64,000 bases of DNA from NCBI GenBank assembly GCA_964636295.1, contig CAZWQY010000006.1, positions 10,486 to 74,485 on the forward strand. Direction: 5' to 3'. A program made the position numbers and the translations under genes. Below, one piece after another: positions 1-64,000 of this stretch (position 1 is its first letter; each line of letters starts with the position of its first letter). Below the pieces are notes generated by a model, which did not search any database, was not told the DNA's origin, and was given only the letters and a program-made list of their open reading frames with translations. Origin of the DNA: an uncultured Lentisphaeraceae bacterium (GTDB lineage Bacteria; Verrucomicrobiota; Kiritimatiellia; RFP12; UBA1067).

Positions 1-1452
1 TTCTCGCAGAAAGTCATATTCAACCAAAAGGAGTATTACCGTTGTGACTGCGATCCGAAGACACACATACGGAAATGTAGTTGCAATGATGGGTATGTGA
101 CCTGTAAGACGTGCGATGGACATGGGAAACTTGTTTACGAGTGGTTCCTTGAACAGCGATATAAGAAGATTTCCAAGTCTCGTGTTTGGAAGTTAAATGA
201 AATCCTGTCGGACAGGTTCTACAATGTTGACAAGTTGCCATGGCGTACGCTTTATGAGCGTGAAGTCGAAGATGAGATGTTCACGCCGTGTGTGCCGAGC
301 GATGCCTCAGAAGATGCTGTGAAGTTCATGGCGGCCGTTGCCCTTGGGGAAGCCTGGCAGACATTTGATGAAGAGATTAAGGAGGAGGTTGGAGCATTTA
401 AATCCGAGGGTGGCGACAAGGCAGTCCTGCGACCGTCTTTTCAATCTGCGAAATTTGAACAATACGATGGGATTGTTCGATACGTATATGAATACGAGGG
501 GAAGGAATATGTCGCCTGGATTAATCTTGCGACGGAGGATGTCGAGGAGGGCGAGGGTGGCCTTTATGCATCGATTGCCGAAGAGACTGTTCGCTTGGCA
601 AAAGATTCAGAACGGAGCGACCCGCAGAAGGCCATCTACTATTACTGTAAGGCGGATGCCATCAGTTTGAAATGGGGAAAAGAGAATGGAACGCAACAGA
701 AACGGGAAACTCAGTACAGGAGACTCGGCTGTCTGTTTGCAGGAATTCTGCTGATATGTGTCGCGGGTGGTTGGATCCCGGCACTTTTCATGTCGGGGAT
801 GAATATCGGAGGTCTCGCGGCTTCGATCGTTGGTCTGGCAGTCGTCACGTTTTGTATGGCATCGCTTAACGAAGCGCTGCAGTTATGCGGTTTTGCGTTG
901 GTGTTTGGATTGGCCTATGCGAGCAAACGATGGTTCGGAAGTGAGGTTGCAGACGACCTCGTCTTTCGAGAAGGGCTTCTCATGGGGTATGTGTCCTATG
1001 CACTCGTTGTCATGGCCCTGACAACGGATTTTGCGCAGCGACTTCCGGGCGGGAGAAAAGGCTTAATGTTCGGCGGGCTTGCGGCCGGTCTCTGTTCCCT
1101 GCCACTTCCTCTGTTCATCGCCTTGGAAATGCAGTCTTTTGTGGCGTTGGGCGGTATGTTCTTGCCTTTGAGCTGGCTTCTGTCCGTGGCGGTTCTGCGC
1201 TTTCCGTATCGGTTGAAAGCAGGAAAAATGCAGCGCTTTGTCGAGAAGAACCTGGGGCGTGGCGAGGTGGTCAGACGTGAGATTGAGAAACGGCATCCAG
1301 GCAAGGCTGGCCTTGTCAGCATGGCGATAGTCCTTGGCGGTTTTATGGCACTGTCTGCGGTGGGGGTGCTTATGTGCGGGTTCGTGGATGATAGTATTGG
1401 AAACCTACACTTCAAGTTTATCACGGCACTCCAAGACAGTGGAATCCTATAA
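1..1452 (+). CDS. Membrane protein with a DnaJ-type Cys-rich zinc-finger N-region and about 7 TM helices (5' end outside window)
   Basis: Frame 1 is open from base 1, so the listed GTG 97 start is probably internal. The N-part reads YYRCDCDPKTHIRKCSCNDGYVTCKTCDGHG (CxxCxGxG-like repeats). From LGCLFAGILLICVAGG onward there are about seven hydrophobic helices. G+C is visibly lower than in the core genes. Confidence 0.6.
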   Translation, partial: FSQKVIFNQKEYYRCDCDPKTHIRKCSCNDGYVTCKTCDGHGKLVYEWFLEQRYKKISKSRVWKLNEILSDRFYNVDKLPWRTLYEREVEDEMFTPCVPSDASEDAVKFMAAVALGEAWQTFDEEIKEEVGAFKSEGGDKAVLRPSFQSAKFEQYDGIVRYVYEYEGKEYVAWINLATEDVEEGEGGLYASIAEETVRLAKDSERSDPQKAIYYYCKADAISLKWGKENGTQQKRETQYRRLGCLFAGILLICVAGGWIPALFMSGMNIGGLAASIVGLAVVTFCMASLNEALQLCGFALVFGLAYASKRWFGSEVADDLVFREGLLMGYVSYALVVMALTTDFAQRLPGGRKGLMFGGLAAGLCSLPLPLFIALEMQSFVALGGMFLPLSWLLSVAVLRFPYRLKAGKMQRFVEKNLGRGEVVRREIEKRHPGKAGLVSMAIVLGGFMALSAVGVLMCGFVDDSIGNLHFKFITALQDSGIL

Positions 1453-1484
1453 CCAACAAGAATAATGGAACAAGGAGAAGTCTT

Positions 1485-3152
1485 ATGAATCGCATTTTTG
1501 TCATGATGGTAGCCGGAGGTGTCTGTGTGTCGGCATACTGTGGAATTTGGGACACCATTAAGTCCGCAGGAAAAAGTGCGGCGGATATAGTGGATGAGGC
1601 CGTTGATACGACATCTAAAATCGCGACGAATTCGCTTCAAGTCATGAATGTCGAACAGAAGTCGATACGCTCCGAACCTGTGGCTCATCGTAGTCAACGG
1701 AGGCCCTCACAGTTTGTCGGGAATCCAACCACAGACAAGACGCGGCGGCCTCGTTTTCTGCGGAAGAATGGCGATGTACGAAAAGGGCGTGAAGTGGCAA
1801 GGGAAGATGCAAGTACATTCGCAAGAAAGAATAGGTACTATATATTCTTGAGGGAGTGGGAGCAACTTCAGGCAAAGTACGAAAGAAGACTGTCACAGTC
1901 TGAGGATGCAGGACGACAGGTGATACGTGTCGAACAAAACGATGCAGAGGTTGAAGAGATTATTCCCGCGCCAGGTTGGGAAGAACTGGCTTATAGATTT
2001 TATGGCACATCGAGATTGAAATTGCCTAAGACAGACGCGCTTTTAGATCAATGGATTAAGGCCACACGACAAGCTTATGCGAAGGAATATGCCAAGCAGG
2101 CGGCAGAGCGCGAAGCTGCGCTTGCTAAGGAAAGGGCAGAGCGCGAAGCTATGCTTGCCAAGGAAAAGGCAGAACGCGAAGCGATGGTCAAATGGGTTGA
2201 TGAGCAACTTGCGCTGTCGCGTGAGTTTAAGAAATGGGCAATCGATGTAGTTAATGACAAGGCCCATGATTTTAAGGTCATTTCTTTTATAGAAGACCAA
2301 GAGACGTCTGTTAGACTTCGCCAAGCCATTATTTCAATCAGCAAAGAACTCCCTGATAGTGTGGACAGGTATCGTTGCCTTGGAGATGAGCAGTTGAGAA
2401 GAACTCTCAAATCCCATGTGGACGGCATATGCGCCATTAGGGAGCCTATCAATGTCAAGCTCGCCAGCTTGAAGAAGGAGGATGAATCGATTCGTGCGTT
2501 GCGTCAGACATGGCGTCCAACCAACGTGGATACAAATCGCCCGGCTGTTGGCACTCTGAAATTGGGGGCATCTCTTTTTGAAGCGGCACAATGCCTGTGC
2601 CAAGAGGATTATATGAAAGTGGGCACTGAAGGTCGAAGACGGGTCTATGGTCTTCCGAAACTTGGACAATTAGAGGATGTGAGGTTGGACTTTAGGGAGG
2701 TCTCGGCGACGCAGGGACTGTTTCTCGTGCGTGGGGCATATGCCGTTCCAAAGTCCGTCTCCTACGATGATGTTGTCAAACGGTGTGCGCGTGAACTTGG
2801 AGGTAGCCCAACAAGGAAGACGAAGTCGGAAATGGTTGGGTTTGCCATGGACGATTTGCGGAAGCGAAATCAATGGGCGGCGTGGCAGCTCGAATACTAT
2901 TCTGCCCGTGCGAAGCGGCATGAAGAGCAAAAACGGAAAGGAGATGCCAACCGACATAAAACTCTCGCGAAAGAAACTGCGGCTCGTTATAAGGCAAAAG
3001 AGTTGATTTTGGTCGAGACAATGCTCTCGGACAACGGCTATGAGGTACGTGTCATTTCAAATGTTGGCGGAAAAACGGTTGGTCGAGTGCTGATTCAGGA
3101 TATGATGGCTCTGAAGGAATGTGAGAAGCAAGGCGGACAGGAGGGGAAATAA
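1485..3152 (+). CDS. Hypothetical membrane-anchored ER/K coiled-coil protein (555 aa)
   Basis: SD-like AAGGAGAAG lies just upstream of ATG 1485. The N-terminus has a hydrophobic segment (MMVAGGVCVSAY). Charged repeat AAEREAALAKERAEREAMLAKEKAEREAM and a second ER/K run near the C-terminus. No family recognised. Confidence 0.7.
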   Translation: MNRIFVMMVAGGVCVSAYCGIWDTIKSAGKSAADIVDEAVDTTSKIATNSLQVMNVEQKSIRSEPVAHRSQRRPSQFVGNPTTDKTRRPRFLRKNGDVRKGREVAREDASTFARKNRYYIFLREWEQLQAKYERRLSQSEDAGRQVIRVEQNDAEVEEIIPAPGWEELAYRFYGTSRLKLPKTDALLDQWIKATRQAYAKEYAKQAAEREAALAKERAEREAMLAKEKAEREAMVKWVDEQLALSREFKKWAIDVVNDKAHDFKVISFIEDQETSVRLRQAIISISKELPDSVDRYRCLGDEQLRRTLKSHVDGICAIREPINVKLASLKKEDESIRALRQTWRPTNVDTNRPAVGTLKLGASLFEAAQCLCQEDYMKVGTEGRRRVYGLPKLGQLEDVRLDFREVSATQGLFLVRGAYAVPKSVSYDDVVKRCARELGGSPTRKTKSEMVGFAMDDLRKRNQWAAWQLEYYSARAKRHEEQKRKGDANRHKTLAKETAARYKAKELILVETMLSDNGYEVRVISNVGGKTVGRVLIQDMMALKECEKQGGQEGK

Positions 3153-3153
3153 A

Positions 3154-4368
3154 ATGAGTTTTGAATCGAGCATGATGCGATTCATTCGTGCGCTGAGCGA
3201 AAGATTTTCGCACGAGAACGACCTTTCGGATGTCGTCTACACGTTGTGCGAGAGCAATCCCGTTTTCCGTCAGTTCTTTCTGGACTTTTTATTCAAGGGA
3301 GAGAATCTGGATGGAGAGAATGTCGTGATTCTTCGTGAGATATCGTATGATGGGTCTCGTCCGGACTTTGTAATTAGGGGTCAGGGATGCACCTACTTCG
3401 TTGAGGTCAAGATCTGGGATGCGACGCATCATTTTAAACAATATGCGGATACGCTGCAAAGCCATGAGAAGGCGGGTGAGAAGGTTGGCTTCGCCTACAT
3501 AACAAACTACACAATCAATGAGGCATTGCTCAGTCAAGATGATCTGGATGTCTATAAGTCGATGAAAGCCAAGGAGCGCGTCAAGACATGGAAGGCGTTC
3601 CGGGACGAACTCAAAAGGAAGGACACAGGGTTGTGTGACATCTGCGGATTCATTGAGTATTGCGAAAAGATTTGCCCGGACATAGAGGCAGAGACTGTTG
3701 CTGAATTTGACTTGGCTCACGCGGATTTCGCCTATGTCAAGAAGATGTATGACGGGTTGCGCGAGTACTTGGAGAAAACGCCGATTGTCGTGATCGGCGA
3801 GAAGTCCGTCGAGAAGTCCGTGAACCTGTCTAGATACGGAAGGGGTGATTTCAACAAGCCTGGAGAGTGGATTGGACACTATTTCAAAGCGTCAGGATTG
3901 ATGTCCGAAGATAAAGATGTTTGGGGGTGGGTCGGTTGGTTTCTTGACAAAAAGCGGGGCATTCCTGGACTCTGCATTGAATTTCTGAATAAACCTGGCT
4001 GGGGCAAGCCTTTGTTTGAGCGGAACGCCTATAGCAAAGACTATGCGTGGCGTTGGTGCGTTGCCTTTGGTGACAATGTGTCGGATGTTGAACCCGTTGT
4101 CTCAAAGGCATTTACCGACGCATTTTCAAGCGTCATCAAGGACGTCAGGGTTGCGCAACAGGAGCGCGTTCAGAATCCGGAACATATTCATTCGGAACAT
4201 ATTCGAGATATGCGACGGCTTTCGCTTTTTATCCGACAGCAGGTATTCCCCAAAATCTCTCTTGAAGGTGGACGGCAACTGATGTCCGTTGCGAAGTCCG
4301 ACAGCCACAATCCGTCTGGATGGTGCGGCGAGTACTTTGAAGTTGTCGGGCAGTCGCAGGTGGCGTAA
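3154..4368 (+). CDS. PD-(D/E)xK nuclease-superfamily protein with a C-terminal GW.G.YF repeat region
   Basis: ATG 3154 lies 1 nt after the upstream stop; the ORF-track start at 3121 would overlap gene 2. Motif SRPDFVIRGQGCTYFVEVKIWD matches the D...(D/E)xK core. Repeated EWIGHYF / GWCGEYF motifs occur further downstream. Confidence 0.6.
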   Translation: MSFESSMMRFIRALSERFSHENDLSDVVYTLCESNPVFRQFFLDFLFKGENLDGENVVILREISYDGSRPDFVIRGQGCTYFVEVKIWDATHHFKQYADTLQSHEKAGEKVGFAYITNYTINEALLSQDDLDVYKSMKAKERVKTWKAFRDELKRKDTGLCDICGFIEYCEKICPDIEAETVAEFDLAHADFAYVKKMYDGLREYLEKTPIVVIGEKSVEKSVNLSRYGRGDFNKPGEWIGHYFKASGLMSEDKDVWGWVGWFLDKKRGIPGLCIEFLNKPGWGKPLFERNAYSKDYAWRWCVAFGDNVSDVEPVVSKAFTDAFSSVIKDVRVAQQERVQNPEHIHSEHIRDMRRLSLFIRQQVFPKISLEGGRQLMSVAKSDSHNPSGWCGEYFEVVGQSQVA

Positions 4369-4656
4369 ATAATGAGGCGAAGGAGCCCTGCTGCAAGACC
4401 GGGTGGCTCGGCATCTATTTTGACGATCAGACACATCTAGGAAAGTCATTCAAAGCCAATGATCTTGTCTGTGAATATGATGGTCAACCTGGTATTGCGT
4501 TGAACACATCAAAAGAAGTGCTGGATTCAGAGTGTGCCGCGAAGATAGCCCGTCAGATCGAGGCGATAATTTGTCCGGTTGGTGCGTGCGTGAAACGGTA
4601 GATTGTGTTGACAGATCAAGGCCATTCTGTGACGGGCGGACTTCGTCTGTGTGCGC

Positions 4657-6507
4657 TCAGGCGCGGTCGAACTTGCGGTCGAGTTCGCGCGTGGAGGTGA
4701 AGATCAGGACGGGCTTGCCGCGCGGGCAGACATAGGGCATCCGGCAGGCGCAAAGCTCTTTGACGAGCGTTTCCGCGCCTTCTTGCGTGAGCTTGGACGA
4801 CGCGCCCGCGAATGTGCGCGCGACGGACTTCGCGATGCGCTCCTCGCGCCAGCGTTCGCCGCTTCGGCGCGAGCCGCCCTCCGCGAGGTCGTGCGCGATT
4901 GTCGTGAGGACGGCCGAAGGGGCGAGTTCGCCGAGGTGCGGCGGCACGGCGTCGATCTTGAAGGTGTCCGTCCCGAACGGCTCGATCTGGAAGCCCATGC
5001 GCACAATCGTCTCCAGCGACGCGGAAATGCGCGCGGCTTCGACAGGCCCGAGCTTCACCGTTTCGGGAATGAGCAGGGCCTGGGCGGGCGGCGCGGCGTC
5101 CGTCGCCGAGACGGCGGCCAGAAGCCGCTCGTAGGCGATGCGTTCGCGCGCGGCCTGCGGGTTGATCGTGACAAGCCCCGCGTCCGTCTCGATGAGCAGA
5201 TAGCCTGACGAGGTCTGCGCAAGAAAGCGAAACCACTGCCAGGGCCGCGACTGCGTCGAGTCCGGCTCGACGGCAAAGGAAATCTCTCCCTGAACGGGCG
5301 CGGCCGCCGGAAGCGGCGTGGCGGCGGGGGCGGAGAGGGGGGAGGGGGGGCTGGAGGGACGGGAGGGGCAGGAGGGACTTGGGGGTAAGGGGCTTGGGGG
5401 GCAAGAGGGGCTTGAGGTTAAGGGACTGGAGGGGCTTGAGGGTTCTCTCGCCTCTCTTGTCTCTCCTGTCCCATTTGCCGTTGCCCCGCCGGCGCCGAGT
5501 GCGGCGGCGACGGCCGTTTCGATCGCGCGCTTGACGGCGGTGTTGTCGCGGAAGCGCACGTCGCGCTTCGTCGGGTGGACGTTGACGTCGACCTGCGTCG
5601 GCGGCAGTTCGATGAAGAGAATTGTCGCCGGGCGCGCGTCGCCCGCGCGGCGCGGATACGCTTCGCGCAGCGCATAGGCGACGGACGCCGCCGTCGCGGG
5701 GCGTCCGTTCACGAAGACGTACTGGTCGCGTCGCGTCGGCGTGGCGAGGTTCGGCCGTTCGATCAGCCCCGTCACGCGCACGTTCGCCGCGTTGTCCGCG
5801 CTGTCCGCGTCCGGCCCGCCGAGCGGCAGCATCTCGGCGAGGAAGTCGTCGCCGAAGAGGTCGCGGACGCGCTCGCGCACCGAGTTCGCCGGGGCGAGGC
5901 GGTAGAGCTCGCGCCCGTCGATCGCCAGCGAGAAGCCGACGTTCGGATGGGCGAGGGCGTGCGTCGTGAAGACCGTCTTGACGTGCGCTTCCTCCGTCGC
6001 GTAGGCGCGCAGGAACTTGCGCCGCGCCGGAACGTTGCAGAAGAGGTCGCGCACCTCGACGCGCGTGCCGGGCGGACACCCCGCCGCGCGCACTTCGGCG
6101 AGCGTGCCCGCGTTGACCTGGAGGAACGTGCCTTCGTCGGAGTCGGCGCGCCGCGTTGTGATCGAGAAGCGCGAGACGGACGCGATCGAGGGAATCGCCT
6201 CGCCCCGGAAGCCGAGCGTGTCGATCGCCTCGATGTCCGTGACGTCGCGGATCTTCGACGTCGCCTGACGTTCGAGCGAGAGGAGGACGTCGTCTTTCGT
6301 CATGCCGCAGCCATCGTCCTGCACGGCGACGAGTTTGCGCCCGCCCTGCGTGACCATGACGGCGATGCGCGTCGCGCCTGCGTCGAGGGCGTTCTCGACG
6401 AGTTCCTTGACGACGCTCGCGGGGCGTTCGACGACTTCGCCCGCCGCGATCTTGTTCGCGACGTGAAGCGGTAGGACGCGCACGTGTCCGTCGCGGTCAG
6501 AAATCAA
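4657..6507 (-). CDS. mutL: DNA mismatch repair protein MutL
   Basis: N-terminus VLPLHVANKIAAGEVVERPASVVKELVENALDAGA is the GHKL ATPase signature. The C-terminus carries the CPRGKP...FDR region. A Pro/Ser-rich linker lies between them. The listed start is TTG 6507; GTG 6483 (giving MRVLP...) is an equally plausible start. Confidence 0.93.
   Translation of the reverse strand: MISDRDGHVRVLPLHVANKIAAGEVVERPASVVKELVENALDAGATRIAVMVTQGGRKLVAVQDDGCGMTKDDVLLSLERQATSKIRDVTDIEAIDTLGFRGEAIPSIASVSRFSITTRRADSDEGTFLQVNAGTLAEVRAAGCPPGTRVEVRDLFCNVPARRKFLRAYATEEAHVKTVFTTHALAHPNVGFSLAIDGRELYRLAPANSVRERVRDLFGDDFLAEMLPLGGPDADSADNAANVRVTGLIERPNLATPTRRDQYVFVNGRPATAASVAYALREAYPRRAGDARPATILFIELPPTQVDVNVHPTKRDVRFRDNTAVKRAIETAVAAALGAGGATANGTGETREAREPSSPSSPLTSSPSCPPSPLPPSPSCPSRPSSPPSPLSAPAATPLPAAAPVQGEISFAVEPDSTQSRPWQWFRFLAQTSSGYLLIETDAGLVTINPQAARERIAYERLLAAVSATDAAPPAQALLIPETVKLGPVEAARISASLETIVRMGFQIEPFGTDTFKIDAVPPHLGELAPSAVLTTIAHDLAEGGSRRSGERWREERIAKSVARTFAGASSKLTQEGAETLVKELCACRMPYVCPRGKPVLIFTSTRELDRKFDRA
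5325..5445. repeat. Degenerate 9-nt-period G-tract repeat (plus strand) encoding the MutL Pro/Ser linker
   Basis: The plus strand has many GGG+ runs (GGGGCTTGGGGGGCAAGAGGGGCTTGAGG...). The minus strand reads CCC-TCN-AGC type codons, giving PSSPSSPLTSSPSCPPSPLPPSPSCPSRPSSPPSPLS. Confidence 0.8.
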
Positions 6508-7597
6508 GGCTCAGCCCCTTTCGGATGAACGTCGGCACGTCGAGGTCTTCGTCGTGCCAGATCGTCGGCTCGGCGTTCTTGAAGCGTCCGCGCCCGACGG
6601 GTCCGGTGGCGAGCGTCCCCTTGCCGCGCCGGCGGCGCGAGCTCATGACGCCGCCGACGGCGGGCGTCTCAGCGGCCTTGCGGGCGGACGCCTCGAAGAG
6701 CAGCGCGACGACGGAGAGTCGGCCGGAGAACGTCGCCTCGTCGTTGACCGTCGCGAGGTCGAACGAGAGGCCGCCGAACGCGCCCCGAAGGCCGTCCGCG
6801 ACGCGCCCGACCTCGCTCAGGAGCAGGTCGTCGCCAGCGAGGACGCCGCAGACCAGGGCCGAGACCGGACCGGAGGCGGCCGCGAGCAGGTCGGAGTGGA
6901 TCAGCCGGTCAACGGCTTCCGCCGCGCGGCCGGGGCCTTGTGTCGTCACGGTCGCGAAGCGTCCGCGCCCCGCGTTCGCGAGCAGGTGGCGCAGACGCTC
7001 GACGTCGAGCCGGATGTAGCCGGGCTTTTCGACGAGCCGCCAGAAGAGCGTGACGCCGCTCGCGACCGTGTCGATGGCGCGGCGCATGGCCTCGGCCATG
7101 TTGTCCGTCTCGGCGATGAGCTTGTCGAGCGGCAGGAAGAACGTCGCGTTCGCCGCGTCCTCGATCATGGACATGACGCCGCGCGCGTTGCGCTGGCGGT
7201 CTTCGCCCTCGAAGGTGAAGGGCGTCGTCGCGAAGACGATCGCCGGAACGCCGCGTGTGGCGAGGTGCTTGGCGATTTCGAGCGTCGCGCCGCCGCCGGT
7301 GCCGCCGCCGAGCGCCGTGACGAGCACGGCGAGCCGGACGTCCGCCAGGTGCTCGTCGAGCGCGCGGACGGAGCCTTCGGCCGCGAGGCGGCCCGCGACG
7401 AGGTCGCCGCCCGCGCCGCGTCCGGCGAGGCGTTCGCCGCCGAGCAGCGCGAAGGGCCCGCCGGCTTCGCCGGTCGCGGCGTCCGTGTCGGCGAGGACGA
7501 CGCGCAGGGCGTCGCCGTAGGCGCGGCAGACGCCGCGCGCGATCGCGCAGCCGGCCGTGCCGACGCCGAGAAGGAGAAGGGGGGAACGGTCGCTCAT
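6497..7597 (-). CDS. ftsZ: Divergent FtsZ (tubulin/FtsZ GTPase)
   Basis: Tubulin signature ALGGGTGGGAT, followed by TTPFTFEGEDRQRNA. C-terminal peptide DEDLDVPTFIRKG resembles the FtsA-binding tail. The gene lies immediately downstream of ftsA with an ATGA overlap. The N-terminal G-box is degenerate (LLGVGTAGCAIA). Confidence 0.72.
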   Translation of the reverse strand: MSDRSPLLLLGVGTAGCAIARGVCRAYGDALRVVLADTDAATGEAGGPFALLGGERLAGRGAGGDLVAGRLAAEGSVRALDEHLADVRLAVLVTALGGGTGGGATLEIAKHLATRGVPAIVFATTPFTFEGEDRQRNARGVMSMIEDAANATFFLPLDKLIAETDNMAEAMRRAIDTVASGVTLFWRLVEKPGYIRLDVERLRHLLANAGRGRFATVTTQGPGRAAEAVDRLIHSDLLAAASGPVSALVCGVLAGDDLLLSEVGRVADGLRGAFGGLSFDLATVNDEATFSGRLSVVALLFEASARKAAETPAVGGVMSSRRRRGKGTLATGPVGRGRFKNAEPTIWHDEDLDVPTFIRKGLSLDF

Positions 7598-8799
7598 TTG
7601 AAGAACCTCCCGAAGAGTCCGTCGAGGAGGGACTTCTCCTCGTAGTTCCGGTGCGCGTAGAGGAGCGCGCCCGCGATGGCCGCGAACGCGGGCGGGAAGG
7701 GCACGTCGTCGAGCCCGTCGACGTAGAGGGGCTTGCCGAGGCGCACGGACGTGCCGAGGACGTCTTCGGCGAGAGGCTCGATGTCGCGCATCTGCGCGCC
7801 GCCGCCGGTGAGGACGATGCCCGCGTGGAGGCGGTGGAGGAGGTCTTGCTCTTCCAGCGTCTCGCGCACCATCGTGAAGAGCTCGAGGAGGCGCGCGTTC
7901 ACGACGGTGTCGAGCGCGCGGCGCGAGATCGTGCGGTTGTCCATGAGCGTGTTCGCGCCGCGCTCGACGCGGACGCGCGCGGACGCGCCTTCGGCCGCGC
8001 CGATGCGCGCGCTCGCCTCGTCCCTCTTCAGGCCCTCGGCCTGGGCGTGCGTCGTCTGGAACGCCTGGGCGATGTCGCTCGTCACGTGGTCGCCGCCGAC
8101 GCCGAAGACGCCCGTCGAGACGGCGTAGCCGTCGGCGTAGACGGCATAGCCCGTCGAGCCGCCGCCCAGGTCGAGGACGAGCACGCCGTTCTTGCGCTCG
8201 TGGTCTTCGAGGACGGCGTCGGCGGCGCAGGTGACGGCGTAGAGCGGGTCGCGGATCTCGAGGTGCGCGGCTTCCGAGGCGGTGCGCGCGTCCTGGATGC
8301 GGTTGCGGTCGGCGTGGATCTGCAGCGTGTTGAGGCTCAGGACGCGCCCGGACATGCCGCGCGGCGCGGCGATGCCGCCGAGGCGGTCAAGGACGTAGTC
8401 CTGGTCGATGATGTCCAGGAGCTCGCGGTCGCGCGGCAGCGTCATCGCGTGCGCGTTGTGCTGGGCGGCGTCGATCTCGTCCGCGCCGACCTTCGCGCCC
8501 TCGACCTGCGTCGAGCCGGAGAAGGGGTCGGCCTTGATGGACTGGCCGGAGACGACGAGGAAGGCGTTGCCGAGGGTGATGCGGTCGCCGGAGGCTTCCT
8601 GCTTGCGTTCCGTCTGCTGGAGAACCGAGCGGATCGACTGGGTCGCCTGGCGGATGTCGAGGATCTGGCTCTTGCGCACGCCGGTCGAGGGGATCTCGGC
8701 GTGGCTGATGACGCGCAGACGGCCGTTCGCATCGACCTCGCCGATGGCGAGGACGGTGCGCGTGGTGCCGATTTCGAGTGCGGCGTGGAAATTGCTCAT
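7594..8799 (-). CDS. ftsA: Cell division protein FtsA (actin-like ATPase)
   Basis: N-terminus ALEIGTTRTVLAIGEV, then DLGGGSTGYAVY and IVLTGGGAQM phosphate motifs. Adjacent to ftsZ. Confidence 0.85.
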   Translation of the reverse strand: MSNFHAALEIGTTRTVLAIGEVDANGRLRVISHAEIPSTGVRKSQILDIRQATQSIRSVLQQTERKQEASGDRITLGNAFLVVSGQSIKADPFSGSTQVEGAKVGADEIDAAQHNAHAMTLPRDRELLDIIDQDYVLDRLGGIAAPRGMSGRVLSLNTLQIHADRNRIQDARTASEAAHLEIRDPLYAVTCAADAVLEDHERKNGVLVLDLGGGSTGYAVYADGYAVSTGVFGVGGDHVTSDIAQAFQTTHAQAEGLKRDEASARIGAAEGASARVRVERGANTLMDNRTISRRALDTVVNARLLELFTMVRETLEEQDLLHRLHAGIVLTGGGAQMRDIEPLAEDVLGTSVRLGKPLYVDGLDDVPFPPAFAAIAGALLYAHRNYEEKSLLDGLFGRFFK

Positions 8800-8805
8800 G
8801 CGCCT

Positions 8806-8814
8806 ATTATAGCA
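8806..8814 (-). promoter_or_regulatory. Extended -10 box TGCTATAAT, 6 nt before the ftsA ATG (leaderless)
   Basis: The minus strand reads TGCTATAAT-AGGCGC-ATG(8799). Confidence 0.65.
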
Positions 8815-8832
8815 AATCCGCCCGTCGGATTT

Positions 8833-8841
8833 TGATATAAT
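8833..8841 (+). promoter_or_regulatory. Extended -10 box TGATATAAT upstream of lysA (27-nt leader)
   Basis: Member of the recurrent TGnTATAAT intergenic motif. Confidence 0.6.
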
Positions 8842-8868
8842 GTCCCGTCAAACAGGTAAAACGACGAC

Positions 8869-10119
8869 ATGAGAACACTCCCGTTTGACAAGGCGAAGCT
8901 CGAAGAGATCGCGTCCCGCTGGCCGACGCCGTTCCACATCTACGACGCGAAGGCGATTCGCGCGAACGCGAAGCGGCTGAAGAAGGCGTTTGCATGGAAC
9001 AAGGGCTTCCGCGAGTACTTTGCGGTCAAGGCCGCGCCGAATCCGCATCTCATGAAGCTCCTGAAGGAGTTCGGCTTCGGCAGCGACTGCTCGTCGATGG
9101 CCGAGCTTGTCCTCGCGGAGAAGGTCGGGAACGTCGGCGAGGCGATCATGTTCACATCGAACGACACGCCGGCGGAGGAGTTCCGCAAGGCGTGGGAACT
9201 GGGCGCGATCATCAACTTCGACGACATCACGCACTGGGCGTACTTCCAGAAGGAAGTCGGCGAATGTTCGGGCGATCGGGTCTTCTGCTGCCGCTACAAT
9301 CCCGGTCCGCTCAAGGGCGGCAACGCGATCATCGGCAAGCCGGAGGAAGCGAAGTACGGCATGACGCGCGAGCAGCTTTTCGCCTGCTATGCGCAGATGA
9401 AGGCGGCGGGCGTGACGCGCTTCGGCCTGCACACGATGGTCGCCTCGAACGAGCTGGATCCGGCCTACATCGTCGACACGGCGCGGTTGCTCTTCGACCT
9501 CGTGGCCGACCTCACGCAGCAGCTCGGCATCACCTTCGAGTTCGTCAACATCGGCGGCGGCATCGGCATCCCCTACCGTCCCGACCAGAAGGCGATGGAC
9601 CTCGAGGTCGTGAGCGACGGCATCCGGGCGGCCTACCGGGAGGTTGTCGAGGGGCGCGGCCTCAAGCCGCTCGCGCTTTACATGGAGTGCGGCCGCTGCA
9701 TCACGGGGCCTTACGGCTACCTCGTCTCGCGCGTCCGCCACATCAAGAACACCTACCGCATGTACGCGGGCCTGGACGCCTGCATGTCGAACCTCATGCG
9801 TCCGGCGCTCTACGGCGCGTACCACGAGATCGTCGTGCCCGGCAAGGAGGGTTCGGGCGACACGACGGTCTACGACGTGACGGGTTCGCTCTGCGAGAAC
9901 AACGACAAGTTCGCGATTCAGCGCGTCCTGCCCGTCCTCGCGCCCGGCGACCTCGTCGTCATCTGCGACGCGGGCGCGCATGGGCACGCGATGGGCTTCC
10001 AGTACAACGGCAAGCTGCGTTCGGCGGAACTGCTGCTGGAGGAGGACGGCTCGGTGCGCGAGATTCGCCGCGCCGAGACGCTGGACGACTACTTTGCGAC
10101 ATTGGACTTCGAGGCATGA
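8869..10119 (+). CDS. lysA: Diaminopimelate decarboxylase (fold-III PLP decarboxylase)
   Basis: PTPFHIYD...YFAVKAAPNP...GFGSDCSSMAEL...CDAGAHGHAMGFQYNG is typical of the Orn/DAP/Arg decarboxylase family in its LysA-like form. Confidence 0.7.
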   Translation: MRTLPFDKAKLEEIASRWPTPFHIYDAKAIRANAKRLKKAFAWNKGFREYFAVKAAPNPHLMKLLKEFGFGSDCSSMAELVLAEKVGNVGEAIMFTSNDTPAEEFRKAWELGAIINFDDITHWAYFQKEVGECSGDRVFCCRYNPGPLKGGNAIIGKPEEAKYGMTREQLFACYAQMKAAGVTRFGLHTMVASNELDPAYIVDTARLLFDLVADLTQQLGITFEFVNIGGGIGIPYRPDQKAMDLEVVSDGIRAAYREVVEGRGLKPLALYMECGRCITGPYGYLVSRVRHIKNTYRMYAGLDACMSNLMRPALYGAYHEIVVPGKEGSGDTTVYDVTGSLCENNDKFAIQRVLPVLAPGDLVVICDAGAHGHAMGFQYNGKLRSAELLLEEDGSVREIRRAETLDDYFATLDFEA

Positions 10120-12419
10120 ACGCGGAGCTTTTGTCCCCGGCGGGGGATTTCGAGACGGCGCTCGCGGCGTTTGACGCGGGCGCGGACGCCGTCTACTGCG
10201 GGCTGTCCGACTTTTCCGCGCGCGCGTTCGCGAAGAACCTCTCCGACGGGGATCTCGCGAACCTGGTTGCCTGCGCGCGGGCGAAGGGGCGGCGCGTCTA
10301 TGTCACGTTCAACACGCTGCTCGACGAAGACCAGCTGGAGGGCGCGGTCGAGGTGTTGGCGCGACTGGCGGAGATTGGGCCGGACGGCCTGATCGTGCAG
10401 GATCTCGGCGTCGCGAAGCTCGTGCGCGAGCATTTCCCGGAGCTGGAGCTTCATGCCTCGACGCAGCTGGTCGCCCACAACCTTGAAGGCGTTCTCGCGC
10501 TGAAGGAACGCGGCTTTCGCCGCGTCGTCCTCGCGCGCGAACTTTCCCTCGCGGAGGTGACGACGATCGCCGCCCGCTGCGGCGCGCGCAAGATCGCGGC
10601 GGACGGGCGTCCGGAACTGGAGCTTGAGGTGTTCGTCCACGGCGCGCTCTGCTATTCGCTGTCGGGCCTTTGCCTCTATGGTGCGCTTGAGAAGGGGCGC
10701 AGCGGGAATCGCGGCAAATGTCCGTACTGCTGTCGGCAGGGCATCTCGCGCGCGGACGGCCCGGCTTCGGCGGACGACGCGGAGGGGGTTGCCTATCCGT
10801 TTTCGATGAAGGATCTGCGGCTGGGGGCGGATGCGCGCAAGCTCGTCGAGGCAGGCGTCACCTCGCTCAAGATCGAGGGCCGCATGAAGTCGTCCCTCTA
10901 CGTCGCGTCCGTGACGCGCCACTACCGCGACATTCTGGACGGCGCGCGCGCGCGCGTTTCGCCCGCCGACCTGGAGACGGTCTTTTCGCGCCGCACGACG
11001 GAACTCTACTTCAACGGACGCGGCGCGTCGCCGATTGACGCGGCGTCGCTCGGCCATCTCGGCACGTCCATCGGGACGGTCAAGCGCGTGACGCGCGACC
11101 GCGACGGGCGCGCCTGGCTGCGCTTCCACACGGCGCGCGGACTCGAAAAGCACGACGGCCTCCAGTTCGACGCCGTGGATGCGGACGGCCGCCACTTCGG
11201 CCTTGGCATCGTCGAGATGCGCCAGGCGATTTCGCGCCGTCCCGTCTTCGAGGTGAACGCGGGCGTGGACGTCGAGATCCTGCTGCCGGAGGACGGACAA
11301 GACGGGCCGTCGGAACTGGTGTCGGCGCTGAAGCCGGGCATGACGGTCTACTGCTCGATGTCGAACGCCGTCAAGCGGCTTTTCCCGACGCCGTCGTTCC
11401 GTCCGAGCGACTACGCGGGCGGTTGCGCGGTGGACGTCACGGTGACGCTGGCGAAAGACGGGCTGACGGCATCGGGCGTTGTCGTCGGCAAGGGACATCG
11501 GGATGCGGCGGGCGCGGCCGTTGGCGGGCGCGTGTTCCTGCCGCTGTCGCTGGACGCGGCGCGCGCGCCGGAGAAGACGGCGGCGGCCGTCGAGAAGGCG
11601 TTTGCGAAGCTGGGCGGTACGGGCTATCGGCTGGGGCATTTGACGGTCGAGGATCCGGAAGGGCTTTTTGCGCCGCCGGCGGCGCTCAACGACGCGCGGC
11701 GGGATCTCGTCGAGAAGCTAGACGCGGCGCGCGACCGCGCGCGGCAGGAACGGATCGCGCGGGCGACGGCGGCGTTCGAGGTAATCGAGGGTCCGGGTGC
11801 GTCGGCGGCCGTCGCGCGCGTGAAGGTGCGTCCCGGACAGAAGCTTCCGACGGGCGATTGGGACGAAGTCATCGTCGCGATCAATGCGGATACGGCGGAC
11901 GAGCTGCCGCCCGAATGCCCAAACGCCCCGACCATTCGCCTGGCGCTTCCGGTCTACACGGCCGAGCCGTCGTTCAATCGGCTGCGCAGTGCGGTGAAGC
12001 GTCTTCTGCGCGGGGGCTATGCGAAATGGGAATGCGCCGACCTTGCGACGCTGCGGATGCTGCGCGCGCTTGGCGTGACGGACATCACGGCGGACTGGAC
12101 GCTGGCCGCGTTCAATGCGTTGGCCTTGTCGGAACTCGCCGCCGGCGGCGTGACGCGGTTCGTCGCGAGTCCGGAGAACGGACGCGAGAACCTTCAGTAC
12201 CTCGCCGAGTCGGGCTTTGCCGTCGAGTTCCTGACGCAGCAGTCGACGCCGCTTTTCCTCTCGCTCACCGAACCGGCGCCGTATTCGTCCGAGAGCGTCT
12301 GCACGTTCCGCAAGGACGGCCTGTGGGTGACGACGAAGCGCGTGCCGCGCACGTTTGACGTGCCGACGGGCGTTGCGACGCGCCTCGACCTCTCGTGGGA
12401 GCCGGACTGTGTTGACTGA
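10116..12419 (+). CDS. Peptidase U32 family protein, long form (767 aa)
   Basis: MNAELLSPAGDFETALAAFDAGADAVYCGL...ELHASTQ...VHGALCYSLSGLC...GNRGKCPYCCR are U32 motifs. ATG 10116 overlaps the lysA stop (ATGA). The upstream part of the 8994 ORF is out-of-frame overlap with lysA. Confidence 0.85.
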   Translation: MNAELLSPAGDFETALAAFDAGADAVYCGLSDFSARAFAKNLSDGDLANLVACARAKGRRVYVTFNTLLDEDQLEGAVEVLARLAEIGPDGLIVQDLGVAKLVREHFPELELHASTQLVAHNLEGVLALKERGFRRVVLARELSLAEVTTIAARCGARKIAADGRPELELEVFVHGALCYSLSGLCLYGALEKGRSGNRGKCPYCCRQGISRADGPASADDAEGVAYPFSMKDLRLGADARKLVEAGVTSLKIEGRMKSSLYVASVTRHYRDILDGARARVSPADLETVFSRRTTELYFNGRGASPIDAASLGHLGTSIGTVKRVTRDRDGRAWLRFHTARGLEKHDGLQFDAVDADGRHFGLGIVEMRQAISRRPVFEVNAGVDVEILLPEDGQDGPSELVSALKPGMTVYCSMSNAVKRLFPTPSFRPSDYAGGCAVDVTVTLAKDGLTASGVVVGKGHRDAAGAAVGGRVFLPLSLDAARAPEKTAAAVEKAFAKLGGTGYRLGHLTVEDPEGLFAPPAALNDARRDLVEKLDAARDRARQERIARATAAFEVIEGPGASAAVARVKVRPGQKLPTGDWDEVIVAINADTADELPPECPNAPTIRLALPVYTAEPSFNRLRSAVKRLLRGGYAKWECADLATLRMLRALGVTDITADWTLAAFNALALSELAAGGVTRFVASPENGRENLQYLAESGFAVEFLTQQSTPLFLSLTEPAPYSSESVCTFRKDGLWVTTKRVPRTFDVPTGVATRLDLSWEPDCVD

Positions 12420-14079
12420 CACCCTGAAGCGGCTCGCGAAGTTCGCCTGGTTTCTTCCGGGCTTTCTTCTGTGGGCGGCGTTTCCGCCGATGGGCGAGGG
12501 GGCGGACTGCCTGTTCGCGCTTGCGCCCCTCCTCTGGCTCGCGCGGCGCGAGCAGCCGAGGCTGGCGGCGAAGCGGTGGTTCCAGAACGGTCTGTTCTTC
12601 TGGGTGGCGACGCTGGCGTGGATGCCCGCGATCGTCAAGAACGGCGGCCCGTGGCCGCTTGTCGTCCTCGGCTGGTTCGCCCTCGCGGCCTACTGCGCCG
12701 GGTATTTCGCGCTCTTCGGGTGGCTTGTGGCGCGCTACTGGCGCTGGGCGCGCGGCGTTCATGCCGCCGCGCCGGGGGATGGCGGACTCCTCCTGCGACT
12801 GCTGGGCGTTCTCGTCGTCGAACCGGTGCTCTGGTGCGGACTCGAACTTGTGCGGTCGCGGTTTCTGGGCGGATTCGCGTGGAATCAGCTTGGCGTCGTG
12901 CCGGCGAACTTCGGCTTCGGCGCGCCGGCGGCGTTGGGCGGAGTCTATCTGCTCTCGGCCGTCGTCCTGCTCGTGAACGGCACGGTTGCCGGCATTGCCG
13001 AGCGGATGTGGAAGCCGGCGCAGAGCGGCTTTGCGGGACTGAAGAAACTGGGCACGTTAGAGACGGTTACGGCGTTCGCGCTCATCTGGGCCGTCTATTC
13101 GTTCGCCCCAAACTTCCAGACGCCCCAACATCCAAGCCCTCAAACCACCAAACTCCCAAACGACCAGCCCTTTCTCAAAGTCTCCCTCGTCCAGCGGAAC
13201 TTTCCGTGCGTCTTCAAGGCGCAGGAGGACGATCCGTATGCGGTCTACTCGAACCTGCTGCAGAACGTCGCGCTGTTGAAGCCTGATTTGGTCGTCTTGT
13301 CCGAAAGCGCGCTGTGCGAGTTCGGGCCTGTTGATCAGCAGGGGGCGTTGCGCTTTGTCGCGTTCGTGCGCGCGCAGACGGGGGCCTCGCTGCTTGCGGG
13401 CGGGACGCGCTACGCCGAGGGCAAGACCTACAATTCTGTTGCGCTGTACGGCCAAACGCCCCAACTCCCCAACCCCCAAACCCCCAAACTTCTCAACCTC
13501 CAAACCTACGACAAAGTCCATCTCGTTCCGTTTGGCGAGTTCATACCGGGGGACAAGTGGTTTCCGGCGTTGCAGAAGCTTGCGCCCGTCGGCTCGTGCA
13601 CGCCGGGCGAGCCGCGTCTCCTCGACGTGACGCTGGCATCGGGTGAGGTCGTTCCCCTTGGCGTGGCGATCTGCTTTGAGGATACGGACGCGGCCTTGGT
13701 GCGGACGTTCGCGAAGATGGGCGCGAAGGCCCTTGTCTTCGTGACGAACGACAGCTGGTTCTCGCAGTCGGACGAGCCGTTGGCGCACGCCTGGCAGGCG
13801 ACGGCGCGGGCTGTTGAGACGGGGCTTCCCGTCGTGCGCGTCGGCAATTCGGGCGTGACCGGGACGATTGCGCCGCGCGGACGGGCGGCGTGGCTGCTGG
13901 GCGAGGCGGGGCGGCCGCTCGTCGATCGTCCGGGCACGATGTTTGACCGCATTCCGATTGGGGAGGGCGTCGCCTTGACGCCCTACGTGCGGCTGGGGGA
14001 CGCGCCGCTGGGCCTCGCGTTTGTCCTTCTTGTCGGCGGCATGGCCGGCGTGGCTCTTTGGGGTCGGCGGCGGATTTGA
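12409..14079 (+). CDS. lnt: Apolipoprotein N-acyltransferase
   Basis: Polytopic N-domain followed by a nitrilase-like domain with VHLVPFGEFIP and GVAICFEDTD (catalytic Cys context). The start is taken as in-frame GTG 12409 (or TTG 12412), overlapping the U32 gene end. The ORF-track start at 12355 lies deep inside the U32 gene. Confidence 0.85.
   Translation: MLTDTLKRLAKFAWFLPGFLLWAAFPPMGEGADCLFALAPLLWLARREQPRLAAKRWFQNGLFFWVATLAWMPAIVKNGGPWPLVVLGWFALAAYCAGYFALFGWLVARYWRWARGVHAAAPGDGGLLLRLLGVLVVEPVLWCGLELVRSRFLGGFAWNQLGVVPANFGFGAPAALGGVYLLSAVVLLVNGTVAGIAERMWKPAQSGFAGLKKLGTLETVTAFALIWAVYSFAPNFQTPQHPSPQTTKLPNDQPFLKVSLVQRNFPCVFKAQEDDPYAVYSNLLQNVALLKPDLVVLSESALCEFGPVDQQGALRFVAFVRAQTGASLLAGGTRYAEGKTYNSVALYGQTPQLPNPQTPKLLNLQTYDKVHLVPFGEFIPGDKWFPALQKLAPVGSCTPGEPRLLDVTLASGEVVPLGVAICFEDTDAALVRTFAKMGAKALVFVTNDSWFSQSDEPLAHAWQATARAVETGLPVVRVGNSGVTGTIAPRGRAAWLLGEAGRPLVDRPGTMFDRIPIGEGVALTPYVRLGDAPLGLAFVLLVGGMAGVALWGRRRI
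13117..13167 (+). repeat. 51-nt C/A-rich in-frame element, copy 1, inside lnt
   Basis: cagacgccccaacatccaagccctcaaaccaccaaactcccaaacgaccag, translating to QTPQHPSPQTTKLPNDQ. Confidence 0.8.
13453..13503 (+). repeat. 51-nt C/A-rich in-frame element, copy 2, inside lnt
   Basis: caaacgccccaactccccaacccccaaacccccaaacttctcaacctccaa, translating to QTPQLPNPQTPKLLNLQ. It matches copy 1 at 38 of 51 positions by hand alignment. Confidence 0.8.
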
Positions 14080-14085
14080 TATAAT
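14077..14085 (+). promoter_or_regulatory. Extended -10 box TGATATAAT, 8 nt before the holA GTG; its TGA is the lnt stop codon
   Basis: TGATATAAT-CTCGTCCT-GTG(14094). Confidence 0.6.
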
Positions 14086-14093
14086 CTCGTCCT

Positions 14094-15077
14094 GTGAACA
14101 ATATCCACGTCATTATCGGAGAGGATGATTATCTCGTCGGCGAGGCCGCGAAGAAAGCGGTCGGTGAGGGCGTTGGACTGGAGGTCATTGACTCCGCAAA
14201 TGCGACGAATGCCGAACTGCAGCTTGCCGATTTGGCGCGGGCGGAGGAGAGCGTCGCGACGCCGCCTTTCCTCGACCCGAAGAAGGTGACGTGGTGGAAG
14301 AACGTCGGCTTTCTGCCGGGCGGCAAGGCGTCCGAGGACGTGAAGACGGCGTTGGAGCGCTTTGCGAAGAGGCTGGCGGCCGCGCCGTTGCCGGAAAATC
14401 AGGTGTTCGTTCTGTCGGGCCCGCGCCTTCTCAAGACGTCCGTTTTCGCGAAGACGCTCCAGACGTGTGCGGAGGTCGTTGTCTTCGCCGCCGAGAAGCC
14501 CTGGGAGGCGGCGCGCAACGCCGTCGCGCGTGCGTCTGACTTTGCGCAGGAACTGGGGCTCGCCTTCGCGCCAGGCGTGGCGGAGCGGTTCGTCGCCGTC
14601 GTCGGGCCAGATGCGCGGTCGCTCCGAAGCGAACTTGAGAAGATGCGCGACTATCTGGGCGCGGGCGTGTCGTCCGTGACGGCGGCGGACGTGGAGGCGA
14701 TTGCCTCGCCGGGGGTTGGCGTCGAGCCGTTGCCGTGGGATGTCACGGACGCGATTGGGCGGCGGGATCTTGGCGCCGCGCTTGCGGCGTTGCGTCCGTT
14801 CGAGCTTGAGAATGGCTTTGCCGTCTTCATGACGGGCGTCATCGAGCGGTTCTTCCGTCAGCTCCTCGACGTCGCGGCGGGGCGGACGGACGGCATGGCG
14901 CCGTTCACGGTGAAGAAGAACGAGGGCTTTTTGCGGAACTGGTCCGTGAACGAGCTGCGCGTGGCGCGCGCGCGGTTCGTTCTCCTGCGCGAGAAGGTCG
15001 TTTCGGGCGTCGCGAGCGGCGATTTGCTCGTCGTTCCGACGCTTGCGCGCGTGATGCGCCGGAGGAATGCGCGATGA
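14094..15077 (+). CDS. holA: DNA polymerase III delta subunit-like
   Basis: Size and N-terminus (IHVIIGEDDYLVGEAAKK) are holA-like. It sits in the classic position downstream of lnt-type envelope genes. The start is GTG, 8 nt after a TGATATAAT box. Confidence 0.55.
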   Translation: MNNIHVIIGEDDYLVGEAAKKAVGEGVGLEVIDSANATNAELQLADLARAEESVATPPFLDPKKVTWWKNVGFLPGGKASEDVKTALERFAKRLAAAPLPENQVFVLSGPRLLKTSVFAKTLQTCAEVVVFAAEKPWEAARNAVARASDFAQELGLAFAPGVAERFVAVVGPDARSLRSELEKMRDYLGAGVSSVTAADVEAIASPGVGVEPLPWDVTDAIGRRDLGAALAALRPFELENGFAVFMTGVIERFFRQLLDVAAGRTDGMAPFTVKKNEGFLRNWSVNELRVARARFVLLREKVVSGVASGDLLVVPTLARVMRRRNAR

Positions 15078-15790
15078 GCCGAGAAGTCCTGAATCTCGTC
15101 CGTGCCGCCGAGCACGTCCATCTGGAGCCGAACGAGCTCAAGCACGTCGCCCAGCGCGGCGAGATCGAGGCGACGAAGCGCGGGGACGACTGGTTCTTCG
15201 AGCATCGCGCGCTGGACGAGTGGGCGCAGCGCAATCTCCTGGCGGCGAGCGAACGCGACCTTGCCGCGCTGCATCGGGCGATGATGGACGAGAACCGGCG
15301 CGCCGCGCACGCGGACTGGGGCGTGGCCGACCTCTTCCATGTCGAGACGATCGACCTGGCCGTGGGCGCGAAGGCGAAGGGCGGGCTGTTGCGCGACATG
15401 ACGGATCTCGCGGAGAAGGGCGGGCTCGTCTACGATGCCGAGGGGCTGTTCAAGGAGCTGGTTGCTCGCGAGGAGGCGGCTTCGACGGCCATTGGCGAGG
15501 GCGTTGCGCTTTTGCATCCGCGCTTTCACGACCCGTATCTCTTCGAGGAGACGTTCGTCGCCTATGGCCGCACGACGCGCCCGGTCTTTTTCGGCGCGCC
15601 GGACGGCGAGGGGACGCGCCACTTCTTCCTCGTCTGCTCGACCGACCACGTGGCGCATCTCCACATCCTGGCGCGGTTGGCGATCCTTGCGCACGGCACG
15701 GATCTGATTGAGCGTCTGGATGCGGCGGAAGACGCCGAGGCCGTTCTCGCGGCCATCCGCGCGAGCGAGGCCCTGTATTGTACGGCTTAG
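15074..15790 (+). CDS. Excisionase-type HTH domain fused to a PTS EIIA type-2 (PtsN-like) domain
   Basis: The N-terminus LNLVRAAEHVHLEPNELKHVAQRGEIEATKRGDDWFF is excisionase/MerR-like. The C-domain carries AIGEGVALLHPR (phospho-His context) and HFFLVCSTD. The start overlaps the holA stop (ATGA). Confidence 0.7.
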   Translation: MSREVLNLVRAAEHVHLEPNELKHVAQRGEIEATKRGDDWFFEHRALDEWAQRNLLAASERDLAALHRAMMDENRRAAHADWGVADLFHVETIDLAVGAKAKGGLLRDMTDLAEKGGLVYDAEGLFKELVAREEAASTAIGEGVALLHPRFHDPYLFEETFVAYGRTTRPVFFGAPDGEGTRHFFLVCSTDHVAHLHILARLAILAHGTDLIERLDAAEDAEAVLAAIRASEALYCTA

Positions 15791-15887
15791 GCGGACTTGG
15801 CGGACAGGGCTTTCGGGTTGCGCGTGCGCGGAGCCGTCAGTTGGTGCGCATGGGAACTTCGCGGAATCCGCTTTGATCCCTTGTCAT

Positions 15888-15907
15888 AGGGACGCGGACG
15901 CGTCCCT
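15888..15907. other. Perfect GC-rich inverted repeat between convergent genes (terminator or REP-like hairpin)
   Basis: AGGGACGCG-GA-CGCGTCCCT, located 51 nt beyond the 3' end of the RAYT-like gene. Confidence 0.4.
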
Positions 15908-15957
15908 TGGCAAGGCCTGCGGATTCGACATGATGAATTCGTGTGATCGGGGAGTTG

Positions 15958-16890
15958 CTATGAAAGACCTGCTTGAGCGAGGTCGATCATTTCGTGGCAC
16001 CGCTGGTAGAGTTCCGCGCGCGTCGGCTGTCGGGGCGTCGCCGCGTAGAGGGAGAGAAAGAGCATGCGCCCCTGGGCGCAGAAGCGTTCCTTCTCGCGCG
16101 TCGGATGCCAGCGAGGGGCAAAGCCTTCGGGCGAGAGAACGATCAGCCCGCCGCCTATGTGGGCGATGGCGTTTCCGCAGGCCTTTTCGAGAGGACTCAT
16201 GAAAGTCGAGACGCCGGCTCCGCCTGGCCCGATGCGCGTGGCTTGGGCCAGGAGCGCGTTCCATTCGCATGAGCCTTCCCGCGTCGCGCGATGTCCTTTG
16301 AACGGCGTCAGGACGGGCAGGTCGAGAAGCGCGCGGTTGCCATAGGCGAACCAGCGTCGGCCGAGGAAGGTGACTTCGCTCACGCGCCCGAAATACTGCG
16401 CATGGGCGCGGCGTTCCCAGGCGCGCGCGGCGTTCTCGCGAATGTAGCGGCGAAAGGCGGCGAGTTGCCCCTCCTTTTTGACGATCCAGTCATGCCAGTC
16501 ACGTTCGAAGACGGGGCGAGGTGTCTTGAGGCTTTGGTCGCACGGGGTTTGGCCTGTCGCGGCGTCTGCCGCGACGACTTGCCAATAGGCCGTGCGCAGG
16601 GCCTTGGCGAGCTGGCTCACCAGAACCCCCAGCGCAACGCGATCGGGCGTTGCGCGAATCTTGAAGAGCAGATGGAGGTGGTCGGGCATGACGACAAAGG
16701 GCGAAATCGCCTCGCAGCAGCGCCATTTCGTAGGAAAGCCGCAGATAACTTTCGTGAAGGCGCGCGTCACCTCGTTTTCTATTAGCCCTTTCGGCCCGAT
16801 TTCGGAAAACGCCATCAGCCCCTTGAGACGCTTCAAGGTGACCATGTAGAAAAACGGCGACTTGTAGTCAAAGCCCGGCAATCGACCCAT
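15958..16890 (-). CDS. IS200/RAYT-like Y1 (HUH) transposase homologue with an extra C-terminal domain
   Basis: From MGRLPGFDYKSPFFYMVTLK the protein shows VVMPDHLHLL (HUH motif) and FERDWHDWIV...FRRYIRENAARAW (Tyr-helix region). Start ATG 16890 is preceded by AAGGAGCG and a TGCTATAAT box. The longer ORF-track N-extension runs through that promoter. Confidence 0.75.
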   Translation of the reverse strand: MGRLPGFDYKSPFFYMVTLKRLKGLMAFSEIGPKGLIENEVTRAFTKVICGFPTKWRCCEAISPFVVMPDHLHLLFKIRATPDRVALGVLVSQLAKALRTAYWQVVAADAATGQTPCDQSLKTPRPVFERDWHDWIVKKEGQLAAFRRYIRENAARAWERRAHAQYFGRVSEVTFLGRRWFAYGNRALLDLPVLTPFKGHRATREGSCEWNALLAQATRIGPGGAGVSTFMSPLEKACGNAIAHIGGGLIVLSPEGFAPRWHPTREKERFCAQGRMLFLSLYAATPRQPTRAELYQRCHEMIDLAQAGLS

Positions 16891-16920
16891 GAAATTCGCT
16901 CCTTCGGCGTAGGTGTGTGC

Positions 16921-16929
16921 ATTATAGCA
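16921..16929 (-). promoter_or_regulatory. Extended -10 box TGCTATAAT upstream of the RAYT-like gene
   Basis: Minus strand: TGCTATAAT, then a 30-nt leader containing AAGGAGCG, then ATG 16890. Confidence 0.55.
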
Positions 16930-17478
16930 TTTCCCCGGCTCCTTGGAGACAGCCGATGGTGCTGGACAATCCTTTGGGTGACAAGATGCGAAGAGGCGGC
17001 GACCTCGACCGCCGCCAGATTTTTGGTATGATTCTTTGATTAACCACGAATTGCACGGATTTTCACGGAGTGGGGCGGCTTGTTTGACAGGGTTTGGCGT
17101 AAGATGATATACTTCGCGCATCGTTCTTTGACAGCGGCGAGCGTGGACAGACGCTTGCCACCGGCCAGAGGCGAATTTCAATAAAATAGGGAAAAAGGCC
17201 AGCCCTCTGTTTCGTATTCTATTGTAGTTTGCTGATGGCAAAACCTTTGATTCTTGGCCGCACATCGGGCTGAGAGGAGGAGGACTCGCGGAAACCCATC
17301 CGAGGCCCGCGAGGCGTACGCAGTCTTGCGTATTTGGCTTTGCTCGAAAATCGACCAAATCTTCAACCAAAAGCCGAATATGTAAGATGCGTCGCGTGAT
17401 CGCTCACGCGGCGTGTCTTCTATTTTCGTGTTTTTGGTTAGGCGCTTGGTCGTGCCTTCGAGCAGAACATGAGTTGTG

Positions 17479-17564
17479 AAGACACGCCGCTCCTTATTTC
17501 CCGCGCGTGGCGGTTGTGTCTTGACTAGATCGGCGCGGGAAATCGTTTGGACATCTTTGTCCAA
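17479..17564 (+). promoter_or_regulatory. Structured 5' leader of the island-2 operon with overlapping alternative hairpins
   Basis: AAGACAC (17479-85) pairs with GTGTCTT (17516-22). ATTTCCCGCG (17496-505) pairs with CGCGGGAAAT (17534-43). TTGGACA (17547-53) pairs with TGTCCAA (17558-64). Confidence 0.4.
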
Positions 17565-17584
17565 GCGTAAAACGGGATGCGGAA

Positions 17585-18787
17585 ATGAAGATTGTGGTAT
17601 CGATCGCAATCGTTTGTGCGGCGGGACTGTGGGTTGTCTGGTATAGGGCTGAAGCGGCCAAGCAGGAGCGGGCGGAACAGCGGCAGCAACAGCGAGAAGC
17701 GCAGGCTCGACAGGAAAAGCAAGAAGCGGAGCGGCGGGCGGAGGACGCACGTATCCAACGGGAGCGGCTGGCGGACGTTGCAAAGGAAGATGCCGTCAAG
17801 TTGTTCCTGCGTTATGTCGAGAAGGAAGAAGACCGATTGAAAGAATTCATTGAAGAAGCCAAGTTGATATGCGAAACGATTGCCGTCGATCAACAAAGCC
17901 TTTCGGATGAACTTGTTGTGATCGGACGGCAGAATGAGGGAGAGGCGGCCGCCAGTAGACAACGTGGGGAGAAGCGGAGGGACGAGGTCGAGTACGTGAA
18001 GCGGCTTTTGCGCTCACCTGTCCTCAACCGCTTGGCAGAGACCTATCTAGGCGAAGACCTATCGGCGATGCGTGCGGAGTTTCAGAATCAGATCGGAACG
18101 TTAACGGGTCTTCGTGACGATCTCACGAATCGGCGTGCGGCAAATCAACGCGCGTATGAAGCGGCCATTGGATCGGTTGACGACGATGTGAACAAGAAGA
18201 GCAAAATGGCACAGGAAAAGAGCAAGGAAACGCGAGAACACATCGAGAGCAATATGCGCGTTTTGGAATCTCGTGTGGAGGGGTTGCGTCAGAGAATCAG
18301 GAAACTTGAGACCAAAGTCGGCAAGTCCGCTTGGGACAATCGTGCGTTGGAGCGGCTGCGCAAGGAGTTGGAGGTCGCCGAGTTGCGGTTGTCGCATTAT
18401 CGAGACGTTGAAGGACTGTCTTCCGTCAACAGATTGCAGAACGAGGCCTTGTTGGCGGAGACGCGCGCGCGTCGTGCGCATGACACCGCGTTGGATGCGC
18501 GAACTCGCGCGGACGATGAAGCGTTGGCGGCGTATACGCATGAAATGGGAATCTACACGGAAGCGTCTCGGTTCGAGGATCGTTCCCTTGATGCCATTCG
18601 CACGGCCATGCGGCGACGGCAAGACCTATTGGCCGTTCAGATGTCGGATGCACGGCATAAATTGGCGTTCCTCAAGGAGTCATCGACGAATATCGATTTC
18701 CTCAAGGCGGATGAAGTCGAGGATATGCGTCGGAAGATTGCCAAGCGGTTGAGCGTTCAGGTCATGGGCGAAGAGGAGGCGAAATGA
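17585..18787 (+). CDS. Hypothetical N-terminally anchored all-coiled-coil protein (400 aa)
   Basis: TM segment IVVSIAIVCAAGLWVVWY is followed by an ER/K-Q run (AKQERAEQRQQQREAQARQEKQEAERRAEDAR) and heptad-like sequence to the end. Its stop overlaps the next start (ATGA). G+C is lower than in the core. Confidence 0.7.
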   Translation: MKIVVSIAIVCAAGLWVVWYRAEAAKQERAEQRQQQREAQARQEKQEAERRAEDARIQRERLADVAKEDAVKLFLRYVEKEEDRLKEFIEEAKLICETIAVDQQSLSDELVVIGRQNEGEAAASRQRGEKRRDEVEYVKRLLRSPVLNRLAETYLGEDLSAMRAEFQNQIGTLTGLRDDLTNRRAANQRAYEAAIGSVDDDVNKKSKMAQEKSKETREHIESNMRVLESRVEGLRQRIRKLETKVGKSAWDNRALERLRKELEVAELRLSHYRDVEGLSSVNRLQNEALLAETRARRAHDTALDARTRADDEALAAYTHEMGIYTEASRFEDRSLDAIRTAMRRRQDLLAVQMSDARHKLAFLKESSTNIDFLKADEVEDMRRKIAKRLSVQVMGEEEAK

Positions 18788-20052
18788 TTTTCTCGTTGGC
18801 GACATTGTTTGCTTTTGGCGTTGTCATCGGACCTCGTCCAGACGGCATTGTCCGTGATTCGTTTATCCGCGCCGGCGTGACATTAAAGGATTTTGATCGT
18901 TTAACCGAGGGCTCGAGAAGCGGAAAGACACATTATGCAGGGAATGGATCTGGGTTCTTCATCACGGAAGACGGCTACCTTGTGACGAATCATCATGTCA
19001 TTGAAGATGCCGCAGAACTGGTTGTCGTGAAGGATGGCGTTGCATACCTTGCAGACGTGAAGGCCAAGAATCGGGAACTTGATCTTGCGCTGTTGAAGAT
19101 CAATGCCTTCCCGCGTCCGACGGATGGTGTCTTGTACATTCGGGGGTTGCCGCGTTTTGCTCCGCTTTCGTGTTCAGACGAACCGTCGGCTCGTGTCGGT
19201 CAGACGGTTTTAGTCGTGGGTTTCCCGCAGATCGAATTGCAGGGGATAGAACCAAAAGTGACGCGCGGAATTGTTAGTAGTTTGAGTGGGGTTATGGGCG
19301 CAAAAGATCGGTTTCAGATGGATGCGGCCATCCAAGGAGGAAATTCCGGCGGGCCAGTTGTAGATGAATGGGGGCGTCTGATCGGTGTCTCGGTTTCAAG
19401 TTTGATAGTTGGCGAGAATGTGAATTATGCCGTGAACCTCGAAAGTGTCATGCGTTTTCTTCCGAAGGACATTGGATTTCGGTCGTCTGTTCGGCGGCGG
19501 AGGCGCGCCACATCAGATGTCGTAGCGGATGTCATCAAGTCAACGGCCTTGATTCTGAATTATGCTGAAGGTTCTCATGGGAATGTCGAACATCTAGCGT
19601 CGGACGTGGAGCGACGTGAAGCACAGACCGAACTGAGAAAGGGGGTTTTGGCCGCCCGGATGCACAGGCTTCGGCGTGAGTGGCGGGAGCTCAAGCGTGT
19701 GACAGATGCCATCTTGGCACGGCACGGCGAAGTTGACGATGTCCGAGACATGAATGACTTGGCGCGTGACGAGCTGGGGCTTCACCTTGTTCTTGTTGCG
19801 GAGGCGGACGGACGTGACGTGAAAGCCGTTGTTCGTCCCATCTGCGGGTTCAAGGAAGAGGTCGTCGAGTGCGAACGCCCGACAGCCGTCTTTGGTGGGC
19901 GCGAACGGAGAAACTTCCCGGTTGAAGCCGAACTGACGTTTGAAGATGGTGACTGGCTTTGGGCGGGGACGTTCACGTGCGTCTATGATTGGCATGGGAC
20001 GAAGGAAGTCCGGATTAAGATGAAGCGAGTTGGAAAGAAAGGCGATAAATAA
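18784..20052 (+). CDS. S1 (trypsin/HtrA-like) serine protease with an N-terminal anchor and an uncharacterised C-domain instead of PDZ
   Basis: Triad contexts are VTNHHVIED (His), RELDLALLKI (Asp) and GGNSGGPVVD (Ser). Strong SD GAGGAGG precedes the ATG. N-terminal hydrophobic segment IFSLATLFAFGVVIG. The last 170 aa or so are unassigned. Confidence 0.8.
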   Translation: MIFSLATLFAFGVVIGPRPDGIVRDSFIRAGVTLKDFDRLTEGSRSGKTHYAGNGSGFFITEDGYLVTNHHVIEDAAELVVVKDGVAYLADVKAKNRELDLALLKINAFPRPTDGVLYIRGLPRFAPLSCSDEPSARVGQTVLVVGFPQIELQGIEPKVTRGIVSSLSGVMGAKDRFQMDAAIQGGNSGGPVVDEWGRLIGVSVSSLIVGENVNYAVNLESVMRFLPKDIGFRSSVRRRRRATSDVVADVIKSTALILNYAEGSHGNVEHLASDVERREAQTELRKGVLAARMHRLRREWRELKRVTDAILARHGEVDDVRDMNDLARDELGLHLVLVAEADGRDVKAVVRPICGFKEEVVECERPTAVFGGRERRNFPVEAELTFEDGDWLWAGTFTCVYDWHGTKEVRIKMKRVGKKGDK

Positions 20053-21632
20053 TGAATCTCATTTGTGCGGAATGTGGCCGTGAAATGGTTGTTGACGGAA
20101 TGCTTCAGGATGGGGACATCGTGGCTTGTCCGTCGTGCGGATTGGAGACGGAATATCGAAAGCCAAGTCGAATTGCCGTTCCAACAGGCTTTTCGGGTCG
20201 CGGCGGGAAGTCGGAATCGCCAGCAGAATCCCTGAAGGCTCGCCCAAAGTTGCGGGTCATACGCAAGGACACGCCAACGAAAGGCGGAACGCCTATCTCG
20301 AATGTTCCTTTGCCGAACCAGGCTCGTCATGATTTGCCGCCAAAGCCACCGCGTCCGCGTGCGCAAAAGACAGGAGGTTCAGGCGGGGGCGGTTCCGTTT
20401 CCCTGCTTCTTGTCTTGTTGGTGCTCGGTGCGACATATTGGGGGTATCGCACGTTCGTTTCGGAGCGCGCGGACATTGAAGAGCAGCCTGTCACCACGGA
20501 TCAAAAACAGTCGGGTCTGGATGAGGCTGAGAAAGTTCGGCGACAAAAGGCAGAAGAGGAAGAAGCACTCCGTCAACGCGAGCGACAGCGCGAAAAAGAG
20601 CGAAAAGAACGAGAGCGAGCGGAGGCGCGCGCGGAGATGGCGCGGAATGCGGAGGCCGAAAAAGCCAATCGCCAGGCTTATCGTGTGGCGATGGACGCAT
20701 TTTCCGGCAAGAGCAGCTATTTTGCCGTTGGCGTTCCCAAAGATGAGATTCCCGATCCACGGCAAACGGACGAGGCGTTGACGTTTTGGGCGGCGGACAA
20801 GTCGTTTTGTGAGCAAGGGCTGATTTATGAGATTCAGACAGGGGCTGGAGGCATTGCGTCTGTTCGTTCGCTCTCGGCGAGCGGCTCGCCAACGGAGGTT
20901 GGAAAAGACGAGTTTGTTCAGCGCCTGGAATCGGGCGTCTGGGCCGTTTCGACTGGAGAGGCGGTTTGGATTTTGGGGACGGGGAAGTCCGCTCGGCTTG
21001 TTCCGCTCCCGAAAGACAGAGAGGACGTTTGCCCGATGGGCGATGAACTGGGCGAGGCGATGGCTTCGATCATGGCGTTGCACATGAAGTTGCCAGATGT
21101 GCGCTATCGGCTCTCCTTAAAGCCCAAGTCGGGCGGGGAGGGCTTGCCGCTTGGCATCATTTCGGGGCGTGAGCGGCTGCCTTTCGTGCGTATGCGAGAG
21201 GCCGTCAAGAAGGTTGTGGCCGAACGGCAGGCGGCACAGGCTCTTGCCAAGTTGAAGAAGCCAAAAGCCAAGAGGTTCAAGCCGACGGTTATTTTCTACG
21301 ATGGGAGCATTATCTCTAAGAGTTTGAATGGCGTGACGCGCGTTCCAAGGTCATTCACGTATTTGGGCACAAGCCGGGGCAACAACTATTCTCATGTGAA
21401 CGACATTCGGGAGCGTGCCCGAGAGAAATGGGAGAAGATGCGCGCGGAAGCCGAACGTCAAGAGCGAAAGGCGCGCGAGGTCGAGGCGGAAAATGCTGCG
21501 GCTCTACAGGCGTACAAGCGCAAGCGCGCGGAACTGTCGCGCAATGTTGACGTGAGCGATCGGGATGTCGAGGCGGAATTAGCGAGGTATGGGCTGTTGG
21601 TTGAGCGAAGCCGGACGAAGATTCCGGACTAG
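20052..21632 (+). CDS. Zinc-ribbon / single-TM / ER/K coiled-coil protein (526 aa)
   Basis: The N-terminus has CAECG...(19 aa)...CPSCG (a 4-Cys zinc ribbon) and a basic Pro-rich linker. TM segment SVSLLLVLLVLGATYWGY is followed by RQKAEEEEALRQRERQREKERKERERAEARAEMARNAEAEKANRQ. The start overlaps the protease stop (TAATG). Confidence 0.7.
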   Translation: MNLICAECGREMVVDGMLQDGDIVACPSCGLETEYRKPSRIAVPTGFSGRGGKSESPAESLKARPKLRVIRKDTPTKGGTPISNVPLPNQARHDLPPKPPRPRAQKTGGSGGGGSVSLLLVLLVLGATYWGYRTFVSERADIEEQPVTTDQKQSGLDEAEKVRRQKAEEEEALRQRERQREKERKERERAEARAEMARNAEAEKANRQAYRVAMDAFSGKSSYFAVGVPKDEIPDPRQTDEALTFWAADKSFCEQGLIYEIQTGAGGIASVRSLSASGSPTEVGKDEFVQRLESGVWAVSTGEAVWILGTGKSARLVPLPKDREDVCPMGDELGEAMASIMALHMKLPDVRYRLSLKPKSGGEGLPLGIISGRERLPFVRMREAVKKVVAERQAAQALAKLKKPKAKRFKPTVIFYDGSIISKSLNGVTRVPRSFTYLGTSRGNNYSHVNDIRERAREKWEKMRAEAERQERKAREVEAENAAALQAYKRKRAELSRNVDVSDRDVEAELARYGLLVERSRTKIPD

Positions 21633-21655
21633 CGGTTAGTCAGTCTGCTCGGATG

Positions 21656-21664
21656 TGGTATAAT
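21656..21664 (+). promoter_or_regulatory. Extended -10 box TGGTATAAT, 8 nt before the dnaE ATG (leaderless)
   Basis: TGGTATAAT-ACGCCCTC-ATG(21673). Confidence 0.7.
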
Positions 21665-21672
21665 ACGCCCTC

Positions 21673-24600
21673 ATGTCCGACTTCGTCCATCTCCATCTCC
21701 ACACGACCTATTCGCTCCTTGACGGGCAGTGCCAGATCGTGCCGCTCGTGAAGAAGGCGCGCAAGCTCGGCATGCCGGCCCTCGCCGTCACCGACCACGG
21801 CAACCTCTTCGCGCTCAAGAGCTTCTACGACGAGTGCCGCTCGAAAAAGGAGAAGACGTACGGCGACCTCGCCGGCGTGCACGTCAAGCCCATTCTGGGC
21901 TGCGAGGCCTACGTCACCTCGACGGGCGACTACAGGACGCGCGACAAGTCGGAATATCGCCATCACCTCTGCCTCCACGCGATGAACCTGACGGGCTACC
22001 ACAACCTCGTCAAGCTCATCAGCGAAGCCCACATCAACGGCTTCTACATGCGGCCGCGCATCGATCATGCGCTCCTGGAGAAGTACCACGAGGGCCTGCA
22101 CTGCTCCGCCGCGTGCATCGCGGGCGAAGTCGCGCGGGCGATCGACCAGGGCCGCATGGACGAGGCCGAGCGCGTCGCGAAATGGTACAAGGATCTCTTC
22201 GGCGAGAACTACTCGCTGGAGGTCATGCTCCACAAGGCTGCGAAGTCCGGGCCGGACGTTCCGCTGTCCGCGCAGAACGAGTTCGCCGACCTCTACCAGC
22301 GCCAGCTGAAGGTCGTGCGCGGCATGCTCGAACTCGGCAAGAAGCTCGACATCCGCGTCGTCGCGACGAACGACGTCCACTTCCTCGAGGCGGACGACGA
22401 CGACTCGCACGACGTCCTCCTCGCGCTCTCGACGGGCAAGAAGATGTCCGACGAGAAGCGCATGGTCTACACGGGCCAGGAGTACTTCAAGAACGAGGCG
22501 GAGATGCGCGCGCTCTTCGCGGAGAATCCGGAGCTGATCGCGAACACGAAGGAGGTCGCCGACCGCATCGAGGAGTACGACCTCGACTCGCCGCCGATCA
22601 TGCCGAAGTTCGCGATTCCGGTCTCGTTCGGCACGGAAGAGGGCTATGCGAAGGAATTCGACGAGGCGAAGCTGAAGGCCGAGTTCAACGTCCAGAAGGA
22701 AGGCAACTTCGACCGTCTCGGCGGCTACGACAAGGTGCTGCGCATCAAGTTCGAGGCGGACTACCTGGCCGACCTCGTCTGGAAGGGCGCGGCGATCCGC
22801 TGGGGCGACAAGGACGGGCAGGTTCCGGAGTCCGTGCGCGAGCGCGTCCAGTTCGAGCTGGACACGATCAAGCTCATGGGCTTCCCCGGCTACTTCCTCA
22901 TCGTGCGCGACTACATCCGCGCGGCGCGCGAGGAGTGCGGCGTGTGGGTCGGCCCTGGGCGCGGCTCTGCCGCCGGCTCGGCCGTCGCGTACGCGCTCTG
23001 GATCACGAACGTCGATCCGCTCAAGTACGATCTCCTGTTCGAGCGATTCCTGAATCCCGACCGCATCTCGATGCCGGATATCGACGTCGACTTCGACGAC
23101 GCGGGCCGCGAGCGCGTGCTCGACTACGTCACGCGCAAGTACGGCGCCGACCACGTCGCGCACATCGTGACGTTCGGCCAGATGGCCGCGAAGTCGGCGA
23201 TCAAGGACGTCGGGCGCGTGATGGACTATCCGCTCCCCGACACGAACAAGCTCGCTTCCTACGTCCCCGACACGCCGAAGATCAACTTCAAGAAGGCGCG
23301 CAAGGAGTCGCCCGAACTGGAGGCCGCGTTCAACTCCGAAGACCCGGTCGTCCACAAGCTCATGGAGCGTGCGGGGCGGCTGGAGGGCTGCATCCGCCAG
23401 CCGGGCGTCCACGCCTGCGGCGTCATCATCTCGCGCGACCCGATCGCGGAGACGCTGCCCGTCATGCCGACGCCGGAGAAGAGCGGCGCGAAAGGCAAGG
23501 GGAAGGGCGCGGCGGACGGCGCCGGCGCGGAGGACAAGCTCCTGACGACGCAGTACGACGGGCATTTCGTCGAGCCGGTCGGCCTGCTCAAGATGGACTT
23601 CCTCGGACTCAAGACGCTGACGGTCGAGAAGGAGTGCGTCGCGCTCCTCGGCAAGAACAACCCGCGCGTCCCGGAGGCGATCCGCAACGCCGACGGCGAG
23701 CTTGACACCGACAAGATCCCGGACGACGACAAGGAGACGTACGCGCTCTTCGGGCGCGGCGAGACGACGGGCCTCTTCCAGTTCGAGTCGATGGGGATGA
23801 AGAAGTACCTCATGGCGCTCCAGCCCGAGAAGCTGACGGATCTCGTCGCCATGAACGCGCTCTACCGTCCTGGCCCGATGGCGTACATCCCCGACTTCAT
23901 CGACCGCAAGCAGGGGCGCAAGCCCGTCGTCTACGACCACCCGGAGATGGAGAGCCGCCTGAAGGACACGTACGGCATCACCGTCTACCAGGAGCAGGTC
24001 ATGTTGCTCTCGCGCGACCTCGCCGGCTTCACGCGCGGCGAGTCGGACAAGCTCCGCAAGGCCATGGGCAAGAAGCTCATGGACATCATGGCCGAGCTGA
24101 AGGCGAAGTTCATCAAGGGCTGTCTCGCGAACCCGAAGTTCATGACGGGGACGACGACGGTCGAGGGGCGCGCGCTCGACCTCACGAAGGAGGACGACGC
24201 GAAAGTCCTCATCGAGAAGATCTGGAAGGACTGGGAGGCGTTCGCCTCGTATGCGTTCAACAAGTCGCATTCCGTCTGCTACGCCTGGGTCGCCTACCAG
24301 ACGGGCTTCCTGAAGGCGCACTATCCGGCCGAGTTCATGTGCGCGCAGATCTCGTCCGAAATCGGCAACTTCGACAAGCTCCCCGGCTTCGTCGCCGAGG
24401 CGCGCGACATCGGGCTGGAACTCTTGCTGCCGGACGTGAACGAGTCCGGCGCGCGCTTCGTGCCGGCGAAGGGGTCGAAGGGCATCCGCTACGGCCTGGG
24501 CGGCATCAAGGGCGTCGGCAACGCGGCGGCCGAGGCGATCGTCGCCGAGCGCGCGGCGAACGGGCCGTACACGGGATTCCTCGACTTCTGCCTCCGCCTC

Positions 24601-25908
24601 GGCGGCACGAACCTCGTCAACAAGCGCGTCCTCGAGAACCTGACGCGCACGGGCGCGTTCTCGACGCTGGAGCCGAACCGCGCGAAGCTCTTCCTCAACA
24701 TCGAGTACGCGCTCAAGAAGGCGCAGCTGCGCGCGAAGGAGAAGGCGAGCGCGCAGACGAGTTTCTTTGACCTGATGGCGGGCGGCGACGAGAAGGCGGA
24801 CGATTCGGAGCTTGCGGACGCGCCGCCGTTTGCGCCGGCGGAAGACCTCAAGAACGAGCGCGACCTCCTCGGCATCTACATTTCGGGCGACCCGATGGCC
24901 GCGTGCCGCCACTTCCTCGGCGACCTCTCCGTCGTGCACGTCGACCGCGAGGGCGCGGCGAACCTGCCGTTCTCGTTCGACAAGATCGCGAAGAGGCCGA
25001 AGGAGGAGGACGAGGCGGCGCCCGAAGACCCGGTGGCGGAGGATGCCGCGCCGGCGGCGGCCGAGGCGGTGGACGACGAGGACGAGGCGGCGGGCGCGCA
25101 GGCGGAAGACGATGCGTCGATCGAGGGGCTGCTGAAGCAGTCCGATCCGCAGGACTGGCCGCTCAAGTCGATGGCGCGCGGAATCGTCCGCGCGAAGGGC
25201 GAGGTTTCCTGGAGCGACAAGGCGGCGTTCGACAAGGCGGTGAACAAGGAGAAGGCGCGGCTCAAGAAGCGCGTCGATCCGATTCTCCTCAAGAAGCTCG
25301 ACGTGCGGGCCGTCGGCATCCTCACGTCCTGTTCGGTGAAGACGCCGAAGCCGCGTCCCGACGGGACGGTCGGACAGAAGTGGGCGATCCTCGGTCTGGA
25401 CGACGGGTGCGGGCACGCGGAGGGCGCGGCGTTCGCGAAGGTCTGGGAGAAGTGCAGCGCGCTGGAGGCGAAGGTCGATTCGCTCGTCCTCGTCTGCGGC
25501 GAGCTTTCGCACAAGACGACCTACGCGAAGGAGGACGTGCACCGCGAGAATCCGCAGGTCGGCGACCTGAACTTCACGGTCAAGGAGGCGTATCCGCTCG
25601 AAGAGGCGATGCCGCTTCTCTCGCAGGGGCTGCGCCTGCGCCTTTCCTACGACGATCCCGGGCTCAAGAAGAAGGTCGAGGCGATTCGCGCCGTCCTCTT
25701 GAAGAATCCGGGGACGCTTCCCGTCTTCCTCGACTTGCGCTATCCAAACGGGCGCGTCGTCGAGATTGACCTGGGCGCGCAGTTCCGCATTTCGGTGAAC
25801 CTCACGTTCCTCTCGGAGCTGGACAAGGTCGTGCCCGCCGCCGACGCGACGTTCGGACTCGATCCGCGCCTGTCGCTCGAAGTCCGCGAACCGCCGCCGT
25901 GGGCGTGA
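21673..25908 (+). CDS. dnaE: DNA polymerase III alpha subunit
   Basis: PHP domain start FVHLHLHTTYSLLDG, then the polymerase core (MPDIDVDF, HACGVIIS, LKMDFLGL, YQEQVM). An acidic insertion lies near residues 1040-1090. The ATG is 8 nt after TGGTATAAT. Confidence 0.95.
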   Translation: MSDFVHLHLHTTYSLLDGQCQIVPLVKKARKLGMPALAVTDHGNLFALKSFYDECRSKKEKTYGDLAGVHVKPILGCEAYVTSTGDYRTRDKSEYRHHLCLHAMNLTGYHNLVKLISEAHINGFYMRPRIDHALLEKYHEGLHCSAACIAGEVARAIDQGRMDEAERVAKWYKDLFGENYSLEVMLHKAAKSGPDVPLSAQNEFADLYQRQLKVVRGMLELGKKLDIRVVATNDVHFLEADDDDSHDVLLALSTGKKMSDEKRMVYTGQEYFKNEAEMRALFAENPELIANTKEVADRIEEYDLDSPPIMPKFAIPVSFGTEEGYAKEFDEAKLKAEFNVQKEGNFDRLGGYDKVLRIKFEADYLADLVWKGAAIRWGDKDGQVPESVRERVQFELDTIKLMGFPGYFLIVRDYIRAAREECGVWVGPGRGSAAGSAVAYALWITNVDPLKYDLLFERFLNPDRISMPDIDVDFDDAGRERVLDYVTRKYGADHVAHIVTFGQMAAKSAIKDVGRVMDYPLPDTNKLASYVPDTPKINFKKARKESPELEAAFNSEDPVVHKLMERAGRLEGCIRQPGVHACGVIISRDPIAETLPVMPTPEKSGAKGKGKGAADGAGAEDKLLTTQYDGHFVEPVGLLKMDFLGLKTLTVEKECVALLGKNNPRVPEAIRNADGELDTDKIPDDDKETYALFGRGETTGLFQFESMGMKKYLMALQPEKLTDLVAMNALYRPGPMAYIPDFIDRKQGRKPVVYDHPEMESRLKDTYGITVYQEQVMLLSRDLAGFTRGESDKLRKAMGKKLMDIMAELKAKFIKGCLANPKFMTGTTTVEGRALDLTKEDDAKVLIEKIWKDWEAFASYAFNKSHSVCYAWVAYQTGFLKAHYPAEFMCAQISSEIGNFDKLPGFVAEARDIGLELLLPDVNESGARFVPAKGSKGIRYGLGGIKGVGNAAAEAIVAERAANGPYTGFLDFCLRLGGTNLVNKRVLENLTRTGAFSTLEPNRAKLFLNIEYALKKAQLRAKEKASAQTSFFDLMAGGDEKADDSELADAPPFAPAEDLKNERDLLGIYISGDPMAACRHFLGDLSVVHVDREGAANLPFSFDKIAKRPKEEDEAAPEDPVAEDAAPAAAEAVDDEDEAAGAQAEDDASIEGLLKQSDPQDWPLKSMARGIVRAKGEVSWSDKAAFDKAVNKEKARLKKRVDPILLKKLDVRAVGILTSCSVKTPKPRPDGTVGQKWAILGLDDGCGHAEGAAFAKVWEKCSALEAKVDSLVLVCGELSHKTTYAKEDVHRENPQVGDLNFTVKEAYPLEEAMPLLSQGLRLRLSYDDPGLKKKVEAIRAVLLKNPGTLPVFLDLRYPNGRVVEIDLGAQFRISVNLTFLSELDKVVPAADATFGLDPRLSLEVREPPPWA

Positions 25909-25924
25909 GGCGCGGGCCTCGATT

Positions 25925-27016
25925 CTAGACGACGGGGCGGATGTACTTCGCCTTGACGGCGCGCCACAGGACGACGCAGAAGGCGGAGAGCGGAATCGCG
26001 AGCAGCATGCCGAGCACCGGGCCGAGCACCGTTGACCAGAAGAAGAAGCTGAAGATGACGCCCGCATAGCCGAGGCCCGTCTTGTTCCCCTGGATGCGCG
26101 GCGTGATCAGGTAGCCGTCCAGGAACTGCCCGGCGAGCCAGACGGCCAGCACGAGGAGCAGCCGCGTCAGGGAGCCGCCGTGCGGGAAGTAGGCGAGCGG
26201 AAGCGCGAGCGGGAGGCAGACGACCGAGCCGAAGAGCGGGATCAGGTTCAGGACGCCCAGCGCGAAGCCGACGAGGAAGCCGTACGGAAGCCCGACGAGC
26301 CAGAAGCCCGTGCCGTAGAGAAGGCCCTCGATGAGGCAGATGACGGTCTGCCGCTGGAAGAACGAGACGAGGATCTCGATGAAGGAATCGACCTGCGCAG
26401 CGAGGAAGTCGCGCGTCTCCGGCTTGAAGAACGGCAGGTGCGCGACGATTTCGCGGCCGCGCCGGTCTTTCGTCATCAGGAAGAAGACGAAGAAGATCAG
26501 CGTGACGAGCGCCGAGAGGACGCCGGTCAGGCACTTGAGCGCGCTTGTCCCCGCCTTGAGGGCCGTCGCGCCGTACTTCGCGTAGGCGTCGCCGAGGTCG
26601 TCGGGCCAGCCGAACTGGGCGAGCAGGGCGTGGAACTTCGGGAACGTCGTCTGGAACCAGGAGACGACCTGGTGGACGAGCGCCGGGCCTTGCGTGAGGA
26701 GATTCGAGATCTGGTCGATGATGACGGCGCCCGCATACCAGAGCAGGAGGCCGAGCGGCAGAAAGACCGTCAGGAGCATGGCGACGAGCGCGAGGGACGG
26801 GTTCTTCACGAGGTTCTTCCACCAGCCGTAGTAGGGCTTGAAGAAGAGCGCGAGGAAGAAGCCGAACAGGACTGGCACGATGGCCGCCGAGGCGAAGGCG
26901 AGGGCCTTCAGCACGCCCCAGGCGATGGCGGCGACAAACGCGGCGACGACGGCGACCGAGACGGACGTCAGCCCGTTTGCGATCACCTTTTTCTGAGTTT
27001 CCGTCAATTCGATCAT
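25925..27016 (-). CDS. AI-2E family (PerM/UPF0118) transporter
   Basis: Polytopic protein with family-typical ends (LIPLFGSVVCLPLALPLAYF...VIFSFFFWSTVLGPVLGMLLAIPL). The start is moved to ATG 27016 because the listed N-extension MWYNAR is the translated TGGTATAAT promoter box. Confidence 0.8.
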   Translation of the reverse strand: MIELTETQKKVIANGLTSVSVAVVAAFVAAIAWGVLKALAFASAAIVPVLFGFFLALFFKPYYGWWKNLVKNPSLALVAMLLTVFLPLGLLLWYAGAVIIDQISNLLTQGPALVHQVVSWFQTTFPKFHALLAQFGWPDDLGDAYAKYGATALKAGTSALKCLTGVLSALVTLIFFVFFLMTKDRRGREIVAHLPFFKPETRDFLAAQVDSFIEILVSFFQRQTVICLIEGLLYGTGFWLVGLPYGFLVGFALGVLNLIPLFGSVVCLPLALPLAYFPHGGSLTRLLLVLAVWLAGQFLDGYLITPRIQGNKTGLGYAGVIFSFFFWSTVLGPVLGMLLAIPLSAFCVVLWRAVKAKYIRPVV

Positions 27017-27022
27017 GCGGGC

Positions 27023-27031
27023 ATTATACCA
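27023..27031 (-). promoter_or_regulatory. Extended -10 box TGGTATAAT, 6 nt before the AI-2E transporter ATG (leaderless)
   Basis: Minus strand: TGGTATAAT-GCCCGC-ATG(27016). Confidence 0.7.
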
Positions 27032-27052
27032 CAAATGGCCGTGCGCCCGTTA

Positions 27053-27061
27053 TGGTATAAT
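27053..27061 (+). promoter_or_regulatory. Extended -10 box TGGTATAAT upstream of the GHL10-like gene (35-nt leader)
   Basis: Divergent partner of the 27023 box. Confidence 0.6.
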
Positions 27062-27096
27062 GGCGGAAAAAGACTTGAGTTGACAGAATTGACACA

Positions 27097-28677
27097 ATGC
27101 TGAATTCGCTTTTACTGGCCGCGCTCGTCGTTGCGCACGATCCTGGCTACTACACGTCGCTTGCGAACCATGTCCGCCGCTGGCTGGGGCAGGAGCAGGT
27201 GGCGGCCCGCGTCGTGACGCCGCGCGAGATGTCCGCCGCGCTTGCGTCGGAGCGCATCGCCTTTCTCGTCGGGTTCGCGAATCCGACGGCGGCGGAGATG
27301 AAGACGCTTCGTGCGTTCCGCGCGCGCGGCGGCAAGCTCGTCGTCTTCCATTCCGCGTCGCCGGCCCTGGCCGACCTCCTGGGCGTGAAGCCCGTCGGCT
27401 ATGCGTCCGCGCCCGCGCCGGGCGCGTACAGCCGCATGGTCTTCGCGGCGGGCGCGCTCGCGGGCGCGCCGCTGTCCATCCGCCAGACCTCGACCGTCCT
27501 TCAGCGGGCGCGTCCGATTCCCGGGCGGTCGCGGACGGTCGCGACGTGGGCTGACCGCGCGGGCCGTTCGACGGGCGAGCCGGCCTGGCTGGCGTCCGAC
27601 GCCGGGTTCTGGATGACGCACGTCCTTCTGGCGGACGGCGACGAAGACCAGAAGGCGCGGCTTCTGGGCGCGCTCGTCGGCGCGGCCGATCCGTCGGCCT
27701 GGAGCCTCGCGGGGCATCGGCGGCGGGTGAGCGAAAAGGCCGCCGCGACGCGCGCGTATGCGCTTCGGCAAGTGCCGCGCGCGGGCGAGATCCATGCGAC
27801 GTGGGATCATTCGGGATGCGGGCTCTACCCCGGCGACTGGGGCAAGACGATGCGCGTCCTGCGCGAGGCGCGCGTGACGGATCTCTTCGTCAATGTCGCG
27901 GGCGCGGCGTTCGCCCACTATCCGAGCGCCGTCCTGCCGCGCTCGAAGACGCTGGCGCAGGAGGGCGACCAGATGGCCGCCTGCCTCGCGGCGGCGCGGG
28001 GGACGGGCGTGAGCGTCCATGCCTGGGTCATCTGCTTTTCCGCGACGCGCGGCGCGCCCGCGACGCTGGACGACTACGCGCGGCGCGGCTGGCGGCTGAA
28101 GACGCCGAAGGGCGCGCTCACGGACTATCTCGACCCGTCGAACGCGCAGGTGCGCGGGCGCGTCCTTTCGGCGCTCGACGAGCTGCAGGCGCGCTATCCG
28201 TCGCTCGCGGGCATTCACCTCGACTTCGTGCGCTGGGGCGACGCGGCGGCGAAGCCCCGGAACGCGGCGGCGGTCGTCACGCAGTTCGTCTCCGAGGCGC
28301 GGCGGCGCGTCCGGAACCCGAAATGGCTCACGGCGGCCGTCTACGGCAAGTACCCGGCCTGTGTCGCGACGGTCGGGCAGGACTGGCTCGGCTGGCTGGA
28401 CGCGGGGCTTGTGGACTATCTCGTGCCGATGGACTACTGCGAGTCAAACGCGAAGCTCGAAGAGCTCCTCGTGCAGCAGGCGACGCCGCGCCGCCACGCG
28501 CGCCGCATCGTCGTCGGCCTTGGCGTGACGGCGAACGAGTCGCGGCTGGACGCGCGGCAGGTCATCGAGCAGATCAACTTGGCGCGCAAGTACGGCTTCG
28601 CGGGCGTCTCGCTCTTCGATCTCGACACGACGCTGGAGAAGTCGGTCTTCCCCTATCTGAAACTTGGCATCTGGTGA
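27097..28677 (+). CDS. Glycoside hydrolase-like 10 (GHL10/YngK-type) family protein
   Basis: Signal-like N-terminus. The C-half carries TDLFVNVAGAAFAHYPS...HAWVICF...GIHLDFVRW...YLVPMDY, typical of the GHL10 TIM-barrel family as I recall it. Confidence 0.55.
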   Translation: MLNSLLLAALVVAHDPGYYTSLANHVRRWLGQEQVAARVVTPREMSAALASERIAFLVGFANPTAAEMKTLRAFRARGGKLVVFHSASPALADLLGVKPVGYASAPAPGAYSRMVFAAGALAGAPLSIRQTSTVLQRARPIPGRSRTVATWADRAGRSTGEPAWLASDAGFWMTHVLLADGDEDQKARLLGALVGAADPSAWSLAGHRRRVSEKAAATRAYALRQVPRAGEIHATWDHSGCGLYPGDWGKTMRVLREARVTDLFVNVAGAAFAHYPSAVLPRSKTLAQEGDQMAACLAAARGTGVSVHAWVICFSATRGAPATLDDYARRGWRLKTPKGALTDYLDPSNAQVRGRVLSALDELQARYPSLAGIHLDFVRWGDAAAKPRNAAAVVTQFVSEARRRVRNPKWLTAAVYGKYPACVATVGQDWLGWLDAGLVDYLVPMDYCESNAKLEELLVQQATPRRHARRIVVGLGVTANESRLDARQVIEQINLARKYGFAGVSLFDLDTTLEKSVFPYLKLGIW

Positions 28678-28684
28678 GGCGGCG

Positions 28685-31600
28685 ATGGCAGACGATTTGA
28701 CTCGGTTCTCGGTTTCGCGCGTGACGCGCTTCTACGTTCCGCTCCTGCTGCAGGGGTTTTCGCAGTCGCTGTCCTATCCGCTCGTCGCCGGCATCGTCAC
28801 GCATGGCGCGCACGGCGTCAACGCGCTCACGGCCTTCAGCCAGGGGCAGATGATCATGTTCATGGTCGGCGCGCTGGGCGGCGGACTCGTCACGACGGGG
28901 CTGGTCTTCGCGAAGACGTATTTTGGCTACGTCACGTTCAAGCGGCTCAACGCGCTCATGATGGCGGCCTTGCTCGCGCTCCAGTGTGTGCCCGCGCTGC
29001 CGGGGCTGGACGACTGGGTCTTCGGCGGGTTCTTCCACCTGCCGCCCGACCTTGCGGCCGTCGCGCGGGAAACGCTTCTCTGGGGCGTCTTCATGAACGC
29101 GGGCTTCTTCCTCCGCAACGTGCCGATGGTCGTGCTCTTCAACAACCTCGAAAGCGGCAAGTCAAACAACGCGACGCTGGCGCGCATCCTCGTGACGCTC
29201 GGCTTTTCCGTCGTCTTCCCGCGCGTCGGGCTTGTCGGCCCGTCCTGGGGGCTGTTCGCGCTCACGGTCGGCGTCTGGGTCGAGACGCTTCTCACGTGGC
29301 TCTACGCGTGGCCCTATGTCGCGCAACTCCCGAACCGTCCGGACGGCGCGGACGCGCATCGTCGCCACGCGGCGCTCCTGCCGTCCTCCGCCGCGCTCCT
29401 CGCCGAGCAGTTCAACTTCACGCTGCCGCTCGCGCTCGGCGGCTTCCTGCTCGCGAGCGCGCCGCTCGTCGTCGCGGCGTTCGTCGCGCGCACGGCGCAC
29501 GCGGCGGACATGCTGGCCATCCACTACGTCACGCTCGGCGTCGCGAACCCCGTCGCGTTCGCCGCGCTGAAGCTCCAGACGGTCTCCGTCAAGTTCCTGC
29601 CGGAATATCCCGGCGACCGTCGGCTGCTCGCCTACGCCATTGTCGCGGGCCTGTGCCTGGGGGTCATTCCGCTTCTCTTCTCGACGGCGCTCGTCGGCGA
29701 CTGGTACTTCGGCACGTTCCAGAACGTGCCCGCGCGCATTCGCCCGACGGCGCGGCTCGCGATCGGAATCTATTCGCTCATTGCCGTCATCCATGCCGTG
29801 CGTGCCCGGATCGAGGGCATCGCCGCCGCGCAGAAGCGTCCGAAGGCGGTCATGTGCGGGCAGATCGCCTACACGCTCTCGCTGTTTGCGACGCTGGCGC
29901 TCCTCCTGCCGCTCGGCGTCCCCGGCTGGGCGATGGCCGTCACGGCGATTTTCGTCGCGCCGATCTGCGTGACGCTCACGGTCTATGCGGCGTTGGCCGT
30001 GTCGGCGCGCGGAATCCGTCCCGTCCTCGTCCCGTTCGCCCTCGCCGCGCTTCTCCTGACGGGGACGGCTTCGGCGTCCGTGGGCGAGATGGTCGATTGG
30101 ATCGATCCGATGATCGGTTCCGTGACGTATCCGCCGACGGAGCTGGCGGGACGCAACAAGGGGGACGGCGCGATCCACGGCTGCGGCAAGACGTTCCCCG
30201 GCGCGGCGACGCCGTTCGGGCAAGTCCAGCTCTCGCCCGACACGATTACGGGTGGCGACAACGGATCGGGCTATTCGTATCCGATGCGGACGATCGAGGG
30301 CTTCAGCTTCCTCCACATGAGCGGTGTCGGCGCGTACGGCGAGTTCGGCAATTTTCAGGTCATGCCGACGACGGGCCCGCGCGTGCTCGACCGCGAACGG
30401 GCGTGTTCGCCGTTCGACCACGCCCGCGAGACGGCGAAGGCCGGGTCCTACCGCGTCTCCCTCGACCGCTACGGCGTGGACGTCGAGCTGACGGCCGCGC
30501 GGACGGCGGGGATGCTGCGCTTTGCCTATCCGCCGACGGCGAACGCGCGCGTGCAGATCGACCTGGGGCGGCGGATCGGGCAGATGGAACGCTGGCTCGC
30601 GCATTCCGAGCAGCAGGTCACGGTCGTGGACGATCGGACGATCGAGGGCCGCATGACGTGTTCGGAGAAGGACGGCGGCTGGATTCATCTCGACGGGAAG
30701 GTCAACTACACGGTCTACTTCCACGCCGCGTTTTCCGAGCCGTTCCGGACGACGGGCGTCTGCGACAAGGGCGAGCTTCAGCCGCCGTCGGCCGTCCACA
30801 CGGGGACGAACCTCCTCTTCTTTGCGGAGTTCGGCAGGCTGGCGAAGCCCCTGGTGATGTCCGCCGGCATCTCGTTCGAGTCGATTGCGGACGCGCGGGC
30901 GAATCATGCGCGCGACGTGCGCGGGCGGACGTTCGAGTCCGTGCGGGACGCGGCGCGGGCGTCTTGGGCGGCGGCGCTGTCGGGCATTTCCGTCACGGGC
31001 GGCACGGCGAAGGAACGGACGATTTTCGCGACGGCGCTCTACCACGCCTTCCTCGATCCGCGCGAAGTCGGGCGCGGCGACGGATTCGTCCGCCGGACGG
31101 TCTTTTCGGGCTGGGACGTCTTCCGCAGCGAAATGCCGCTGCTGACGCTTTTGCGTCCGGACGTGGTGTCGGACACGATCAACTCGATGATGGAAACGGT
31201 GACGTCGGGCAAGCGGACGACCTTGCCGCGTTGGGACATCTTCGGCTGTGCGTCGGGCTGCATGATTGGTCAGCCGATTGTTTCCGTGATGGCGGATGCC
31301 TATGAGAAGGGCATTCGCACGTTCGACGCGGCGCGGGCGCTCGACCTTGCCTGTCGTTCGCTGGAGGTCGAGTCGAACCGCCGCGATCTTGGGTTCACGC
31401 CGGGCAGCCTGTCGTGTACGCTGGAGTACGCCTACAACGACTGGTGCTGCGCGCGCCTCGCCGAGATGACGGGGCGGAAGGACGTGGCGGCGCGCTACGA
31501 CGCCTACGCGCAGTTCTACACGAACTGCTGGTCGCGCGAAGCGGGCTGGATGCGGGCGCGGACGGCCGACGGCGGCTGGCTGCCGTGGAAGGGGCGCGAG

Positions 31601-32191
31601 GCGCACGGGCAGGGCTGCGTCGAGGCGAACCCCTGGCAGCAGGGGTGGTTTGTGCCGCACGATCCCGACGGTCTCATTCGCCTCATGGGCGGTAAGGCTC
31701 GCTTTACGGCGGAACTGGAGGCGTTCTTCAATGCGACGCCGGACGATTTCGGCTGGTGCGATTCCTACAACCATCCGAACGAGCCGTGCCACACGCTGCC
31801 GTTCCTCTTCGCGCTGTCGGAGAAGCCGGAGCTCGTCTCGACGTGGACGCGGCGGATTTGCGCGCGCGCCTACGACGTGGGGCCGTACGGGCTTTGCGGC
31901 AACGACGACGTCGGGCAGATGAGCGCCTGGTACGTGCTGGCGGCGATTGGCCTTCATCCGCTCTGCCCTGGCGACGGAAAGTGGTATCTCTGCGCCCCGC
32001 TGTTCAAGGAGACGGTCATTCGCCTCGACCCCGCGTATTACGCGGGCGGCACGTTCACGATCCGCGCGCCCGCCGCCGATGCGGCGCACGGACGGATTCG
32101 CGCCGTGCGCCTCAACGGGAAGCCGCTTGACCGCCCTTATGTCACCACGGCGGAAGTTGCGGCCGGCGGCGTCCTCGAATTCGACTTGTAG
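28685..32191 (+). CDS. Polytopic membrane domain (about 440 aa) fused in frame to a GH92 alpha-mannosidase domain
   Basis: GH92 hallmarks: GCGKTFPGAATPFGQVQLSPDT, EGFSFLHMSGVGAYGEF, YAYNDWC, GNDDVGQMSAWYV. No stop separates the upstream hydrophobic domain. ATG 28685 is preceded by GAGGCGG. Confidence 0.8.
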   Translation: MADDLTRFSVSRVTRFYVPLLLQGFSQSLSYPLVAGIVTHGAHGVNALTAFSQGQMIMFMVGALGGGLVTTGLVFAKTYFGYVTFKRLNALMMAALLALQCVPALPGLDDWVFGGFFHLPPDLAAVARETLLWGVFMNAGFFLRNVPMVVLFNNLESGKSNNATLARILVTLGFSVVFPRVGLVGPSWGLFALTVGVWVETLLTWLYAWPYVAQLPNRPDGADAHRRHAALLPSSAALLAEQFNFTLPLALGGFLLASAPLVVAAFVARTAHAADMLAIHYVTLGVANPVAFAALKLQTVSVKFLPEYPGDRRLLAYAIVAGLCLGVIPLLFSTALVGDWYFGTFQNVPARIRPTARLAIGIYSLIAVIHAVRARIEGIAAAQKRPKAVMCGQIAYTLSLFATLALLLPLGVPGWAMAVTAIFVAPICVTLTVYAALAVSARGIRPVLVPFALAALLLTGTASASVGEMVDWIDPMIGSVTYPPTELAGRNKGDGAIHGCGKTFPGAATPFGQVQLSPDTITGGDNGSGYSYPMRTIEGFSFLHMSGVGAYGEFGNFQVMPTTGPRVLDRERACSPFDHARETAKAGSYRVSLDRYGVDVELTAARTAGMLRFAYPPTANARVQIDLGRRIGQMERWLAHSEQQVTVVDDRTIEGRMTCSEKDGGWIHLDGKVNYTVYFHAAFSEPFRTTGVCDKGELQPPSAVHTGTNLLFFAEFGRLAKPLVMSAGISFESIADARANHARDVRGRTFESVRDAARASWAAALSGISVTGGTAKERTIFATALYHAFLDPREVGRGDGFVRRTVFSGWDVFRSEMPLLTLLRPDVVSDTINSMMETVTSGKRTTLPRWDIFGCASGCMIGQPIVSVMADAYEKGIRTFDAARALDLACRSLEVESNRRDLGFTPGSLSCTLEYAYNDWCCARLAEMTGRKDVAARYDAYAQFYTNCWSREAGWMRARTADGGWLPWKGREAHGQGCVEANPWQQGWFVPHDPDGLIRLMGGKARFTAELEAFFNATPDDFGWCDSYNHPNEPCHTLPFLFALSEKPELVSTWTRRICARAYDVGPYGLCGNDDVGQMSAWYVLAAIGLHPLCPGDGKWYLCAPLFKETVIRLDPAYYAGGTFTIRAPAADAAHGRIRAVRLNGKPLDRPYVTTAEVAAGGVLEFDL

Positions 32192-32213
32192 CCGCCGTCT
32201 TCGGCGAGTTTTT
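32192..32213 (+). terminator. Weak intrinsic terminator after the GH92 fusion gene
   Basis: CGCCG-TCTT-CGGCG followed by AGTTTTT. Confidence 0.35.
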
Positions 32214-32221
32214 GCTATAAT
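32213..32221 (+). promoter_or_regulatory. Extended -10 box TGCTATAAT, 8 nt before the asd ATG (leaderless)
   Basis: TGCTATAAT-ACGCGCCC-ATG(32230). Confidence 0.7.
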
Positions 32222-32229
32222 ACGCGCCC

Positions 32230-33243
32230 ATGAAAGAGTATGCGGTCGGTTTGGTTGGCGTCGGCGCGGTCGGCGCCGAGATGATCAAGGTCCTCAAGGA
32301 GCGCAAGTTCCCGCTGAAAGGGCAGGTGCAGGTCTTTGCCTCGCGTGCGCGCGACGAGAAGATTCTGGGCGAGACGTACCATGTGCGCAAGGCCGACGAG
32401 AACTGCTTCAACGGGCTGGACATCGTCCTGTTCGCCGGCAAGACCGACGTCGCGATCCAGCTGCGGGACGCCTGCGTGAAGGCGGGCGCGAAGATGATCG
32501 ACAACTCGCGCGCGTTCCGCCAGGATCCGGACGTGCCGCTCGTCGTCCCGCAGGTGAACGCCGAAGACCTCGACTGGAACAAGGGCGTCATCGCGAACCC
32601 GAACTGCACGACGGCGATCATGCTGGAGGCCGTCGCGCCGCTTCACCGGGCGAAGGGCCTCAAGCGTCTCATCGCCTCGACCTACCAGGCCGCGTCGGGC
32701 GCCGGCGCGCCGGGGCTGGACGAGCTGGAAGGGCAGATCCGCGCCTACGCGAAGGGCGAGCCGCTGGCGGTCAAGGCGTTCCAGCACCAGCTCATGTGCA
32801 ACCTGATTCCGCACATCGACAAGTTCGACGAGACGAACTGGTACACGCTGGAGGAGCTGAAGATGCGCAACGAGGCGCGCAAGATGCTGCACCTGCCGGA
32901 TCTGCATCTCTCCTGCACGTGTGTGCGCGTGCCGATCGCGCGGGCGCACTCCGAGTCGCTGAACCTCGAGTTCGAGAACGAGATCACGCCAGAGGAGGCG
33001 CGCGAGATTCTGCAGGCGGCCGAGGGCGTGCGCGTCGTCGACGATCCGCTCGGCGGCGGCTATCCGATGCCGCTGGACGCGACGGCGAAGTATGACGTCC
33101 TCGCCGGGCGCATCCGCCGCGACATTTCGCGCGACGACAACCGGGGGCTGGAGATGTTCGTCTCCGGCGACCAGCTGCTGCGCGGCGCGGCGCTGAACGC
33201 CGTCGAGATTGCGGAGCACCTGATCAAGCGGAATCTCGTTTAA
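32230..33243 (+). CDS. asd: Aspartate-semialdehyde dehydrogenase
   Basis: VGLVGVGAVGAEM (NAD(P) fold), IANPNCTTAIM (active-site Cys) and SGDQLLRGAALNAVEIAE. The ATG is 8 nt after TGCTATAAT. Confidence 0.9.
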   Translation: MKEYAVGLVGVGAVGAEMIKVLKERKFPLKGQVQVFASRARDEKILGETYHVRKADENCFNGLDIVLFAGKTDVAIQLRDACVKAGAKMIDNSRAFRQDPDVPLVVPQVNAEDLDWNKGVIANPNCTTAIMLEAVAPLHRAKGLKRLIASTYQAASGAGAPGLDELEGQIRAYAKGEPLAVKAFQHQLMCNLIPHIDKFDETNWYTLEELKMRNEARKMLHLPDLHLSCTCVRVPIARAHSESLNLEFENEITPEEAREILQAAEGVRVVDDPLGGGYPMPLDATAKYDVLAGRIRRDISRDDNRGLEMFVSGDQLLRGAALNAVEIAEHLIKRNLV

Positions 33244-35747
33244 TGTATCTCAAGCACCTCGAGATCATCGGCTTCAAGTCGTTTGCGGATCGCACGCGGC
33301 TCGACTTCGACCCCGGGCTGATTGCAATCGTCGGCCCGAACGGGTGCGGCAAGTCCAACGTGTCGGACGCGATCCGCTGGGTTCTCGGCGAGCAGAAGCC
33401 GACGGCGCTCCGCTGCTCGAAGCTCGTGGACGTCGTCTTCAACGGCACGGACACGCGCAAGCCGCTGGGCCTCGCCGAGGTCTCGATCACCTTCACCGAC
33501 TGCGAGAAGGAACTGGGGACCGACTATCACGAGGTGACGATCACCCGCCGCGTCTACCGCGACGGTTCGGGCGAGTACTTCATCAACAAGCAGCAGAGCC
33601 GCCTCAAGGATGTCCAGCACCTCTTCATGGGCACGGGCATCGGCACGAGCTCGTACTCCGTCATGGCCCAGGGCCAGATCGACGCGATTCTCTCGTCGAA
33701 GCCCGAAGACCGCCGCGCCGTCTTCGAGGAGGCCGCCGGCATCACGAAGTTCAAGGCCGACCGCAAGGACGCTCTCCGCAAGATCGAGCAGACCGAGCAG
33801 AACCTCCTGCGCGAGGCGGACGTCCTGCGCGAGATGAAGCGTCAGATCGCCTCGCTTCAGCGGCAGGTCGGCAAGGCCCAGAAGTACAAGGAACTGCGCG
33901 ACCAGCTGCGCGGGCTCGACATCTACGTCTCGAAGAACCGCATCCACGGCTACGACGAGGAACTGGAGCAGAACGCCCGCAGCCGCAACGAGATCGACGC
34001 GGCGATTGCCGAGGCGCAGGACACCGTGACGGCGGCGGAGAGTCTGGCGCAGGATCTGCACGCGCAGATCCACGTGCTGGAAGACCGCCTTCAGGCGCTT
34101 GCCGGCCAGCAGGCCGCCGCCGAGGCCGAATACGCCCGCGCGCGCGAGGTGATCGGCGTCAACGCGACGCGCGTCGAGGAATACCGCGCCTACATCGCCC
34201 GCGACCGCAACGAGATCGTCCAGACGAAGACGACGCTGGAGGAAGTCGCGATGCAGGCCGAGTCGCTCGACCAGAAGGCGCAGCTCCTGACGGACTCGCT
34301 GTCGGCCGCGAAGGAGGCTTTGGAGGCCGAGGAGGCCGATTTCAACGCCTTGCAGGACGCGATTGACGCGCAGCGCGCCGAAGTCGCGGCGAAGCGGCGC
34401 GAGGTCGCCGACACGACGCGCACGGGCACGCTCGTCAACGATGCGGACGTGAACCGCAACGGCGCCGTCGAGACGTGGCGGGCCGGGACGACCGTGACGA
34501 CGATGATGAAGCGCGAGGATTTGATGGCGCTCGTCACGTCCGCCGAGGACGCGCTGCGCGAGATGGAGCTCAAGCACATTCCTGCCTCCCAGCGGCTCAC
34601 CGAGCGGCGCATCGCCGCGAGCCAGATGGAGCAGGAGCTGTCGTTCATCGGCCAGCAGCGCGACGCGGCGAACCGGCGGCGTTCGGAGCTGGCGCACGCG
34701 GTTTCGGGGCGCGAAGACCAGATCGCCGGCTACGAGGACTCGATTCGCCGGCTGACGGACGAGTCGGGCGACCTCCTCTCCCAGCTCGACGAGCTCAAGG
34801 AGAAGGCTTCGGCGTTCGTTGACTGCATCAACGACGGGCGCGGCCAGCGCGCCGAGATGCTGGAGAAGATCGCCGTTGCCGACCAGGACGCCGCGCGCAA
34901 GCGCGCCGACCTCGACCGCGCGAAGGACGTGCGGAGCCGACTGGAGGTCGCGTCCGCCGAGGCGACGATGCGCCGCCAGAACGTCTACGAGCATTTGCAG
35001 GACGAGTACGGCCTCTTCGCCGACGCCGTCATGCGCGAGCCGGATCCGGAGTGGAAGAAGGGCGTCGTGCCGCCGCTGTCGGAACTGGAGGGAACGGTCG
35101 GCCGCCTGCAGGCCGAGATCGCCGCGCTTGGCCCGGTCAACATGGTCGCGATCGACGAGTGCCGCGAGCTGGAGGAGCGCTATGCGAAGGAGAAGGCGCA
35201 GGAAGAAGACCTCCTCGCCGCGAAGGCGCAGCTCCTCGACCTCATCAACAACCTGAACGGCACGTCGGGCGGGATGTTCCGCTCGACCTTCGAGCAGGCG
35301 AACAAGAACTTCCAGACGATGTTCACGCGGCTCTTCGGCGGCGGCGAGGCGCGGCTCGTCCTCTTGGAGAACGAGGAAGACCCGCTGGAATGCGGCATCG
35401 ACATCATCGCCCGTCCGCCCGGGAAGCGTCCGCAGTCCGTCACGCTTCTCTCCGGCGGCGAGCGCACGATGACGGCGGTTGCGCTCCTGTTCTCGATCTT
35501 CATGATCAAGCCGGCGCCGTTCTGCATGCTGGACGAGCTGGACGCGGCCCTTGACGACGCGAACATCGGCCGCTTCGTCGAGCAGCTCAAGGAGTTCCTG
35601 CGCCAGTCGCAGTTCCTCATCATCACGCACAACCAGCACACGATCGCGGGTTCGGATCTCGTCTACGGCGTCTCGCAGCAGGAGAAGGGCGTCTCGCGCG
35701 TCATCTCGATGAAGCTCTCCGACCTCGGCGTCAAGGCGAAGAAGTGA
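33243..35747 (+). CDS. smc: SMC-family chromosome partition ATPase, unusually short (834 aa)
   Basis: Head N-terminus MYLKHLEIIGFKSFADRTRLDF...IVGPNGCGKSNVSDAIRWVLGEQ. C-head has LSGGERTMTAVALLFSIFMIKPAPFCMLDELDAALD. Long coiled coils lie between them. Confidence 0.8.
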   Translation: MYLKHLEIIGFKSFADRTRLDFDPGLIAIVGPNGCGKSNVSDAIRWVLGEQKPTALRCSKLVDVVFNGTDTRKPLGLAEVSITFTDCEKELGTDYHEVTITRRVYRDGSGEYFINKQQSRLKDVQHLFMGTGIGTSSYSVMAQGQIDAILSSKPEDRRAVFEEAAGITKFKADRKDALRKIEQTEQNLLREADVLREMKRQIASLQRQVGKAQKYKELRDQLRGLDIYVSKNRIHGYDEELEQNARSRNEIDAAIAEAQDTVTAAESLAQDLHAQIHVLEDRLQALAGQQAAAEAEYARAREVIGVNATRVEEYRAYIARDRNEIVQTKTTLEEVAMQAESLDQKAQLLTDSLSAAKEALEAEEADFNALQDAIDAQRAEVAAKRREVADTTRTGTLVNDADVNRNGAVETWRAGTTVTTMMKREDLMALVTSAEDALREMELKHIPASQRLTERRIAASQMEQELSFIGQQRDAANRRRSELAHAVSGREDQIAGYEDSIRRLTDESGDLLSQLDELKEKASAFVDCINDGRGQRAEMLEKIAVADQDAARKRADLDRAKDVRSRLEVASAEATMRRQNVYEHLQDEYGLFADAVMREPDPEWKKGVVPPLSELEGTVGRLQAEIAALGPVNMVAIDECRELEERYAKEKAQEEDLLAAKAQLLDLINNLNGTSGGMFRSTFEQANKNFQTMFTRLFGGGEARLVLLENEEDPLECGIDIIARPPGKRPQSVTLLSGGERTMTAVALLFSIFMIKPAPFCMLDELDAALDDANIGRFVEQLKEFLRQSQFLIITHNQHTIAGSDLVYGVSQQEKGVSRVISMKLSDLGVKAKK

Positions 35748-35845
35748 CGTTCGGGGACTGGGGCAGTCCCGAATCGGGAGTCTCGCAAATTTTTTGGAAC
35801 AGGTAGAACAACGAAACAAATTAGACGAATCGAGGGTTTACGGCA

Positions 35846-37690
35846 ATGGCCAAGACTGACATCACGGCGGACGAGCTCCGCGACCTCTATCTCACGTTCT
35901 TCGAGTCGAAGGGGCACAAGATCATCCCCGGCGCCTCGGTGATTCCCGAAAACGATCCGACCGTCCTCTTCACGACGGCGGGCATGCATCCGCTCGTGCC
36001 GTATCTGATGGGCGCGATGGAGCATCCGGCCGGGACGCGCCTGACGGACGTGCAGAAGTGCGTGCGCACGGGCGACATCGACGCGGTCGGCGACGCGGCG
36101 CATCTCACGTTCTTCGAGATGCTCGGCAACTGGTCGCTGAACGACTACTTCAAGAAGGAGGCGATCAGCTGGTCGTTCGAGTTCCTGACGACGAAGCTCG
36201 GCTTCAGTCCCGAACAGCTCAACGTCACGGTCTTCCGTGGCGAGGGGAAGCCGGGCGAGGACGGCTACATTCCGGCCGACGAGGAGGCCGTCGCGATCTG
36301 GAAGTCGTTGGGGCTGCCCGACGAGCGGATCTTCCGCCTGCCGCGCGAGGACAACTGGTGGGGTCCGGCCGGGACGACCGGCCCGTGCGGGCCGGACACC
36401 GAGATGTTCATCGACACGGGCAAGCCGACGTGCGGGCCGGACTGCCGCCCCGGCTGTTCCTGCGGCAAGTACATCGAGATCTGGAACGACGTCTTCATGC
36501 AGTACCTCAAGAACGAGGAGGGCAAGTTCGTTCCGCTCGGCCGACACAACGTCGACACGGGCATGGGCGTCGAACGCACGGTCTGTATGATGACGGGCGC
36601 GCCGACGGTCTATGACACGGAGATCTTCCAGCCGATCATGGCGAAGATCGACGAGCTGCGGGCCGCCGGCGGTGCGGACGGCGAGCGGCTGAACGCGGAG
36701 GAGACCCTCAAGGCGCGGCGCATCGTCGCCGACCACATGCGCACGGCGACGTTCATCCTCTGCGACCCGAAGGGCGGCGTGAAGCCGGGCAACGTCGGCG
36801 CGAACTACGTCCTGCGGCGTCTCATCCGCCGCGCGGTGCGCTACGCGCGCCAGCTCGGCATCGCCGAGGGCTTCACCGTGACGCTCGCCGAGGTCATCTG
36901 CGAGAAGTACAGCCACGTCTATCCGGAGCTCAAGGCGAACCTCGAGCAGTGCCGGCATGACCTGGAGGCCGAGGAGAAGCGCTTCAACGCGACGCTCGAC
37001 AAGGGCGAGGCGATGTACAAGAAGGTCGCCGAGCAGCTCAAGGCGCACGGCCAGTCGCAGATCAGCGGCAAGACGGCGTTCAAGCTCTACGACACGTTCG
37101 GCTTCCCGTTCGAGATGACGTGCGAGATGGCGGCGAAGGACGGCCTCACGGTGGACAAGGACGGCTTCGAGGAGGCGAACCGCAAGCACCAGGAACTCTC
37201 GCGCACGACGAGCGCGGGCGCGTTCAAGGCAGGGCTTCAGGACAACTCCGAAGTCGTCACGCGCATGCACACGGCGACGCATCTCCTGCACGCGGCGCTT
37301 CATCAGGTGCTCGGCCCGACGGCGTTGCAGAAGGGCTCGAACATCACCGCCGAGCGTCTGCGCTTCGACTTCACCTGGCCGCAGCCGATGACGGCGGAGG
37401 AGAAGGCGAAGGTCGAGGAGCTCGTCAACGGCTGGATCGCCCAGGGGATTGACGTCACGAAGAAGATGACGACCGTCGAGGAGGCGAAGAAGGAAGGCGC
37501 GATGGCGCTCTTCGGCGCGAAGTACGGTGACCAGGTCTCGCTCTACTCGATCGGCGACGTCTCGAAGGAGATCTGCTGCGGGCCGCACGTGGCGAACACG
37601 AAGGAACTCGGCAGCTTCAAGATCGTCAAGGAGCAGAGCTCGTCCGCCGGGGTGCGTCGCATCAAGGCGGTCATCGGCAACCTCAGCTGA
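35846..37690 (+). CDS. alaS: Alanine--tRNA ligase lacking the C-terminal C-Ala/DHHA1 domain
   Basis: FFESKGHKIIPGASVIPENDPTVLFTTAGM, FFEMLGNWS, and editing-domain motifs HTATHLLHAAL and CCGPHV. The protein ends soon after the editing domain, at 614 aa. Confidence 0.9.
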   Translation: MAKTDITADELRDLYLTFFESKGHKIIPGASVIPENDPTVLFTTAGMHPLVPYLMGAMEHPAGTRLTDVQKCVRTGDIDAVGDAAHLTFFEMLGNWSLNDYFKKEAISWSFEFLTTKLGFSPEQLNVTVFRGEGKPGEDGYIPADEEAVAIWKSLGLPDERIFRLPREDNWWGPAGTTGPCGPDTEMFIDTGKPTCGPDCRPGCSCGKYIEIWNDVFMQYLKNEEGKFVPLGRHNVDTGMGVERTVCMMTGAPTVYDTEIFQPIMAKIDELRAAGGADGERLNAEETLKARRIVADHMRTATFILCDPKGGVKPGNVGANYVLRRLIRRAVRYARQLGIAEGFTVTLAEVICEKYSHVYPELKANLEQCRHDLEAEEKRFNATLDKGEAMYKKVAEQLKAHGQSQISGKTAFKLYDTFGFPFEMTCEMAAKDGLTVDKDGFEEANRKHQELSRTTSAGAFKAGLQDNSEVVTRMHTATHLLHAALHQVLGPTALQKGSNITAERLRFDFTWPQPMTAEEKAKVEELVNGWIAQGIDVTKKMTTVEEAKKEGAMALFGAKYGDQVSLYSIGDVSKEICCGPHVANTKELGSFKIVKEQSSSAGVRRIKAVIGNLS

Positions 37691-37707
37691 GGCTTGGGGG
37701 CGCGGGC

Positions 37708-38397
37708 GTGGCCGGCGAGACGGTCAAGTCGGAGGCGATCTGCCTGTCGGTCCGCCCGTGGTCGCAGACGAGCCACATCGTCGCGTGGCTGACGCCGCGC
37801 GGCAAGGTCGGGACGGTCGTGAAGGGCGCCGTCCGGCCGAAGAGCTTTTTCCTCGGCCAGTACGACCTCAACTACACGTGCGAGATCCTCTACTACGGCC
37901 GCGCGCGCGGCGACTTGCACGCGCTGCGCGACTGCGCGCCGCTCGTTCGGCGCGACGACCTGCGGACGGACTACCGGGCGCTCGTCTTGGCGGACTACTT
38001 TCGCCGCCTGGTCGCCGACTACGCGCCGGCGGGTCCGGAGTGCGCCGCCTGGTACGACCTTCTGACGGACGCCCTTGACGCGCTGGCGGCAGGGGGCGCG
38101 CCGGATGTCGGACGGCTTCTGTGCTTTGAGCTGGACGTGTTGCATCTCCTGGGCCTCGCGCCCGAGATCGAGGCCGCGTCCGGCGTCTTCCAGTTGCGCG
38201 GCGAGCGGACGATTCCCGTCTCGCGGGCCGTCGCGGCCTACCTGCGGAATCCCGGACAAGGTGCGCGCGATCCGAAAATCCCCCTTGACGCGGCACGGGT
38301 AATTGGTGTATTCTATCACTTCCACTTGGACTGTGCCCCCGACGTGCGGCGGACAGTTCTCGCGCTGATTTCGAAAAACAACGAAAGAACACGATAA
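37708..38397 (+). CDS. recO: DNA repair protein RecO
   Basis: Size and an OB-fold-like N-terminus (EAICLSVRPWSQTSHIVAWLTPRGKV) are typical of RecO. The start is GTG. Confidence 0.65.
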   Translation: MAGETVKSEAICLSVRPWSQTSHIVAWLTPRGKVGTVVKGAVRPKSFFLGQYDLNYTCEILYYGRARGDLHALRDCAPLVRRDDLRTDYRALVLADYFRRLVADYAPAGPECAAWYDLLTDALDALAAGGAPDVGRLLCFELDVLHLLGLAPEIEAASGVFQLRGERTIPVSRAVAAYLRNPGQGARDPKIPLDAARVIGVFYHFHLDCAPDVRRTVLALISKNNERTR

Positions 38398-38398
38398 G

Positions 38399-39472
38399 AT
38401 GATGAACATGAAGGTGATGGGCGCCGCGCTTCTGGCCGGTGCGATGGCGATTGGGTGCTCGCAGAAGGCCTCGGAAGAGACGGCTGACGGCGTGGCCTTG
38501 ACGGTGAACGGCCAGACGCTCACGAAGGCGCAGATCGCGGCCGACATCGAGAAGATTCTCGCGGCGCAGGGCGGCAAGATCCCCACGAACCAGCTCGCCT
38601 ACGCGCGGCAGATGTTCGGCAATCAGCTTGCGCAGAGCTTCATCGTCGAGAACGTCCTCGTGGCGAAGGCGAAGGCCGAGGGCTTTGCCGTGACGGACGA
38701 GGATCGCAAGGCGCGCGAGGACGAGTTCCTCAAGGCGGCGGCGAACATGCCGGATGCGCCGAAGTCGGTCGAGGACTACTTCAAGAAGTTCCCGCTGGGC
38801 GAGGCGCGTGCGCGGGCCGAGTTCGAGAACGGCATTCTCATCGACAAGATGCTGAAGGCCTATCAGGCCAAGGAGGCGAAGAAGGACTTCGCGGCCGAGG
38901 CGCAGAAGCGGCTTGACGAGCTGACCGCGCAGAACGAGAAGGCGGCGACGGCGGAGAAGGATGCGCTCGCGAAGATCCAGGGCTTCAAGGCCGAGCTCGA
39001 CAAGACGCCCGCGAAGGACGTCGCGGCGAAGTTCGCCGAGCTGGCGAAGGCGAATTCCGCCTGCCCGTCGTCCGCGAAGGGCGGCGACCTCGGCGAGTTC
39101 ACGCATGGCCAGATGGTGAAGGAGTTCGACGAAGTCGCGTTCAAGCTGCCCGTCGGCAAGGTCTCCGATCCGGTGAAGACGCAGTTCGGCCAGCACCTCA
39201 TCCTCGTGACGAAGAAGACGCCGGCCGTTGCGGCGAAGGGCGACACGCCCGCGACGCCTGAAAAGGTTCAGGCGAGCCACATCCTCGTCAAGACGACGGG
39301 TGTCCAGCCGCTTCCCAAGAAGGAAGACCTCGTGAAGATGCTGGAGAGCCAGGCCGAGCGCGCGTTCATGCAGACGTTCGTCATGGATCAGATTCGCGCG
39401 GCGAAGATCGAGGCGGCTGAGGAATACAAGCAGTTCCTTCCGCCTGCGGTTGAAAAGCCGACCGAGAAATGA
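38399..39472 (+). CDS. Parvulin-type peptidyl-prolyl isomerase (SurA/PrsA-like), probable lipoprotein
   Basis: Signal plus lipobox-like AMAIGC. PpiC domain: CPSSAKGGDLGEFTHGQMVKEFDEVAF...FGQHLILV, plus ASHILVK. Confidence 0.8.
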   Translation: MMNMKVMGAALLAGAMAIGCSQKASEETADGVALTVNGQTLTKAQIAADIEKILAAQGGKIPTNQLAYARQMFGNQLAQSFIVENVLVAKAKAEGFAVTDEDRKAREDEFLKAAANMPDAPKSVEDYFKKFPLGEARARAEFENGILIDKMLKAYQAKEAKKDFAAEAQKRLDELTAQNEKAATAEKDALAKIQGFKAELDKTPAKDVAAKFAELAKANSACPSSAKGGDLGEFTHGQMVKEFDEVAFKLPVGKVSDPVKTQFGQHLILVTKKTPAVAAKGDTPATPEKVQASHILVKTTGVQPLPKKEDLVKMLESQAERAFMQTFVMDQIRAAKIEAAEEYKQFLPPAVEKPTEK

Positions 39473-39478
39473 TATACT
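39470..39478 (+). promoter_or_regulatory. Extended -10-like box TGATATACT for the small basic protein gene; its TGA is the parvulin gene stop
   Basis: TGATATACT, then a 31-nt A-rich leader (GAAAGGAAGATAAAAA), then ATG 39510. Confidence 0.55.
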
Positions 39479-39509
39479 ACGCTCTCATCGATTGAAAGGA
39501 AGATAAAAA

Positions 39510-39665
39510 ATGAGCCAGCATGCATCTCTTAAGGGTTCCGGCAAGATTACCTCGAAGCGCAATGTCCTCAAGCGTTTTGAGCGCGTTGATCTCCTCCAGA
39601 AGCGTGGGGAGTGGAAGGAGGGTTGCCGCGGCCTTGGCTTGAAGAAGACCAAGCCCGAAGCCTAA
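39510..39665 (+). CDS. Small basic protein (51 aa)
   Basis: Not in the ORF track because it is under 60 aa. Sequence MSQHASLKGSGKITSKRNVLKRFERVDLLQKRGEWKEGCRGLGLKKTKPEA. It has its own TGATATACT box, an A-rich leader and a downstream intrinsic terminator. It resembles the 'small basic protein' family annotated in PVC-group genomes; this is from memory and needs an HMM check. Confidence 0.6.
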   Translation: MSQHASLKGSGKITSKRNVLKRFERVDLLQKRGEWKEGCRGLGLKKTKPEA

Positions 39666-39690
39666 GCCTTTTCCAAAGGTCAGTATTGGT

Positions 39691-39726
39691 GCGCCCGGAT
39701 TTGAACATTCGGGCGTTTCTTTTTTC
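39691..39726 (+). terminator. Intrinsic terminator after the small basic protein gene
   Basis: CGCCCGGA...TTCGGGCG stem followed by TTTCTTTTTT. Confidence 0.7.
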
Positions 39727-39958
39727 GGATTCACTTTTTGATGTTGTCGGAAGTGCCACGGGTGGCTGGCGACGCGCTGGTTCACCTCGTGGAATTGAAG
39801 CGGAAGCGAAAGTCAGAGACAGTATTCACCTCGCGGAAGCCATGTCGGGAGGCATCCGAAAAAGCTCGGAGCGAGCTGCTTCCCGCGCCGCAGCGATGGA
39901 TGGCGTGCCTCTCTGATAATGGTTTTCAACGGGGCGGTTGCAGACAACGGCCCCGTTA

Positions 39959-39967
39959 TGGTATACT
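39959..39967 (+). promoter_or_regulatory. Extended -10-like box TGGTATACT upstream of the FadL-like gene
   Basis: TGGTATACT, then a 35-nt A-rich leader, then ATG 40003. It is preceded by the hairpin AACGGGGC...GCCCCGTT. Confidence 0.55.
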
Positions 39968-40002
39968 ACGCGAATCTGACAAAAAAAGAGAAAGTGTCAA
40001 AG

Positions 40003-41253
40003 ATGAAAAAATTGCTTCTTGGCTTGTGTATGGGACTTCCGCTGGGCGCGGCCTATTCGGCTGGATTTGGCCTTTATGAGGCTTCTGCGCGCGGAAATGC
40101 GCTCGGTGGCACGCTCGTTGGTTCGACGAAGGATGCGTCGGCCGTCTACTACAACCCGGCAAACATGACAGAAACGACGAATGTGTCGGTCATGGTCGGC
40201 TCGACGCTTGTCTGGCTCTATTCGGACGTGACGGTGGACGGGCGGAGCGAGCGGAACATGAATCCCGGACTGTTCTGCATTCCGAACTTCTACCTGACGA
40301 CGCCGGTGTGGGGCGATCTCTTCTTCGGCCTTGGCATTTTCTGCGAGAATGGCCTCGGCACGAAGTACGGCACGGACTGGACGCTTGCGGGCGACACGAC
40401 CGAGACGACGCTGGAGCAGTTCACGCTCAACCCGAACCTCGCCTACAAGATCACCGAGTGGTGGTCGCTCGCGGCGGGCCTCAAGATGAGCTACATCACG
40501 TTCAACAACAAGAAGCGTCCGTACCATGGCACGCCGGGCTACAACCTTGAGTCGGAGCTGGACGGCGACGACGTCTCGATGGGCTACAACTTCGGCACGA
40601 CGTTCCGGCTCTTTGAGAACGACGACCTCGGCCGCCTGAACCTCGGCGTCGTCTATCGCTCGCAGATCAAGCACAAAATCAAGGGCGACTTCGACATTCG
40701 CGGCTCCATCGGGCCGTATCCCTACCAGGCGTTGGGCGGCGACACGCACAGTGACGCGAGCGCGAAGCTGACGCTGCCGCAGTCGCTCACGGCCGGTCTC
40801 AACTGGGATTCGCCGAACGAGAAGTGGCACGTGGGCTTTGCGACGACGTGGACGCAGTGGTCGAGCGTGGACACGATCGCCTTCAAGATTCCGGCGCGCA
40901 AGCCGATTACCGGGGAGGCGACGTCGTTTGACCTGCCGCTGGAATGGGATGACGTCTGGCGTTTCTCGGTCGGTCTCGAATATGACGTCACGGACGACTT
41001 CTCGCTTCGTTGCGGCTATGTCTACGACATGGATCCCTCGTCGGAAGAGCGCGGCACGACGATGCTGCCGGGCGGCGACCGCAACATCATCGGCTTGGGT
41101 TGCGGCTACTATGTCTGGCGTTCGTTGCGCCTTGACCTCGGCTACAACCTCGTCAAGATGGATTCGGGCGAGCGGGAGATCGAAGGGCACATGTTCGGGA
41201 CGCGCAACTCGTATTCGCACATGCTGTCGGCCTCGCTTTCCTACACGTTCTGA
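40003..41253 (+). CDS. Outer-membrane transport protein, OMPP1/FadL/TodX family
   Basis: Signal peptide MKKLLLGLCMGLPLGAAYS, then GFGLYEASARGNALGG...DASAVYYNPANM, the family N-terminal signature. The C-terminal residue is F. The listed N-extension reads through the TGGTATACT box. Confidence 0.75.
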   Translation: MKKLLLGLCMGLPLGAAYSAGFGLYEASARGNALGGTLVGSTKDASAVYYNPANMTETTNVSVMVGSTLVWLYSDVTVDGRSERNMNPGLFCIPNFYLTTPVWGDLFFGLGIFCENGLGTKYGTDWTLAGDTTETTLEQFTLNPNLAYKITEWWSLAAGLKMSYITFNNKKRPYHGTPGYNLESELDGDDVSMGYNFGTTFRLFENDDLGRLNLGVVYRSQIKHKIKGDFDIRGSIGPYPYQALGGDTHSDASAKLTLPQSLTAGLNWDSPNEKWHVGFATTWTQWSSVDTIAFKIPARKPITGEATSFDLPLEWDDVWRFSVGLEYDVTDDFSLRCGYVYDMDPSSEERGTTMLPGGDRNIIGLGCGYYVWRSLRLDLGYNLVKMDSGEREIEGHMFGTRNSYSHMLSASLSYTF

Positions 41254-41262
41254 TGGCGAATT

Positions 41263-41271
41263 TGGTATAAT
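41263..41271 (+). promoter_or_regulatory. Extended -10 box TGGTATAAT, 8 nt before the TetR ATG (leaderless)
   Basis: TGGTATAAT-GCGCCCCG-ATG(41280). Confidence 0.7.
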
Positions 41272-41279
41272 GCGCCCCG

Positions 41280-41882
41280 ATGGCGAACAGGACGGTCAAT
41301 CATCGGGAGCGCAAGCGTGAAATCCGCGCGATCAGCCTTCGGCTGTTCGCGCGGCATGGCTTTGACGACGTCAATTTCGGCATGATTGCCGAGGCGTGCG
41401 GCATTTCGCGGACGCTTCTCTACACCTACTTCAAGGACAAGCGCCAGATCTTCAACGAGGCGATTGACGAGGCGACGGACGTCGTCGGCGTCCGCTACCG
41501 CGAGATTGCGCGCTCGCGCCTGTCGGCAGACGCGAAATTGCGGCAGATTTGCATTGCCGTCTTCGCGCTGCTCTTCGACAACCGCGACTTCCTCTGCGTC
41601 ATCGTCGATTTTCTCTGCGCCGTGCGGCGTGGCGGGACGATTCCCGTCGGCAACATCCTGCGGCACACGATGGGGTTGAAGCGCATTCTCCACTCGTTCA
41701 TCGTCGAGGCGATCCACAGGGGCGAATACGACGCGGCCGTGAACGCCAACCGGGCGACGGCGCTTCTCTATTCCCAGTTCGAGACGGCCGTCCTGCGCAT
41801 CGCCGTTTCGGGGCAGGCCGAGATTTCCGAGTCCATCGACGCGCTGAACGCGATTCTCTTTTCCTTTCGGTCGTCGCGCTAG
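41280..41882 (+). CDS. TetR/AcrR family transcriptional regulator
   Basis: HTH region IRAISLRLFARHGFDDVNFGMIAEACGISRTLLYTYFKDK. The ATG is 8 nt after TGGTATAAT. Confidence 0.85.
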   Translation: MANRTVNHRERKREIRAISLRLFARHGFDDVNFGMIAEACGISRTLLYTYFKDKRQIFNEAIDEATDVVGVRYREIARSRLSADAKLRQICIAVFALLFDNRDFLCVIVDFLCAVRRGGTIPVGNILRHTMGLKRILHSFIVEAIHRGEYDAAVNANRATALLYSQFETAVLRIAVSGQAEISESIDALNAILFSFRSSR

Positions 41883-41893
41883 GGAACGAAAAG

Positions 41894-41953
41894 CCCCGGC
41901 TCGGAACGTCCGAAGCCGGGGACCCGCTGTAACCACCAACAGGATTTTTTTTT
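41894..41953. terminator. Hairpin plus T9/A9 tract between convergent tetR and OMP genes (possibly bidirectional terminator)
   Basis: CCCCGGCT...AGCCGGGG (8-bp stem, 41894-41921) and TTTTTTTTT at 41945-41953. Confidence 0.45.
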
Positions 41954-41983
41954 CTCAGGCCATGTGTGCGTGTGGCCAGGAAA

Positions 41984-42892
41984 TCAGAATGCGACGGCGA
42001 GCGCGAGGCCCGTCACGAAGTTGTAGCTCTCCGAGTAGGACTCCGTTCCCTCGTAGTTGCTCGCGGCGTCGCGGGCCGACGAGTCGAAGAGGTAGTCGTA
42101 GTAGGCGAGGTACGCGCCGAGCGAGACGCCGTCCGTGATGTTCCACGTGAACTCGCCCTTGAGGCAGGTGTCCATCAGGCTCTGGCGGTTGAGTCCGTTG
42201 ACGTCCTCCAGGTAGGCCGTGACGCGACGCTGGTCGCCCCAGCCCTGCGCGAGCGAGACGCGGAAGGAGAGGATGTCGTCGTCGCCTTCTTCCTTGCCCT
42301 CGACGATCGAGAACGTGTGGCCGATCTCAAGGTTCAGGTAGGTGCCGTCGTCGCGGTCGATGTCGCGCTCGTAGGCGAACGTCGGCTCGAACCAGAGGTC
42401 GGGGAGACCGATCGAGAAGGTGATGAACTGCGTGTCGTCGTCCACGACGTCCGGATGCGCCTCGTACATGTAGCCGAGCTCGAACTCGACCGTCGTCGGC
42501 AGCCATGACACGTCATCCGGCCCGAACGCATGGCCAATCGCCACGCCGGGGTCGAGTTCCTGGTACCGGAACGCCCGGTCGCCGTAGCCCGCCTTTTCGC
42601 CGTAGCGCGACGTGTCGAAGATCGACTCGACGCTGAACGTCACCCAGTCGAAGAAGGTGAGGGCCGCCGACGGCGTGAGGATGGGGTCGTCGTTGTCCAC
42701 GAGACCGTAGCTCATGAACTTGGAGTCGAACGCGAGTCCGGCTTCGGCCGCGACGATGGGCGTCTCGTTGAACGTCACGCCCTCGCCCATGGCCCAGTTG
42801 AGGCCCGACGAGTTGGCTTCCGTTTCCGCCCGAACGCTGCCGCAGAACGCGGCTGCACAGGCGAGTGCTGTCATGATGTGCTTTGAGTTCAT
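41984..42892 (-). CDS. Putative outer-membrane beta-barrel protein
   Basis: Signal peptide ...CGSVRA/ETE, alternating amphipathic strands and a C-terminal ...LALAVAF. Similar in size and architecture to 50071-50973. Confidence 0.6.
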   Translation of the reverse strand: MNSKHIMTALACAAAFCGSVRAETEANSSGLNWAMGEGVTFNETPIVAAEAGLAFDSKFMSYGLVDNDDPILTPSAALTFFDWVTFSVESIFDTSRYGEKAGYGDRAFRYQELDPGVAIGHAFGPDDVSWLPTTVEFELGYMYEAHPDVVDDDTQFITFSIGLPDLWFEPTFAYERDIDRDDGTYLNLEIGHTFSIVEGKEEGDDDILSFRVSLAQGWGDQRRVTAYLEDVNGLNRQSLMDTCLKGEFTWNITDGVSLGAYLAYYDYLFDSSARDAASNYEGTESYSESYNFVTGLALAVAF

Positions 42893-43142
42893 TGTTTTGT
42901 TTTTTCCTTGTGTTTTGTTTGGCCGGTGGTTGGGCCGTTTGTTGATTGAGGTGTGTTTTTCTGATGTTTTGCCTCGGCGTTATGAGCCTCGACTTAGTTC
43001 ATTAGAATTATCTTATTTTATTAGATACGGCTTACTTTGTCGTTAAAAAAAAATTAGTTCCTTACGATTCCCTTTTGTTCATTTTTGACGCGCGAATCAG
43101 TTGCGTCGCCCCTGCGTTTGTCGGCTGTCGGCTGTCTTTTGT

Positions 43143-43260
43143 CCTCTCTCTCTCTCTCTTCTGACGGGAGAGACGTGAGGGGCGAGAGCGACATGAGACG
43201 AGAGAGACATGAGGGGCATGAGGGGCATGAGGGGCGAGAGGGGCGAGAAGGGGCGAGGCG
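43143..43260. repeat. Intergenic simple-sequence block: a (CT)n run followed by GAGAGAC / CATGAGGGG 9-mer repeats
   Basis: CTCTCTCTCTCTCTCT at about 43144-43159. CATGAGGGG x3, then CGAGAGGGG and CGAGAAGGGG at 43208-43253. The block abuts the stop codon of the feoB-associated peptide gene. Confidence 0.85.
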
Positions 43261-43422
43261 TTATTCGTGCTTCTTCTCGCAGCAGCAACACGCGTCGCCG
43301 CCACCGCAGGCCTTTCGGCTGCCGCCGCATTCGCACGGCGCGCCCTTGCGCCACGCCCGCCAGACGGCGAGCGCGGCCAGCGCAAGGACGAGTCCGAGGA
43401 TGAGCGCCGAGCCGGCGTTCAT
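43261..43422 (-). CDS. FeoB-associated Cys-rich membrane peptide (53 aa)
   Basis: MNAGSALILGLVLALAALAVWRAWRKGAPCECGGSRKACGGGDACCCCEKKHE: one TM helix plus a Cys-rich tail. Its ATG overlaps the feoB stop (ATGA). Confidence 0.7.
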   Translation of the reverse strand: MNAGSALILGLVLALAALAVWRAWRKGAPCECGGSRKACGGGDACCCCEKKHE

Positions 43423-45833
43423 GCGACCTCCTTCGGCGCCGGGCGGCAGATTGCCCAGAGCGCGAGCGCGTCGATGACGAGCGTGACGGCCGTCCAGAAT
43501 CCGAAGCCGCCGCCGCAGACGAGCAGGCCGATCTGATAGGACGAGAGGGCGATCACGTAGCCGACGGCGAGCTGGAAGCCCATCGCGAACCAGCCCCACT
43601 TCTGCGAGCCCATCTCGCGGAAGGTCGTCGCGATCGCGACCATGCACGGCGGCACGAAGAGGTTGAAGACGAGGAACGAGAACGCCGCCAGCTTCGGGAA
43701 CGCGCTCATGCCGCCGAAGAGGGCCGAGATGTTCGAGGCCGTCGTCGCGCCGCCGAGGTTCGCCGAGACGAGTCCGAGCGTCGCCGTCGCCTGCTCCTTG
43801 GCGATTTCGGCCGAGACCGTCGCCGCCGCGCCCTGCCACGTGCCGAAGCCAAGCGGCGCGAAGATCCACGCGATGCAGTTGCCGAGGTCATGGAGGATCG
43901 AACGCTCGATCTCCTCGTCCGCCAGAAGATTCAGCGACCAGTCGAAGTGCATGATGAACCAGAGGAAGACGCAGGCCGGGAAGATGATGACGCCCGCCTT
44001 GAGCATGTAGCCCTTCACGCGCTGCCACGTGTGGATGAGGATGCCGCGCACGGTCGGCAGGTGGTAGGCCGGCAGTTCCATCACGAACGGGGCCGCCTCG
44101 CCCGCGAATGCCCGCGACTTCTTGAGCGCGATGCCGCCGAGGACGATGATCGCGATGCCGATCACGTCCATGAGCGGCGCGACGTACCACATGTTGCGGA
44201 AGAAGATCGCCATGAACATCGCGATGATCACCGTCTTCGCGCCGCAGGGGATGAACGTCGCGAGGATGATCGTCATGCGGCGGTCGCGCTCGTTCTCGAT
44301 CGTGCGCGCCGCCATGACGGCCGGCACGCCGCAGCCCTTGCCGACGATCATCGGGATGAAGCTCTTGCCGGAAAGCCCGAACTTGCGGAAGATCCGGTCC
44401 ATGATGAACGCGACGCGCGCCATGTATCCGCAGTCCTCGAGGAACGCGAGGAAGAGGAACACGATCGTGATGACGGGCACGAAGCCGAGCACGGTCGCGA
44501 CGCCGCCCCACGCGCCGTCGTTGACGAGCGAGGCGACCATTTCGGAGGCACCGGCCTTCTCAAGCCCCTCGGCGACGAGCGCGCCGATGCCCGGCACCCA
44601 GACGCCGTAGTCGGACGGATTCGGCTCCTCGACCTTCTTCGCGGCGTTGTAGGCGGCTTCGTCAATGTCCCATTCCTCGGCCGTCTCGCCGGTCTCCTCG
44701 TCCTCGATGGACGCCTTCTTCTCGCCGGCCTCCCACGCCGCGACGGTGGCCTCCGCCTTCGCGAAGTCCTCGCATGCCGTGTCGTAGTCCTTGCCGTCGA
44801 CTTCGTGCATCGTGAACGGCAGATGCCAGCCGTCGCCGAGGAACTCGTCGTTCGCCCAGTCCGTGAGCCGCGTGCCCGGCCCGCAGTCCGAGACCGCGAG
44901 GAACCACATCACGCAGAGAGAGACGAGGAAGATCGGCAGCGCGAGGATCTTGTGCGTGACGATCTTGTCGATCTTGTCCGACAGGGTCAGAGCCTTCGCG
45001 TGACGCTTCTTCGCGACGGCCTTGCCGACGAGCGTCTTGATGAAGTCGTAGCGCTGGTTCGTGATGATTGACTCGGCGTCGTCGTCCAGTTCCCGCTCGC
45101 AGTCGCGGACATGCGCGTCGAGATGCTCCCGCGTCTTGGCGTCCAGCCCCAGGAGGTCGATGATCTCGGCGTCGCGCTCGAAGACCTTGACGGCGAACCA
45201 GCGGAGCGCGCGCGCGTCGACCTTGCCCTCGATCGTCTCTTCGATGTGGGCAATCGCGTGCTCGACCGGGCCGGTGAAGATGTGGGGAACGTCGGCCTGC
45301 TTGCCTTCCCGCGCGAGCGCCACGGCCCGCTCGGCGGCCTCGACGCTGCCCTCGTTGTGCTGGGCGCTGATGCCGACGACTTCGCAGCCGAGCGCGGACG
45401 CGATGCGGGCCATGTCGATCTTGTCGCCGTTCTTGCGCACGAGATCCATCATGTTGACCGCGACCACCATCGGCAGCCCCAGTTCGGCGAGCTGCGTCGT
45501 CAGGTAGAGGTTGCGCTCGATGTTCGTGCCGTCCACGATGTTCAGGATTGCCGACGGCGAGCCTTCGACGAGGAACCGCCGCGAGACCTTCTCCTCCAGC
45601 GAGTACGGCGAGAGCGAGTAGATGCCGGGCAAGTCCTGGATGACGACCGACTTGTTGCCCTTGAGAAGGCCGTCCTTCTCCTCGACCGTCACGCCCGGCC
45701 AGTTGCCGACATACTGGTTCGACCCCGTCAGCGCGTTGAAGAGCGTCGTCTTGCCGCAGTTTGGGTTGCCTGCAAGCGCGATCTTGACCACGCGCGGCTG
45801 TTCGCCTTTACCTTGGGTAATCTTGTTAGACAT
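43419..45833 (-). CDS. feoB: Ferrous iron transporter FeoB
   Basis: G-domain IALAGNPNCGKTTLFNALTG...VIQDLPGIYSL...VAVNMMD, followed by a large polytopic permease domain. Confidence 0.95.
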   Translation of the reverse strand: MSNKITQGKGEQPRVVKIALAGNPNCGKTTLFNALTGSNQYVGNWPGVTVEEKDGLLKGNKSVVIQDLPGIYSLSPYSLEEKVSRRFLVEGSPSAILNIVDGTNIERNLYLTTQLAELGLPMVVAVNMMDLVRKNGDKIDMARIASALGCEVVGISAQHNEGSVEAAERAVALAREGKQADVPHIFTGPVEHAIAHIEETIEGKVDARALRWFAVKVFERDAEIIDLLGLDAKTREHLDAHVRDCERELDDDAESIITNQRYDFIKTLVGKAVAKKRHAKALTLSDKIDKIVTHKILALPIFLVSLCVMWFLAVSDCGPGTRLTDWANDEFLGDGWHLPFTMHEVDGKDYDTACEDFAKAEATVAAWEAGEKKASIEDEETGETAEEWDIDEAAYNAAKKVEEPNPSDYGVWVPGIGALVAEGLEKAGASEMVASLVNDGAWGGVATVLGFVPVITIVFLFLAFLEDCGYMARVAFIMDRIFRKFGLSGKSFIPMIVGKGCGVPAVMAARTIENERDRRMTIILATFIPCGAKTVIIAMFMAIFFRNMWYVAPLMDVIGIAIIVLGGIALKKSRAFAGEAAPFVMELPAYHLPTVRGILIHTWQRVKGYMLKAGVIIFPACVFLWFIMHFDWSLNLLADEEIERSILHDLGNCIAWIFAPLGFGTWQGAAATVSAEIAKEQATATLGLVSANLGGATTASNISALFGGMSAFPKLAAFSFLVFNLFVPPCMVAIATTFREMGSQKWGWFAMGFQLAVGYVIALSSYQIGLLVCGGGFGFWTAVTLVIDALALWAICRPAPKEVA

Positions 45834-45870
45834 AACTAATTGACTCCTTAAAAAAAACGGGGCCGAGGTC

Positions 45871-46092
45871 TTACTCGACCTCGATCAGCGCGGCCTCGCT
45901 CTTGCGGATCGAGAGCTCGTAGCCGCGCACGGTCAGCTCCAGGGGGTCGCCGAGGGGGGCGATCTTGCGCACGGCGACTTCGGCGCCCTTGGTCAGCCCC
46001 ATGTCCATGATGCGCCGCTTGACGGCGCCCTCGCCGTGGAGGCGGACGACGCGCGTCGCCGCGCCCACGGGAATGTCGTTGAGTGTCTTCAT
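45871..46092 (-). CDS. feoA: FeoA family protein
   Basis: SH3-like FeoA pattern: VRLHGEGAVKRRIMDMGLTKGAEVAVRKIAPLGDPLEL. ATG 46092 is preferred over TTG 46116 because GGAAAG lies upstream of it. Confidence 0.8.
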   Translation of the reverse strand: MKTLNDIPVGAATRVVRLHGEGAVKRRIMDMGLTKGAEVAVRKIAPLGDPLELTVRGYELSIRKSEAALIEVE

Positions 46093-46127
46093 TTCGCTTT
46101 CCTTTTCAGATTTCAAAATGGCGTGTT

Positions 46128-46346
46128 TCAGACGGCCGCGCAGTCGATGCGGCGCGCGAGCTCGTCGTTGAGCGCAAGCCGGCTGTCGTGGATGCCGACG
46201 ATCTTGCCGCCGTCCGTGTCCTCGATGATGCGGACGATCGTCCCCGCCGAGAATCCGAGGCTGCCGAGATGCTTGCGCGTGGCATCCGCCCCGCCGACGC
46301 GCATGACGCGCGCCGACTCCCCGGCCTTGAAGAACGACAATGGCAT
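46128..46346 (-). CDS. feoA: FeoA family protein (second copy)
   Basis: ARVMRVGGADATRKHLGSLGFSAGTIVRII...GIHDSRLAL follows the FeoA pattern. It is the first gene of the feo operon. Confidence 0.75.
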   Translation of the reverse strand: MPLSFFKAGESARVMRVGGADATRKHLGSLGFSAGTIVRIIEDTDGGKIVGIHDSRLALNDELARRIDCAAV

Positions 46347-46421
46347 ACCTGAATCTTTTCCTTTCTGCGTGGGTGCGCCGCCCTCCGTCGGTTAGACGGC
46401 ACTAACTCACAACAGGCGCGA

Positions 46422-46451
46422 AGTTTACCAAATCTAATTTGCCGCTGTCAA
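46422..46451 (-). promoter_or_regulatory. Candidate sigma70-type promoter of the feo operon (TTGACA, 18 nt, TAAACT with upstream TGG)
   Basis: Minus strand: TTGACA-GCGGCAAATTAGATTTGG-TAAACT, about 75 nt upstream of feoA ATG 46346. Confidence 0.45.
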
Positions 46452-46498
46452 GGGGACGGGTGGGCGGCGGGCGCGACTTTTTTGCGCCAATGGTTTTT

Positions 46499-46507
46499 TG
46501 CTATAAT
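46499..46507 (+). promoter_or_regulatory. Extended -10 box TGCTATAAT, 9 nt before a 10-codon leaderless uORF
   Basis: TGCTATAAT-GTCCGCGCT-ATG(46517). The uORF stop overlaps ATG 46546. Confidence 0.55.
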
Positions 46508-46545
46508 GTCCGCGCTATGAAACCGGTTGTCACCAAATCGAAAAC

Positions 46546-46842
46546 ATGAACGCGCGAATGTCGTTTCGGGTCGTTTTCATCTTGCTGTTGGTCGCGCTGG
46601 CCGTCGGCCTTTGGCAGACGTTCCGCACGGGCGTGGACGGCGCGCGGCTGGCGGCCGAGATCCGCGCGGAGTCGGAGGCCGTCCAGGCGCGTCTCGACGA
46701 CCGCTTCGACCAGTTGGAGCGAAAGATGGAGGACGTCGAGGATCGGCTGGAACAGCACCTGGAGACGCTTGAAGACAAGATCGATCGGCTGATTGAGTTG
46801 GCGACGCCGCGTCTGCCGGACGGAATGGAGCTTGCGCCATGA
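46546..46842 (+). CDS. Small membrane-anchored coiled-coil protein (98 aa)
   Basis: TM segment FRVVFILLLVALAVGLW, then heptad-like RLDDRFDQLERKMEDVEDRLEQHLETLEDKIDRLIE. Its stop overlaps the next start (ATGA). Confidence 0.55.
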   Translation: MNARMSFRVVFILLLVALAVGLWQTFRTGVDGARLAAEIRAESEAVQARLDDRFDQLERKMEDVEDRLEQHLETLEDKIDRLIELATPRLPDGMELAP

Positions 46843-47303
46843 GAATCCTGTTTTGCTGCCATGGGAACATCTGTCGTTCGCCCATGGCCGAGTTCGTCAT
46901 GAAGAAACTGGCGTCCGAGGCAGGGCGCGATGACCTGTTCGTCGAATCGGCCGCGTTGCACACGGACGAAATCGGAAGCGACATCCATCCTGGGACGCGC
47001 GCCCAGCTGCGCACGCATGGCGTTCCGTTTGCGCCGCGCGCCGCGTGGCGGCTGACGGCGGACAAGGCGAAGACCTATGACCTCCTGATTGGCATGGACG
47101 AGGCGAACATCGCCGACCTGCGCCGTCTCGTCGGTCCGTCAGACCAGGGGAAAGTCCGTCTTCTGCTGTCGTTTGCCGGGCAGGGCCGCGCGATTGCCGA
47201 TCCGTGGTACACGGGCGATTTCGACGCGACCTATCGCGATGTCCGCGCCGGATGCACGGCCTTGCTGGAAAGGCTGGAACAGGGGTCCGCCTCCGTCTCC
47301 TGA
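46839..47303 (+). CDS. Low-molecular-weight protein-tyrosine phosphatase
   Basis: Active-site loop ILFCCHGNICRSPMAE (CX5R(S/T)) and DPWY near the C-terminus. Confidence 0.88.
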   Translation: MRILFCCHGNICRSPMAEFVMKKLASEAGRDDLFVESAALHTDEIGSDIHPGTRAQLRTHGVPFAPRAAWRLTADKAKTYDLLIGMDEANIADLRRLVGPSDQGKVRLLLSFAGQGRAIADPWYTGDFDATYRDVRAGCTALLERLEQGSASVS

Positions 47304-47310
47304 GCATTTT

Positions 47311-47319
47311 TGGTATACT
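47311..47319 (+). promoter_or_regulatory. Extended -10-like box TGGTATACT upstream of purC (80-nt leader)
   Basis: Member of the recurrent motif family. Confidence 0.5.
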
Positions 47320-47399
47320 ACGCGCTTCCGAGCGTTCGGGCTTCCGGACGGAGGCCGAGCGGTTTTCGGCTTTAGATTTCAGAGAGGGACAAGAGAACA

Positions 47400-48299
47400 A
47401 TGAAATATGACAAGAACCAGGCGTTGCTGGAATGCGCGATTCCGGGGCTTCCGCAGAAGAGCGGCAAGGTCCGCGACGTCTTTGACCTCGGCGACAAGCT
47501 GCTGATGGTCGTCACCGACCGCATCAGCGCGTTCGACGTGATTCTTCCGTGCGGCGTGCCGGACAAGGGCAAGGTCTTGAACCAGCTTTCGCTCTTCTGG
47601 CTCGACTTCTTCGGCGTGAAGAACCACCTCATCACGGCGGACGTGGAGGCGTATCCGGCGGAGCTTCAGCCCTACAAGGAGGACTTGCGCGGGCGTTCGA
47701 TGCTCGTGAAGAAGGTGAACATGGTCGAGGTCGAGTGCATCGCGCGCGGCTATCTCACGGGGTCGGGCTGGAAGGAGTACCAGAAGTCGGGCACGGTGAA
47801 CGGCGAGCGGCTGCGCGCGGGCTACGAGAACGCCTCCAAGCTTGACGAGGTGCTGTTCACGCCGACGACGAAGGCGGCGATCGGCGATCACGACGAGGCG
47901 ATCAACTACGAGCAGACGAAGGCGCTCGTCGGAGAGGCGACGGCAAAGGCCCTCAAGGACGCGACGATCGGCCTTTACACGAAGGCGGCCGACTATGCGC
48001 GGGCGCGCGGCATCATCATCGCCGACACGAAGTTCGAGTTCGGAAAGGATGCGGACGGCTCGCTCATTTTGGCGGACGAGGTGCTGACGCCCGATTCGTC
48101 GCGCTTCTGGCCGGCGGAGAGCTACAAGGTCGGCGCGAATCCGCCGTCGCTGGACAAGCAGTACGTGCGCGACTGGCTGGATTCGGTTCACTTCAACCAT
48201 CAGCCGCCGGGTCCGGTTCTGCCCGACGAGGTCATCGCGAAGACGCGCGAGATCTACGTCAAGGCCTACCGCGACCTTTCGGGGCGGGAGATCGGGTGA
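47400..48299 (+). CDS. purC: Phosphoribosylaminoimidazole-succinocarboxamide (SAICAR) synthase
   Basis: SGKVRDVF...LLMVVTDRISAFD...IADTKFEFG...LADEVLTPDSSRFW. Confidence 0.95.
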   Translation: MKYDKNQALLECAIPGLPQKSGKVRDVFDLGDKLLMVVTDRISAFDVILPCGVPDKGKVLNQLSLFWLDFFGVKNHLITADVEAYPAELQPYKEDLRGRSMLVKKVNMVEVECIARGYLTGSGWKEYQKSGTVNGERLRAGYENASKLDEVLFTPTTKAAIGDHDEAINYEQTKALVGEATAKALKDATIGLYTKAADYARARGIIIADTKFEFGKDADGSLILADEVLTPDSSRFWPAESYKVGANPPSLDKQYVRDWLDSVHFNHQPPGPVLPDEVIAKTREIYVKAYRDLSGREIG

Positions 48300-48308
48300 A
48301 GAAAATAA

Positions 48309-48405
48309 TCGAATGTTCGAATGGTCGAATGTTCGAATGGCCGAGTGATTGGATGACCGAATGAATTGGATGGTCGGATGGCGGGAAGGCCGGACGGCCG
48401 AATGA
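48309..48405. repeat. Degenerate 8-bp-period tandem repeat (about 12 units) between purC and ybaB
   Basis: TCGAATGT TCGAATGG TCGAATGT TCGAATGG CCGAGTGA TTGGATGA CCGAATGA ATTGGATGG TCGGATGG CGGGAAGG CCGGACGG CCGAATGA. Confidence 0.85.
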
Positions 48406-48437
48406 GAAGACTTCAAAAAAGAAAGAGAGAAACACAC

Positions 48438-48758
48438 ATGGGAATGTTTGATCAGGTTCGCGAAGCCATGAAGATGCGCGCGGAGTCGAAGCGCATTGAG
48501 GCCGAAATCAAGAAGATCACCGCCGAGTACGCGAATGGCGGCATCACCGTCGTCGCCAAGGGCGACATGTCGATCGAGAAGATCGCCATCACGCCGGAGG
48601 CGTATGAGGAAGTCCTCAAGGGCAAGCTCGCGCGCTTCGAGACGATGCTCTTCAACGTCGTCAACGGCGCGCTCAAGCGGGCGCGCGAATCCGTCCAGGC
48701 CGAGATGATGAAGATGATGCAGGCGGGCGGCGGACTCGGCGGGCTGTTCGGAAAATAA
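48438..48758 (+). CDS. ybaB: YbaB/EbfC family nucleoid-associated protein
   Basis: MGMFDQVREAMKMRAESKRIEAEIKK...VVAKGDMSIEKIAITPE, with recR immediately downstream in the conserved ybaB-recR pairing. The upstream part of the 48366 ORF is the 8-bp repeat tract. Confidence 0.8.
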   Translation: MGMFDQVREAMKMRAESKRIEAEIKKITAEYANGGITVVAKGDMSIEKIAITPEAYEEVLKGKLARFETMLFNVVNGALKRARESVQAEMMKMMQAGGGLGGLFGK

Positions 48759-49355
48759 ATGCTTCCGCCGGTTGACGAGCTCGAGAAGTGTCTCGCGCGG
48801 TTGCCGGGCCTTGGCCGGCGTTCGGCCGCGCGCGCGGCGCTTGCGCTCGTGCGCGAGAAGGAGCGGCTGCTGAAGCCGCTCGTCTCGTCTTTGAACGTGG
48901 CCGAGGCGACGGTTTGCTGTTGCACGCGCTGCGGGGCGTTCACGACGCGCGACGCCAATCCGTGCGCGCTTTGCACGGACGCGACGCGCGCGGGCGAGCA
49001 GCTCTGCGTCGTCGAAGAGCCGGCGGACATCCTGCCGCTGGAGGCGTCGGGGGCCTTCCGTGGCCGCTACCATGCGCTGGGCGGCAAGCTTTCGCCGTCG
49101 CGGCGGCTTGGCCCCGAAAAGCTGCGGCTCGCCGAACTGCAGGATCGCGTCGTGCGCGGCGGTGTCCGCGAAGTCCTGCTGGCGCTCTCGACGGACATGG
49201 ACGGCGACGCGACGGCGGGGTACATCGCCGAGCTTCTGCGCGGCACGGGCGCGCGGGTCACGCGCCTCGCGTTTGGGCTTCCCGCCGATTCGGGCATCGC
49301 CTATTCCGACCCGCTCACGCTTCGGCGTGCGATTCGCGGGCGGCAGGATGCGTGA
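48759..49355 (+). CDS. recR: Recombination protein RecR
   Basis: LPGLGRRSAARAAL (HhH), a C4 zinc finger CTRCGAFT...CALC, and a Toprim region VVEEPADILPLE. Confidence 0.9.
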   Translation: MLPPVDELEKCLARLPGLGRRSAARAALALVREKERLLKPLVSSLNVAEATVCCCTRCGAFTTRDANPCALCTDATRAGEQLCVVEEPADILPLEASGAFRGRYHALGGKLSPSRRLGPEKLRLAELQDRVVRGGVREVLLALSTDMDGDATAGYIAELLRGTGARVTRLAFGLPADSGIAYSDPLTLRRAIRGRQDA

Positions 49356-49382
49356 CGGACGATAGGCGCGCATGCGAATTTT

Positions 49383-49391
49383 TGGTATAAT
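49383..49391 (+). promoter_or_regulatory. Extended -10 box TGGTATAAT, 9 nt before the LptA-like ATG (leaderless)
   Basis: TGGTATAAT-TCACGCCGA-ATG(49401). Confidence 0.65.
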
Positions 49392-49400
49392 TCACGCCGA

Positions 49401-49964
49401 ATGAAGTTCCGTCTTTTTCTTTTGCTTTCCTTTTGCGCGACGCTGCGGCTGTCGGTCGCCGAGTCGTTGTCGTCGGCGGCGGATGCGGGCGAGCCGGCGG
49501 ACGTGAAGCCGGCGGCGACGCGCCTGGCGCGCATCACGTCCGACTCGACGTATTACGACCGCAAGGAGGGAATGGCCGTCTTCACGGGGCATGTCCACGT
49601 CGATGACGAGCAGTACCAGATGCACGCGGACAAGGCGTACGTCTTCATGACGACGACGAACACGCTCAAGCGCATCGTCGCGATCGGGAACATTGCGCTG
49701 ACGAACGAGATGAAGCGCGCCTATGGGGCGAAGGCGTCCTACTACAAGGAAAGCGGCATGGTCGTCCTGTATGGCGGCGATGGGCAGAACGCGGAAATCG
49801 TTGATGCGTCGAAGGGGCAGAACCAGACGCTGCGCGGCTCGAAGATCAAGTTCTGGATCGGCTCCGAGCAGGCCGAAGTCCTTGACGCGACGATTGTCGC
49901 GCCCGTTTCGGGCGGCGGCGCGTCGGGCTTGGGCGACGTCATTCGCGGGGGGCTGGGGCGCTGA
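49401..49964 (+). CDS. LptA/OstA-like periplasmic protein
   Basis: Signal peptide, then OstA-N style beta-jellyroll repeats (ITSDSTYYDRKEGMAVFTGHVHVDDEQYQMHADKAYVF...ASYYKESGMVVLYG). Confidence 0.55.
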   Translation: MKFRLFLLLSFCATLRLSVAESLSSAADAGEPADVKPAATRLARITSDSTYYDRKEGMAVFTGHVHVDDEQYQMHADKAYVFMTTTNTLKRIVAIGNIALTNEMKRAYGAKASYYKESGMVVLYGGDGQNAEIVDASKGQNQTLRGSKIKFWIGSEQAEVLDATIVAPVSGGGASGLGDVIRGGLGR

Positions 49965-49999
49965 CGGGCGCGGGCCTGTTGCAGAGCCGCGCGGCGAAA

Positions 50000-50008
50000 T
50001 GCTATAAT
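50000..50008 (+). promoter_or_regulatory. Extended -10 box TGCTATAAT upstream of OMP gene 50071 (62-nt CA-rich leader)
   Basis: Member of the recurrent motif family. Confidence 0.55.
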
Positions 50009-50070
50009 GTGCGAAACCCTCTGACCAAGAGATTCTAACCACCAACCAAAACCGAACCCGAAGGAGTTGC

Positions 50071-50973
50071 ATGAAGAAGCTGATGGCCGCTGTGTGCGCG
50101 GCATCGTTGTTGTCCGTTTTCGCCGAGGAAAAGAAGGGTGAGGCCGAGGGGGTTGAAACCGAGTCGTCGCGTTTTCTCACGGTCTGGGGCTTTGGCAACT
50201 ACGGCCTCTATTCGGGCTATCAGCTGTACGGGTCGCTCGTGAACGACAACCCGACGCTTCAGGGGTACGTTGACGCCAACGTCAGCATCGGCGACTTCGG
50301 CTATGTCGGCGTCGGCCTTTGGTCGAACACGGACTTGACGTCCCGCCGCCGCGACAACGAGCTGGGCCAGGCGTTCAACGAGTACGATCCGAACGTCCAC
50401 TTCGGGCGCACGTTCTGGTTTGACGACGACAAGACGTGGGGGCTTGACTGGCGTTCGACGTTCGTGTGGTTCTACTATCCGCCGAAGAACTACAAGGGCG
50501 GGCGCGTGTCCAACCACACGACGTGGGACTTTGATCACAGCCTTGCGCTCGTGAACCCCTACGTGGTTCCGTACATCACGGCCGTCCGCGAGTACTCGAA
50601 GGGCGCGAACATCCTGATCTTCGGCCTCAAGAAGACGGTCGCCGTCGACGACGGCCTCTCGCTCACGCCGTATCTTGAGGGCGTCTGGCGCGAATCGCAG
50701 TACAACTGGTGCTTCCCGACGGCGTTCGACAGCGAGGTCGGCGGCATTCGCCACGCCAATTCGGGCCTTGCCACGATGAAGCTGGGCCTCGACGCGAACT
50801 ACCAGATCAGCGAGCATTTCGGCCTCTTCGCGAAGGTCGCCTACTGTTGCGTCGTCGATCCGGATCTCCGTGACAACTGCGACGCGATCCGCGCGATGCC
50901 CTACAGCTGGTACAGCTACGGCTCGCGCAAGGACTTCGCGTGGGGCGGCGTCGGCGTGACGTTCAACTTCTAA
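50071..50973 (+). CDS. Putative outer-membrane beta-barrel protein (similar architecture to 41984-42892)
   Basis: Signal peptide MKKLMAAVCAASLLSVFA, alternating strands and a C-terminal VGVTFNF. It has a CA-rich leader with AAGGAG. Confidence 0.6.
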   Translation: MKKLMAAVCAASLLSVFAEEKKGEAEGVETESSRFLTVWGFGNYGLYSGYQLYGSLVNDNPTLQGYVDANVSIGDFGYVGVGLWSNTDLTSRRRDNELGQAFNEYDPNVHFGRTFWFDDDKTWGLDWRSTFVWFYYPPKNYKGGRVSNHTTWDFDHSLALVNPYVVPYITAVREYSKGANILIFGLKKTVAVDDGLSLTPYLEGVWRESQYNWCFPTAFDSEVGGIRHANSGLATMKLGLDANYQISEHFGLFAKVAYCCVVDPDLRDNCDAIRAMPYSWYSYGSRKDFAWGGVGVTFNF

Positions 50974-51050
50974 TCAACGATTTCGTGCTTGGATCAAGAG
51001 GGCGGGTGCTTTCGCGTTCAGGTGCAAAAAAGAAAACAAGGAAAGATCAG

Positions 51051-51422
51051 ATGGAAATCTATGTTGGTAACCTCGCGTACGCGACGACCGACGACGGTCT
51101 GAAGGCGGCGTTCGCGCCATTCGGCGAAGTTACCGCCGTTCGCGTTGTCACCGATCGCATGACCGGTCGCAGCAAGGGATTCGGCTTCGTCACGATGCCC
51201 GACGCCGCTCAGGCGCAGGCTGCGATTGACGCGCTGAACGGACATGAGCTCGACGGGCGCACCGTGCGCGTCAACGAGTCGCAGCCCAAGCCCCGCGAAG
51301 AGCGCGAGGGCGGCTTCCGTGGTGGCCGTGGCGGCTTCGGCGGCGGTCGCGGCGGTTTCGGCGGCGGTCGTGGCGGCTTCCGTGGCGGCGATCGCGGCCC
51401 GCGTCGCGAAACCCGCTGGTAA
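51051..51422 (+). CDS. RRM-type RNA-binding protein with an RGG tail
   Basis: IYVGNL (RNP2) and KGFGFVTM (RNP1), followed by a (GGFGGGRG)n tail. An intrinsic terminator follows the gene. Confidence 0.88.
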   Translation: MEIYVGNLAYATTDDGLKAAFAPFGEVTAVRVVTDRMTGRSKGFGFVTMPDAAQAQAAIDALNGHELDGRTVRVNESQPKPREEREGGFRGGRGGFGGGRGGFGGGRGGFRGGDRGPRRETRW

Positions 51423-51448
51423 TCGAAGGATTGCCATTCAAGAGAAAA

Positions 51449-51478
51449 GGGGCACGGCTGTCTGGCCGTGCCTTTTTT
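51449..51478 (+). terminator. Intrinsic terminator after the RRM protein gene
   Basis: GGCACGGC-loop-GCCGTGCC followed by TTTTTT. Confidence 0.8.
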
Positions 51479-51517
51479 GCGTCGCCCTCCGGCCACTTGC
51501 GCGAGGGGCTTCGGAAT

Positions 51518-51526
51518 TGGTATACT
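51518..51526 (+). promoter_or_regulatory. Extended -10-like box TGGTATACT, 9 nt before the pcnB-like ATG (leaderless)
   Basis: TGGTATACT-ACGCACTTA-ATG(51536). Confidence 0.6.
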
Positions 51527-51535
51527 ACGCACTTA

Positions 51536-52756
51536 ATGTTTGGGTTTCTTAAAAAGAAGTGTCGGAAGCCTGTCGTGTACGCGCGGCAGGAGCACTGCAT
51601 TTCGCGCAAGAACATCGATCCCGATGCGCTGAAGGTGCTTTACCGCCTGTCCGACGCGGGCTATACCGCCTATCTGGTGGGCGGCGGCGTGCGCGACCTG
51701 CTTTTGGGCCGCGCGCCGAAGGACTTTGACGTCGGCACGTCGGCGCGGCCGAACGAGGTCAAGCGCGTCTTCCGCAACTGTTTCCTCATCGGTCGCCGCT
51801 TCCGCCTCGCGCATATCCGGTTCGGCGAGAAGGTGATCGAGACGGCGACGTTCCGCCAGAACTCGCAGACGGTCGGCGAGATCATCGAGCACGCGGCGGA
51901 AGGCCCGCAGGAGGACAACACGTTCGGAACGCCGGAGACCGACGCCTATCGGCGCGACTTCACGGTGAACGGCCTTTTCTATGACATCCGGGACTTCTCC
52001 GTCATCGACTGGGTCGGCGGCATGAGGGATCTCGAGAAGAAGGTCATTCGCGCGATCGGCGATCCGGCGATTCGCTTTCAGGAAGACCCGGTTCGGATGA
52101 TGCGCGCGATCAAGTTCTCGTCGCGGCTCGGCTTCTCGATCGAGCGGCGGACGGCGGCGGCGATGAAGAAGTACCACCGCTGCATCCTGACGGCGGCCGT
52201 TCCGCGCGTGTGCGAAGAAGTCTTTCGCCTCTTCCCGTACGGTCACAGCGAGGAGGCGTTTCGCCAGCTGTACGACTACGGGCTCCTGGGCGACCTCGTG
52301 CCCGAACTGGCGGCGTTCATCGACCGGGACGGCGGAAAGAAGTCGAAGACCTTCCAGTACCTGAAGGTTCTTGACGACTACGAGCGAATGATGGCGCAGA
52401 AGGGGTTTGACGTCTCGAACGGTCTGCGCGCCGCCGTGCTGATGACGGCGTTCTTCCGCGCCGAGCGCAAGGACGGCGCGAGCCGCCGGGTCATGGAGTG
52501 CCTGACCAAGACGCTCGCGGCGCCGAAGGCGACGTTCTTCACGGCCGTCGTCCTGCAGGAATCGCTGAAGCGGTTGGCGCAGTCGCCGACGAAGGGCAAG
52601 CAGCGCTTTGTCTACAACCGCGACTTCCTCGACGCGCTGGACTATGCCCGCATCGTGGCGCGCGCCGAGAAGGGGAGCGAAAAGACCCTGAACGAATGGG
52701 CCGATCTCTACGACAAGAAAGAAGCGAACGAAGAAGCGAAAGGAACAGACGAATGA
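51536..52756 (+). CDS. pcnB: Poly(A) polymerase / CCA-adding nucleotidyltransferase family protein (PcnB-like)
   Basis: AYLVGGGVRDLLLGRAPKDFDVGT...RLAHIRFGEKVIETATFR...RRDFTVNGLFYD. The start is moved to ATG 51536, 9 nt after TGGTATACT; the listed N-extension translates the promoter box. Confidence 0.65.
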   Translation: MFGFLKKKCRKPVVYARQEHCISRKNIDPDALKVLYRLSDAGYTAYLVGGGVRDLLLGRAPKDFDVGTSARPNEVKRVFRNCFLIGRRFRLAHIRFGEKVIETATFRQNSQTVGEIIEHAAEGPQEDNTFGTPETDAYRRDFTVNGLFYDIRDFSVIDWVGGMRDLEKKVIRAIGDPAIRFQEDPVRMMRAIKFSSRLGFSIERRTAAAMKKYHRCILTAAVPRVCEEVFRLFPYGHSEEAFRQLYDYGLLGDLVPELAAFIDRDGGKKSKTFQYLKVLDDYERMMAQKGFDVSNGLRAAVLMTAFFRAERKDGASRRVMECLTKTLAAPKATFFTAVVLQESLKRLAQSPTKGKQRFVYNRDFLDALDYARIVARAEKGSEKTLNEWADLYDKKEANEEAKGTDE

Positions 52757-53388
52757 ATCTCAAGAAGAACCCGGAACTCATCCCCTTGGTCGAATGGTGG
52801 GAGAAGGACGGCAAGCAGACGGTCGTGTGGCTGCTCGTCGCGGCGATTGCCGTGGGCGGCTGGTACGGGTGGAAGAACCATCGCGCGGCGATGAAGGCGG
52901 CGGCCGCCGATGCGGTCGTCAACGCCTACACGACGGAGGAAATCGAGGAGGCCGTCTCGAAGTTCTCTGGCACGGCGACGGCGGGCGCGCTCAAGCTGCG
53001 CCTCGCGAAGAACTACTTCGACAATGGCCGCTACGAGGAGTCCTTGGCGCAGTACGAGTCGCTGGACGGCAAGGCGCCGGATGGCTTTGCGGACGTGCCG
53101 GCCGTCGGCAAGGCGCAGTGCCTGGAGGCGCTCAGGAAATTCGACGAGGCCCTTGCCGCGTTCGACGCCTTCGCGCAGGCGAACCCGAAGAGCTACCTGG
53201 CGCTCACGGCGCAGCTGGGCGCGGCGCGCTGTCTGGCCGAGTCGGGCAAGAGGGACGAGGCCCTGAAGCGGCTTGCGGCGCTCAAGGACGCGAACAAGGA
53301 CGACGAGATCGCAACGGCGCGCGTGGATGCGACCGAGGCGCTCGTGTCGCGCTACGCGCCGCCGACGGCTGTCCCGGCGAAGAAGTAG
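52753..53388 (+). CDS. Membrane-anchored TPR-like protein (YfgM-like)
   Basis: One TM helix (VVWLLVAAIAVGGWYGW), then TPR-like helices (AKNYFDNGRYEESLAQYESL...AQCLEALRKFDEALAAFD). The ATG overlaps the pcnB stop (ATGA). Confidence 0.55.
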   Translation: MNLKKNPELIPLVEWWEKDGKQTVVWLLVAAIAVGGWYGWKNHRAAMKAAAADAVVNAYTTEEIEEAVSKFSGTATAGALKLRLAKNYFDNGRYEESLAQYESLDGKAPDGFADVPAVGKAQCLEALRKFDEALAAFDAFAQANPKSYLALTAQLGAARCLAESGKRDEALKRLAALKDANKDDEIATARVDATEALVSRYAPPTAVPAKK

Positions 53389-53440
53389 GAGGCGGCATTC
53401 TGCGCGCGTCCCCTCCACGGCGGTTTGATGGAATAGGCGC

Positions 53441-54118
53441 ATGGTTGGCGGACTGATTGCCTTGTTGTTTGCGGGGGCTGCGGCGGGCCTCGCGTGGTAT
53501 GTGGCGTCCGGCGTGAAGGTGCGCGCCGGATGGCAGAACGGCGAGTCGCCGTTGGCGCGGTATCTGGACGGCAAGCGGCGCGCGGCGTTCAACCGCCAGT
53601 TGCCGGAGGCCCTGGCGACGATGTCGAATGCGCTTCGGGCGGGCTTCTCGATTTCGCAGGCATTTGATTCCGTCGTCGAGCAGGGCGAGCCGCCGGTGAG
53701 CGAGGAGTTCGCGATTCTCCAGCGGCAGCTGCGGATTGGCATGGGGTTCGAGGAGGCCCTTGAGTCTCTTGCGCAGCGCGTCGGCTCGGAAGACCTGACG
53801 CTTGTCACGACGGCGATTCTCGTCTCCCGCAAGACGGGCGGGAACGTGACGGAGATCTTCGACCGGATCTCGGAGACGATTCGCGGCCGTCAGAAGGTCG
53901 AGCGAAAGGTGAAGTCGCTCACGGCGCAGGGCCGTCTGCAGGGGCTCATCGTCTCGGCGATGCCGCTTTTCCTGGGCGCCGTGATGACGCTGATCAAGCC
54001 GAAGATGATGATTCCGTTCCTGACGAGTTCGGCGGGCGTTCTGTCCGTCGCGGGGATGCTGGCCCTCATCGCGCTGGGCTGGCTGATGATCCGCAAGATC
54101 ATCCGCATTGACGTCTGA
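53441..54118 (+). CDS. Type II secretion system F-domain protein (TadB/TadC-like), orphan
   Basis: LPEALATMSNALRAGFSISQAFDSV...FEEALESLAQRVGSEDL...TGGNVTEIFDRISETIR, followed by C-terminal TM helices. Confidence 0.7.
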   Translation: MVGGLIALLFAGAAAGLAWYVASGVKVRAGWQNGESPLARYLDGKRRAAFNRQLPEALATMSNALRAGFSISQAFDSVVEQGEPPVSEEFAILQRQLRIGMGFEEALESLAQRVGSEDLTLVTTAILVSRKTGGNVTEIFDRISETIRGRQKVERKVKSLTAQGRLQGLIVSAMPLFLGAVMTLIKPKMMIPFLTSSAGVLSVAGMLALIALGWLMIRKIIRIDV

Positions 54119-54182
54119 CCGGTTCCGCGCGTCGGCGGGGCTTGGGGCGGCGGTTTCTGTTAATGCGCCGTTAATGCTGATG

Positions 54183-54191
54183 TGGTATAAT
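54183..54191 (+). promoter_or_regulatory. Extended -10 box TGGTATAAT upstream of the Zn-ribbon::EIIA gene
   Basis: About 55 nt upstream of ATG 54247. Confidence 0.55.
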
Positions 54192-54246
54192 CGCGTTCGT
54201 TGACTTGGAGAATCGAAACATCAACGACAAGGAAGGAGAATCGACT

Positions 54247-55074
54247 ATGGAGACGGATCAGATCAAGCTTCTGCGGCAGATGCAGCACCTTCTGCTGATT
54301 CGAGACGAGCACGTGAACGTGGGGACGGGCGAACGGGTTGGCGAACTCGGCGATGCCGTCGAGCGGCTGCGTCTGCAGCTCGAGCCGGACGTGGCTGCGC
54401 TCGTTCGCCGGCTCCAGACGAAGGATCGTCTCTTCCTCTCGCCGGTCGCGCGCGGGAACTGCTCGGCGTGCGGCCTTCGCGTCCCGATTTCGGCGCTTCA
54501 GCACGTCTTGGGCGGCGACCGCCTCGTCACGTGCGCGAGCTGCGGACGCATCCTTTACCGTCCGGACGTGAAGGCGACGGGCTTGCGGCCGGGCGAGCCG
54601 GATCCGAAGTTTCTCCTGTCGCGCTTCAGCACGCCGAAACTGATGCTGGCGGATCTCAAGGCGGAGACGCCGGCGGACGCGATTACCGAACTGTGCGCGG
54701 TCTTGGCGAAGGAGAAGATGATCGAAGACCCGACGGCCGTCGTGGCGGCGGCGCTCGCGCGCGAGAAGATTCTCACGACGGCGGTGGGGCATGGCCTGGC
54801 GTTTCCGCACATGCGGGGCATTGAGGAGGGCGTCCTCACCTTTGCGGCGGGCCTTTCGCGGAAGGGGATCGACTGGAACGGCGAGAAGGTGAACCTCGTC
54901 GTGTTCACCGCGCTGCCCGTCGTCGCCTCGCCGTTCTACCTGAAGCTGATCGCCGCGTTCGCGAAGACGTTCGAGGACGGGGAGGCGTTGCCGTTCGTCC
55001 TCGCGGCGATGGACGCCAAGTCGATGTGGAAGGAGCTGAACAAGGCGACGCGCGTCGCCGTCAAGGGCCTCTAG
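54247..55074 (+). CDS. COG1579/HP0958-type zinc-ribbon region fused to a PTS EIIA type-2 (PtsN-like) domain
   Basis: CSACGLRVPISALQHVLGGDRLVTCASCGRILY is the family-typical ...C..CGRILY ending. The EIIA domain follows, with AVGHGLAFPHMRG. ATG 54247 is preceded by AAGGAAGGAG. Confidence 0.65.
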   Translation: METDQIKLLRQMQHLLLIRDEHVNVGTGERVGELGDAVERLRLQLEPDVAALVRRLQTKDRLFLSPVARGNCSACGLRVPISALQHVLGGDRLVTCASCGRILYRPDVKATGLRPGEPDPKFLLSRFSTPKLMLADLKAETPADAITELCAVLAKEKMIEDPTAVVAAALAREKILTTAVGHGLAFPHMRGIEEGVLTFAAGLSRKGIDWNGEKVNLVVFTALPVVASPFYLKLIAAFAKTFEDGEALPFVLAAMDAKSMWKELNKATRVAVKGL

Positions 55075-55083
55075 CGCCGGTTG

Positions 55084-55092
55084 TGGTATAAT
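55084..55092 (+). promoter_or_regulatory. Extended -10 box TGGTATAAT, 8 nt before the mutY ATG (leaderless)
   Basis: TGGTATAAT-CTGCGGCG-ATG(55101). Confidence 0.7.
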
Positions 55093-55100
55093 CTGCGGCG

Positions 55101-56063
55101 ATGGAACGACGAGAAGAGATCGCGGCGGCGATGGAGGCGTGGTTCGCGGCGGCGAAGCGTCCGATGCCCTGGCGAAAGAAGCCGACGCCCTACGCCTGCT
55201 GGCTGTCCGAGATCATGATGCAGCAGACGACGTATGCGTCGGTTCTGCCGTACTATACGCGCTTCCTCAGGCGGTTCCCGACGGTCGAGGCGCTGGCGGC
55301 GGCCGACGAGGGCGACGTCCTGAAGGCGTGGGAGGGCCTGGGCTACTACGCCCGCGCGCGCAATCTCCTCAAGGCGGCGAAGGCGTTCGTCGCGTCGGGG
55401 CGCGTCGTCTGGCCGGACAGCGCGGCGGCGTGGGCGCAGGTTCCCGGCGTCGGGTCCTACACGGCGGCCGCGCTCGCGAGCGTCCTCCTCGGCGCGCGCG
55501 TGCCGGTGGTGGACGGCAATGTCGCGCGCGTCTTTGCGCGCGTCTGGGAGCTGGGGGACGACTTCCGGAAGCTGCCCGCGCGCCAGCGGCTCGCGGCGCG
55601 GCTTCAGCGCGAGATCGACCGCGCCGCCGTGCCGGGCGACTTCAACCAGGCGATGATGGAACTGGGCGCGCTCGTCTGCACGCCGACGAATCCGTCGTGC
55701 GCGGCCTGTCCGCTTGCGGCGGTCTGCGGCGCGGCACGCCACGGCACGCAGGCCGCGTTTCCGGTCAAGGCGCGGCGGAAGGAGCTGCCCGTGCGGCAGG
55801 TGACGGCCGTCGTCGTCGCGGATGCGGCGGGGCGCGTCCTGCTCGCCCAGAATCGGGAGGGCGGCCTCCTGAAGGGCCTGTGGGAACTGCCGGCCGTCGC
55901 GCCCGCCGCCGCGCGGACGCAGGTCTTTTCGCATTTCAAGCTGGAGCTGCGGACGGTGCGGACCGTGCGCGCCGACGCCGAGTTTCGGAATCCGCGCGAG
56001 GTGCCGCTCACGACGGCGACGCGCAAGGTCCTCGTGCAGGAGGGCCTGCTGGAGGAATCGTAA
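55101..56063 (+). CDS. mutY: A/G-specific adenine DNA glycosylase
   Basis: PWRKKPTPYACWLSEIMMQQTT, GLGYYARARNL, VDGNVARV and the 4Fe-4S cluster loop CTPTNPSCAACPLAAVC. The ATG is 8 nt after TGGTATAAT. Confidence 0.85.
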   Translation: MERREEIAAAMEAWFAAAKRPMPWRKKPTPYACWLSEIMMQQTTYASVLPYYTRFLRRFPTVEALAAADEGDVLKAWEGLGYYARARNLLKAAKAFVASGRVVWPDSAAAWAQVPGVGSYTAAALASVLLGARVPVVDGNVARVFARVWELGDDFRKLPARQRLAARLQREIDRAAVPGDFNQAMMELGALVCTPTNPSCAACPLAAVCGAARHGTQAAFPVKARRKELPVRQVTAVVVADAAGRVLLAQNREGGLLKGLWELPAVAPAAARTQVFSHFKLELRTVRTVRADAEFRNPREVPLTTATRKVLVQEGLLEES

Positions 56064-56408
56064 ATGGGGCAGGTCAACTGGATCACGGTCGGGATGCTCG
56101 TCGTCTCGAATCTCATCATGCTCTACGCCTGGTACGGGCATTTGCGGACGCTGGGCAATGCGCCCATCTGGACGGCGATTCTCGTCTCGTGGGCGATTGC
56201 GCTGTTCGAGTATTGCGTCGCGGTGCCGGCGAACCGGATCGGGTCGAAGACGATGACGCTGGAACAGCTCAAGATCGTGCAGGAGGCCGTCTCGCTGCTC
56301 GTCTTCGTGCCGTTTTCGATGGTCGTCATGAAGCAGGGCGTGACGTGGAACTACGCGGCGGCGGCCGTCTGCATCTTTGCCGCCGTCTACTTCGTCTTCC
56401 GTGGCTAG
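56064..56408 (+). CDS. Small DMT-superfamily membrane protein (DUF486-like)
   Basis: 114 aa with four hydrophobic helices and LYAWYGHL...FEYCVAVPANRIG, characteristic of this family as I recall it. Confidence 0.6.
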   Translation: MGQVNWITVGMLVVSNLIMLYAWYGHLRTLGNAPIWTAILVSWAIALFEYCVAVPANRIGSKTMTLEQLKIVQEAVSLLVFVPFSMVVMKQGVTWNYAAAAVCIFAAVYFVFRG

Positions 56409-56492
56409 GGGGCGGTTTTGCGGACAAGACCCTGGATATTGACGGGAAAAAGGCGGCCGGAAATACCCCCCTTGTCAGGATCGGGCGGTTTT

Positions 56493-56501
56493 CGGTATAA
56501 T
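56493..56501 (+). promoter_or_regulatory. -10 box CGGTATAAT upstream of fusA, with TTGTCA 18 nt upstream
   Basis: TTGTCA (56472-77), 18 nt, TATAAT, then a 38-nt A-rich leader. Confidence 0.55.
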
Positions 56502-56539
56502 ACGCAAATAATTTTCAACCAAAAGGAAGAAAGAAGAAA

Positions 56540-58642
56540 ATGGCAAAGCGCGACATTCCGCTCGATCACGTGAGAAACTTCGGCATCATGGCCCACATCG
56601 ACGGTGGCAAGACCACGACGTCCGAGCGTATTCTCTTCTATTCCGGCAAGAACTACAAGATCGGCGAGGTGCATGACGGCGCGGCGACGATGGACTTCAT
56701 GGCCCAGGAGCAGGAGCGCGGCATCACGATTCAGTCGGCGGCGACGTGCGTCCAGTGGGGTGCCTACCGCCTCTCCCTCATCGACACTCCCGGACACGTT
56801 GACTTCACGGCCGAGGTCGAGCGCTCGCTGCGCGTCCTCGACGGCGCGGTCGCGCTCTACTGCGCGGTCGGCGGCGTCCAGCCCCAGTCCGAGCAGGTGT
56901 GGCGTCAGAGCGAGAAGTACAAGGTGCCGAAGATCGCGTTCGTCAACAAGATGGACCGCGTCGGCGCGAACTTCTACTCCGTCATGGAGCAGATGAAGAG
57001 CCAGCTCAACGCGAACCCGGTTCCGATGGTCATTCCGATCGGCGCGGCGGAGACGTTCGACGGCGTCATCGACCTCGTCAAGATGAAAGCCCTCTACTTC
57101 GACATGAAGTCGCTCGGCAAGACGGTTCTTGAGAAGGACATCCCGGAGGAGTACCTCGCGAAGGCGCAGGAGTACCGCCAGAAGATGGTCGAGTCGGCGG
57201 CCGAGCAGGACGACGCGCTCATGGAGAAGTTCTTCGCGGGCGAAGAGCTCACGAACGACGAGATCAAGAAGGCGATCCGCAAGGGTACGCTCGCGCGGAC
57301 GATTACGCCGGCGTTCTGCGGCACGGCGTTCAAGGACAAGGGCATCCAGCCGCTTCTTGACGCGGTCTGCGACTACCTGCCGTCTCCGCTGGACGCGGGT
57401 CCGGCCGTCTCGGCCGACGATCCGTCCCAGAAGCGCGAGGTGAGCGACACCGAGCCGTTCTGCGGCCTTGCGTTCAAGATCATGAACGATCCGCGTTCGG
57501 GCGGCAAGATCACGTTCGTGCGCGTCTATTCGGGCACGCTCAAGCTGGGCGAGGAGCTCCTCGACTCGACGATCAACAAGGAGCAGCGCATTTCGCGTCT
57601 CTTCCGCATGCACGCCTCGAAGCAGGAGCCGCTGGAAGAGGCGCACGCGGGCGACATCGTCGCGTGCGTCGGCCTGACCGAGACGCGCACGGGCGACACG
57701 CTCTGCAACCCGGACAAGCCGATTACGCTTGAGTCGATCGACTTCCCGGCGCCGGTCATCTCGGTCGCCGTCAAGCCGAAGAGCCGTGGCGACAACGAGA
57801 AGCTTGGCGTCGCGCTCCACGCGCTGGCGATGGAAGACCCGACCTTCGTCGTCACCTTCGATCAGGAGACGAGCGAGACGATCATCGCCGGCATGGGCGA
57901 GCTTTACCTGGAGGTCATCGTCGACCGCCTGAAGCGCGAGTTCAACGTCGAGTGCGACGTCGGCGCGCCGCAGGTCGCGTACCGCGAGACAATCACGGTG
58001 CCGGTCGACAACGAGTACAAGCACGTCAAGCAGTCCGGCGGCCGAGGCCAGTACGCGCACGTCTGTCTCAAGCTCGCGCCGCAGGAGCCGGGCAAGGGCT
58101 TCGAGTTCGTCAACGAGGTCAAGGGCGGCGTCATTCCGACGGAGTACATTCCGGCGGTCGAGAAGGGCGTCAAGAAGGCGCTCGAGTCCGGCCCGCTGGC
58201 GGGCTTCCCGGTCGTGGACGTCAAGGCGACGGTCTACTTCGGCTCGTACCACGAGGTCGACTCGAACGAGTTCGCGTTCATCACCTGCGCAATGCAGTGC
58301 TTCAAGCAGGCGTTCCTGAAGGCGAAGCCGCAGCTCCTCGAGCCGATGATGGATGTCGAGGTCGTCGTCCCCGAACAGTACATGGGCGCGGCGAACGGCT
58401 CGATCAACCAGCGTCGCGGCCGCATCGAGGGCATGGAAGACCGCGCGGGCGTCAAGCTCCTCAAGGCGACGGTCCCGCTCGGCGAAATGTTCGGCTACTC
58501 GAATGCGATTCGTACGGTCACGCAGGGCCGTGGCTCGTTCACGATGATCTTCAAGCAGTACGAGGCCGTGCCGAAGAACATTGCGCAGACGGTCATCGAG
58601 AAGCGCGTGAAGGAAGGCAAGGTTCGCCCGATGGCCGACTAA
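56540..58642 (+). CDS. fusA: Translation elongation factor G (stand-alone, with its own promoter and terminator)
   Basis: [19 protein letters not shown]...[24 protein letters not shown]...DTPGHVDF...NKMDR. All five domains appear to be present (700 aa). Confidence 0.95.
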
Positions 58643-58659
58643 ACGGCTCTTCGTTCGAA

Positions 58660-60093
58660 TCAGACGGAAAGCGGCGCGGGTGACTGCGCCGCTTTCCGTT
58701 TTTTCGGCGGCGGGGTCAGCGTCGGCCGCGTGTCGCGAAGCGTCTCAAGGGCGTGGCGCAGACGGTGCGCGCTCCCGGCCGAACACAGCGAGACGCGCAG
58801 AAAGGCGTCTTTTGCACCGCGCACGACGGCGAAACGGTCGGAGTGGAGAACGCGAATCCCCGCCGCACGGCAGATTCGCTCGATTTCCGGCCCGCGCCCT
58901 GTCGTCCCCGGCAGCGGGAGCATGCGGAAGAGACGGTGCGCATCACCGCCCGTGTCCGAGTCGGGAAAGACGGCGTCGAAAATCCGGTTGGCCTTTTCCG
59001 CCGCTTTCGCCTTGGTCGCGAGGACGGCTTCCGCCGCGCCCGAAAGGACGAGTTCGCCAAGGATCTCCGCATCGAGCGCACTTGCCTTGATGGTCGCGTG
59101 GTGAAGTCCCGTGAAGAGTCGGTCGCGAACGGCGGCCGGGGCGCAGACATAGGTGGCGCGCAGGCCAGGCGCGAGCAGGCGCGTCGAACCCGCGAGATAG
59201 ATCGTGCGTTCCGGCAGTCGCGCGAAGAGCGTCCGTTGTCCGGGACGGGGCGGACACAGGGAGGCGTCGTCCTCCAGCAGGAGCAGGCCACGCCTGGCCG
59301 CAACGGCTGCGAGTTCGTCCTTTCGCCCTTCGGCGAGCGTCAGGGTCGTCGGATTCGCGCAGTTCGGCATGAGGAAGACACCCGTCACGCCGTGTTGCGC
59401 TGCCGCGTCGAGCGCGTCGGGACGCATGCCGTGCGCATCATCCGCGACGGGCACGAGCCGAACGCCCGCGAGCCGTGCGAACGCCAGGAGATTTCCGTAC
59501 GTGAACGGATCGACGGCTAGCGCGTCGCCGACGCCGAAGACGGAGAGGAGCGCCGTCGAGAGCGCGCCCTGCACGCCGGGGAAGACGGCAATGCGGTCGT
59601 CGGGCGCGACGATGCCGCCGCGCGCAAGCCAATGCCGGCCCGCGACCCGATGCCGTCGAAGGCCCTCCCGGTCGCCGTAGGTGAAGAGGCGTTGCGCCGT
59701 CTCGCGCGCGAGGACGGTCTGCGCCGCGTGGACGACGGCCGCCGCGCCGATTTCGGGGAAAGCCTGGACGACGCCAAGATCGACGAGCCGGTCGTCTTCT
59801 TCGGTATCCGCCGCGTCGCGAACGGACGCGACGAAGGTGCCGCGCCCGGTGACGCCGTAGACGAGGCCCTTGGCACGGCAGACGCCGTAGGCGCGCGTGA
59901 CGGTCGTGAAGTCGATGTCGAGGAAGTCGGCGAGTTCGCGCTGCGGCGGAAGCCGCGTCCCCGGCGGCAACGCGCCCGACCGCACGTCGCGCTCCAGCGC
60001 GGCCGCAAGCGACAGATAGAGAGGGCCTGGCCCCAGCGTTTCGCGCGCGGGCTTCCAGTTCATCGGATAGGATTCGAACGAATTGACGGGCAT
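58660..60093 (-). CDS. MocR/GabR-type regulator (GntR HTH + fold-I aminotransferase-like domain)
   Basis: HTH LPPQRELADFLDIDFTTVTRAYGVCRAKGLVYGVTGRGTFV, followed by a long PLP-aminotransferase-like domain. Confidence 0.8.
   Translation of the reverse strand: MPVNSFESYPMNWKPARETLGPGPLYLSLAAALERDVRSGALPPGTRLPPQRELADFLDIDFTTVTRAYGVCRAKGLVYGVTGRGTFVASVRDAADTEEDDRLVDLGVVQAFPEIGAAAVVHAAQTVLARETAQRLFTYGDREGLRRHRVAGRHWLARGGIVAPDDRIAVFPGVQGALSTALLSVFGVGDALAVDPFTYGNLLAFARLAGVRLVPVADDAHGMRPDALDAAAQHGVTGVFLMPNCANPTTLTLAEGRKDELAAVAARRGLLLLEDDASLCPPRPGQRTLFARLPERTIYLAGSTRLLAPGLRATYVCAPAAVRDRLFTGLHHATIKASALDAEILGELVLSGAAEAVLATKAKAAEKANRIFDAVFPDSDTGGDAHRLFRMLPLPGTTGRGPEIERICRAAGIRVLHSDRFAVVRGAKDAFLRVSLCSAGSAHRLRHALETLRDTRPTLTPPPKKRKAAQSPAPLSV
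58664..58704 (+). terminator. Strong intrinsic terminator after fusA, overlapping the 3' coding end of the convergent MocR gene
   Basis: 14-bp stem ACGGAAAGCGGCGC / GCGCCGCTTTCCGT with an 8-nt loop and a T6 tract. Confidence 0.85.
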
Positions 60094-60115
60094 TTTATCC
60101 TCGCTTCAAGGCCGC

Positions 60116-60124
60116 ATTATATCA
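60116..60124 (-). promoter_or_regulatory. Extended -10 box TGATATAAT upstream of the MocR-type regulator
   Basis: Minus strand: TGATATAAT, a 22-nt leader, then ATG 60093. Confidence 0.55.
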
Positions 60125-60160
60125 AACTGCCGCGTCGAGGGACGGACGAAGACGCGAATG

Positions 60161-60169
60161 TGGTATAAT
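60161..60169 (+). promoter_or_regulatory. Extended -10 box TGGTATAAT upstream of the murE-like gene
   Basis: 48 nt upstream of ATG 60218, with GGAGGGGAG as an SD-like element. Confidence 0.6.
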
Positions 60170-60217
60170 TTCCCGAACTGTTCCGACGGCGGAACGAATG
60201 GAGGGGAGAGCGGACAC

Positions 60218-61414
60218 ATGAATTTCTACGGCATCACCGGCACGAACGGCAAGACCACGACGACATGGATCTTCGCTGCGTTTCTGAACGCCTGTCCGGG
60301 GCGGAAATGCGGATACGTGACGACGGTCGAGGTCTTCGACGGCGCGAAACGCTTTTCGACGGGCTACACGACGCCACCGCTCGCGCAGTTGCACGAGATC
60401 TACGCGGCGATGGCGGCGAACGGCTGCACGGACTGCGTGATGGAAGTCTCGTCCCATGCGATTCACCAGAACCGCACGGGCGACACGGTCTTTGCGGGCG
60501 GCGCGTTCACGAACCTTTCCGAGGATCATCTCGACTACCACAAGACGATGGCCGAGTATTTTCGCGTCAAGGCGAGTTTCGCCGCGAAGATCGCCGCATC
60601 GCATCCGACGCGGCCCGACATGGGGCGGCGGGAGTTGCCGCCCTATGTCGTCTGCCTGGACGGCGAGAACGGTCGCGCAATGTTTGACGCCGTCGGCGAT
60701 TTTGCCGTGAACGTCATTCCCGTCACGAACGGGCGCGACCAGACGCCGCCCGCGCCCCGTCCGGCCTATGACCTGTCGGGCCTTCAGCTGGTCGGAGACT
60801 ACAACGAGTCGAACGTGCTTGTCGCGGCGGCCTTGGCCGAGGCGGCGGGTGTGCCGCACGCCGTCATCCAGTCCGTCATCCCGACGCTTCGTCCGCGCTG
60901 GGGACGGCTGGAGCGAGTCGCGAATCCGCATGTGAAGGCGCAGGTCTACGTCGATTTCGCGCACACGCCGGATGGACTGGAGAAGGTGCTGACGGCGGCG
61001 CGCGGCTTCACGAAGGGGCGGCTCTGGGTCGTCTTCGGCGCGGGGGGCGACCGCGATCCGTTGAAGCGTCCGCTCATGGGAGCGGCGTGCGCGCGCCTCG
61101 CCGACAGCCTCGTCGTCACGTCCGACAATCCGCGCGGCGAAGACCCGCTGGCGATCATCGACGCGATTCGTGTCGGCGTGCGCGAGGTCGCCAAACGGCG
61201 GACGCCGCCGCCGGACGTTTTCGTCGAGCCGGATCGTCGGGCGGCGATTGCCTGTGCGCTGGCGCGCGCGGCGGCGGACGATGTCGTCATCGTCGCCGGA
61301 AAGGGGCACGAGACGACGCAGGAGGTGAAGGGCGTCAAGCATCCCTTTGACGATCGCGAAGTCGTCCGCGCGTTCGGCGGTGCGAGCCAGGAGGGGGTTT
61401 GTCATGCCCTTTGA
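60218..61414 (+). CDS. MurE-like Mur ligase lacking the N-terminal UDP-binding domain
   Basis: The protein starts directly at the P-loop (MNFYGITGTNGKTTTT). It also has MEVSSHA, FTNLSEDHLDYH, VDFAHTPDGLEK, FGAGGDRD and the MurE-specific TSDNPRGEDP. Only about 125 nt separate it from the divergent MocR gene, and that gap contains TGGTATAAT. Confidence 0.8.
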   Translation: MNFYGITGTNGKTTTTWIFAAFLNACPGRKCGYVTTVEVFDGAKRFSTGYTTPPLAQLHEIYAAMAANGCTDCVMEVSSHAIHQNRTGDTVFAGGAFTNLSEDHLDYHKTMAEYFRVKASFAAKIAASHPTRPDMGRRELPPYVVCLDGENGRAMFDAVGDFAVNVIPVTNGRDQTPPAPRPAYDLSGLQLVGDYNESNVLVAAALAEAAGVPHAVIQSVIPTLRPRWGRLERVANPHVKAQVYVDFAHTPDGLEKVLTAARGFTKGRLWVVFGAGGDRDPLKRPLMGAACARLADSLVVTSDNPRGEDPLAIIDAIRVGVREVAKRRTPPPDVFVEPDRRAAIACALARAAADDVVIVAGKGHETTQEVKGVKHPFDDREVVRAFGGASQEGVCHAL

Positions 61415-62333
61415 CCGCCGCACGTGCGCCTTGTGTCCGCGCCAGTGCGGAGCGGGGGACAGACCCCAGCCCGACCGTGGGGACAGGCCCCAGAGTGGGC
61501 GGGGGTTCTGCGGGGCGGGGGACAGGCCCCGCGTCTTTCGCTGGGGGCCTCATTTTGGCGAGGAGCCGCCGATTACGGGCGTGCGCGGTTCGGGTTGCGT
61601 CTTTTTCTCGCGGTGCACGATGAAATGCCTCTACTGCCAGAATTCGCCGTGGAGCTGGAAGGGTGAGGGGCGAGATCTTTCGGTTGCGGAGCTTGCGGAC
61701 ATTCTGCGGGATCTGGCCGTGAAGGATCGGGTCGAGAACTGGAATCTCGTGTCGCCGACGCCCTATCTGCCGTTTGTCCGCGAGGCGGTATCGCGCGTGC
61801 GACAGGCGGGCGTCTCGTTGCCGGTCGTCTGGAATTCGTCCGGATTCGAGCGCGTCGAGACGCTGGCGGAATACGCCGACCTCTGCGACTGCGCGCTGTT
61901 TGACCTGCGCTATGCGCATGACGCGACGGCCGTTCGGCTGTCGGCGACGCCGGGCTATGTCGCGGCGTCGCGTGCGGCGGTGCGCTGGGCAGGGGCGCGT
62001 GCGCCGCACGCAGATGGTCTCCCGCCGCTCATTGTCCGCATTCTCGTTCTGCCGGGGCATGCGGACGAGGCGGTCGAGAATCTGGCGTGGCTTGCGACGA
62101 ATCTCTCGAACGAGATTCCCGTTTCGGTCATGGCGCAGTACACGCCGGCATACAAGGCGTTGGAGACACCGCCGCTGGACCGTGCGGTGACGCGCGCGGA
62201 ATACGAGATGGTGACGGAGGCGGCCGCCGACTTTGGCTTTGAGAACGGCTGGATTCAGGGCTTTGAGGCCTCTGATCCGAAGCTTGCGCTCCTCGGCGAG
62301 AACATGCCCGCCGCCCATGGCACGGTGCGCTGA
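61404..62333 (+). CDS. Radical SAM protein, PflX-like (putative activase family)
   Basis: CALCPRQCG...GFCG...HFGEEPPITG..GSGCVFFSRCTMKCLYCQN (CxxxCxxC). The start is taken at ATG 61404 (MPFDRRTC), overlapping the murE-like gene end by 11 nt. Confidence 0.75.
   Translation: MPFDRRTCALCPRQCGAGDRPQPDRGDRPQSGRGFCGAGDRPRVFRWGPHFGEEPPITGVRGSGCVFFSRCTMKCLYCQNSPWSWKGEGRDLSVAELADILRDLAVKDRVENWNLVSPTPYLPFVREAVSRVRQAGVSLPVVWNSSGFERVETLAEYADLCDCALFDLRYAHDATAVRLSATPGYVAASRAAVRWAGARAPHADGLPPLIVRILVLPGHADEAVENLAWLATNLSNEIPVSVMAQYTPAYKALETPPLDRAVTRAEYEMVTEAAADFGFENGWIQGFEASDPKLALLGENMPAAHGTVR
61455..61529 (+). repeat. Three copies of the palindromic unit GGGGACAG(A/G)CCCC inside the radical SAM gene
   Basis: Copies start at 61455, 61479 and 61517. 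They encode GDRPQP / GDRPQS / GDRPRV around the N-terminal Cys cluster. Confidence 0.8.
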
Positions 62334-62395
62334 CCCGCCTCGTAAGATGATGCAAGTTTCCGCGAGAAAGTCGTTCGTTCAGGCTCTTCAAAAGA

Positions 62396-62404
62396 TGGTA
62401 TAAT
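62396..62404 (+). promoter_or_regulatory. Extended -10 box TGGTATAAT, 8 nt before the P-loop NTPase ATG (leaderless)
   Basis: TGGTATAAT-TTGCGTCC-ATG(62413). Confidence 0.7.
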
Positions 62405-62412
62405 TTGCGTCC

Positions 62413-63096
62413 ATGAACGGAAAGCGTATCACTCTCTTTGCCGGACATTACGGCAGCGGCAAGACGAACATCGCGCTCAACTATGCGCGGGCCGTGAAGC
62501 CGTGCGTCATCGCCGACCTCGACATCGTCAACCCCTACTTCCGCACGAAAGACTCGGCGGCCGCGTTGGCGGCCGAAGGAATCGGCCTCGTCGTCTCCGA
62601 CTACGCGAATTCGAACGTCGATTTCCCCGCCTTGCCCAAGGAGACGTATGGTCTCGTCGCCGACCGCGCGACGCGCGTCGTCATTGACGTCGGCGGCGAC
62701 GACCGAGGAGCCTTGGCCCTTGGGCGTTACGTGGACGACATTCGGGCCGAGGGCGACTACGCGATGCTCGCGGTCGTCAATGCCGCGCGCCCCCTGACGG
62801 AGACGCCGGACGATGCGGTCGAGGTTCTGCGCGAGATCGAGGTGGCGTGCCGTCTGCCGTTCACGGGAATCGTGAACAACACGAATCTGGGACCCGCGAC
62901 GACGGCGCAGACCGTTCTCGACTCCCTGCCGTATGCGGATGCCGTCGCGCGCCGCATGGGCCTTCCCGTTGCTTTCACCTGCTGTCGCGCCGACTTGCAG
63001 GACGAACTGGCGGCCCACGCCGCGTTCGCGTCGGGCGCGTCCGTTCTCTTTCCGCTGACGATTCAGCGGCTCTACTACCAGCTGGAGGCCGACTGA
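62413..63096 (+). CDS. SIMIBI-type (MinD/ParA/CooC-like) P-loop NTPase
   Basis: Walker A FAGHYGSGKTNIALNYA, ADLDIVNPYF and VIDVGGDD (Walker B-like). The ATG is 8 nt after TGGTATAAT. Confidence 0.65.
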   Translation: MNGKRITLFAGHYGSGKTNIALNYARAVKPCVIADLDIVNPYFRTKDSAAALAAEGIGLVVSDYANSNVDFPALPKETYGLVADRATRVVIDVGGDDRGALALGRYVDDIRAEGDYAMLAVVNAARPLTETPDDAVEVLREIEVACRLPFTGIVNNTNLGPATTAQTVLDSLPYADAVARRMGLPVAFTCCRADLQDELAAHAAFASGASVLFPLTIQRLYYQLEAD

Positions 63097-63782
63097 TGCG
63101 ACGCGCGTGCCTCGTTCTCTTGCCCCTCCTTCTCCTGTCGGCCGGCTGCTGGACGTTCAACGAGACGGACTATCCCTCGGTCTCGGTCGTGTCGATGCCC
63201 GAAGGGACCAACGTCACGCTGGGAGTCAACGGATTTGCGGCGACGCTGATGGACTACGCGGTGTGCCAGGAATTCCGTACGGTCTACGTGCCGGGGCATT
63301 ACGGGCGGCGGTATGCCTGTCCCGGCTATTTCGAGACCGTCCCGACGGTCGCCTATGTGCCGCAGATTCGGCAGACGGATGCCTATCTCCGGCGGGCGAA
63401 GGACGCGCTTGAACGCGCGGGCTTCGCCGTCGGCGCGACGACGCCGGACTGGACGGTCGACGTCGCGTTCACGGGCCCGGTCGTGTCGGGCGCGGACACG
63501 CTTCGCCAGCTCGTCTGGGAAATCGGGACGCTCTTCCTCTGCGATTACGCTGCCGTGAGCTGGACGGCGCAGCTGCGCGTGCGCGACAATCGCACGGGGC
63601 GGCTCGTCTACCACAACGACTATGTCCAGCGCTATGAGACGAATGTCTTTGGCCTGATTCCCCTGTTCTCGATTTCGGCTGCGCCCGAGACGTCGTTCGC
63701 TTCGATGCAAGGCTGGTGCCTCAGCGCGCTGACGGATCGCATTGTTGCGGATGTCGCCGCCCATTTCGCCCGTAGCCGATGA
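63096..63782 (+). CDS. Hypothetical lipoprotein
   Basis: MRRACLVLLPLLLLSAGC: a signal peptide with a lipobox-like SAGC. The ATG overlaps the upstream stop (TGATG). Confidence 0.6.
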   Translation: MRRACLVLLPLLLLSAGCWTFNETDYPSVSVVSMPEGTNVTLGVNGFAATLMDYAVCQEFRTVYVPGHYGRRYACPGYFETVPTVAYVPQIRQTDAYLRRAKDALERAGFAVGATTPDWTVDVAFTGPVVSGADTLRQLVWEIGTLFLCDYAAVSWTAQLRVRDNRTGRLVYHNDYVQRYETNVFGLIPLFSISAAPETSFASMQGWCLSALTDRIVADVAAHFARSR

Positions 63783-63807
63783 ACGGAAGGACGTGGAGGA
63801 AAAGAGC

Positions 63808-64000
63808 ATGCGAGAACTGAACGAGATACTGGAGGGCGTGCGCGGCCGGATCGCCGCCGCGTGTGCGCGGGCGAAGCGCGATTCCGCCGAGGTCGAGATC
63901 GTCGCGGTCACGAAGACGCACGGCGCGGAGGTCGTGAAGGAGGCGTGGGACGCGGGCCTTGCGATCGTCGGCGAGAACAAGGTGCAGGAAACGGCGTGGA
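63808..64000 (+). CDS. yggS: YggS-family pyridoxal-phosphate homeostasis protein (3' end outside window)
   Basis: VEIVAVTKTHGAEVVKEAWDAGLAIVGENKVQE is the family N-terminal signature, including the PLP Lys in VTKT. GGAGGA precedes the ATG. Confidence 0.75.
   Translation, partial: MRELNEILEGVRGRIAAACARAKRDSAEVEIVAVTKTHGAEVVKEAWDAGLAIVGENKVQETAW

Follow-up and report, generated by a model that had tools for sequence, protein, structure and literature searches.

What a block of A+T-richer genes abutting mutL does in the otherwise G+C-rich genome of an uncultured Lentisphaeraceae bacterium is the question raised by the left end of the 64,000-nucleotide stretch of DNA analyzed here (hereafter, the window). 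An initial annotation described the block as a horizontally acquired operon of three genes that pairs membrane and sensor-like proteins with a nuclease, following the general logic of anti-phage systems. The block is part of a foreign island with a rare three-gene core, to which the nuclease-like gene is an accessory, and a role in defense is the interpretation that we tentatively prefer.

Boundaries and origin of the island

The abrupt change in base composition noted near position 4600 is borne out by the numbers: the G+C content is 0.47-0.52 over positions 1-4600 of the window and 0.67-0.77 from about 4700 onward. Altogether, the G+C content of positions 1-4604 is about 49%, compared with about 70% for the host, a drop of about 20 points. 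A sister island (L110) aligns with the window island at 95% DNA identity up to about 4604, beyond which its flank cannot be aligned, and the end of this alignment places the right edge of the island at approximately 4604. The junction with the host sequence (4601..4656, no strand) consists of the climb of G+C to the host level and a short spacer before the mutL stop codon. The host flank begins with mutL (4657..6507, minus strand; Pfam domains detected on identical contigs), on whose 3' end the island genes converge, as originally described, and continues with an ftsZ-like gene (6497-7597) and ftsA (7594-8799).

Comparison of the mutL-adjacent locus among relatives showed that the island is absent from five that retain the ftsA-ftsZ-like-mutL synteny. 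The G+C content of the module is lower than that of its flanks in every locus examined. Because of the compositional drop, the absence from relatives, and the existence of a 95%-identical copy in an unalignable flank, the island genes are foreign and were horizontally acquired, in agreement with the initial annotation; the deviant composition, the absence from relatives and the sharp junction together mark the block as a genomic island. The whole island spans about 5.7 kb, with positions 1-4604 of the window representing its right-hand part, and its left end lies beyond a poly-G tract at which every available contig stops. No Rfam match was detected in the window, and promoters and terminators internal to positions 1-4800 are not more common than in shuffled sequence.

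The conserved core: g1, g2 and g0

The three co-oriented ORFs described initially are closely spaced, with gaps of 32 nt between g1 and g2 and of 1 nt between g2 and g3, but the operon comprises four genes rather than three, and g3 is frameshifted. The additional gene, g0, was found to the left of the window in metagenome contigs that carry an identical gene 2; it is located upstream of g1 and encodes a protein of 165 aa with five transmembrane helices. The same leftward extension yielded the complete g1 (full length taken from L001), which encodes 640 aa, 157 codons of which lie outside the window. Across the core loci, g0 proteins are small, with 5-6 transmembrane helices, and belong to a family of only a few clusters.

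The window contains the last 483 codons of g1 (1..1452, plus strand). As recognized from the outset, this protein combines cysteine repeats with about seven transmembrane helices: CxxC(xGxG) zinc knuckles (CSCNDG and CKTCDGHG; in-window part at approximately 43-126, plus strand) are located in a predicted N-terminal cytoplasmic beta-rich domain and precede a helical membrane domain (approximately 691-1437, plus strand) of 6-8 hydrophobic helices. The cysteines and the polar intramembrane residues (S-x-N-E..Q, T-D, and R-L-P in the membrane half) are invariant in the family alignment. The g1 family consists of 19 clusters only, and no further cluster emerged when distant relatives were sought with a profile. 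The AlphaFold2 model of g1 (pLDDT 89.5) gave no fold match in Foldseek searches of PDB and BFVD, where only generic helical-bundle or tape-measure noise was recovered.

Profile comparisons, PDB sequences included, produced weak zinc-finger hits of g1 to BSD2, EMB2737, DnaJ CR and anti-TRAP (E-values of 0.009-0.24). Against the DnaJ cysteine-rich domain profile (PF00684), the window lineage scored 17.0 bits and the best homolog 25.8 bits, both under the 32.7 cut-off; thus, the resemblance to the DnaJ-type cysteine-rich domain is real but, as measured by these scores, falls short of family membership. Like DnaJ, BSD2 and anti-TRAP, g1 contains repeated CxxCxGxG-like knuckles with invariant cysteines, but it lacks a J-domain, and its knuckles form part of a larger, novel beta-rich domain to which the membrane domain is fused. 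An anti-sigma function for g1 was rejected, given that the protein has a 390-aa cytoplasmic domain and 6-8 transmembrane helices rather than a ZAS domain and a single transmembrane helix.

The next gene, g2 (1485..3152, plus strand), encodes a predicted exported or membrane-anchored protein of 555 aa. Both features attributed to it initially were recovered, namely, an N-terminal hydrophobic anchor (residues 4-22 by hydropathy; signal-like segment at 1485-1550, plus strand) and charged ER/K helices, which correspond to a lineage-specific A(E/K)REAxLAKE repeat at residues 200-236 (approximately 2082-2192, plus strand). In the family alignment, a conserved N-terminal A-x-A-G-[LIF]-[WF]-D motif is followed by a variable middle region and a conserved C-terminal WAAWQ..YY domain (approximately 2680-3120, plus strand). 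Because of the signal-peptide-like N-terminus, the variable middle and the conserved C-terminal domain, the site of action of g2 is most likely beyond the cytoplasmic membrane. An exhaustive search of 1.84 billion proteins yielded only 11 representative clusters of g2 homologs, and g2 follows g1 at every locus examined.

Homology of the g1, g2 and g0 neighbors was confirmed in loci L024-L029, L111-L114 and L117-L120, and, judging from these neighborhoods, g1, g2 and g0 make up the conserved unit. The initial grouping of g1, g2 and g3 into a single unit did not hold: seven other lineages with the g1-g2-g0 core lack g3, and g0, g1 and g2 are missing from all 17 genome loci in which g3 homologs were found. 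The g1-g2-g0 core is very rare and has no match in Pfam, in PADLOC, in PDB, or among viral structures. In searches of Pfam, NCBIfam, PHROGs and PADLOC with all three window proteins and their homologs, nothing exceeded the thresholds. PADLOC-DB v2, which covers Zorya, Kiwa, Shedu, Gabija and others, gave no hits for g1, g2, g3 or the intact g3 (P0002), in line with the initial statement that no named defense system could be recognized. When PADLOC was run on the g1, g2 and g0 homologs and on a P-loop protein from L024, only two chance-level matches appeared, mad8 (E = 0.003, P-loop protein) and DruC (E = 0.003, g2).

The nuclease-like gene g3 and its frameshift

The truncated ORF of g3 (3154..4368, plus strand; ATG at 3154, stop codon at 4366-4368) encodes 404 aa. 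The D...E-x-K motif noted initially comprises D71 (3364-3366), E84 (3403-3405) and K86 (3409-3411), all on the plus strand, and RPD71...E84-x-K86 is invariant in alignments of both 33 and 62 homologs. Also invariant in both alignments are R69/P70, E21/D26 and R61/E62; written as motifs, the invariant elements are ENDLSD, RE, RPD, ExK, D and H. The homologs form 68 clusters, with a typical length of about 470 aa. Searched with the AlphaFold2 model of g3 (pLDDT 88), the top 50 Foldseek hits in PDB are almost all PD-(D/E)xK nucleases, aligned over approximately 120-190 columns with E-values of at least 0.01 and low TM-scores; the best of these include Cdn1, SfsA, R2 RLE, Hjc, Cas4-like ACE1, cap-snatching endonucleases, McrC and VRR-NUC. 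Among curated families, the SfsA RE domain of Pfam comes closest but stays below threshold (15.2 bits; cut-off, 22.8), NCBIfam, PHROGs and PADLOC yield no match, and sequence searches of PDB gave chance matches only. Because the RPD...ExK motif is invariant and the top fold hits are nucleases, g3 is, by its motif, a genuine PD-(D/E)xK-type protein with a probable nuclease fold and predicted nuclease activity. In common with that superfamily, the N-terminal domain of about 130 aa (approximately 3154-3560, plus strand) contains D...ExK and an upstream acidic helix (ENDLSD), whereas the C-terminal two-thirds of the protein (about 300 aa, with a repeated GxYF...WGWxG) form a domain of unknown fold with no solved match.

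Compared with intact orthologs that are 87% identical, g3 in the window carries a 1-nt deletion near 4362 (GTGGGCG to GTGGCG), which shortens the protein from about 473 to 404 aa. The last 78 conserved codons stay readable in another frame (4362..4600, plus strand; open in the -1 frame to the TAG at 4598-4600), and this orphaned tail carries no further lesion. The six independent assemblies agree on the 404-aa product and, therefore, the frameshift is a real mutation, because of which the g3 effector is probably weakened or dead in this genome. The dN/dS ratio of g3 is 0.46-0.64 for the window copy versus 0.38 between intact copies, a difference too weak to show relaxed selection. Programmed frameshifting was rejected, as it would require a -1 slip at GTG-G, where there is no slippery heptamer, and the orthologs are one G longer. 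Separate expression of the tail was rejected as well, for which no start codon or ORF is listed. The idea that g3 is a multi-copy, transposase-like nuclease was also rejected: each of 17 genomes contains a single locus, and g3 resembles no transposase family.

Elsewhere, g3 homologs adjoin genes for giant surface proteins with BspA-type LRR, Sel1 proteins, AAA+ ATPases and sigma-54 activators, and are co-oriented and nearly overlapping with the BspA-LRR and Sel1 exported-protein genes. Being absent from most core lineages, g3 is an accessory gene outside the conserved core that travels independently. It is not a conserved partner of the core, and the settings of its homologs are atypical for defense, which weighs against a defense function.

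Exchangeable accessory genes and genomic neighborhoods

The accessory slot of the core operon is occupied by g3 here and in the sister island. In L117 and L118, a restriction-type Mrr_cat nuclease unrelated to g3 is encoded 18 nt upstream of g1, in the same operon, and in other lineages the slot contains a small Walker-A P-loop protein (L024), an unknown 370-aa protein, or nothing. The L119 and L120 cores are accompanied by no enzyme gene at all.

Genes for toxin-antitoxin systems, methylases, UvrD-PDDEXK or PDC-S01 occur near the core in five of about eight contexts, a small sample without a background statistic. The neighbors include UvrD/GajB-like and PDDEXK_1, YafQ/RelB and N6/N4 methylase genes in L024, PDC-S01 (AAA_14/DUF4143) in L026 and L028, ParE/Phd in L117, and DUF3990 in L119. 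The Mrr_cat nuclease in another core operon and the frequency of such flanking genes lend independent support to the sensor-plus-nuclease logic proposed initially.

Promoter and leader

Directly upstream of g0, outside the window, L005 contains TTGACA-T-G14-TATAAT, in which the G14 run forms the spacer between the -35 and -10 hexamers. The spacer is 15 nt long, and runs of G15-17 would give the optimum of 16-18 nt; such a G run has a chance expectation of about 1e-4. Hence a hypermutable repeat is placed where its length would set the promoter, as in contingency promoters, and, because the spacer is a poly-G tract, the promoter is probably phase-variable. All assemblies other than L005 break at this tract, one contig shows a poly-C artifact there, and the observed run lengths are 14 (internal to a contig) and at least 22 and at least 26 (at contig ends), a variation that may be in part a sequencing or assembly artifact. 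Homopolymers occupy the -35/-10 spacer in the contingency promoters of Neisseria porA and opc (poly-G) and Bordetella fim (poly-C). The g0 promoter resembles these in its homopolymer spacer, assembly breaks and differing run lengths, and differs in that part of its length variation may be technical. Promoters of this kind classically govern surface structures.

In five core lineages, the module is preceded by a conserved, structured leader with covariation. This leader has no match in Rfam and is a candidate new cis-regulatory RNA. In the present genome, the sigma-70-type promoter with the poly-G spacer has taken the place of the native leader.

Functional interpretation

The reading that we favor, with a probability of roughly 0.4, is that the island encodes a new membrane-anchored defense module whose effectors are exchangeable, the copy in this genome having a damaged effector and a probably phase-variable poly-G promoter. 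Two layers can be envisaged. The first would consist of the three envelope proteins of the core, in which g1, anchored in the inner membrane by its membrane half and exposing a cytoplasmic beta-rich half of about 390 aa with DnaJ/BSD2-like zinc knuckles, could belong to a sensor or platform in the membrane by which an event at the envelope or an injection is detected. The second would be the exchangeable accessory gene within the core operon, encoding a cytoplasmic effector, a nuclease when present, that the core would then control. The outcome would be a new anti-phage or anti-mobile-DNA system with a logic like that of Zorya or Kiwa, built from unrelated proteins. A more specific version, which we regard as somewhat doubtful, holds that g0-g1-g2 is the core of an undescribed class of envelope-spanning immune systems licensing interchangeable cytoplasmic effectors (g3-type or Mrr-type nucleases, or a small NTPase), with g1 as the inner-membrane sensor, g2 as its periplasmic partner and g0 as a small membrane subunit, under the control of a leader RNA and an ECF sigma/kinase pair or of the poly-G promoter.

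Zorya combines the ZorAB membrane complex with ZorC/D or ZorE nuclease effectors. The present module shares with it a predicted membrane-embedded multi-protein core associated with a cytoplasmic nuclease, putative effectors that vary among lineages as those of Zorya do by subtype, and an apparent location in variable or defense regions. However, it has no sequence or profile similarity to ZorA or ZorB, g1 contains a zinc-knuckle domain and shows no MotA-like fold match, and g2 has no recognizable peptidoglycan-binding domain. In Kiwa, the membrane sensor KwaA, thought to sense infection at the envelope, is paired with the cytoplasmic effector KwaB, which acts on DNA. The proposed coupling of a polytopic membrane protein to a soluble DNA-acting partner is similar, whereas PADLOC detects no homology, the core consists of three proteins, and the nuclease is optional. 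Shedu-like proteins are single-gene nuclease defenses in which a sensor domain is fused to a PD-(D/E)xK domain. The g3 homologs, too, are single genes in variable regions that encode a nuclease domain and a large extra domain, but g3 gives no PADLOC hit to Shedu, its domain order is reversed, and its homologs adjoin surface-protein genes rather than lying in classic defense islands.

Several observations count against a defense role. No component matches a known defense protein, and the association rests on about eight contexts, with toxin-antitoxin and AAA_14 genes being common anyway. The two core loci without an enzyme gene and the weak E-values of the g3 fold comparison point the same way, as does the persistence of the island in a lineage whose sampled genomes all carry the g3 frameshift. 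A sigma/kinase pair and a structured leader would fit an envelope-stress regulon equally well.

If the core does function in defense, it would add a membrane-based sensing architecture assembled from families without characterized or solved relatives, from poorly studied gut bacteria that probably belong to the PVC group, and the effector swaps that occur in nature would provide a series with which the interface between sensor and effector can be approached. Even otherwise, the three orphan protein families, confidently modeled in two cases, merit description, as do the candidate cis-regulatory RNA and the predicted poly-G promoter switch, which is of the textbook kind and comes from a lineage with scarcely any documented phase variation. 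Rarity sets a practical limit: because these families occur only in metagenome assemblies, experiments need gene synthesis.

Among the alternatives, an envelope-stress or surface-remodeling module, in which g0-g1-g2 would form an envelope complex that, for example, handles an exported or surface protein, comes first, although we consider it unlikely. Here, the nuclease genes would be chance neighbors in variable regions, and expression would be set by an ECF sigma/Hanks kinase pair and the structured 5' leader or, in this genome, by the phase-variable promoter. The covarying leader, the predicted export and variable middle region of g2, the preference of phase-variable promoters for surface structures, and the near-overlap of g3 homologs with exported-protein genes are all consistent with such a function. 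So is the presence of homologous genes for an ECF-type sigma factor (52% identity) and a Ser/Thr kinase (42%) divergently upstream of L113 and L027, two very different versions of the module, given that activation by Hanks kinases is established for the ECF43 class of sigma factors (PMC13147305, PMC8999054). However, this pair was found in only two of about eight contexts and has a host-like G+C content of 0.70 compared with about 0.50 in the module, and it does not discriminate between the two functions because defense islands are under ECF sigma control as well (PMC11506125). Moreover, chance is hard to invoke for two unrelated nucleases within the operon, at distances of 1 nt and 18 nt, and, in contrast to a housekeeping stress system, the module has a patchy distribution and is foreign to each of its hosts.

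Still less probable, in our assessment, is that a mobile element carries the island as cargo, with the core serving the element itself (entry or superinfection exclusion, addiction, or a membrane toxin with its immunity protein) and g3 being separate, stand-alone cargo. The low G+C relative to every host, the near-identical islands beside unalignable flanks, the nearby toxin-antitoxin pairs, an IS200-like Y1 transposase near a core locus, and the independent movement of g3 all suit such an origin. Set against these, the window contains no tRNA, and no integrase, relaxase, conjugation or phage genes were detected in about 10 loci, although such genes may lie beyond the left end of the island, outside the visible sequence. 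The IMG/VR viral contigs contain no relatives of g1 or g3, so this search does not support a phage-borne origin of the module; for a defense role, this absence is neutral and provides no phage link.

Finally, it is improbable that the island is decaying and no longer functional here, with the g3 frameshift as the first erosion step after a recent acquisition of no use to the host: the frameshift is fixed in six of six assemblies, the dN/dS of the window g3 is somewhat above that of intact copies, and G tracts of 14, at least 22 and at least 26 would leave the promoter hexamers out of register, but g0, g1 and g2 are intact, the dN/dS of g2 is 0.17-0.36, the orphaned tail of g3 has no second lesion, and the identical island was recovered from more than 23 contigs across many samples.

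Genomic locus and foreign origin

The window opens with a stretch of 0.47-0.52 G+C that ends near position 4600, where the G+C rises to 0.67-0.77, a step that the initial annotation had described. This low-G+C stretch consists of three co-oriented ORFs on the plus strand: gene 1, encoding a zinc-finger and polytopic membrane protein (open from base 1, stop at 1450-1452); gene 2, encoding an exported or membrane-anchored protein (1485-3152); and gene 3, encoding a PD-(D/E)xK nuclease-like protein (ATG at 3154, stop at 4366-4368). The gaps of 32 nt and 1 nt between them, and their convergence on mutL (4657-6507, minus strand; next come an ftsZ-like gene and ftsA), had also been reported accurately for the window. 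Searching for exact copies of gene 2 recovered the same island from no fewer than 23 metagenome contigs (Logan, ENA), where gene 1 is complete (640 aa) and is preceded by g0, which encodes a 165-aa protein with five hydrophobic helices. The operon is thus one of four genes, g0 included. No tRNA or Rfam families were found in a scan of the whole window.

The proposed comparison of the region downstream of mutL was performed in five relatives of the host (L031-L034 and L043; 63-65% MutL identity). All five keep the ftsA-ftsZ-like-mutL order and lack homologs of g0 and genes 1-3; downstream of mutL they have ordinary genes (rpsA, lepA and an ABC permease). On the minus strand of the window (6497-8799), end-to-start overlaps link mutL, a 366-aa tubulin/FtsZ-family gene and ftsA, an arrangement retained in L031, L032, L034 and L043. 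A different low-G+C insert (0.39-0.50; L033:3500-8727), carrying an RHS-repeat fragment and an AAA_13 ATPase, is located about 2 kb downstream of mutL, after rpsA, in a relative with 64% MutL identity. Gene content beyond mutL thus seems to vary within this group.

In a sister island (L110, also L115 and L116), gene 2 precedes an intact gene 3, and the DNA shares 95% identity with window positions 2135-4604. The alignment ends 4 nt past the ancestral gene 3 stop, and because alignability stops there, the right edge of the island is placed at about 4604. The sister-island contigs offer only about 45 nt of flank, over which a different site and a diverged orthologous flank look alike. Wherever the module is found, its G+C is below that of the flanks, for example, 0.50 versus 0.70 in L113 and 0.44 versus 0.48-0.51 in L024. 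Together with the composition step and the absence of the island from the five relatives, this upholds the earlier claim of horizontal acquisition.

Conserved core and accessory genes

Homologs of gene 1 (40-68% identity) always have a gene 2 homolog directly downstream and always retain a g0 homolog. In most lineages g0 follows gene 2; in the window's island and in L111/L113, it precedes gene 1. Gene 3 is joined to these genes only in the window's island and the sister island, and none of the 17 genomes with gene 3 homologs elsewhere (MAGs labelled Verrucomicrobia, Kiritimatiellia, Lentisphaerae and Ca. Spyradenecus) encodes g0, gene 1 or gene 2 beside them. Given these core loci free of gene 3 and gene 3 loci free of the core, the core is therefore composed of genes 1 and 2 and g0, and gene 3 is accessory; the three-gene unit originally proposed does not hold.

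In other core loci, the accessory slot is occupied by a small Walker-A protein (L024, L027, L028) or by an unknown 370-aa protein and a PdaC/DUF3298 lipoprotein (L113), or is empty (L119, L120). In L117 and L118, it is filled by a gene on the strand of the gene 1 homolog and 18 nt upstream of it (L117:185-1120, L118:219-1154). The 311-aa product carries an Mrr_cat restriction-endonuclease domain at its C-terminus, which scores 42.6 bits where the cut-off is 21. Two unrelated PD-(D/E)xK nucleases are thus joined to one core, and the Mrr_cat case is the weightiest of the accessory variants.

Among 5.8 billion sequences, the gene 1 family forms just 19 clusters (90% identity); NCBI genomes contribute none of them, and a profile search added none. 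In the family alignment, cysteines in CxxC pairs are invariant, as are the block PQ.AIYYYCKADAISLKWGKENGTQ ahead of the membrane domain and the polar residues S445, N447, E448, Q451, D476, R480 and E481 within predicted membrane helices. The confident AlphaFold model (pLDDT 89.5) shows long beta hairpins and short zinc-ribbon strands over residues 1-340 and helices onward to the C-terminus. No similar fold was detected in PDB or BFVD (best E-values 0.12 and 0.02, low probability); the zinc knuckles weakly resemble BSD2, DnaJ and anti-TRAP domains.

Gene 2 has 11 relatives in an exhaustive HMMER scan covering 1.84 billion representatives. In all of them, the N-terminus resembles a signal peptide and ends in A-x-A-G-[LIF]-[WF]-D, and the C-terminal domain (about 150 aa) is conserved, whereas the region between the two varies; the ER/K helices noted initially are present in the window's gene 2 but are confined to this lineage.

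Gene 3 and its frameshift

Gene 3 homologs form 68 clusters and are about 470 aa long. ENDLSD, RE, RPD, E-x-K, D and H are invariant in 62 sequences, and the best PDB matches of the confident model (pLDDT 88, pTM 0.84) are all PD-(D/E)xK nucleases, in agreement with the original nuclease assignment, although the E-values are weak (0.01 or more) and the alignments cover roughly residues 1-130; the C-terminal two-thirds had no PDB fold match.

The window's gene 3 reads GTGGCG where the intact, 87%-identical orthologs P0001 and P0002 read GTGGGCG, and the last 78 conserved codons (GVNNEAK...GWLGIYFD...ACVKR) continue in another frame to a TAG at 4598-4600. In the model, the frameshift removes the final strands and a well-predicted terminal helix. 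Because the 404-aa product is called in all six assemblies, the lesion is real and fixed in this lineage. The orphaned tail contains no second lesion, and dN/dS for the window copy (0.46-0.64) is only slightly above that between intact copies (0.38; 0.17-0.36 for gene 2), so the frameshift looks recent. Programmed frameshifting and a split gene are both unlikely, as a slippery site and a separate start codon for the tail, respectively, are absent.

Elsewhere, neighbors of gene 3 homologs are heterogeneous, including double-AAA ATPases, sigma-54 activators and a DUF3686 ATPase; Bacteroidales carry shorter gene 3 versions. In Kiritimatiellia, Lentisphaerae and Verrucomicrobia MAGs, gene 3 homologs are co-oriented with BspA-type LRR/BACON surface giants (1100-2200 aa), which lie directly downstream (L013:899-5957, L014:964-8216, L015:2287-10543, L011:9126-13406), or with a Sel1-repeat protein overlapping the gene 3 start (L009:2539-6185); spacing is 1 to 46 nt or overlap. 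This pairing of a nuclease-like protein with surface proteins is unexplained.

Predicted regulation

In five lineages, the module is preceded by a non-coding leader of about 190 nt (L113:1490-1681, L117:1-187, L119:1490-1675, L027:3590-3790, L028:2165-2354, L029:190-380) whose conservation exceeds that of the adjacent proteins and which matches nothing in Rfam. It is predicted to fold into a long nested hairpin and an RBS-proximal hairpin; 95% of cells are paired, against about 51% with the partners slid, six pairs show double compensatory changes, and the covariation score of the six sequences was reached by 1 of 500 shuffles. This pattern is suggestive of a candidate new cis-regulatory RNA.

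The window's island lacks this leader. Directly upstream of its g0 lies TTGACA-T-G14-TATAAT, a sigma-70-type promoter with a poly-G spacer. In L005 it spans positions 27-53, roughly 1.2 kb to the left of where the window begins, and it recurs at the ends of L001-L004 and L006. All assemblies except L005 break within the G tract; the runs at the broken ends count 3, at least 22 and at least 26 G, and one contig shows a poly-C artefact. The chance expectation of a G14 run in the island is about 1e-4. The spacer is 15 nt at G14, and 15-17 G would give the optimal 16-18 nt. The site thus has the anatomy of a slipped-strand contingency promoter and is a candidate for phase-variable switching of the entire operon.

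Functional interpretation

The gene set is real, foreign, very rare and without known relatives, and its function is putative; as noted at the outset, it matches no named defense system. The initial inference is thus upheld in part. The best-supported reading, to which we assign a probability of about 0.4, is a new membrane-anchored defense module with exchangeable cytoplasmic effectors, similar in logic to Zorya and Kiwa and unrelated to them in sequence and fold. The Mrr_cat nuclease strengthens the original defense proposal, for which the support remains one of association. In this genome, the effector is damaged and the promoter is probably phase-variable.

Divergently upstream of two very different module versions, in L113 and L027, lie homologous genes for an ECF-type sigma factor (52% identical) and a Ser/Thr kinase (42% identical; L113:1-1256, L027:1418-3317), perhaps a regulatory pair of the ECF43-like kind. 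The G+C of the L113 pair is like that of the host, and that of the module is not. An envelope-stress or surface module, with the nuclease neighbors incidental, is rather unlikely, and this clue does not separate it from defense, because Hanks kinases are known to activate an established class of sigma factors (PMC13147305, PMC8999054) and defense islands can also be under ECF sigma factor control (PMC11506125). Defense-type or mobile genes near the core include a UvrD/GajB-like helicase fused to PDDEXK_1, a YafQ/RelB pair and an N6/N4 methylase (L024); PDC-S01 (AAA_14/DUF4143, E 1e-158; L026 and L028); ParE/Phd (L117); DUF3990 (L119); and an IS200-like gene (L027). A role that benefits a mobile element, for instance exclusion or addiction, is distinctly unlikely, and a decaying remnant is very unlikely.

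Other features of the window

A second, milder low-G+C stretch (17585-21632; 0.54-0.59 versus about 0.66) contains three tightly packed co-oriented genes and may be another accessory module. Of their products, the 400-aa protein is of unknown function, the 422-aa protein is a trypsin-like peptidase (Trypsin_2), and the 526-aa protein has a zinc-ribbon match at its N-terminus that falls just under the Pfam cut-off (25.6 bits against 27). A 1475-aa ORF (21640-26067, minus strand) has no Pfam match at an E-value of 1e-5 or better; a long ORF overlaps it on the opposite strand, as expected at 65-70% G+C.

Follow-up and report, generated by a model that had tools for sequence, protein, structure and literature searches.

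The operon described here is most readily compared with the DegS/HtrA serine proteases (DegP, DegQ; MEROPS S1C), with which its second product, P2, shares a chymotrypsin fold and a His-Asp-Ser triad; like them, P2 may start with a signal or anchor, and it is predicted to be periplasmic. Unlike these proteases, P2 carries no PDZ domain but a helical plus beta-sandwich module whose profile has no match in the PDB; its gene is always coupled to that of a signal-anchored helical partner (P1), and some clades have, in addition, a degenerate second protease domain. In the DegS-RseA-RseB sigma-E system an anchored HtrA-type protease is encoded together with a single-pass protein that has a cytoplasmic N-domain and a periplasmic C-domain, an arrangement that would be repeated in P2 and the third product, P3. 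However, the cassette has no sigma factor, anti-sigma domain, RseB-like protein or site-2 protease gene, and its cytoplasmic domain is optional. The stomatin-NfeD and HflK/C-FtsH operons likewise pair a membrane-anchored, coiled-coil-rich scaffold with a membrane-associated protease; the cassette protease differs in being of the S1C type rather than ClpP-like or an AAA+ metalloprotease. An SPFH scaffold-protease operon was rejected because neither Pfam nor NCBIfam gave an SPFH/Band-7 (Band_7) match in P1 or P3. ZitP-like proteins (Zn_ribbon_4/5, MJ0042 type) are built like P3, in that a linker joins a cytoplasmic CxxC...CxxC ribbon at the N-terminus to a single TM helix and a periplasmic domain; P3 relatives give Zn_ribbon_4/5 matches, all below the Pfam cut-offs, and their periplasmic domain is unrelated to that of ZitP. 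At the RNA level, the leader that precedes the operon resembles transcription-attenuating riboswitches in its covarying multi-helix sensor with a pseudoknot, its exclusive antiterminator and terminator hairpins and the U-rich tract before the genes. It differs from the known riboswitches in matching no Rfam 15 family, in apparently controlling a mobile protease cassette rather than metabolic or transport genes, and in having a sensor domain whose direct pairing partner would be the apical portion of the terminator hairpin.

In the window (the whole 64,000-nucleotide stretch of DNA that was analysed), three plus-strand ORFs spanning 17585-21632 form a translationally coupled operon: P1 (17585-18787, 400 aa) and P2 (18784-20052, 422 aa) overlap in an ATGA at 18784-18787, and P2 and P3 (20052-21632, 526 aa) meet in a TAATG at 20050-20054. 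Since homologues are numerous for all three, these are real genes and not chance ORFs. The G+C content is 0.51-0.58 over 17000-21500 and 0.61-0.70 on the left and right sides, while third-codon G+C (GC3) is 0.63, 0.55 and 0.62 in P1, P2 and P3, compared to 0.82-0.85 in the flanking lnt, holA and EIIA genes and 0.93 in those for dnaE and the AI-2E transporter. Because GC3 is so far under that of the flanking genes, the block is foreign by composition, beyond mere richness in Lys and Glu codons. These values and junctions bear out two points of the preliminary description, namely an A/T-richer block between a RAYT-like gene and dnaE, and ORFs chained by overlapping stop and start codons. On balance, the sequence evidence makes it somewhat probable that the block is a self-contained accessory operon, an RNA-gated periplasmic protease module passed on by horizontal transfer between Kiritimatiellae of the gut and rumen.

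The protease is the most readily classified component. Residues 27-225 of P2 form a protease domain behind a signal-like segment (residues 1-16), and residues 55-202 match Trypsin_2 (E = 1e-28); a PDB profile search returned HtrA (E = 1e-30), and Foldseek aligned the predicted structure (pLDDT 84) with the DegS delta-PDZ protease domain (E = 1e-12). The catalytic triad, consisting of H71 (codon at 18994-18996, plus strand), D100 (19081-19083) and S188 (19345-19347), is unchanged across 27 relatives, in agreement with the earlier assignment of a trypsin/HtrA-like protease with an intact triad. Pfam and NCBIfam scans gave whole-protein family scores well under cut-off (96 bits versus 416) and detected no PDZ domain. 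The C-terminal residues 243-418 (nt 19510-20037) were modelled as helices and a beta-sandwich and, as modelled, constitute a novel module that takes the place of PDZ domains; an unassigned C-domain of about 170 aa had been noted at this position from the sequence. The N-terminal hydrophobic runs have a median length of 14 residues, and several subfamilies show canonical signals of the Sec or lipoprotein type; in the window's own subfamily, Arg or Lys comes after the signal-like segment, which has no basic n-region. We infer that P2 is an active HtrA/DegS-type serine protease, predicted to be secreted or anchored in the periplasm.

P1 is the constant partner of the protease, present in every cassette, and has 67 relatives, all about 400 aa long and none of them named. 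Its N-terminal segment comprises 20 uncharged residues, of which residues 3-20 form the signal anchor, and the net charge flanking this TM segment favours an N-in orientation. Downstream of the anchor, about 380 aa are helical and coiled-coil-prone, the entire 400-aa protein containing a single Pro and 13 Gly. P1 had been described as one TM helix followed by about 380 aa of uninterrupted coiled coil; the anchor and the helical character stand, but an uninterrupted coiled coil is not borne out: coiled-coil-type profile matches are confined to approximately residues 158-320. The heptads are patchy in their regularity, and non-heptad motifs are conserved.

For P3, domain searches and a predicted structure (pLDDT 79) located every part that had been listed previously: a CxxC...CxxC Zn ribbon (residues 1-35, nt 20052-20156), a basic, Pro-rich, disordered linker (residues 39-113), a TM helix (residues 115-138, nt 20394-20465), a first long helix of the ER/K type (residues 152-215) and a globular region (residues 220-445). 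The globular region is predicted to be a novel alpha/beta domain, fold searches against PDB and BFVD giving no match at E < 0.01, and is followed by a second long helix (residues 447-497) and a conserved C-terminal strand, LLxERSRTK. Lys and Arg are commoner in the N-flank than in the C-flank of the TM helix in 79 proteins, the reverse being true for 25. This charge bias, combined with the signal-peptide-like N-termini of the proteases, backs a periplasm-facing layout. Counting against this topology, a few P3 relatives have DnaJ-type zinc fingers at the C-terminus, which it would place in the periplasm.

The suggestion that the Zn ribbon acts as the sensor is not supported. The TM helix lies in the first 60 residues of 41 of the 120 single-TM P3 relatives, and these 41 are mostly anchor-first proteins with no ribbon (at least two keep it on a short linker); one clade (L014) carries the ribbon on P1 rather than on P3, and P3 itself is missing from the cassettes of whole clades (L026, L006) in which the leader RNA is kept. 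The same losses weigh against DegS-RseA-type signalling, in which P2 would be a site-1 protease cutting periplasmic P3, and the freed Zn-ribbon fragment would act on transcription or on the leader RNA. The predicted layout of P3 is RseA-like, its single TM helix separating a cytoplasmic N-domain from a periplasmic one, and the protease domain of DegS provides the top structural matches of P2. Binding to nucleic acids or RNA polymerase is common among Zn ribbons, and RNA polymerase subunit P is weakly matched by the P3 profile (E = 3e-4). However, a sigma factor or site-2 protease gene was found in none of the inspected loci, and no anti-sigma domain (RseA_N, zf-HC2) was detected in P3 or P1; we consider such a signalling pathway improbable.

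Among Kiritimatiellae-type genomes from gut and rumen, the cassette was found in 12 or more divergent lineages, with protein identity among carriers falling to about 30-50%. The order P1-P2(-P3) and the coupling are kept in L001/L008, L005, L009, L010, L011, L012, L016, L024, L026, L028 and L032; P1-P2 forms the constant core, to which P3 and the Zn ribbon are optional additions, the ribbon shifting between P1 and P3. The chromosomal place is different in each lineage, and transposases or toxin-antitoxin pairs frequently adjoin. The neighbours include ftsI with a DDE transposase, hemCD with HipA, gidA-dnaA, PRiA4/PrimPol with gyrB, IS110 and a DDE transposase with trp genes, MNT-HepT with PIN-MazE, and RelB-YoeB. 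None of the PADLOC, Pfam, NCBIfam and PHROGs models names the cassette as a system, and the scans matched it to no housekeeping complex. No system in PADLOC-DB 2.0 had all its parts represented: P1 had no match, P2 matched through its protease domain only, and P3 gave only a JetC coiled-coil match (E = 2e-4). Restriction to a single lineage, identity with a housekeeping complex and a fixed locus had been named in advance as findings that would speak against a new system; all three were checked and none was found, the cassette being conserved across divergent genomes under no system name. Because every carrier belongs to one bacterial class, 'mobile' here means exchange inside that class; an integrase, repeats or a vehicle for the cassette were looked for and not found.

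This distribution, together with the base composition, makes it quite unlikely that P2 is simply an HtrA paralogue serving ordinary, lineage-specific quality control of the envelope with two structural partners, the low G+C stemming from amino-acid composition or low expression. HtrA/DegP/DegQ is the nearest family, codon usage equals that of the host in L001 and L012, and housekeeping genes adjoin the cassette in several loci. However, in four hosts (the window, L005, L016 and L006) the GC3 of the cassette is 0.3 under that of the adjacent core genes, even in the P2 gene, which is not Lys/Glu-rich. In addition to the changing location, L026 and L027 have unlike left flanks despite an identical cassette, synteny with a 91%-identical relative is broken at the edge of the block (at 15777, left of the cassette), and P2 is devoid of PDZ domains.

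Upstream of P1, at 17283-17503 on the plus strand, CM searches and covariation identified a conserved, structured leader RNA some 220 nt long. This riboswitch-like attenuator candidate has the strongest support of any regulatory element in the module. It is present in 14 of the 15 cassette lineages, L014 being the exception. The fold of the window's leader has a z of -7.2, and its CM match scores 88 bits. In each of six further lineages the CM, built from 8 sequences, gave exactly one plus-strand match, immediately 5' of the first cassette gene, and elsewhere in 341 kb it found nothing at E < 0.1 save weaker reverse-strand echoes at the same sites. Rfam 15 (4227 families) yielded no match at E <= 1 in positions 15700-22000 of the window or in the leaders of five other loci. 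The RNA lies inside the region treated in the preliminary description, which does not mention it.

The leader includes the P0 hairpin (17285-17291/17307-17313), H1 (17317-17322/17327-17332) and a helix also designated P2 (an RNA helix, not the protein; 17330-17341/17370-17381); a pseudoknot pairs X1 (17352-17358) with Y1 (17446-17452), and X2 (17365-17372) pairs with Y2 (17432-17439). The antiterminator-candidate hairpin, AAGAUGCGUCGCGUG / CACGCGGCGUGUCUU, occupies 17384-17419, and its 3' strand doubles as the 5' strand of the terminator candidate. The latter, a 3' domain at 17408-17500, has an outer stem (17408-17420/17478-17490), an apical stem (17440-17443/17454-17457) and a U-rich tract (17491-17500). 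The antiterminator helix (17384-17398/17405-17419) overlaps the outer terminator stem by 12 nt, hence the two are mutually exclusive.

In a structure-blind MAFFT alignment, 24 of 39 leader pairs are altered on both sides, and 88% of cells are paired versus 40-51% when the partners are slid; none of 500 shuffles attained the observed values. Across 14 sequences, pairing in the pseudoknot is complete (100%), with both sides altered in 5 of its 7 pairs, and the mean energy of the X2-Y2 duplex is -9.2 kcal/mol for cognate versus -2.8 for non-cognate strands. Both exclusive helices covary: the terminator outer stem is 90% paired, with 10 of 13 pairs altered on both sides, and the antiterminator helix is 85.7% paired, with 7 such pairs, its hairpin having a predicted energy between -15 and -29 kcal/mol at each of the 14 loci. 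The U-rich tract follows the terminator stem in most loci and is imperfect in some (e.g. L001). Since the antiterminator hairpin also precedes U-rich sequence, either hairpin might be the one that terminates. With its covarying structure, exclusive antiterminator and terminator helices and U tract, this previously undescribed RNA has the sequence features of an attenuator and looks like a transcription attenuator.

A candidate operon promoter, TTGACA-18-TATACT with a TG extension, lies at 17084-17113 on the plus strand, approximately 170 nt 5' of the RNA, and was recognised by its consensus match (11 of 12 positions). Among the 14 RNA-bearing loci, 11, including the window, have -10-like or extended -10 boxes 45-227 nt 5' of the RNA, and 8 have strict TGnTATAAT-type boxes. 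Such promoter-like boxes upstream, and a hairpin with a U-rich tract at the end, would also be found if the RNA were an independent small RNA gene or, for the hairpin, just the terminator of the preceding gene, with no role in cis. Either is very unlikely: the RNA is always on the operon strand and directly before the first cassette gene, whatever its upstream neighbour (an oppositely oriented gene in the window and L005, other genes in L026 and L032), and its covarying multi-helix fold of about 200 nt with a pseudoknot far exceeds a terminator. In three loci the gap between the RNA and the start codon is only 13-23 nt, too short for a separate promoter, so the leader is a cis element.

In the RNA-gated protease module that we favour, transcription would begin 5' of the leader, in which a pseudoknotted sensor domain would be followed by two exclusive hairpins sharing GGCGUGUCUU, one that antiterminates and one that forms a long terminator-like stem ahead of the U-rich tract. 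Given that these hairpins exclude each other, the leader would gate read-through into the genes in response to a cytoplasmic signal. All three proteins are predicted to lie at the inner membrane, on its periplasmic side. There, P1 would act as a signal-anchored helical scaffold or regulator, the family-specific helical and beta-sandwich module of P2 would dock partners or substrates, and the optional P3, often with a cytoplasmic Zn ribbon, would hold its novel globular domain atop a long helical stalk over the membrane. Together they may form a tethered proteolytic complex that cuts envelope proteins or incoming periplasmic proteins, probably in an accessory role, in conflict or niche-specific envelope stress, outside core housekeeping.

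That the module is an anti-phage or conflict system, its envelope-anchored protease detecting or destroying phage or toxin proteins as they enter through the periplasm, or else triggering abortive infection by cleaving an envelope protein, with P3 as the fast-evolving specificity component, is a doubtful proposition. It would suit a cassette that is patchily distributed, has moved horizontally, shows foreign codon usage and adjoins IS elements and toxin-antitoxin pairs, and tight RNA gating is appropriate to a costly or toxic product. P3 does diverge faster than P1 and P2 (57% versus 68-70% identity to L001, and 27% versus 41-51% to L005). The protease domain is akin to those of PADLOC RT-Protease class XI (E = 2e-19), a defence reverse-transcriptase fusion, and of PDC-M35A (E = 5e-7). 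However, these PADLOC matches cover the generic protease domain only, with no reverse transcriptase or other partner and no system-level match, and the PADLOC proteins, like the protease-based defence effectors known so far, are cytoplasmic, whereas the predicted location of P2 is the periplasm. Searches of viral contigs, phage records and plasmids did not find the cassette. Its neighbours in the window are lnt, holA, the EIIA gene and dnaE, and 10 flank proteins that were examined included none from a recognised defence system (about 12 loci, too few for statistics), save for HipA-like and PrimPol fragments and, at one locus, a restriction-modification pair about 5 kb away. The flanks are variable and rich in IS elements and toxin-antitoxin pairs, all carriers are of one class, and the defence-island context proposed earlier finds no support in this small sample. 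It is equally tentative that the leader represents a new riboswitch class, or another ligand- or factor-sensing RNA, whose pseudoknotted sensor clamps the tip of its own terminator, and that it travels as a unit with a new type of periplasm-facing protease system, exchanged by gut Kiritimatiellae as an envelope-level conflict or defence module; if so, RNA would be gating an immune or stress effector that works outside the cytoplasm.

Between the synteny break and the cassette lies a RAYT-like (Y1 transposase-like) gene (15958-16890, minus strand) of intermediate GC3 (0.75); it scores 28.7 bits with NCBIfam REP_Tyr_transpos (cut-off 80) and E = 0.066 with Pfam Y1_Tnp, and a search for repeat families around it found none. 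At the other end, the foreign block is bounded on the right by a dnaE promoter-like site, TAGTCA-16-TATAAT with TG (21637-21664, plus strand), in the 40-nt gap that follows P3.

The reading best supported by our analysis is that the locus is a mobile accessory operon in which a riboswitch-like attenuator would control a periplasm-facing, membrane-tethered HtrA-type protease complex. Three plus-strand ORFs, P1 (17585–18787, 400 aa), P2 (18784–20052, 422 aa) and P3 (20052–21632, 526 aa), are joined by stop-start overlaps (ATGA at P1/P2, TAATG at P2/P3), as the preliminary description had read them. It had also noted an A/T-richer block upstream of dnaE, and measurement bears this out: G+C is 0.51–0.58 at 17000–21500 versus 0.61–0.70 outside it in the window, with the dip located in the third codon positions. 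GC3 is 0.63, 0.55 and 0.62 for P1, P2 and P3, compared with 0.82–0.85 for the left-hand lnt, holA and PTS EIIA-2 genes and 0.93 for the right-hand dnaE and AI-2E transporter genes. Because GC3 falls below both flanks, the cassette block is foreign in base composition. The observations of the preliminary description are thus confirmed, and its interpretation, an envelope-spanning module with a Zn-ribbon sensor in a defence-type context, is supported in part.

Between the EIIA gene and the cassette lies a RAYT-like gene of intermediate GC3 (0.75), which weakly resembles REP-associated transposases. Its ORF (15958–17370, minus strand) carries a ~140-aa C-terminal extension past a Y1-transposase-like core, and this extension had no match to anything; the TTG-started call is probably too long at its N-terminal end, with MGRLPGFDY at 16890 as the likely start. 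The metagenomic relative L018 is 91% identical over window positions 5487–15777, and synteny ends exactly at 15777 (L018 10704), past which L018 carries ~10 kb unrelated to anything in the 64-kb window and no dnaE. L018 was thereby ruled out as an ‘empty site’, its unrelated DNA indicating a rearrangement point rather than a clean insertion. Since the divergence falls at 15777/15778, the RAYT-like gene and the cassette lie at this rearrangement point. We found no direct or inverted repeats bounding the block, and no vehicle for it either: P1, P3 and the P2 C-terminal module had no match among viral contigs or in phage and plasmid records. On the right, dnaE begins 40 nt downstream of the P3 stop (21633–21675), a gap across which GC3 rises from 0.62 to 0.93; an extended −10 box belonging to dnaE, TGgTATAAT, ends at 21664, and since this is just 9 nt ahead of the ATG, the dnaE mRNA would be nearly leaderless.

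The three genes also co-occur outside this genome. The P1-P2-P3 order recurs in loci whose proteins are just 27–70% identical to those of the window, the named hosts being Kiritimatiellaeota, Kiritimatiellae or ‘Verrucomicrobia’ MAGs from human (Hadza) gut, goat ileum and rumen. A genome scan with a narrower P2 C-domain alignment and strict patterns matched only 4 genomes, a figure set by pattern strictness and not an estimate of prevalence. The cassette neighbours differ in every lineage inspected: ftsI and a DDE transposase in one, and in others hemCD and HipA; gidA-dnaA; PRiA4_ORF3, PrimPol and gyrB; IS110, a DDE transposase and trp genes; MNT-HepT and PIN-MazE; or RelB-YoeB. Comparison of two genomes revealed an identical cassette with differing left flanks, and cassette GC3 is 0.2–0.4 below that of core genes in four high-G+C hosts. 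A plain housekeeping role for the operon is weakened both by this codon usage and by the variable location.

P2 matches HtrA, DegP and DegS in profile comparison (E = 1e-30), and the best superposition of its AlphaFold model (pLDDT 84) is with DegS protease domains. The intact triad of the preliminary description holds up well, H71, D100 and S188 being invariant in 27 relatives, as does its view that the C-domain is not a PDZ: no PDZ domain was found in P2, and residues 243–418 are modelled as an alpha/beta element, three helices and a beta-sandwich. A sequence-profile search of the PDB with this C-terminal module returned no relative; in the Foldseek comparison of the whole P2 model with the PDB the protease domain dominated, which prevented a separate assessment of the module. 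The hydrophobic run at the N-terminus spans few residues (family median 14), and canonical Sec or lipoprotein signals are present in several subfamilies of this family of more than 100 full-length relatives.

P1 begins with a 20-residue signal anchor and is otherwise nearly free of proline. The anchor proposed earlier therefore stands; the accompanying ~380 aa of uninterrupted coiled coil is not borne out, since coiled-coil-type matches span only about residues 158–320 and conserved non-heptad motifs argue for several helices. The 67 relatives of P1 are all ~400 aa and unnamed, and its profile found only generic coiled-coil matches among PDB sequences. The model of P3 (pLDDT 79) reproduces the predicted layout of a CxxC...CxxC ribbon, a disordered basic Pro-rich linker, one TM helix, a 64-residue helix and a globular alpha/beta domain, followed by a 50-residue helix and a conserved C-terminal strand. 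The ribbon is of the LysW/RNA polymerase subunit P-like type; apart from the likeness to LysW, Foldseek found no PDB or BFVD match to the P3 model below E = 0.03, the globular part had no fold match in either, and the P3 profile gave only generic coiled-coil or Zn-ribbon matches to PDB sequences. K/R residues are more frequent in the N-flank than in the C-flank of the TM segment in 79 P3 proteins, and the reverse holds in 25. From the charge bias around their TM segments the N-termini of P3 and P1 would be cytoplasmic, which would place the bulk of both in the periplasm, a compartment they would share with a secreted HtrA-type protease.

The preliminary description had cast the Zn ribbon as the sensor of the system, a role that the wider P3 family (164 representatives at E ≤ 1e-10) does not bear out. 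A TM segment lies within the first 60 residues in 41 of 120 single-TM P3 relatives, and most of these begin at the anchor and have no ribbon; 41 of 120 is an upper bound for ribbon-less P3, because at least P0015 and P0204, both short-linker relatives, retain it. At locus L014, a ribbon of the type found in the P3 of L010 is located on P1 instead. Since it is missing from many P3 proteins and lies on P1 in L014, the ribbon appears to be an exchangeable cytoplasmic add-on, not a core sensor. That the ribbon is optional, together with the lack of sigma factors, also weakens a DegS-RseA-like signalling role. P3 itself is missing from the cassettes of L006 and L026, and the constant core is P1-P2. 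In the membrane-tethered protease complex that we favour, P1 would be the constant helical partner and P3 an optional stalked adaptor.

Expression of the operon would be gated by the attenuator. Alignment of the DNA upstream of P1 in nine cassettes revealed ~220 conserved non-coding nucleotides (17283–17503, plus strand), despite proteins only ~40% identical, and the fold of this leader RNA is 7 sd better than that of shuffled sequences. From 8 sequences we built a covariance model of its 3′ domain; in each of six further lineages it gave exactly one plus-strand match, immediately ahead of the first cassette gene (31–70 bits), and, in the rest of the 341 kb, nothing at E < 0.1 beyond weaker reverse-strand echoes at the same sites. 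L014 is the one lineage in which the RNA is absent. Scanning a MAFFT alignment of 14 leaders without reference to structure recovered the core (9 bp) of an antiterminator-type hairpin, a terminator stem, an apical stem and a 7-bp long-range pairing of the 5′ loop CGACCAA (17352–17358) with the apical loop UUGGUCG of the 3′ hairpin (17446–17452). In this alignment 88% of cells were paired, versus 40–51% with slid partners, and both sides changed in 24 of 39 pairs, values reached by none of 500 shuffles. The pseudoknot is paired in all 14 leaders, by ten different sequences. A second long-range helix (17365–17372/17432–17439) has a mean energy of −9.2 kcal/mol for cognate versus −2.8 for non-cognate strands. 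The candidate antiterminator hairpin (17384–17398/17405–17419) is 86% paired, at −15 to −29 kcal/mol in every locus, and shares GCGGCGUGUCUU with the candidate terminator stem (17408–17420/17478–17490), directly after which comes a U-rich tract.

The many G-U pairs assign the RNA to the plus strand. In three loci it ends 13–23 nt before the start codon, a distance that excludes a separate promoter and makes the RNA a cis leader. Promoter-like boxes lie 45–227 nt upstream of it, in the window as TTGACA-18-TATACT (17084–17113). A leader-peptide reading was rejected, since the ATG in CAUGUUUU lacks conservation and reading frames differ; general autoregulation by the P3 Zn ribbon was rejected because ribbon-less cassettes retain the RNA. 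The 5′ strand of hairpin H1, ACGCA (17318–17322), can also pair with the antiterminator 5′ strand UGCGU (17388–17392), and this alternative covaries (11–14 of 14 sequences are paired at each position), suggesting that the leader has an additional, anti-antiterminator layer. On the short contig L023, the 3′ domain (165–251, 44 bits) directly precedes a lone P3-family gene followed by a 218-aa Zn_ribbon_3 protein, so the leader can head a differently ordered cassette. Rfam 15 holds no match to this large, well-supported RNA. Its sensor base-pairs to the tip of the terminator hairpin amid a cascade of alternative helices, an architecture that makes the RNA a ready candidate for ligand hunting; identifying its signal would show to what the cassette responds. 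It is also a clear example of a cis-regulatory RNA that travels with its operon in horizontal transfer.

A conflict or defence role fits the mobility of the cassette, the fast evolution of P3 and the tight gating. However, the defence context proposed earlier gained no backing: PADLOC, Pfam, NCBIfam and PHROGs scans of P1–P3 matched no known system, finding nothing beyond the protease domain and weak matches to Zn ribbons or coiled coils, and no recognised defence system turned up among 10 flank proteins. We found no description of the cassette or its leader RNA in the literature. Were it a periplasmic defence or stress system, it would widen a known repertoire of mostly cytoplasmic effectors. 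The locus is in any case not ordinary, comprising two protein families and a new protease accessory module, all three unannotated and lacking a structural relative where the fold search was informative, together with a structured RNA not described before. So far, all of these are confined to a single little-studied gut lineage; Kiritimatiellae are abundant yet almost unstudied in gut and rumen communities. Both families and the module are always tied to an HtrA-type protease, which suggests a new way to tether and direct periplasmic proteolysis.

Several variants of the cassette occur. L012 (~6160–6740) and L028 (3414–4004) have four genes, with an additional ~197-aa secreted or lipoprotein-like protein (no Pfam or PADLOC match) ahead of P1, the leader RNA ahead of this extra gene, and a short P2 (337–345 aa) lacking the beta-sandwich. 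In one clade P2 reaches ~630 aa (P0077–P0111, e.g. L006 5553–7457) through an added N-terminal trypsin-like domain whose catalytic His and Ser are not conserved and which looks like a degenerate protease, or pseudo-protease, domain. In one clade with a 627-aa double protease, L014 (6494–7924) and L015, P1 is split into 302 and 172 aa; the first part in L014 carries an N-terminal Zn ribbon and TM helix 38% identical to the N-terminus of L010 P3, and the L014 locus, which has neither P3 nor leader RNA, directly follows an ExbB-ExbD-TPR cluster. Further additions occur in the P3 relatives P0222, P0215, P0258, P0264, P0273, P0283 and P0307: some have DnaJ-type CXXCXGXG zinc fingers at the C-terminus, periplasmic under the predicted topology, and others have, ahead of the TM helix, a second Zn ribbon or a cytoplasmic helical domain that is conserved (RYYANAPxGARxYI...).
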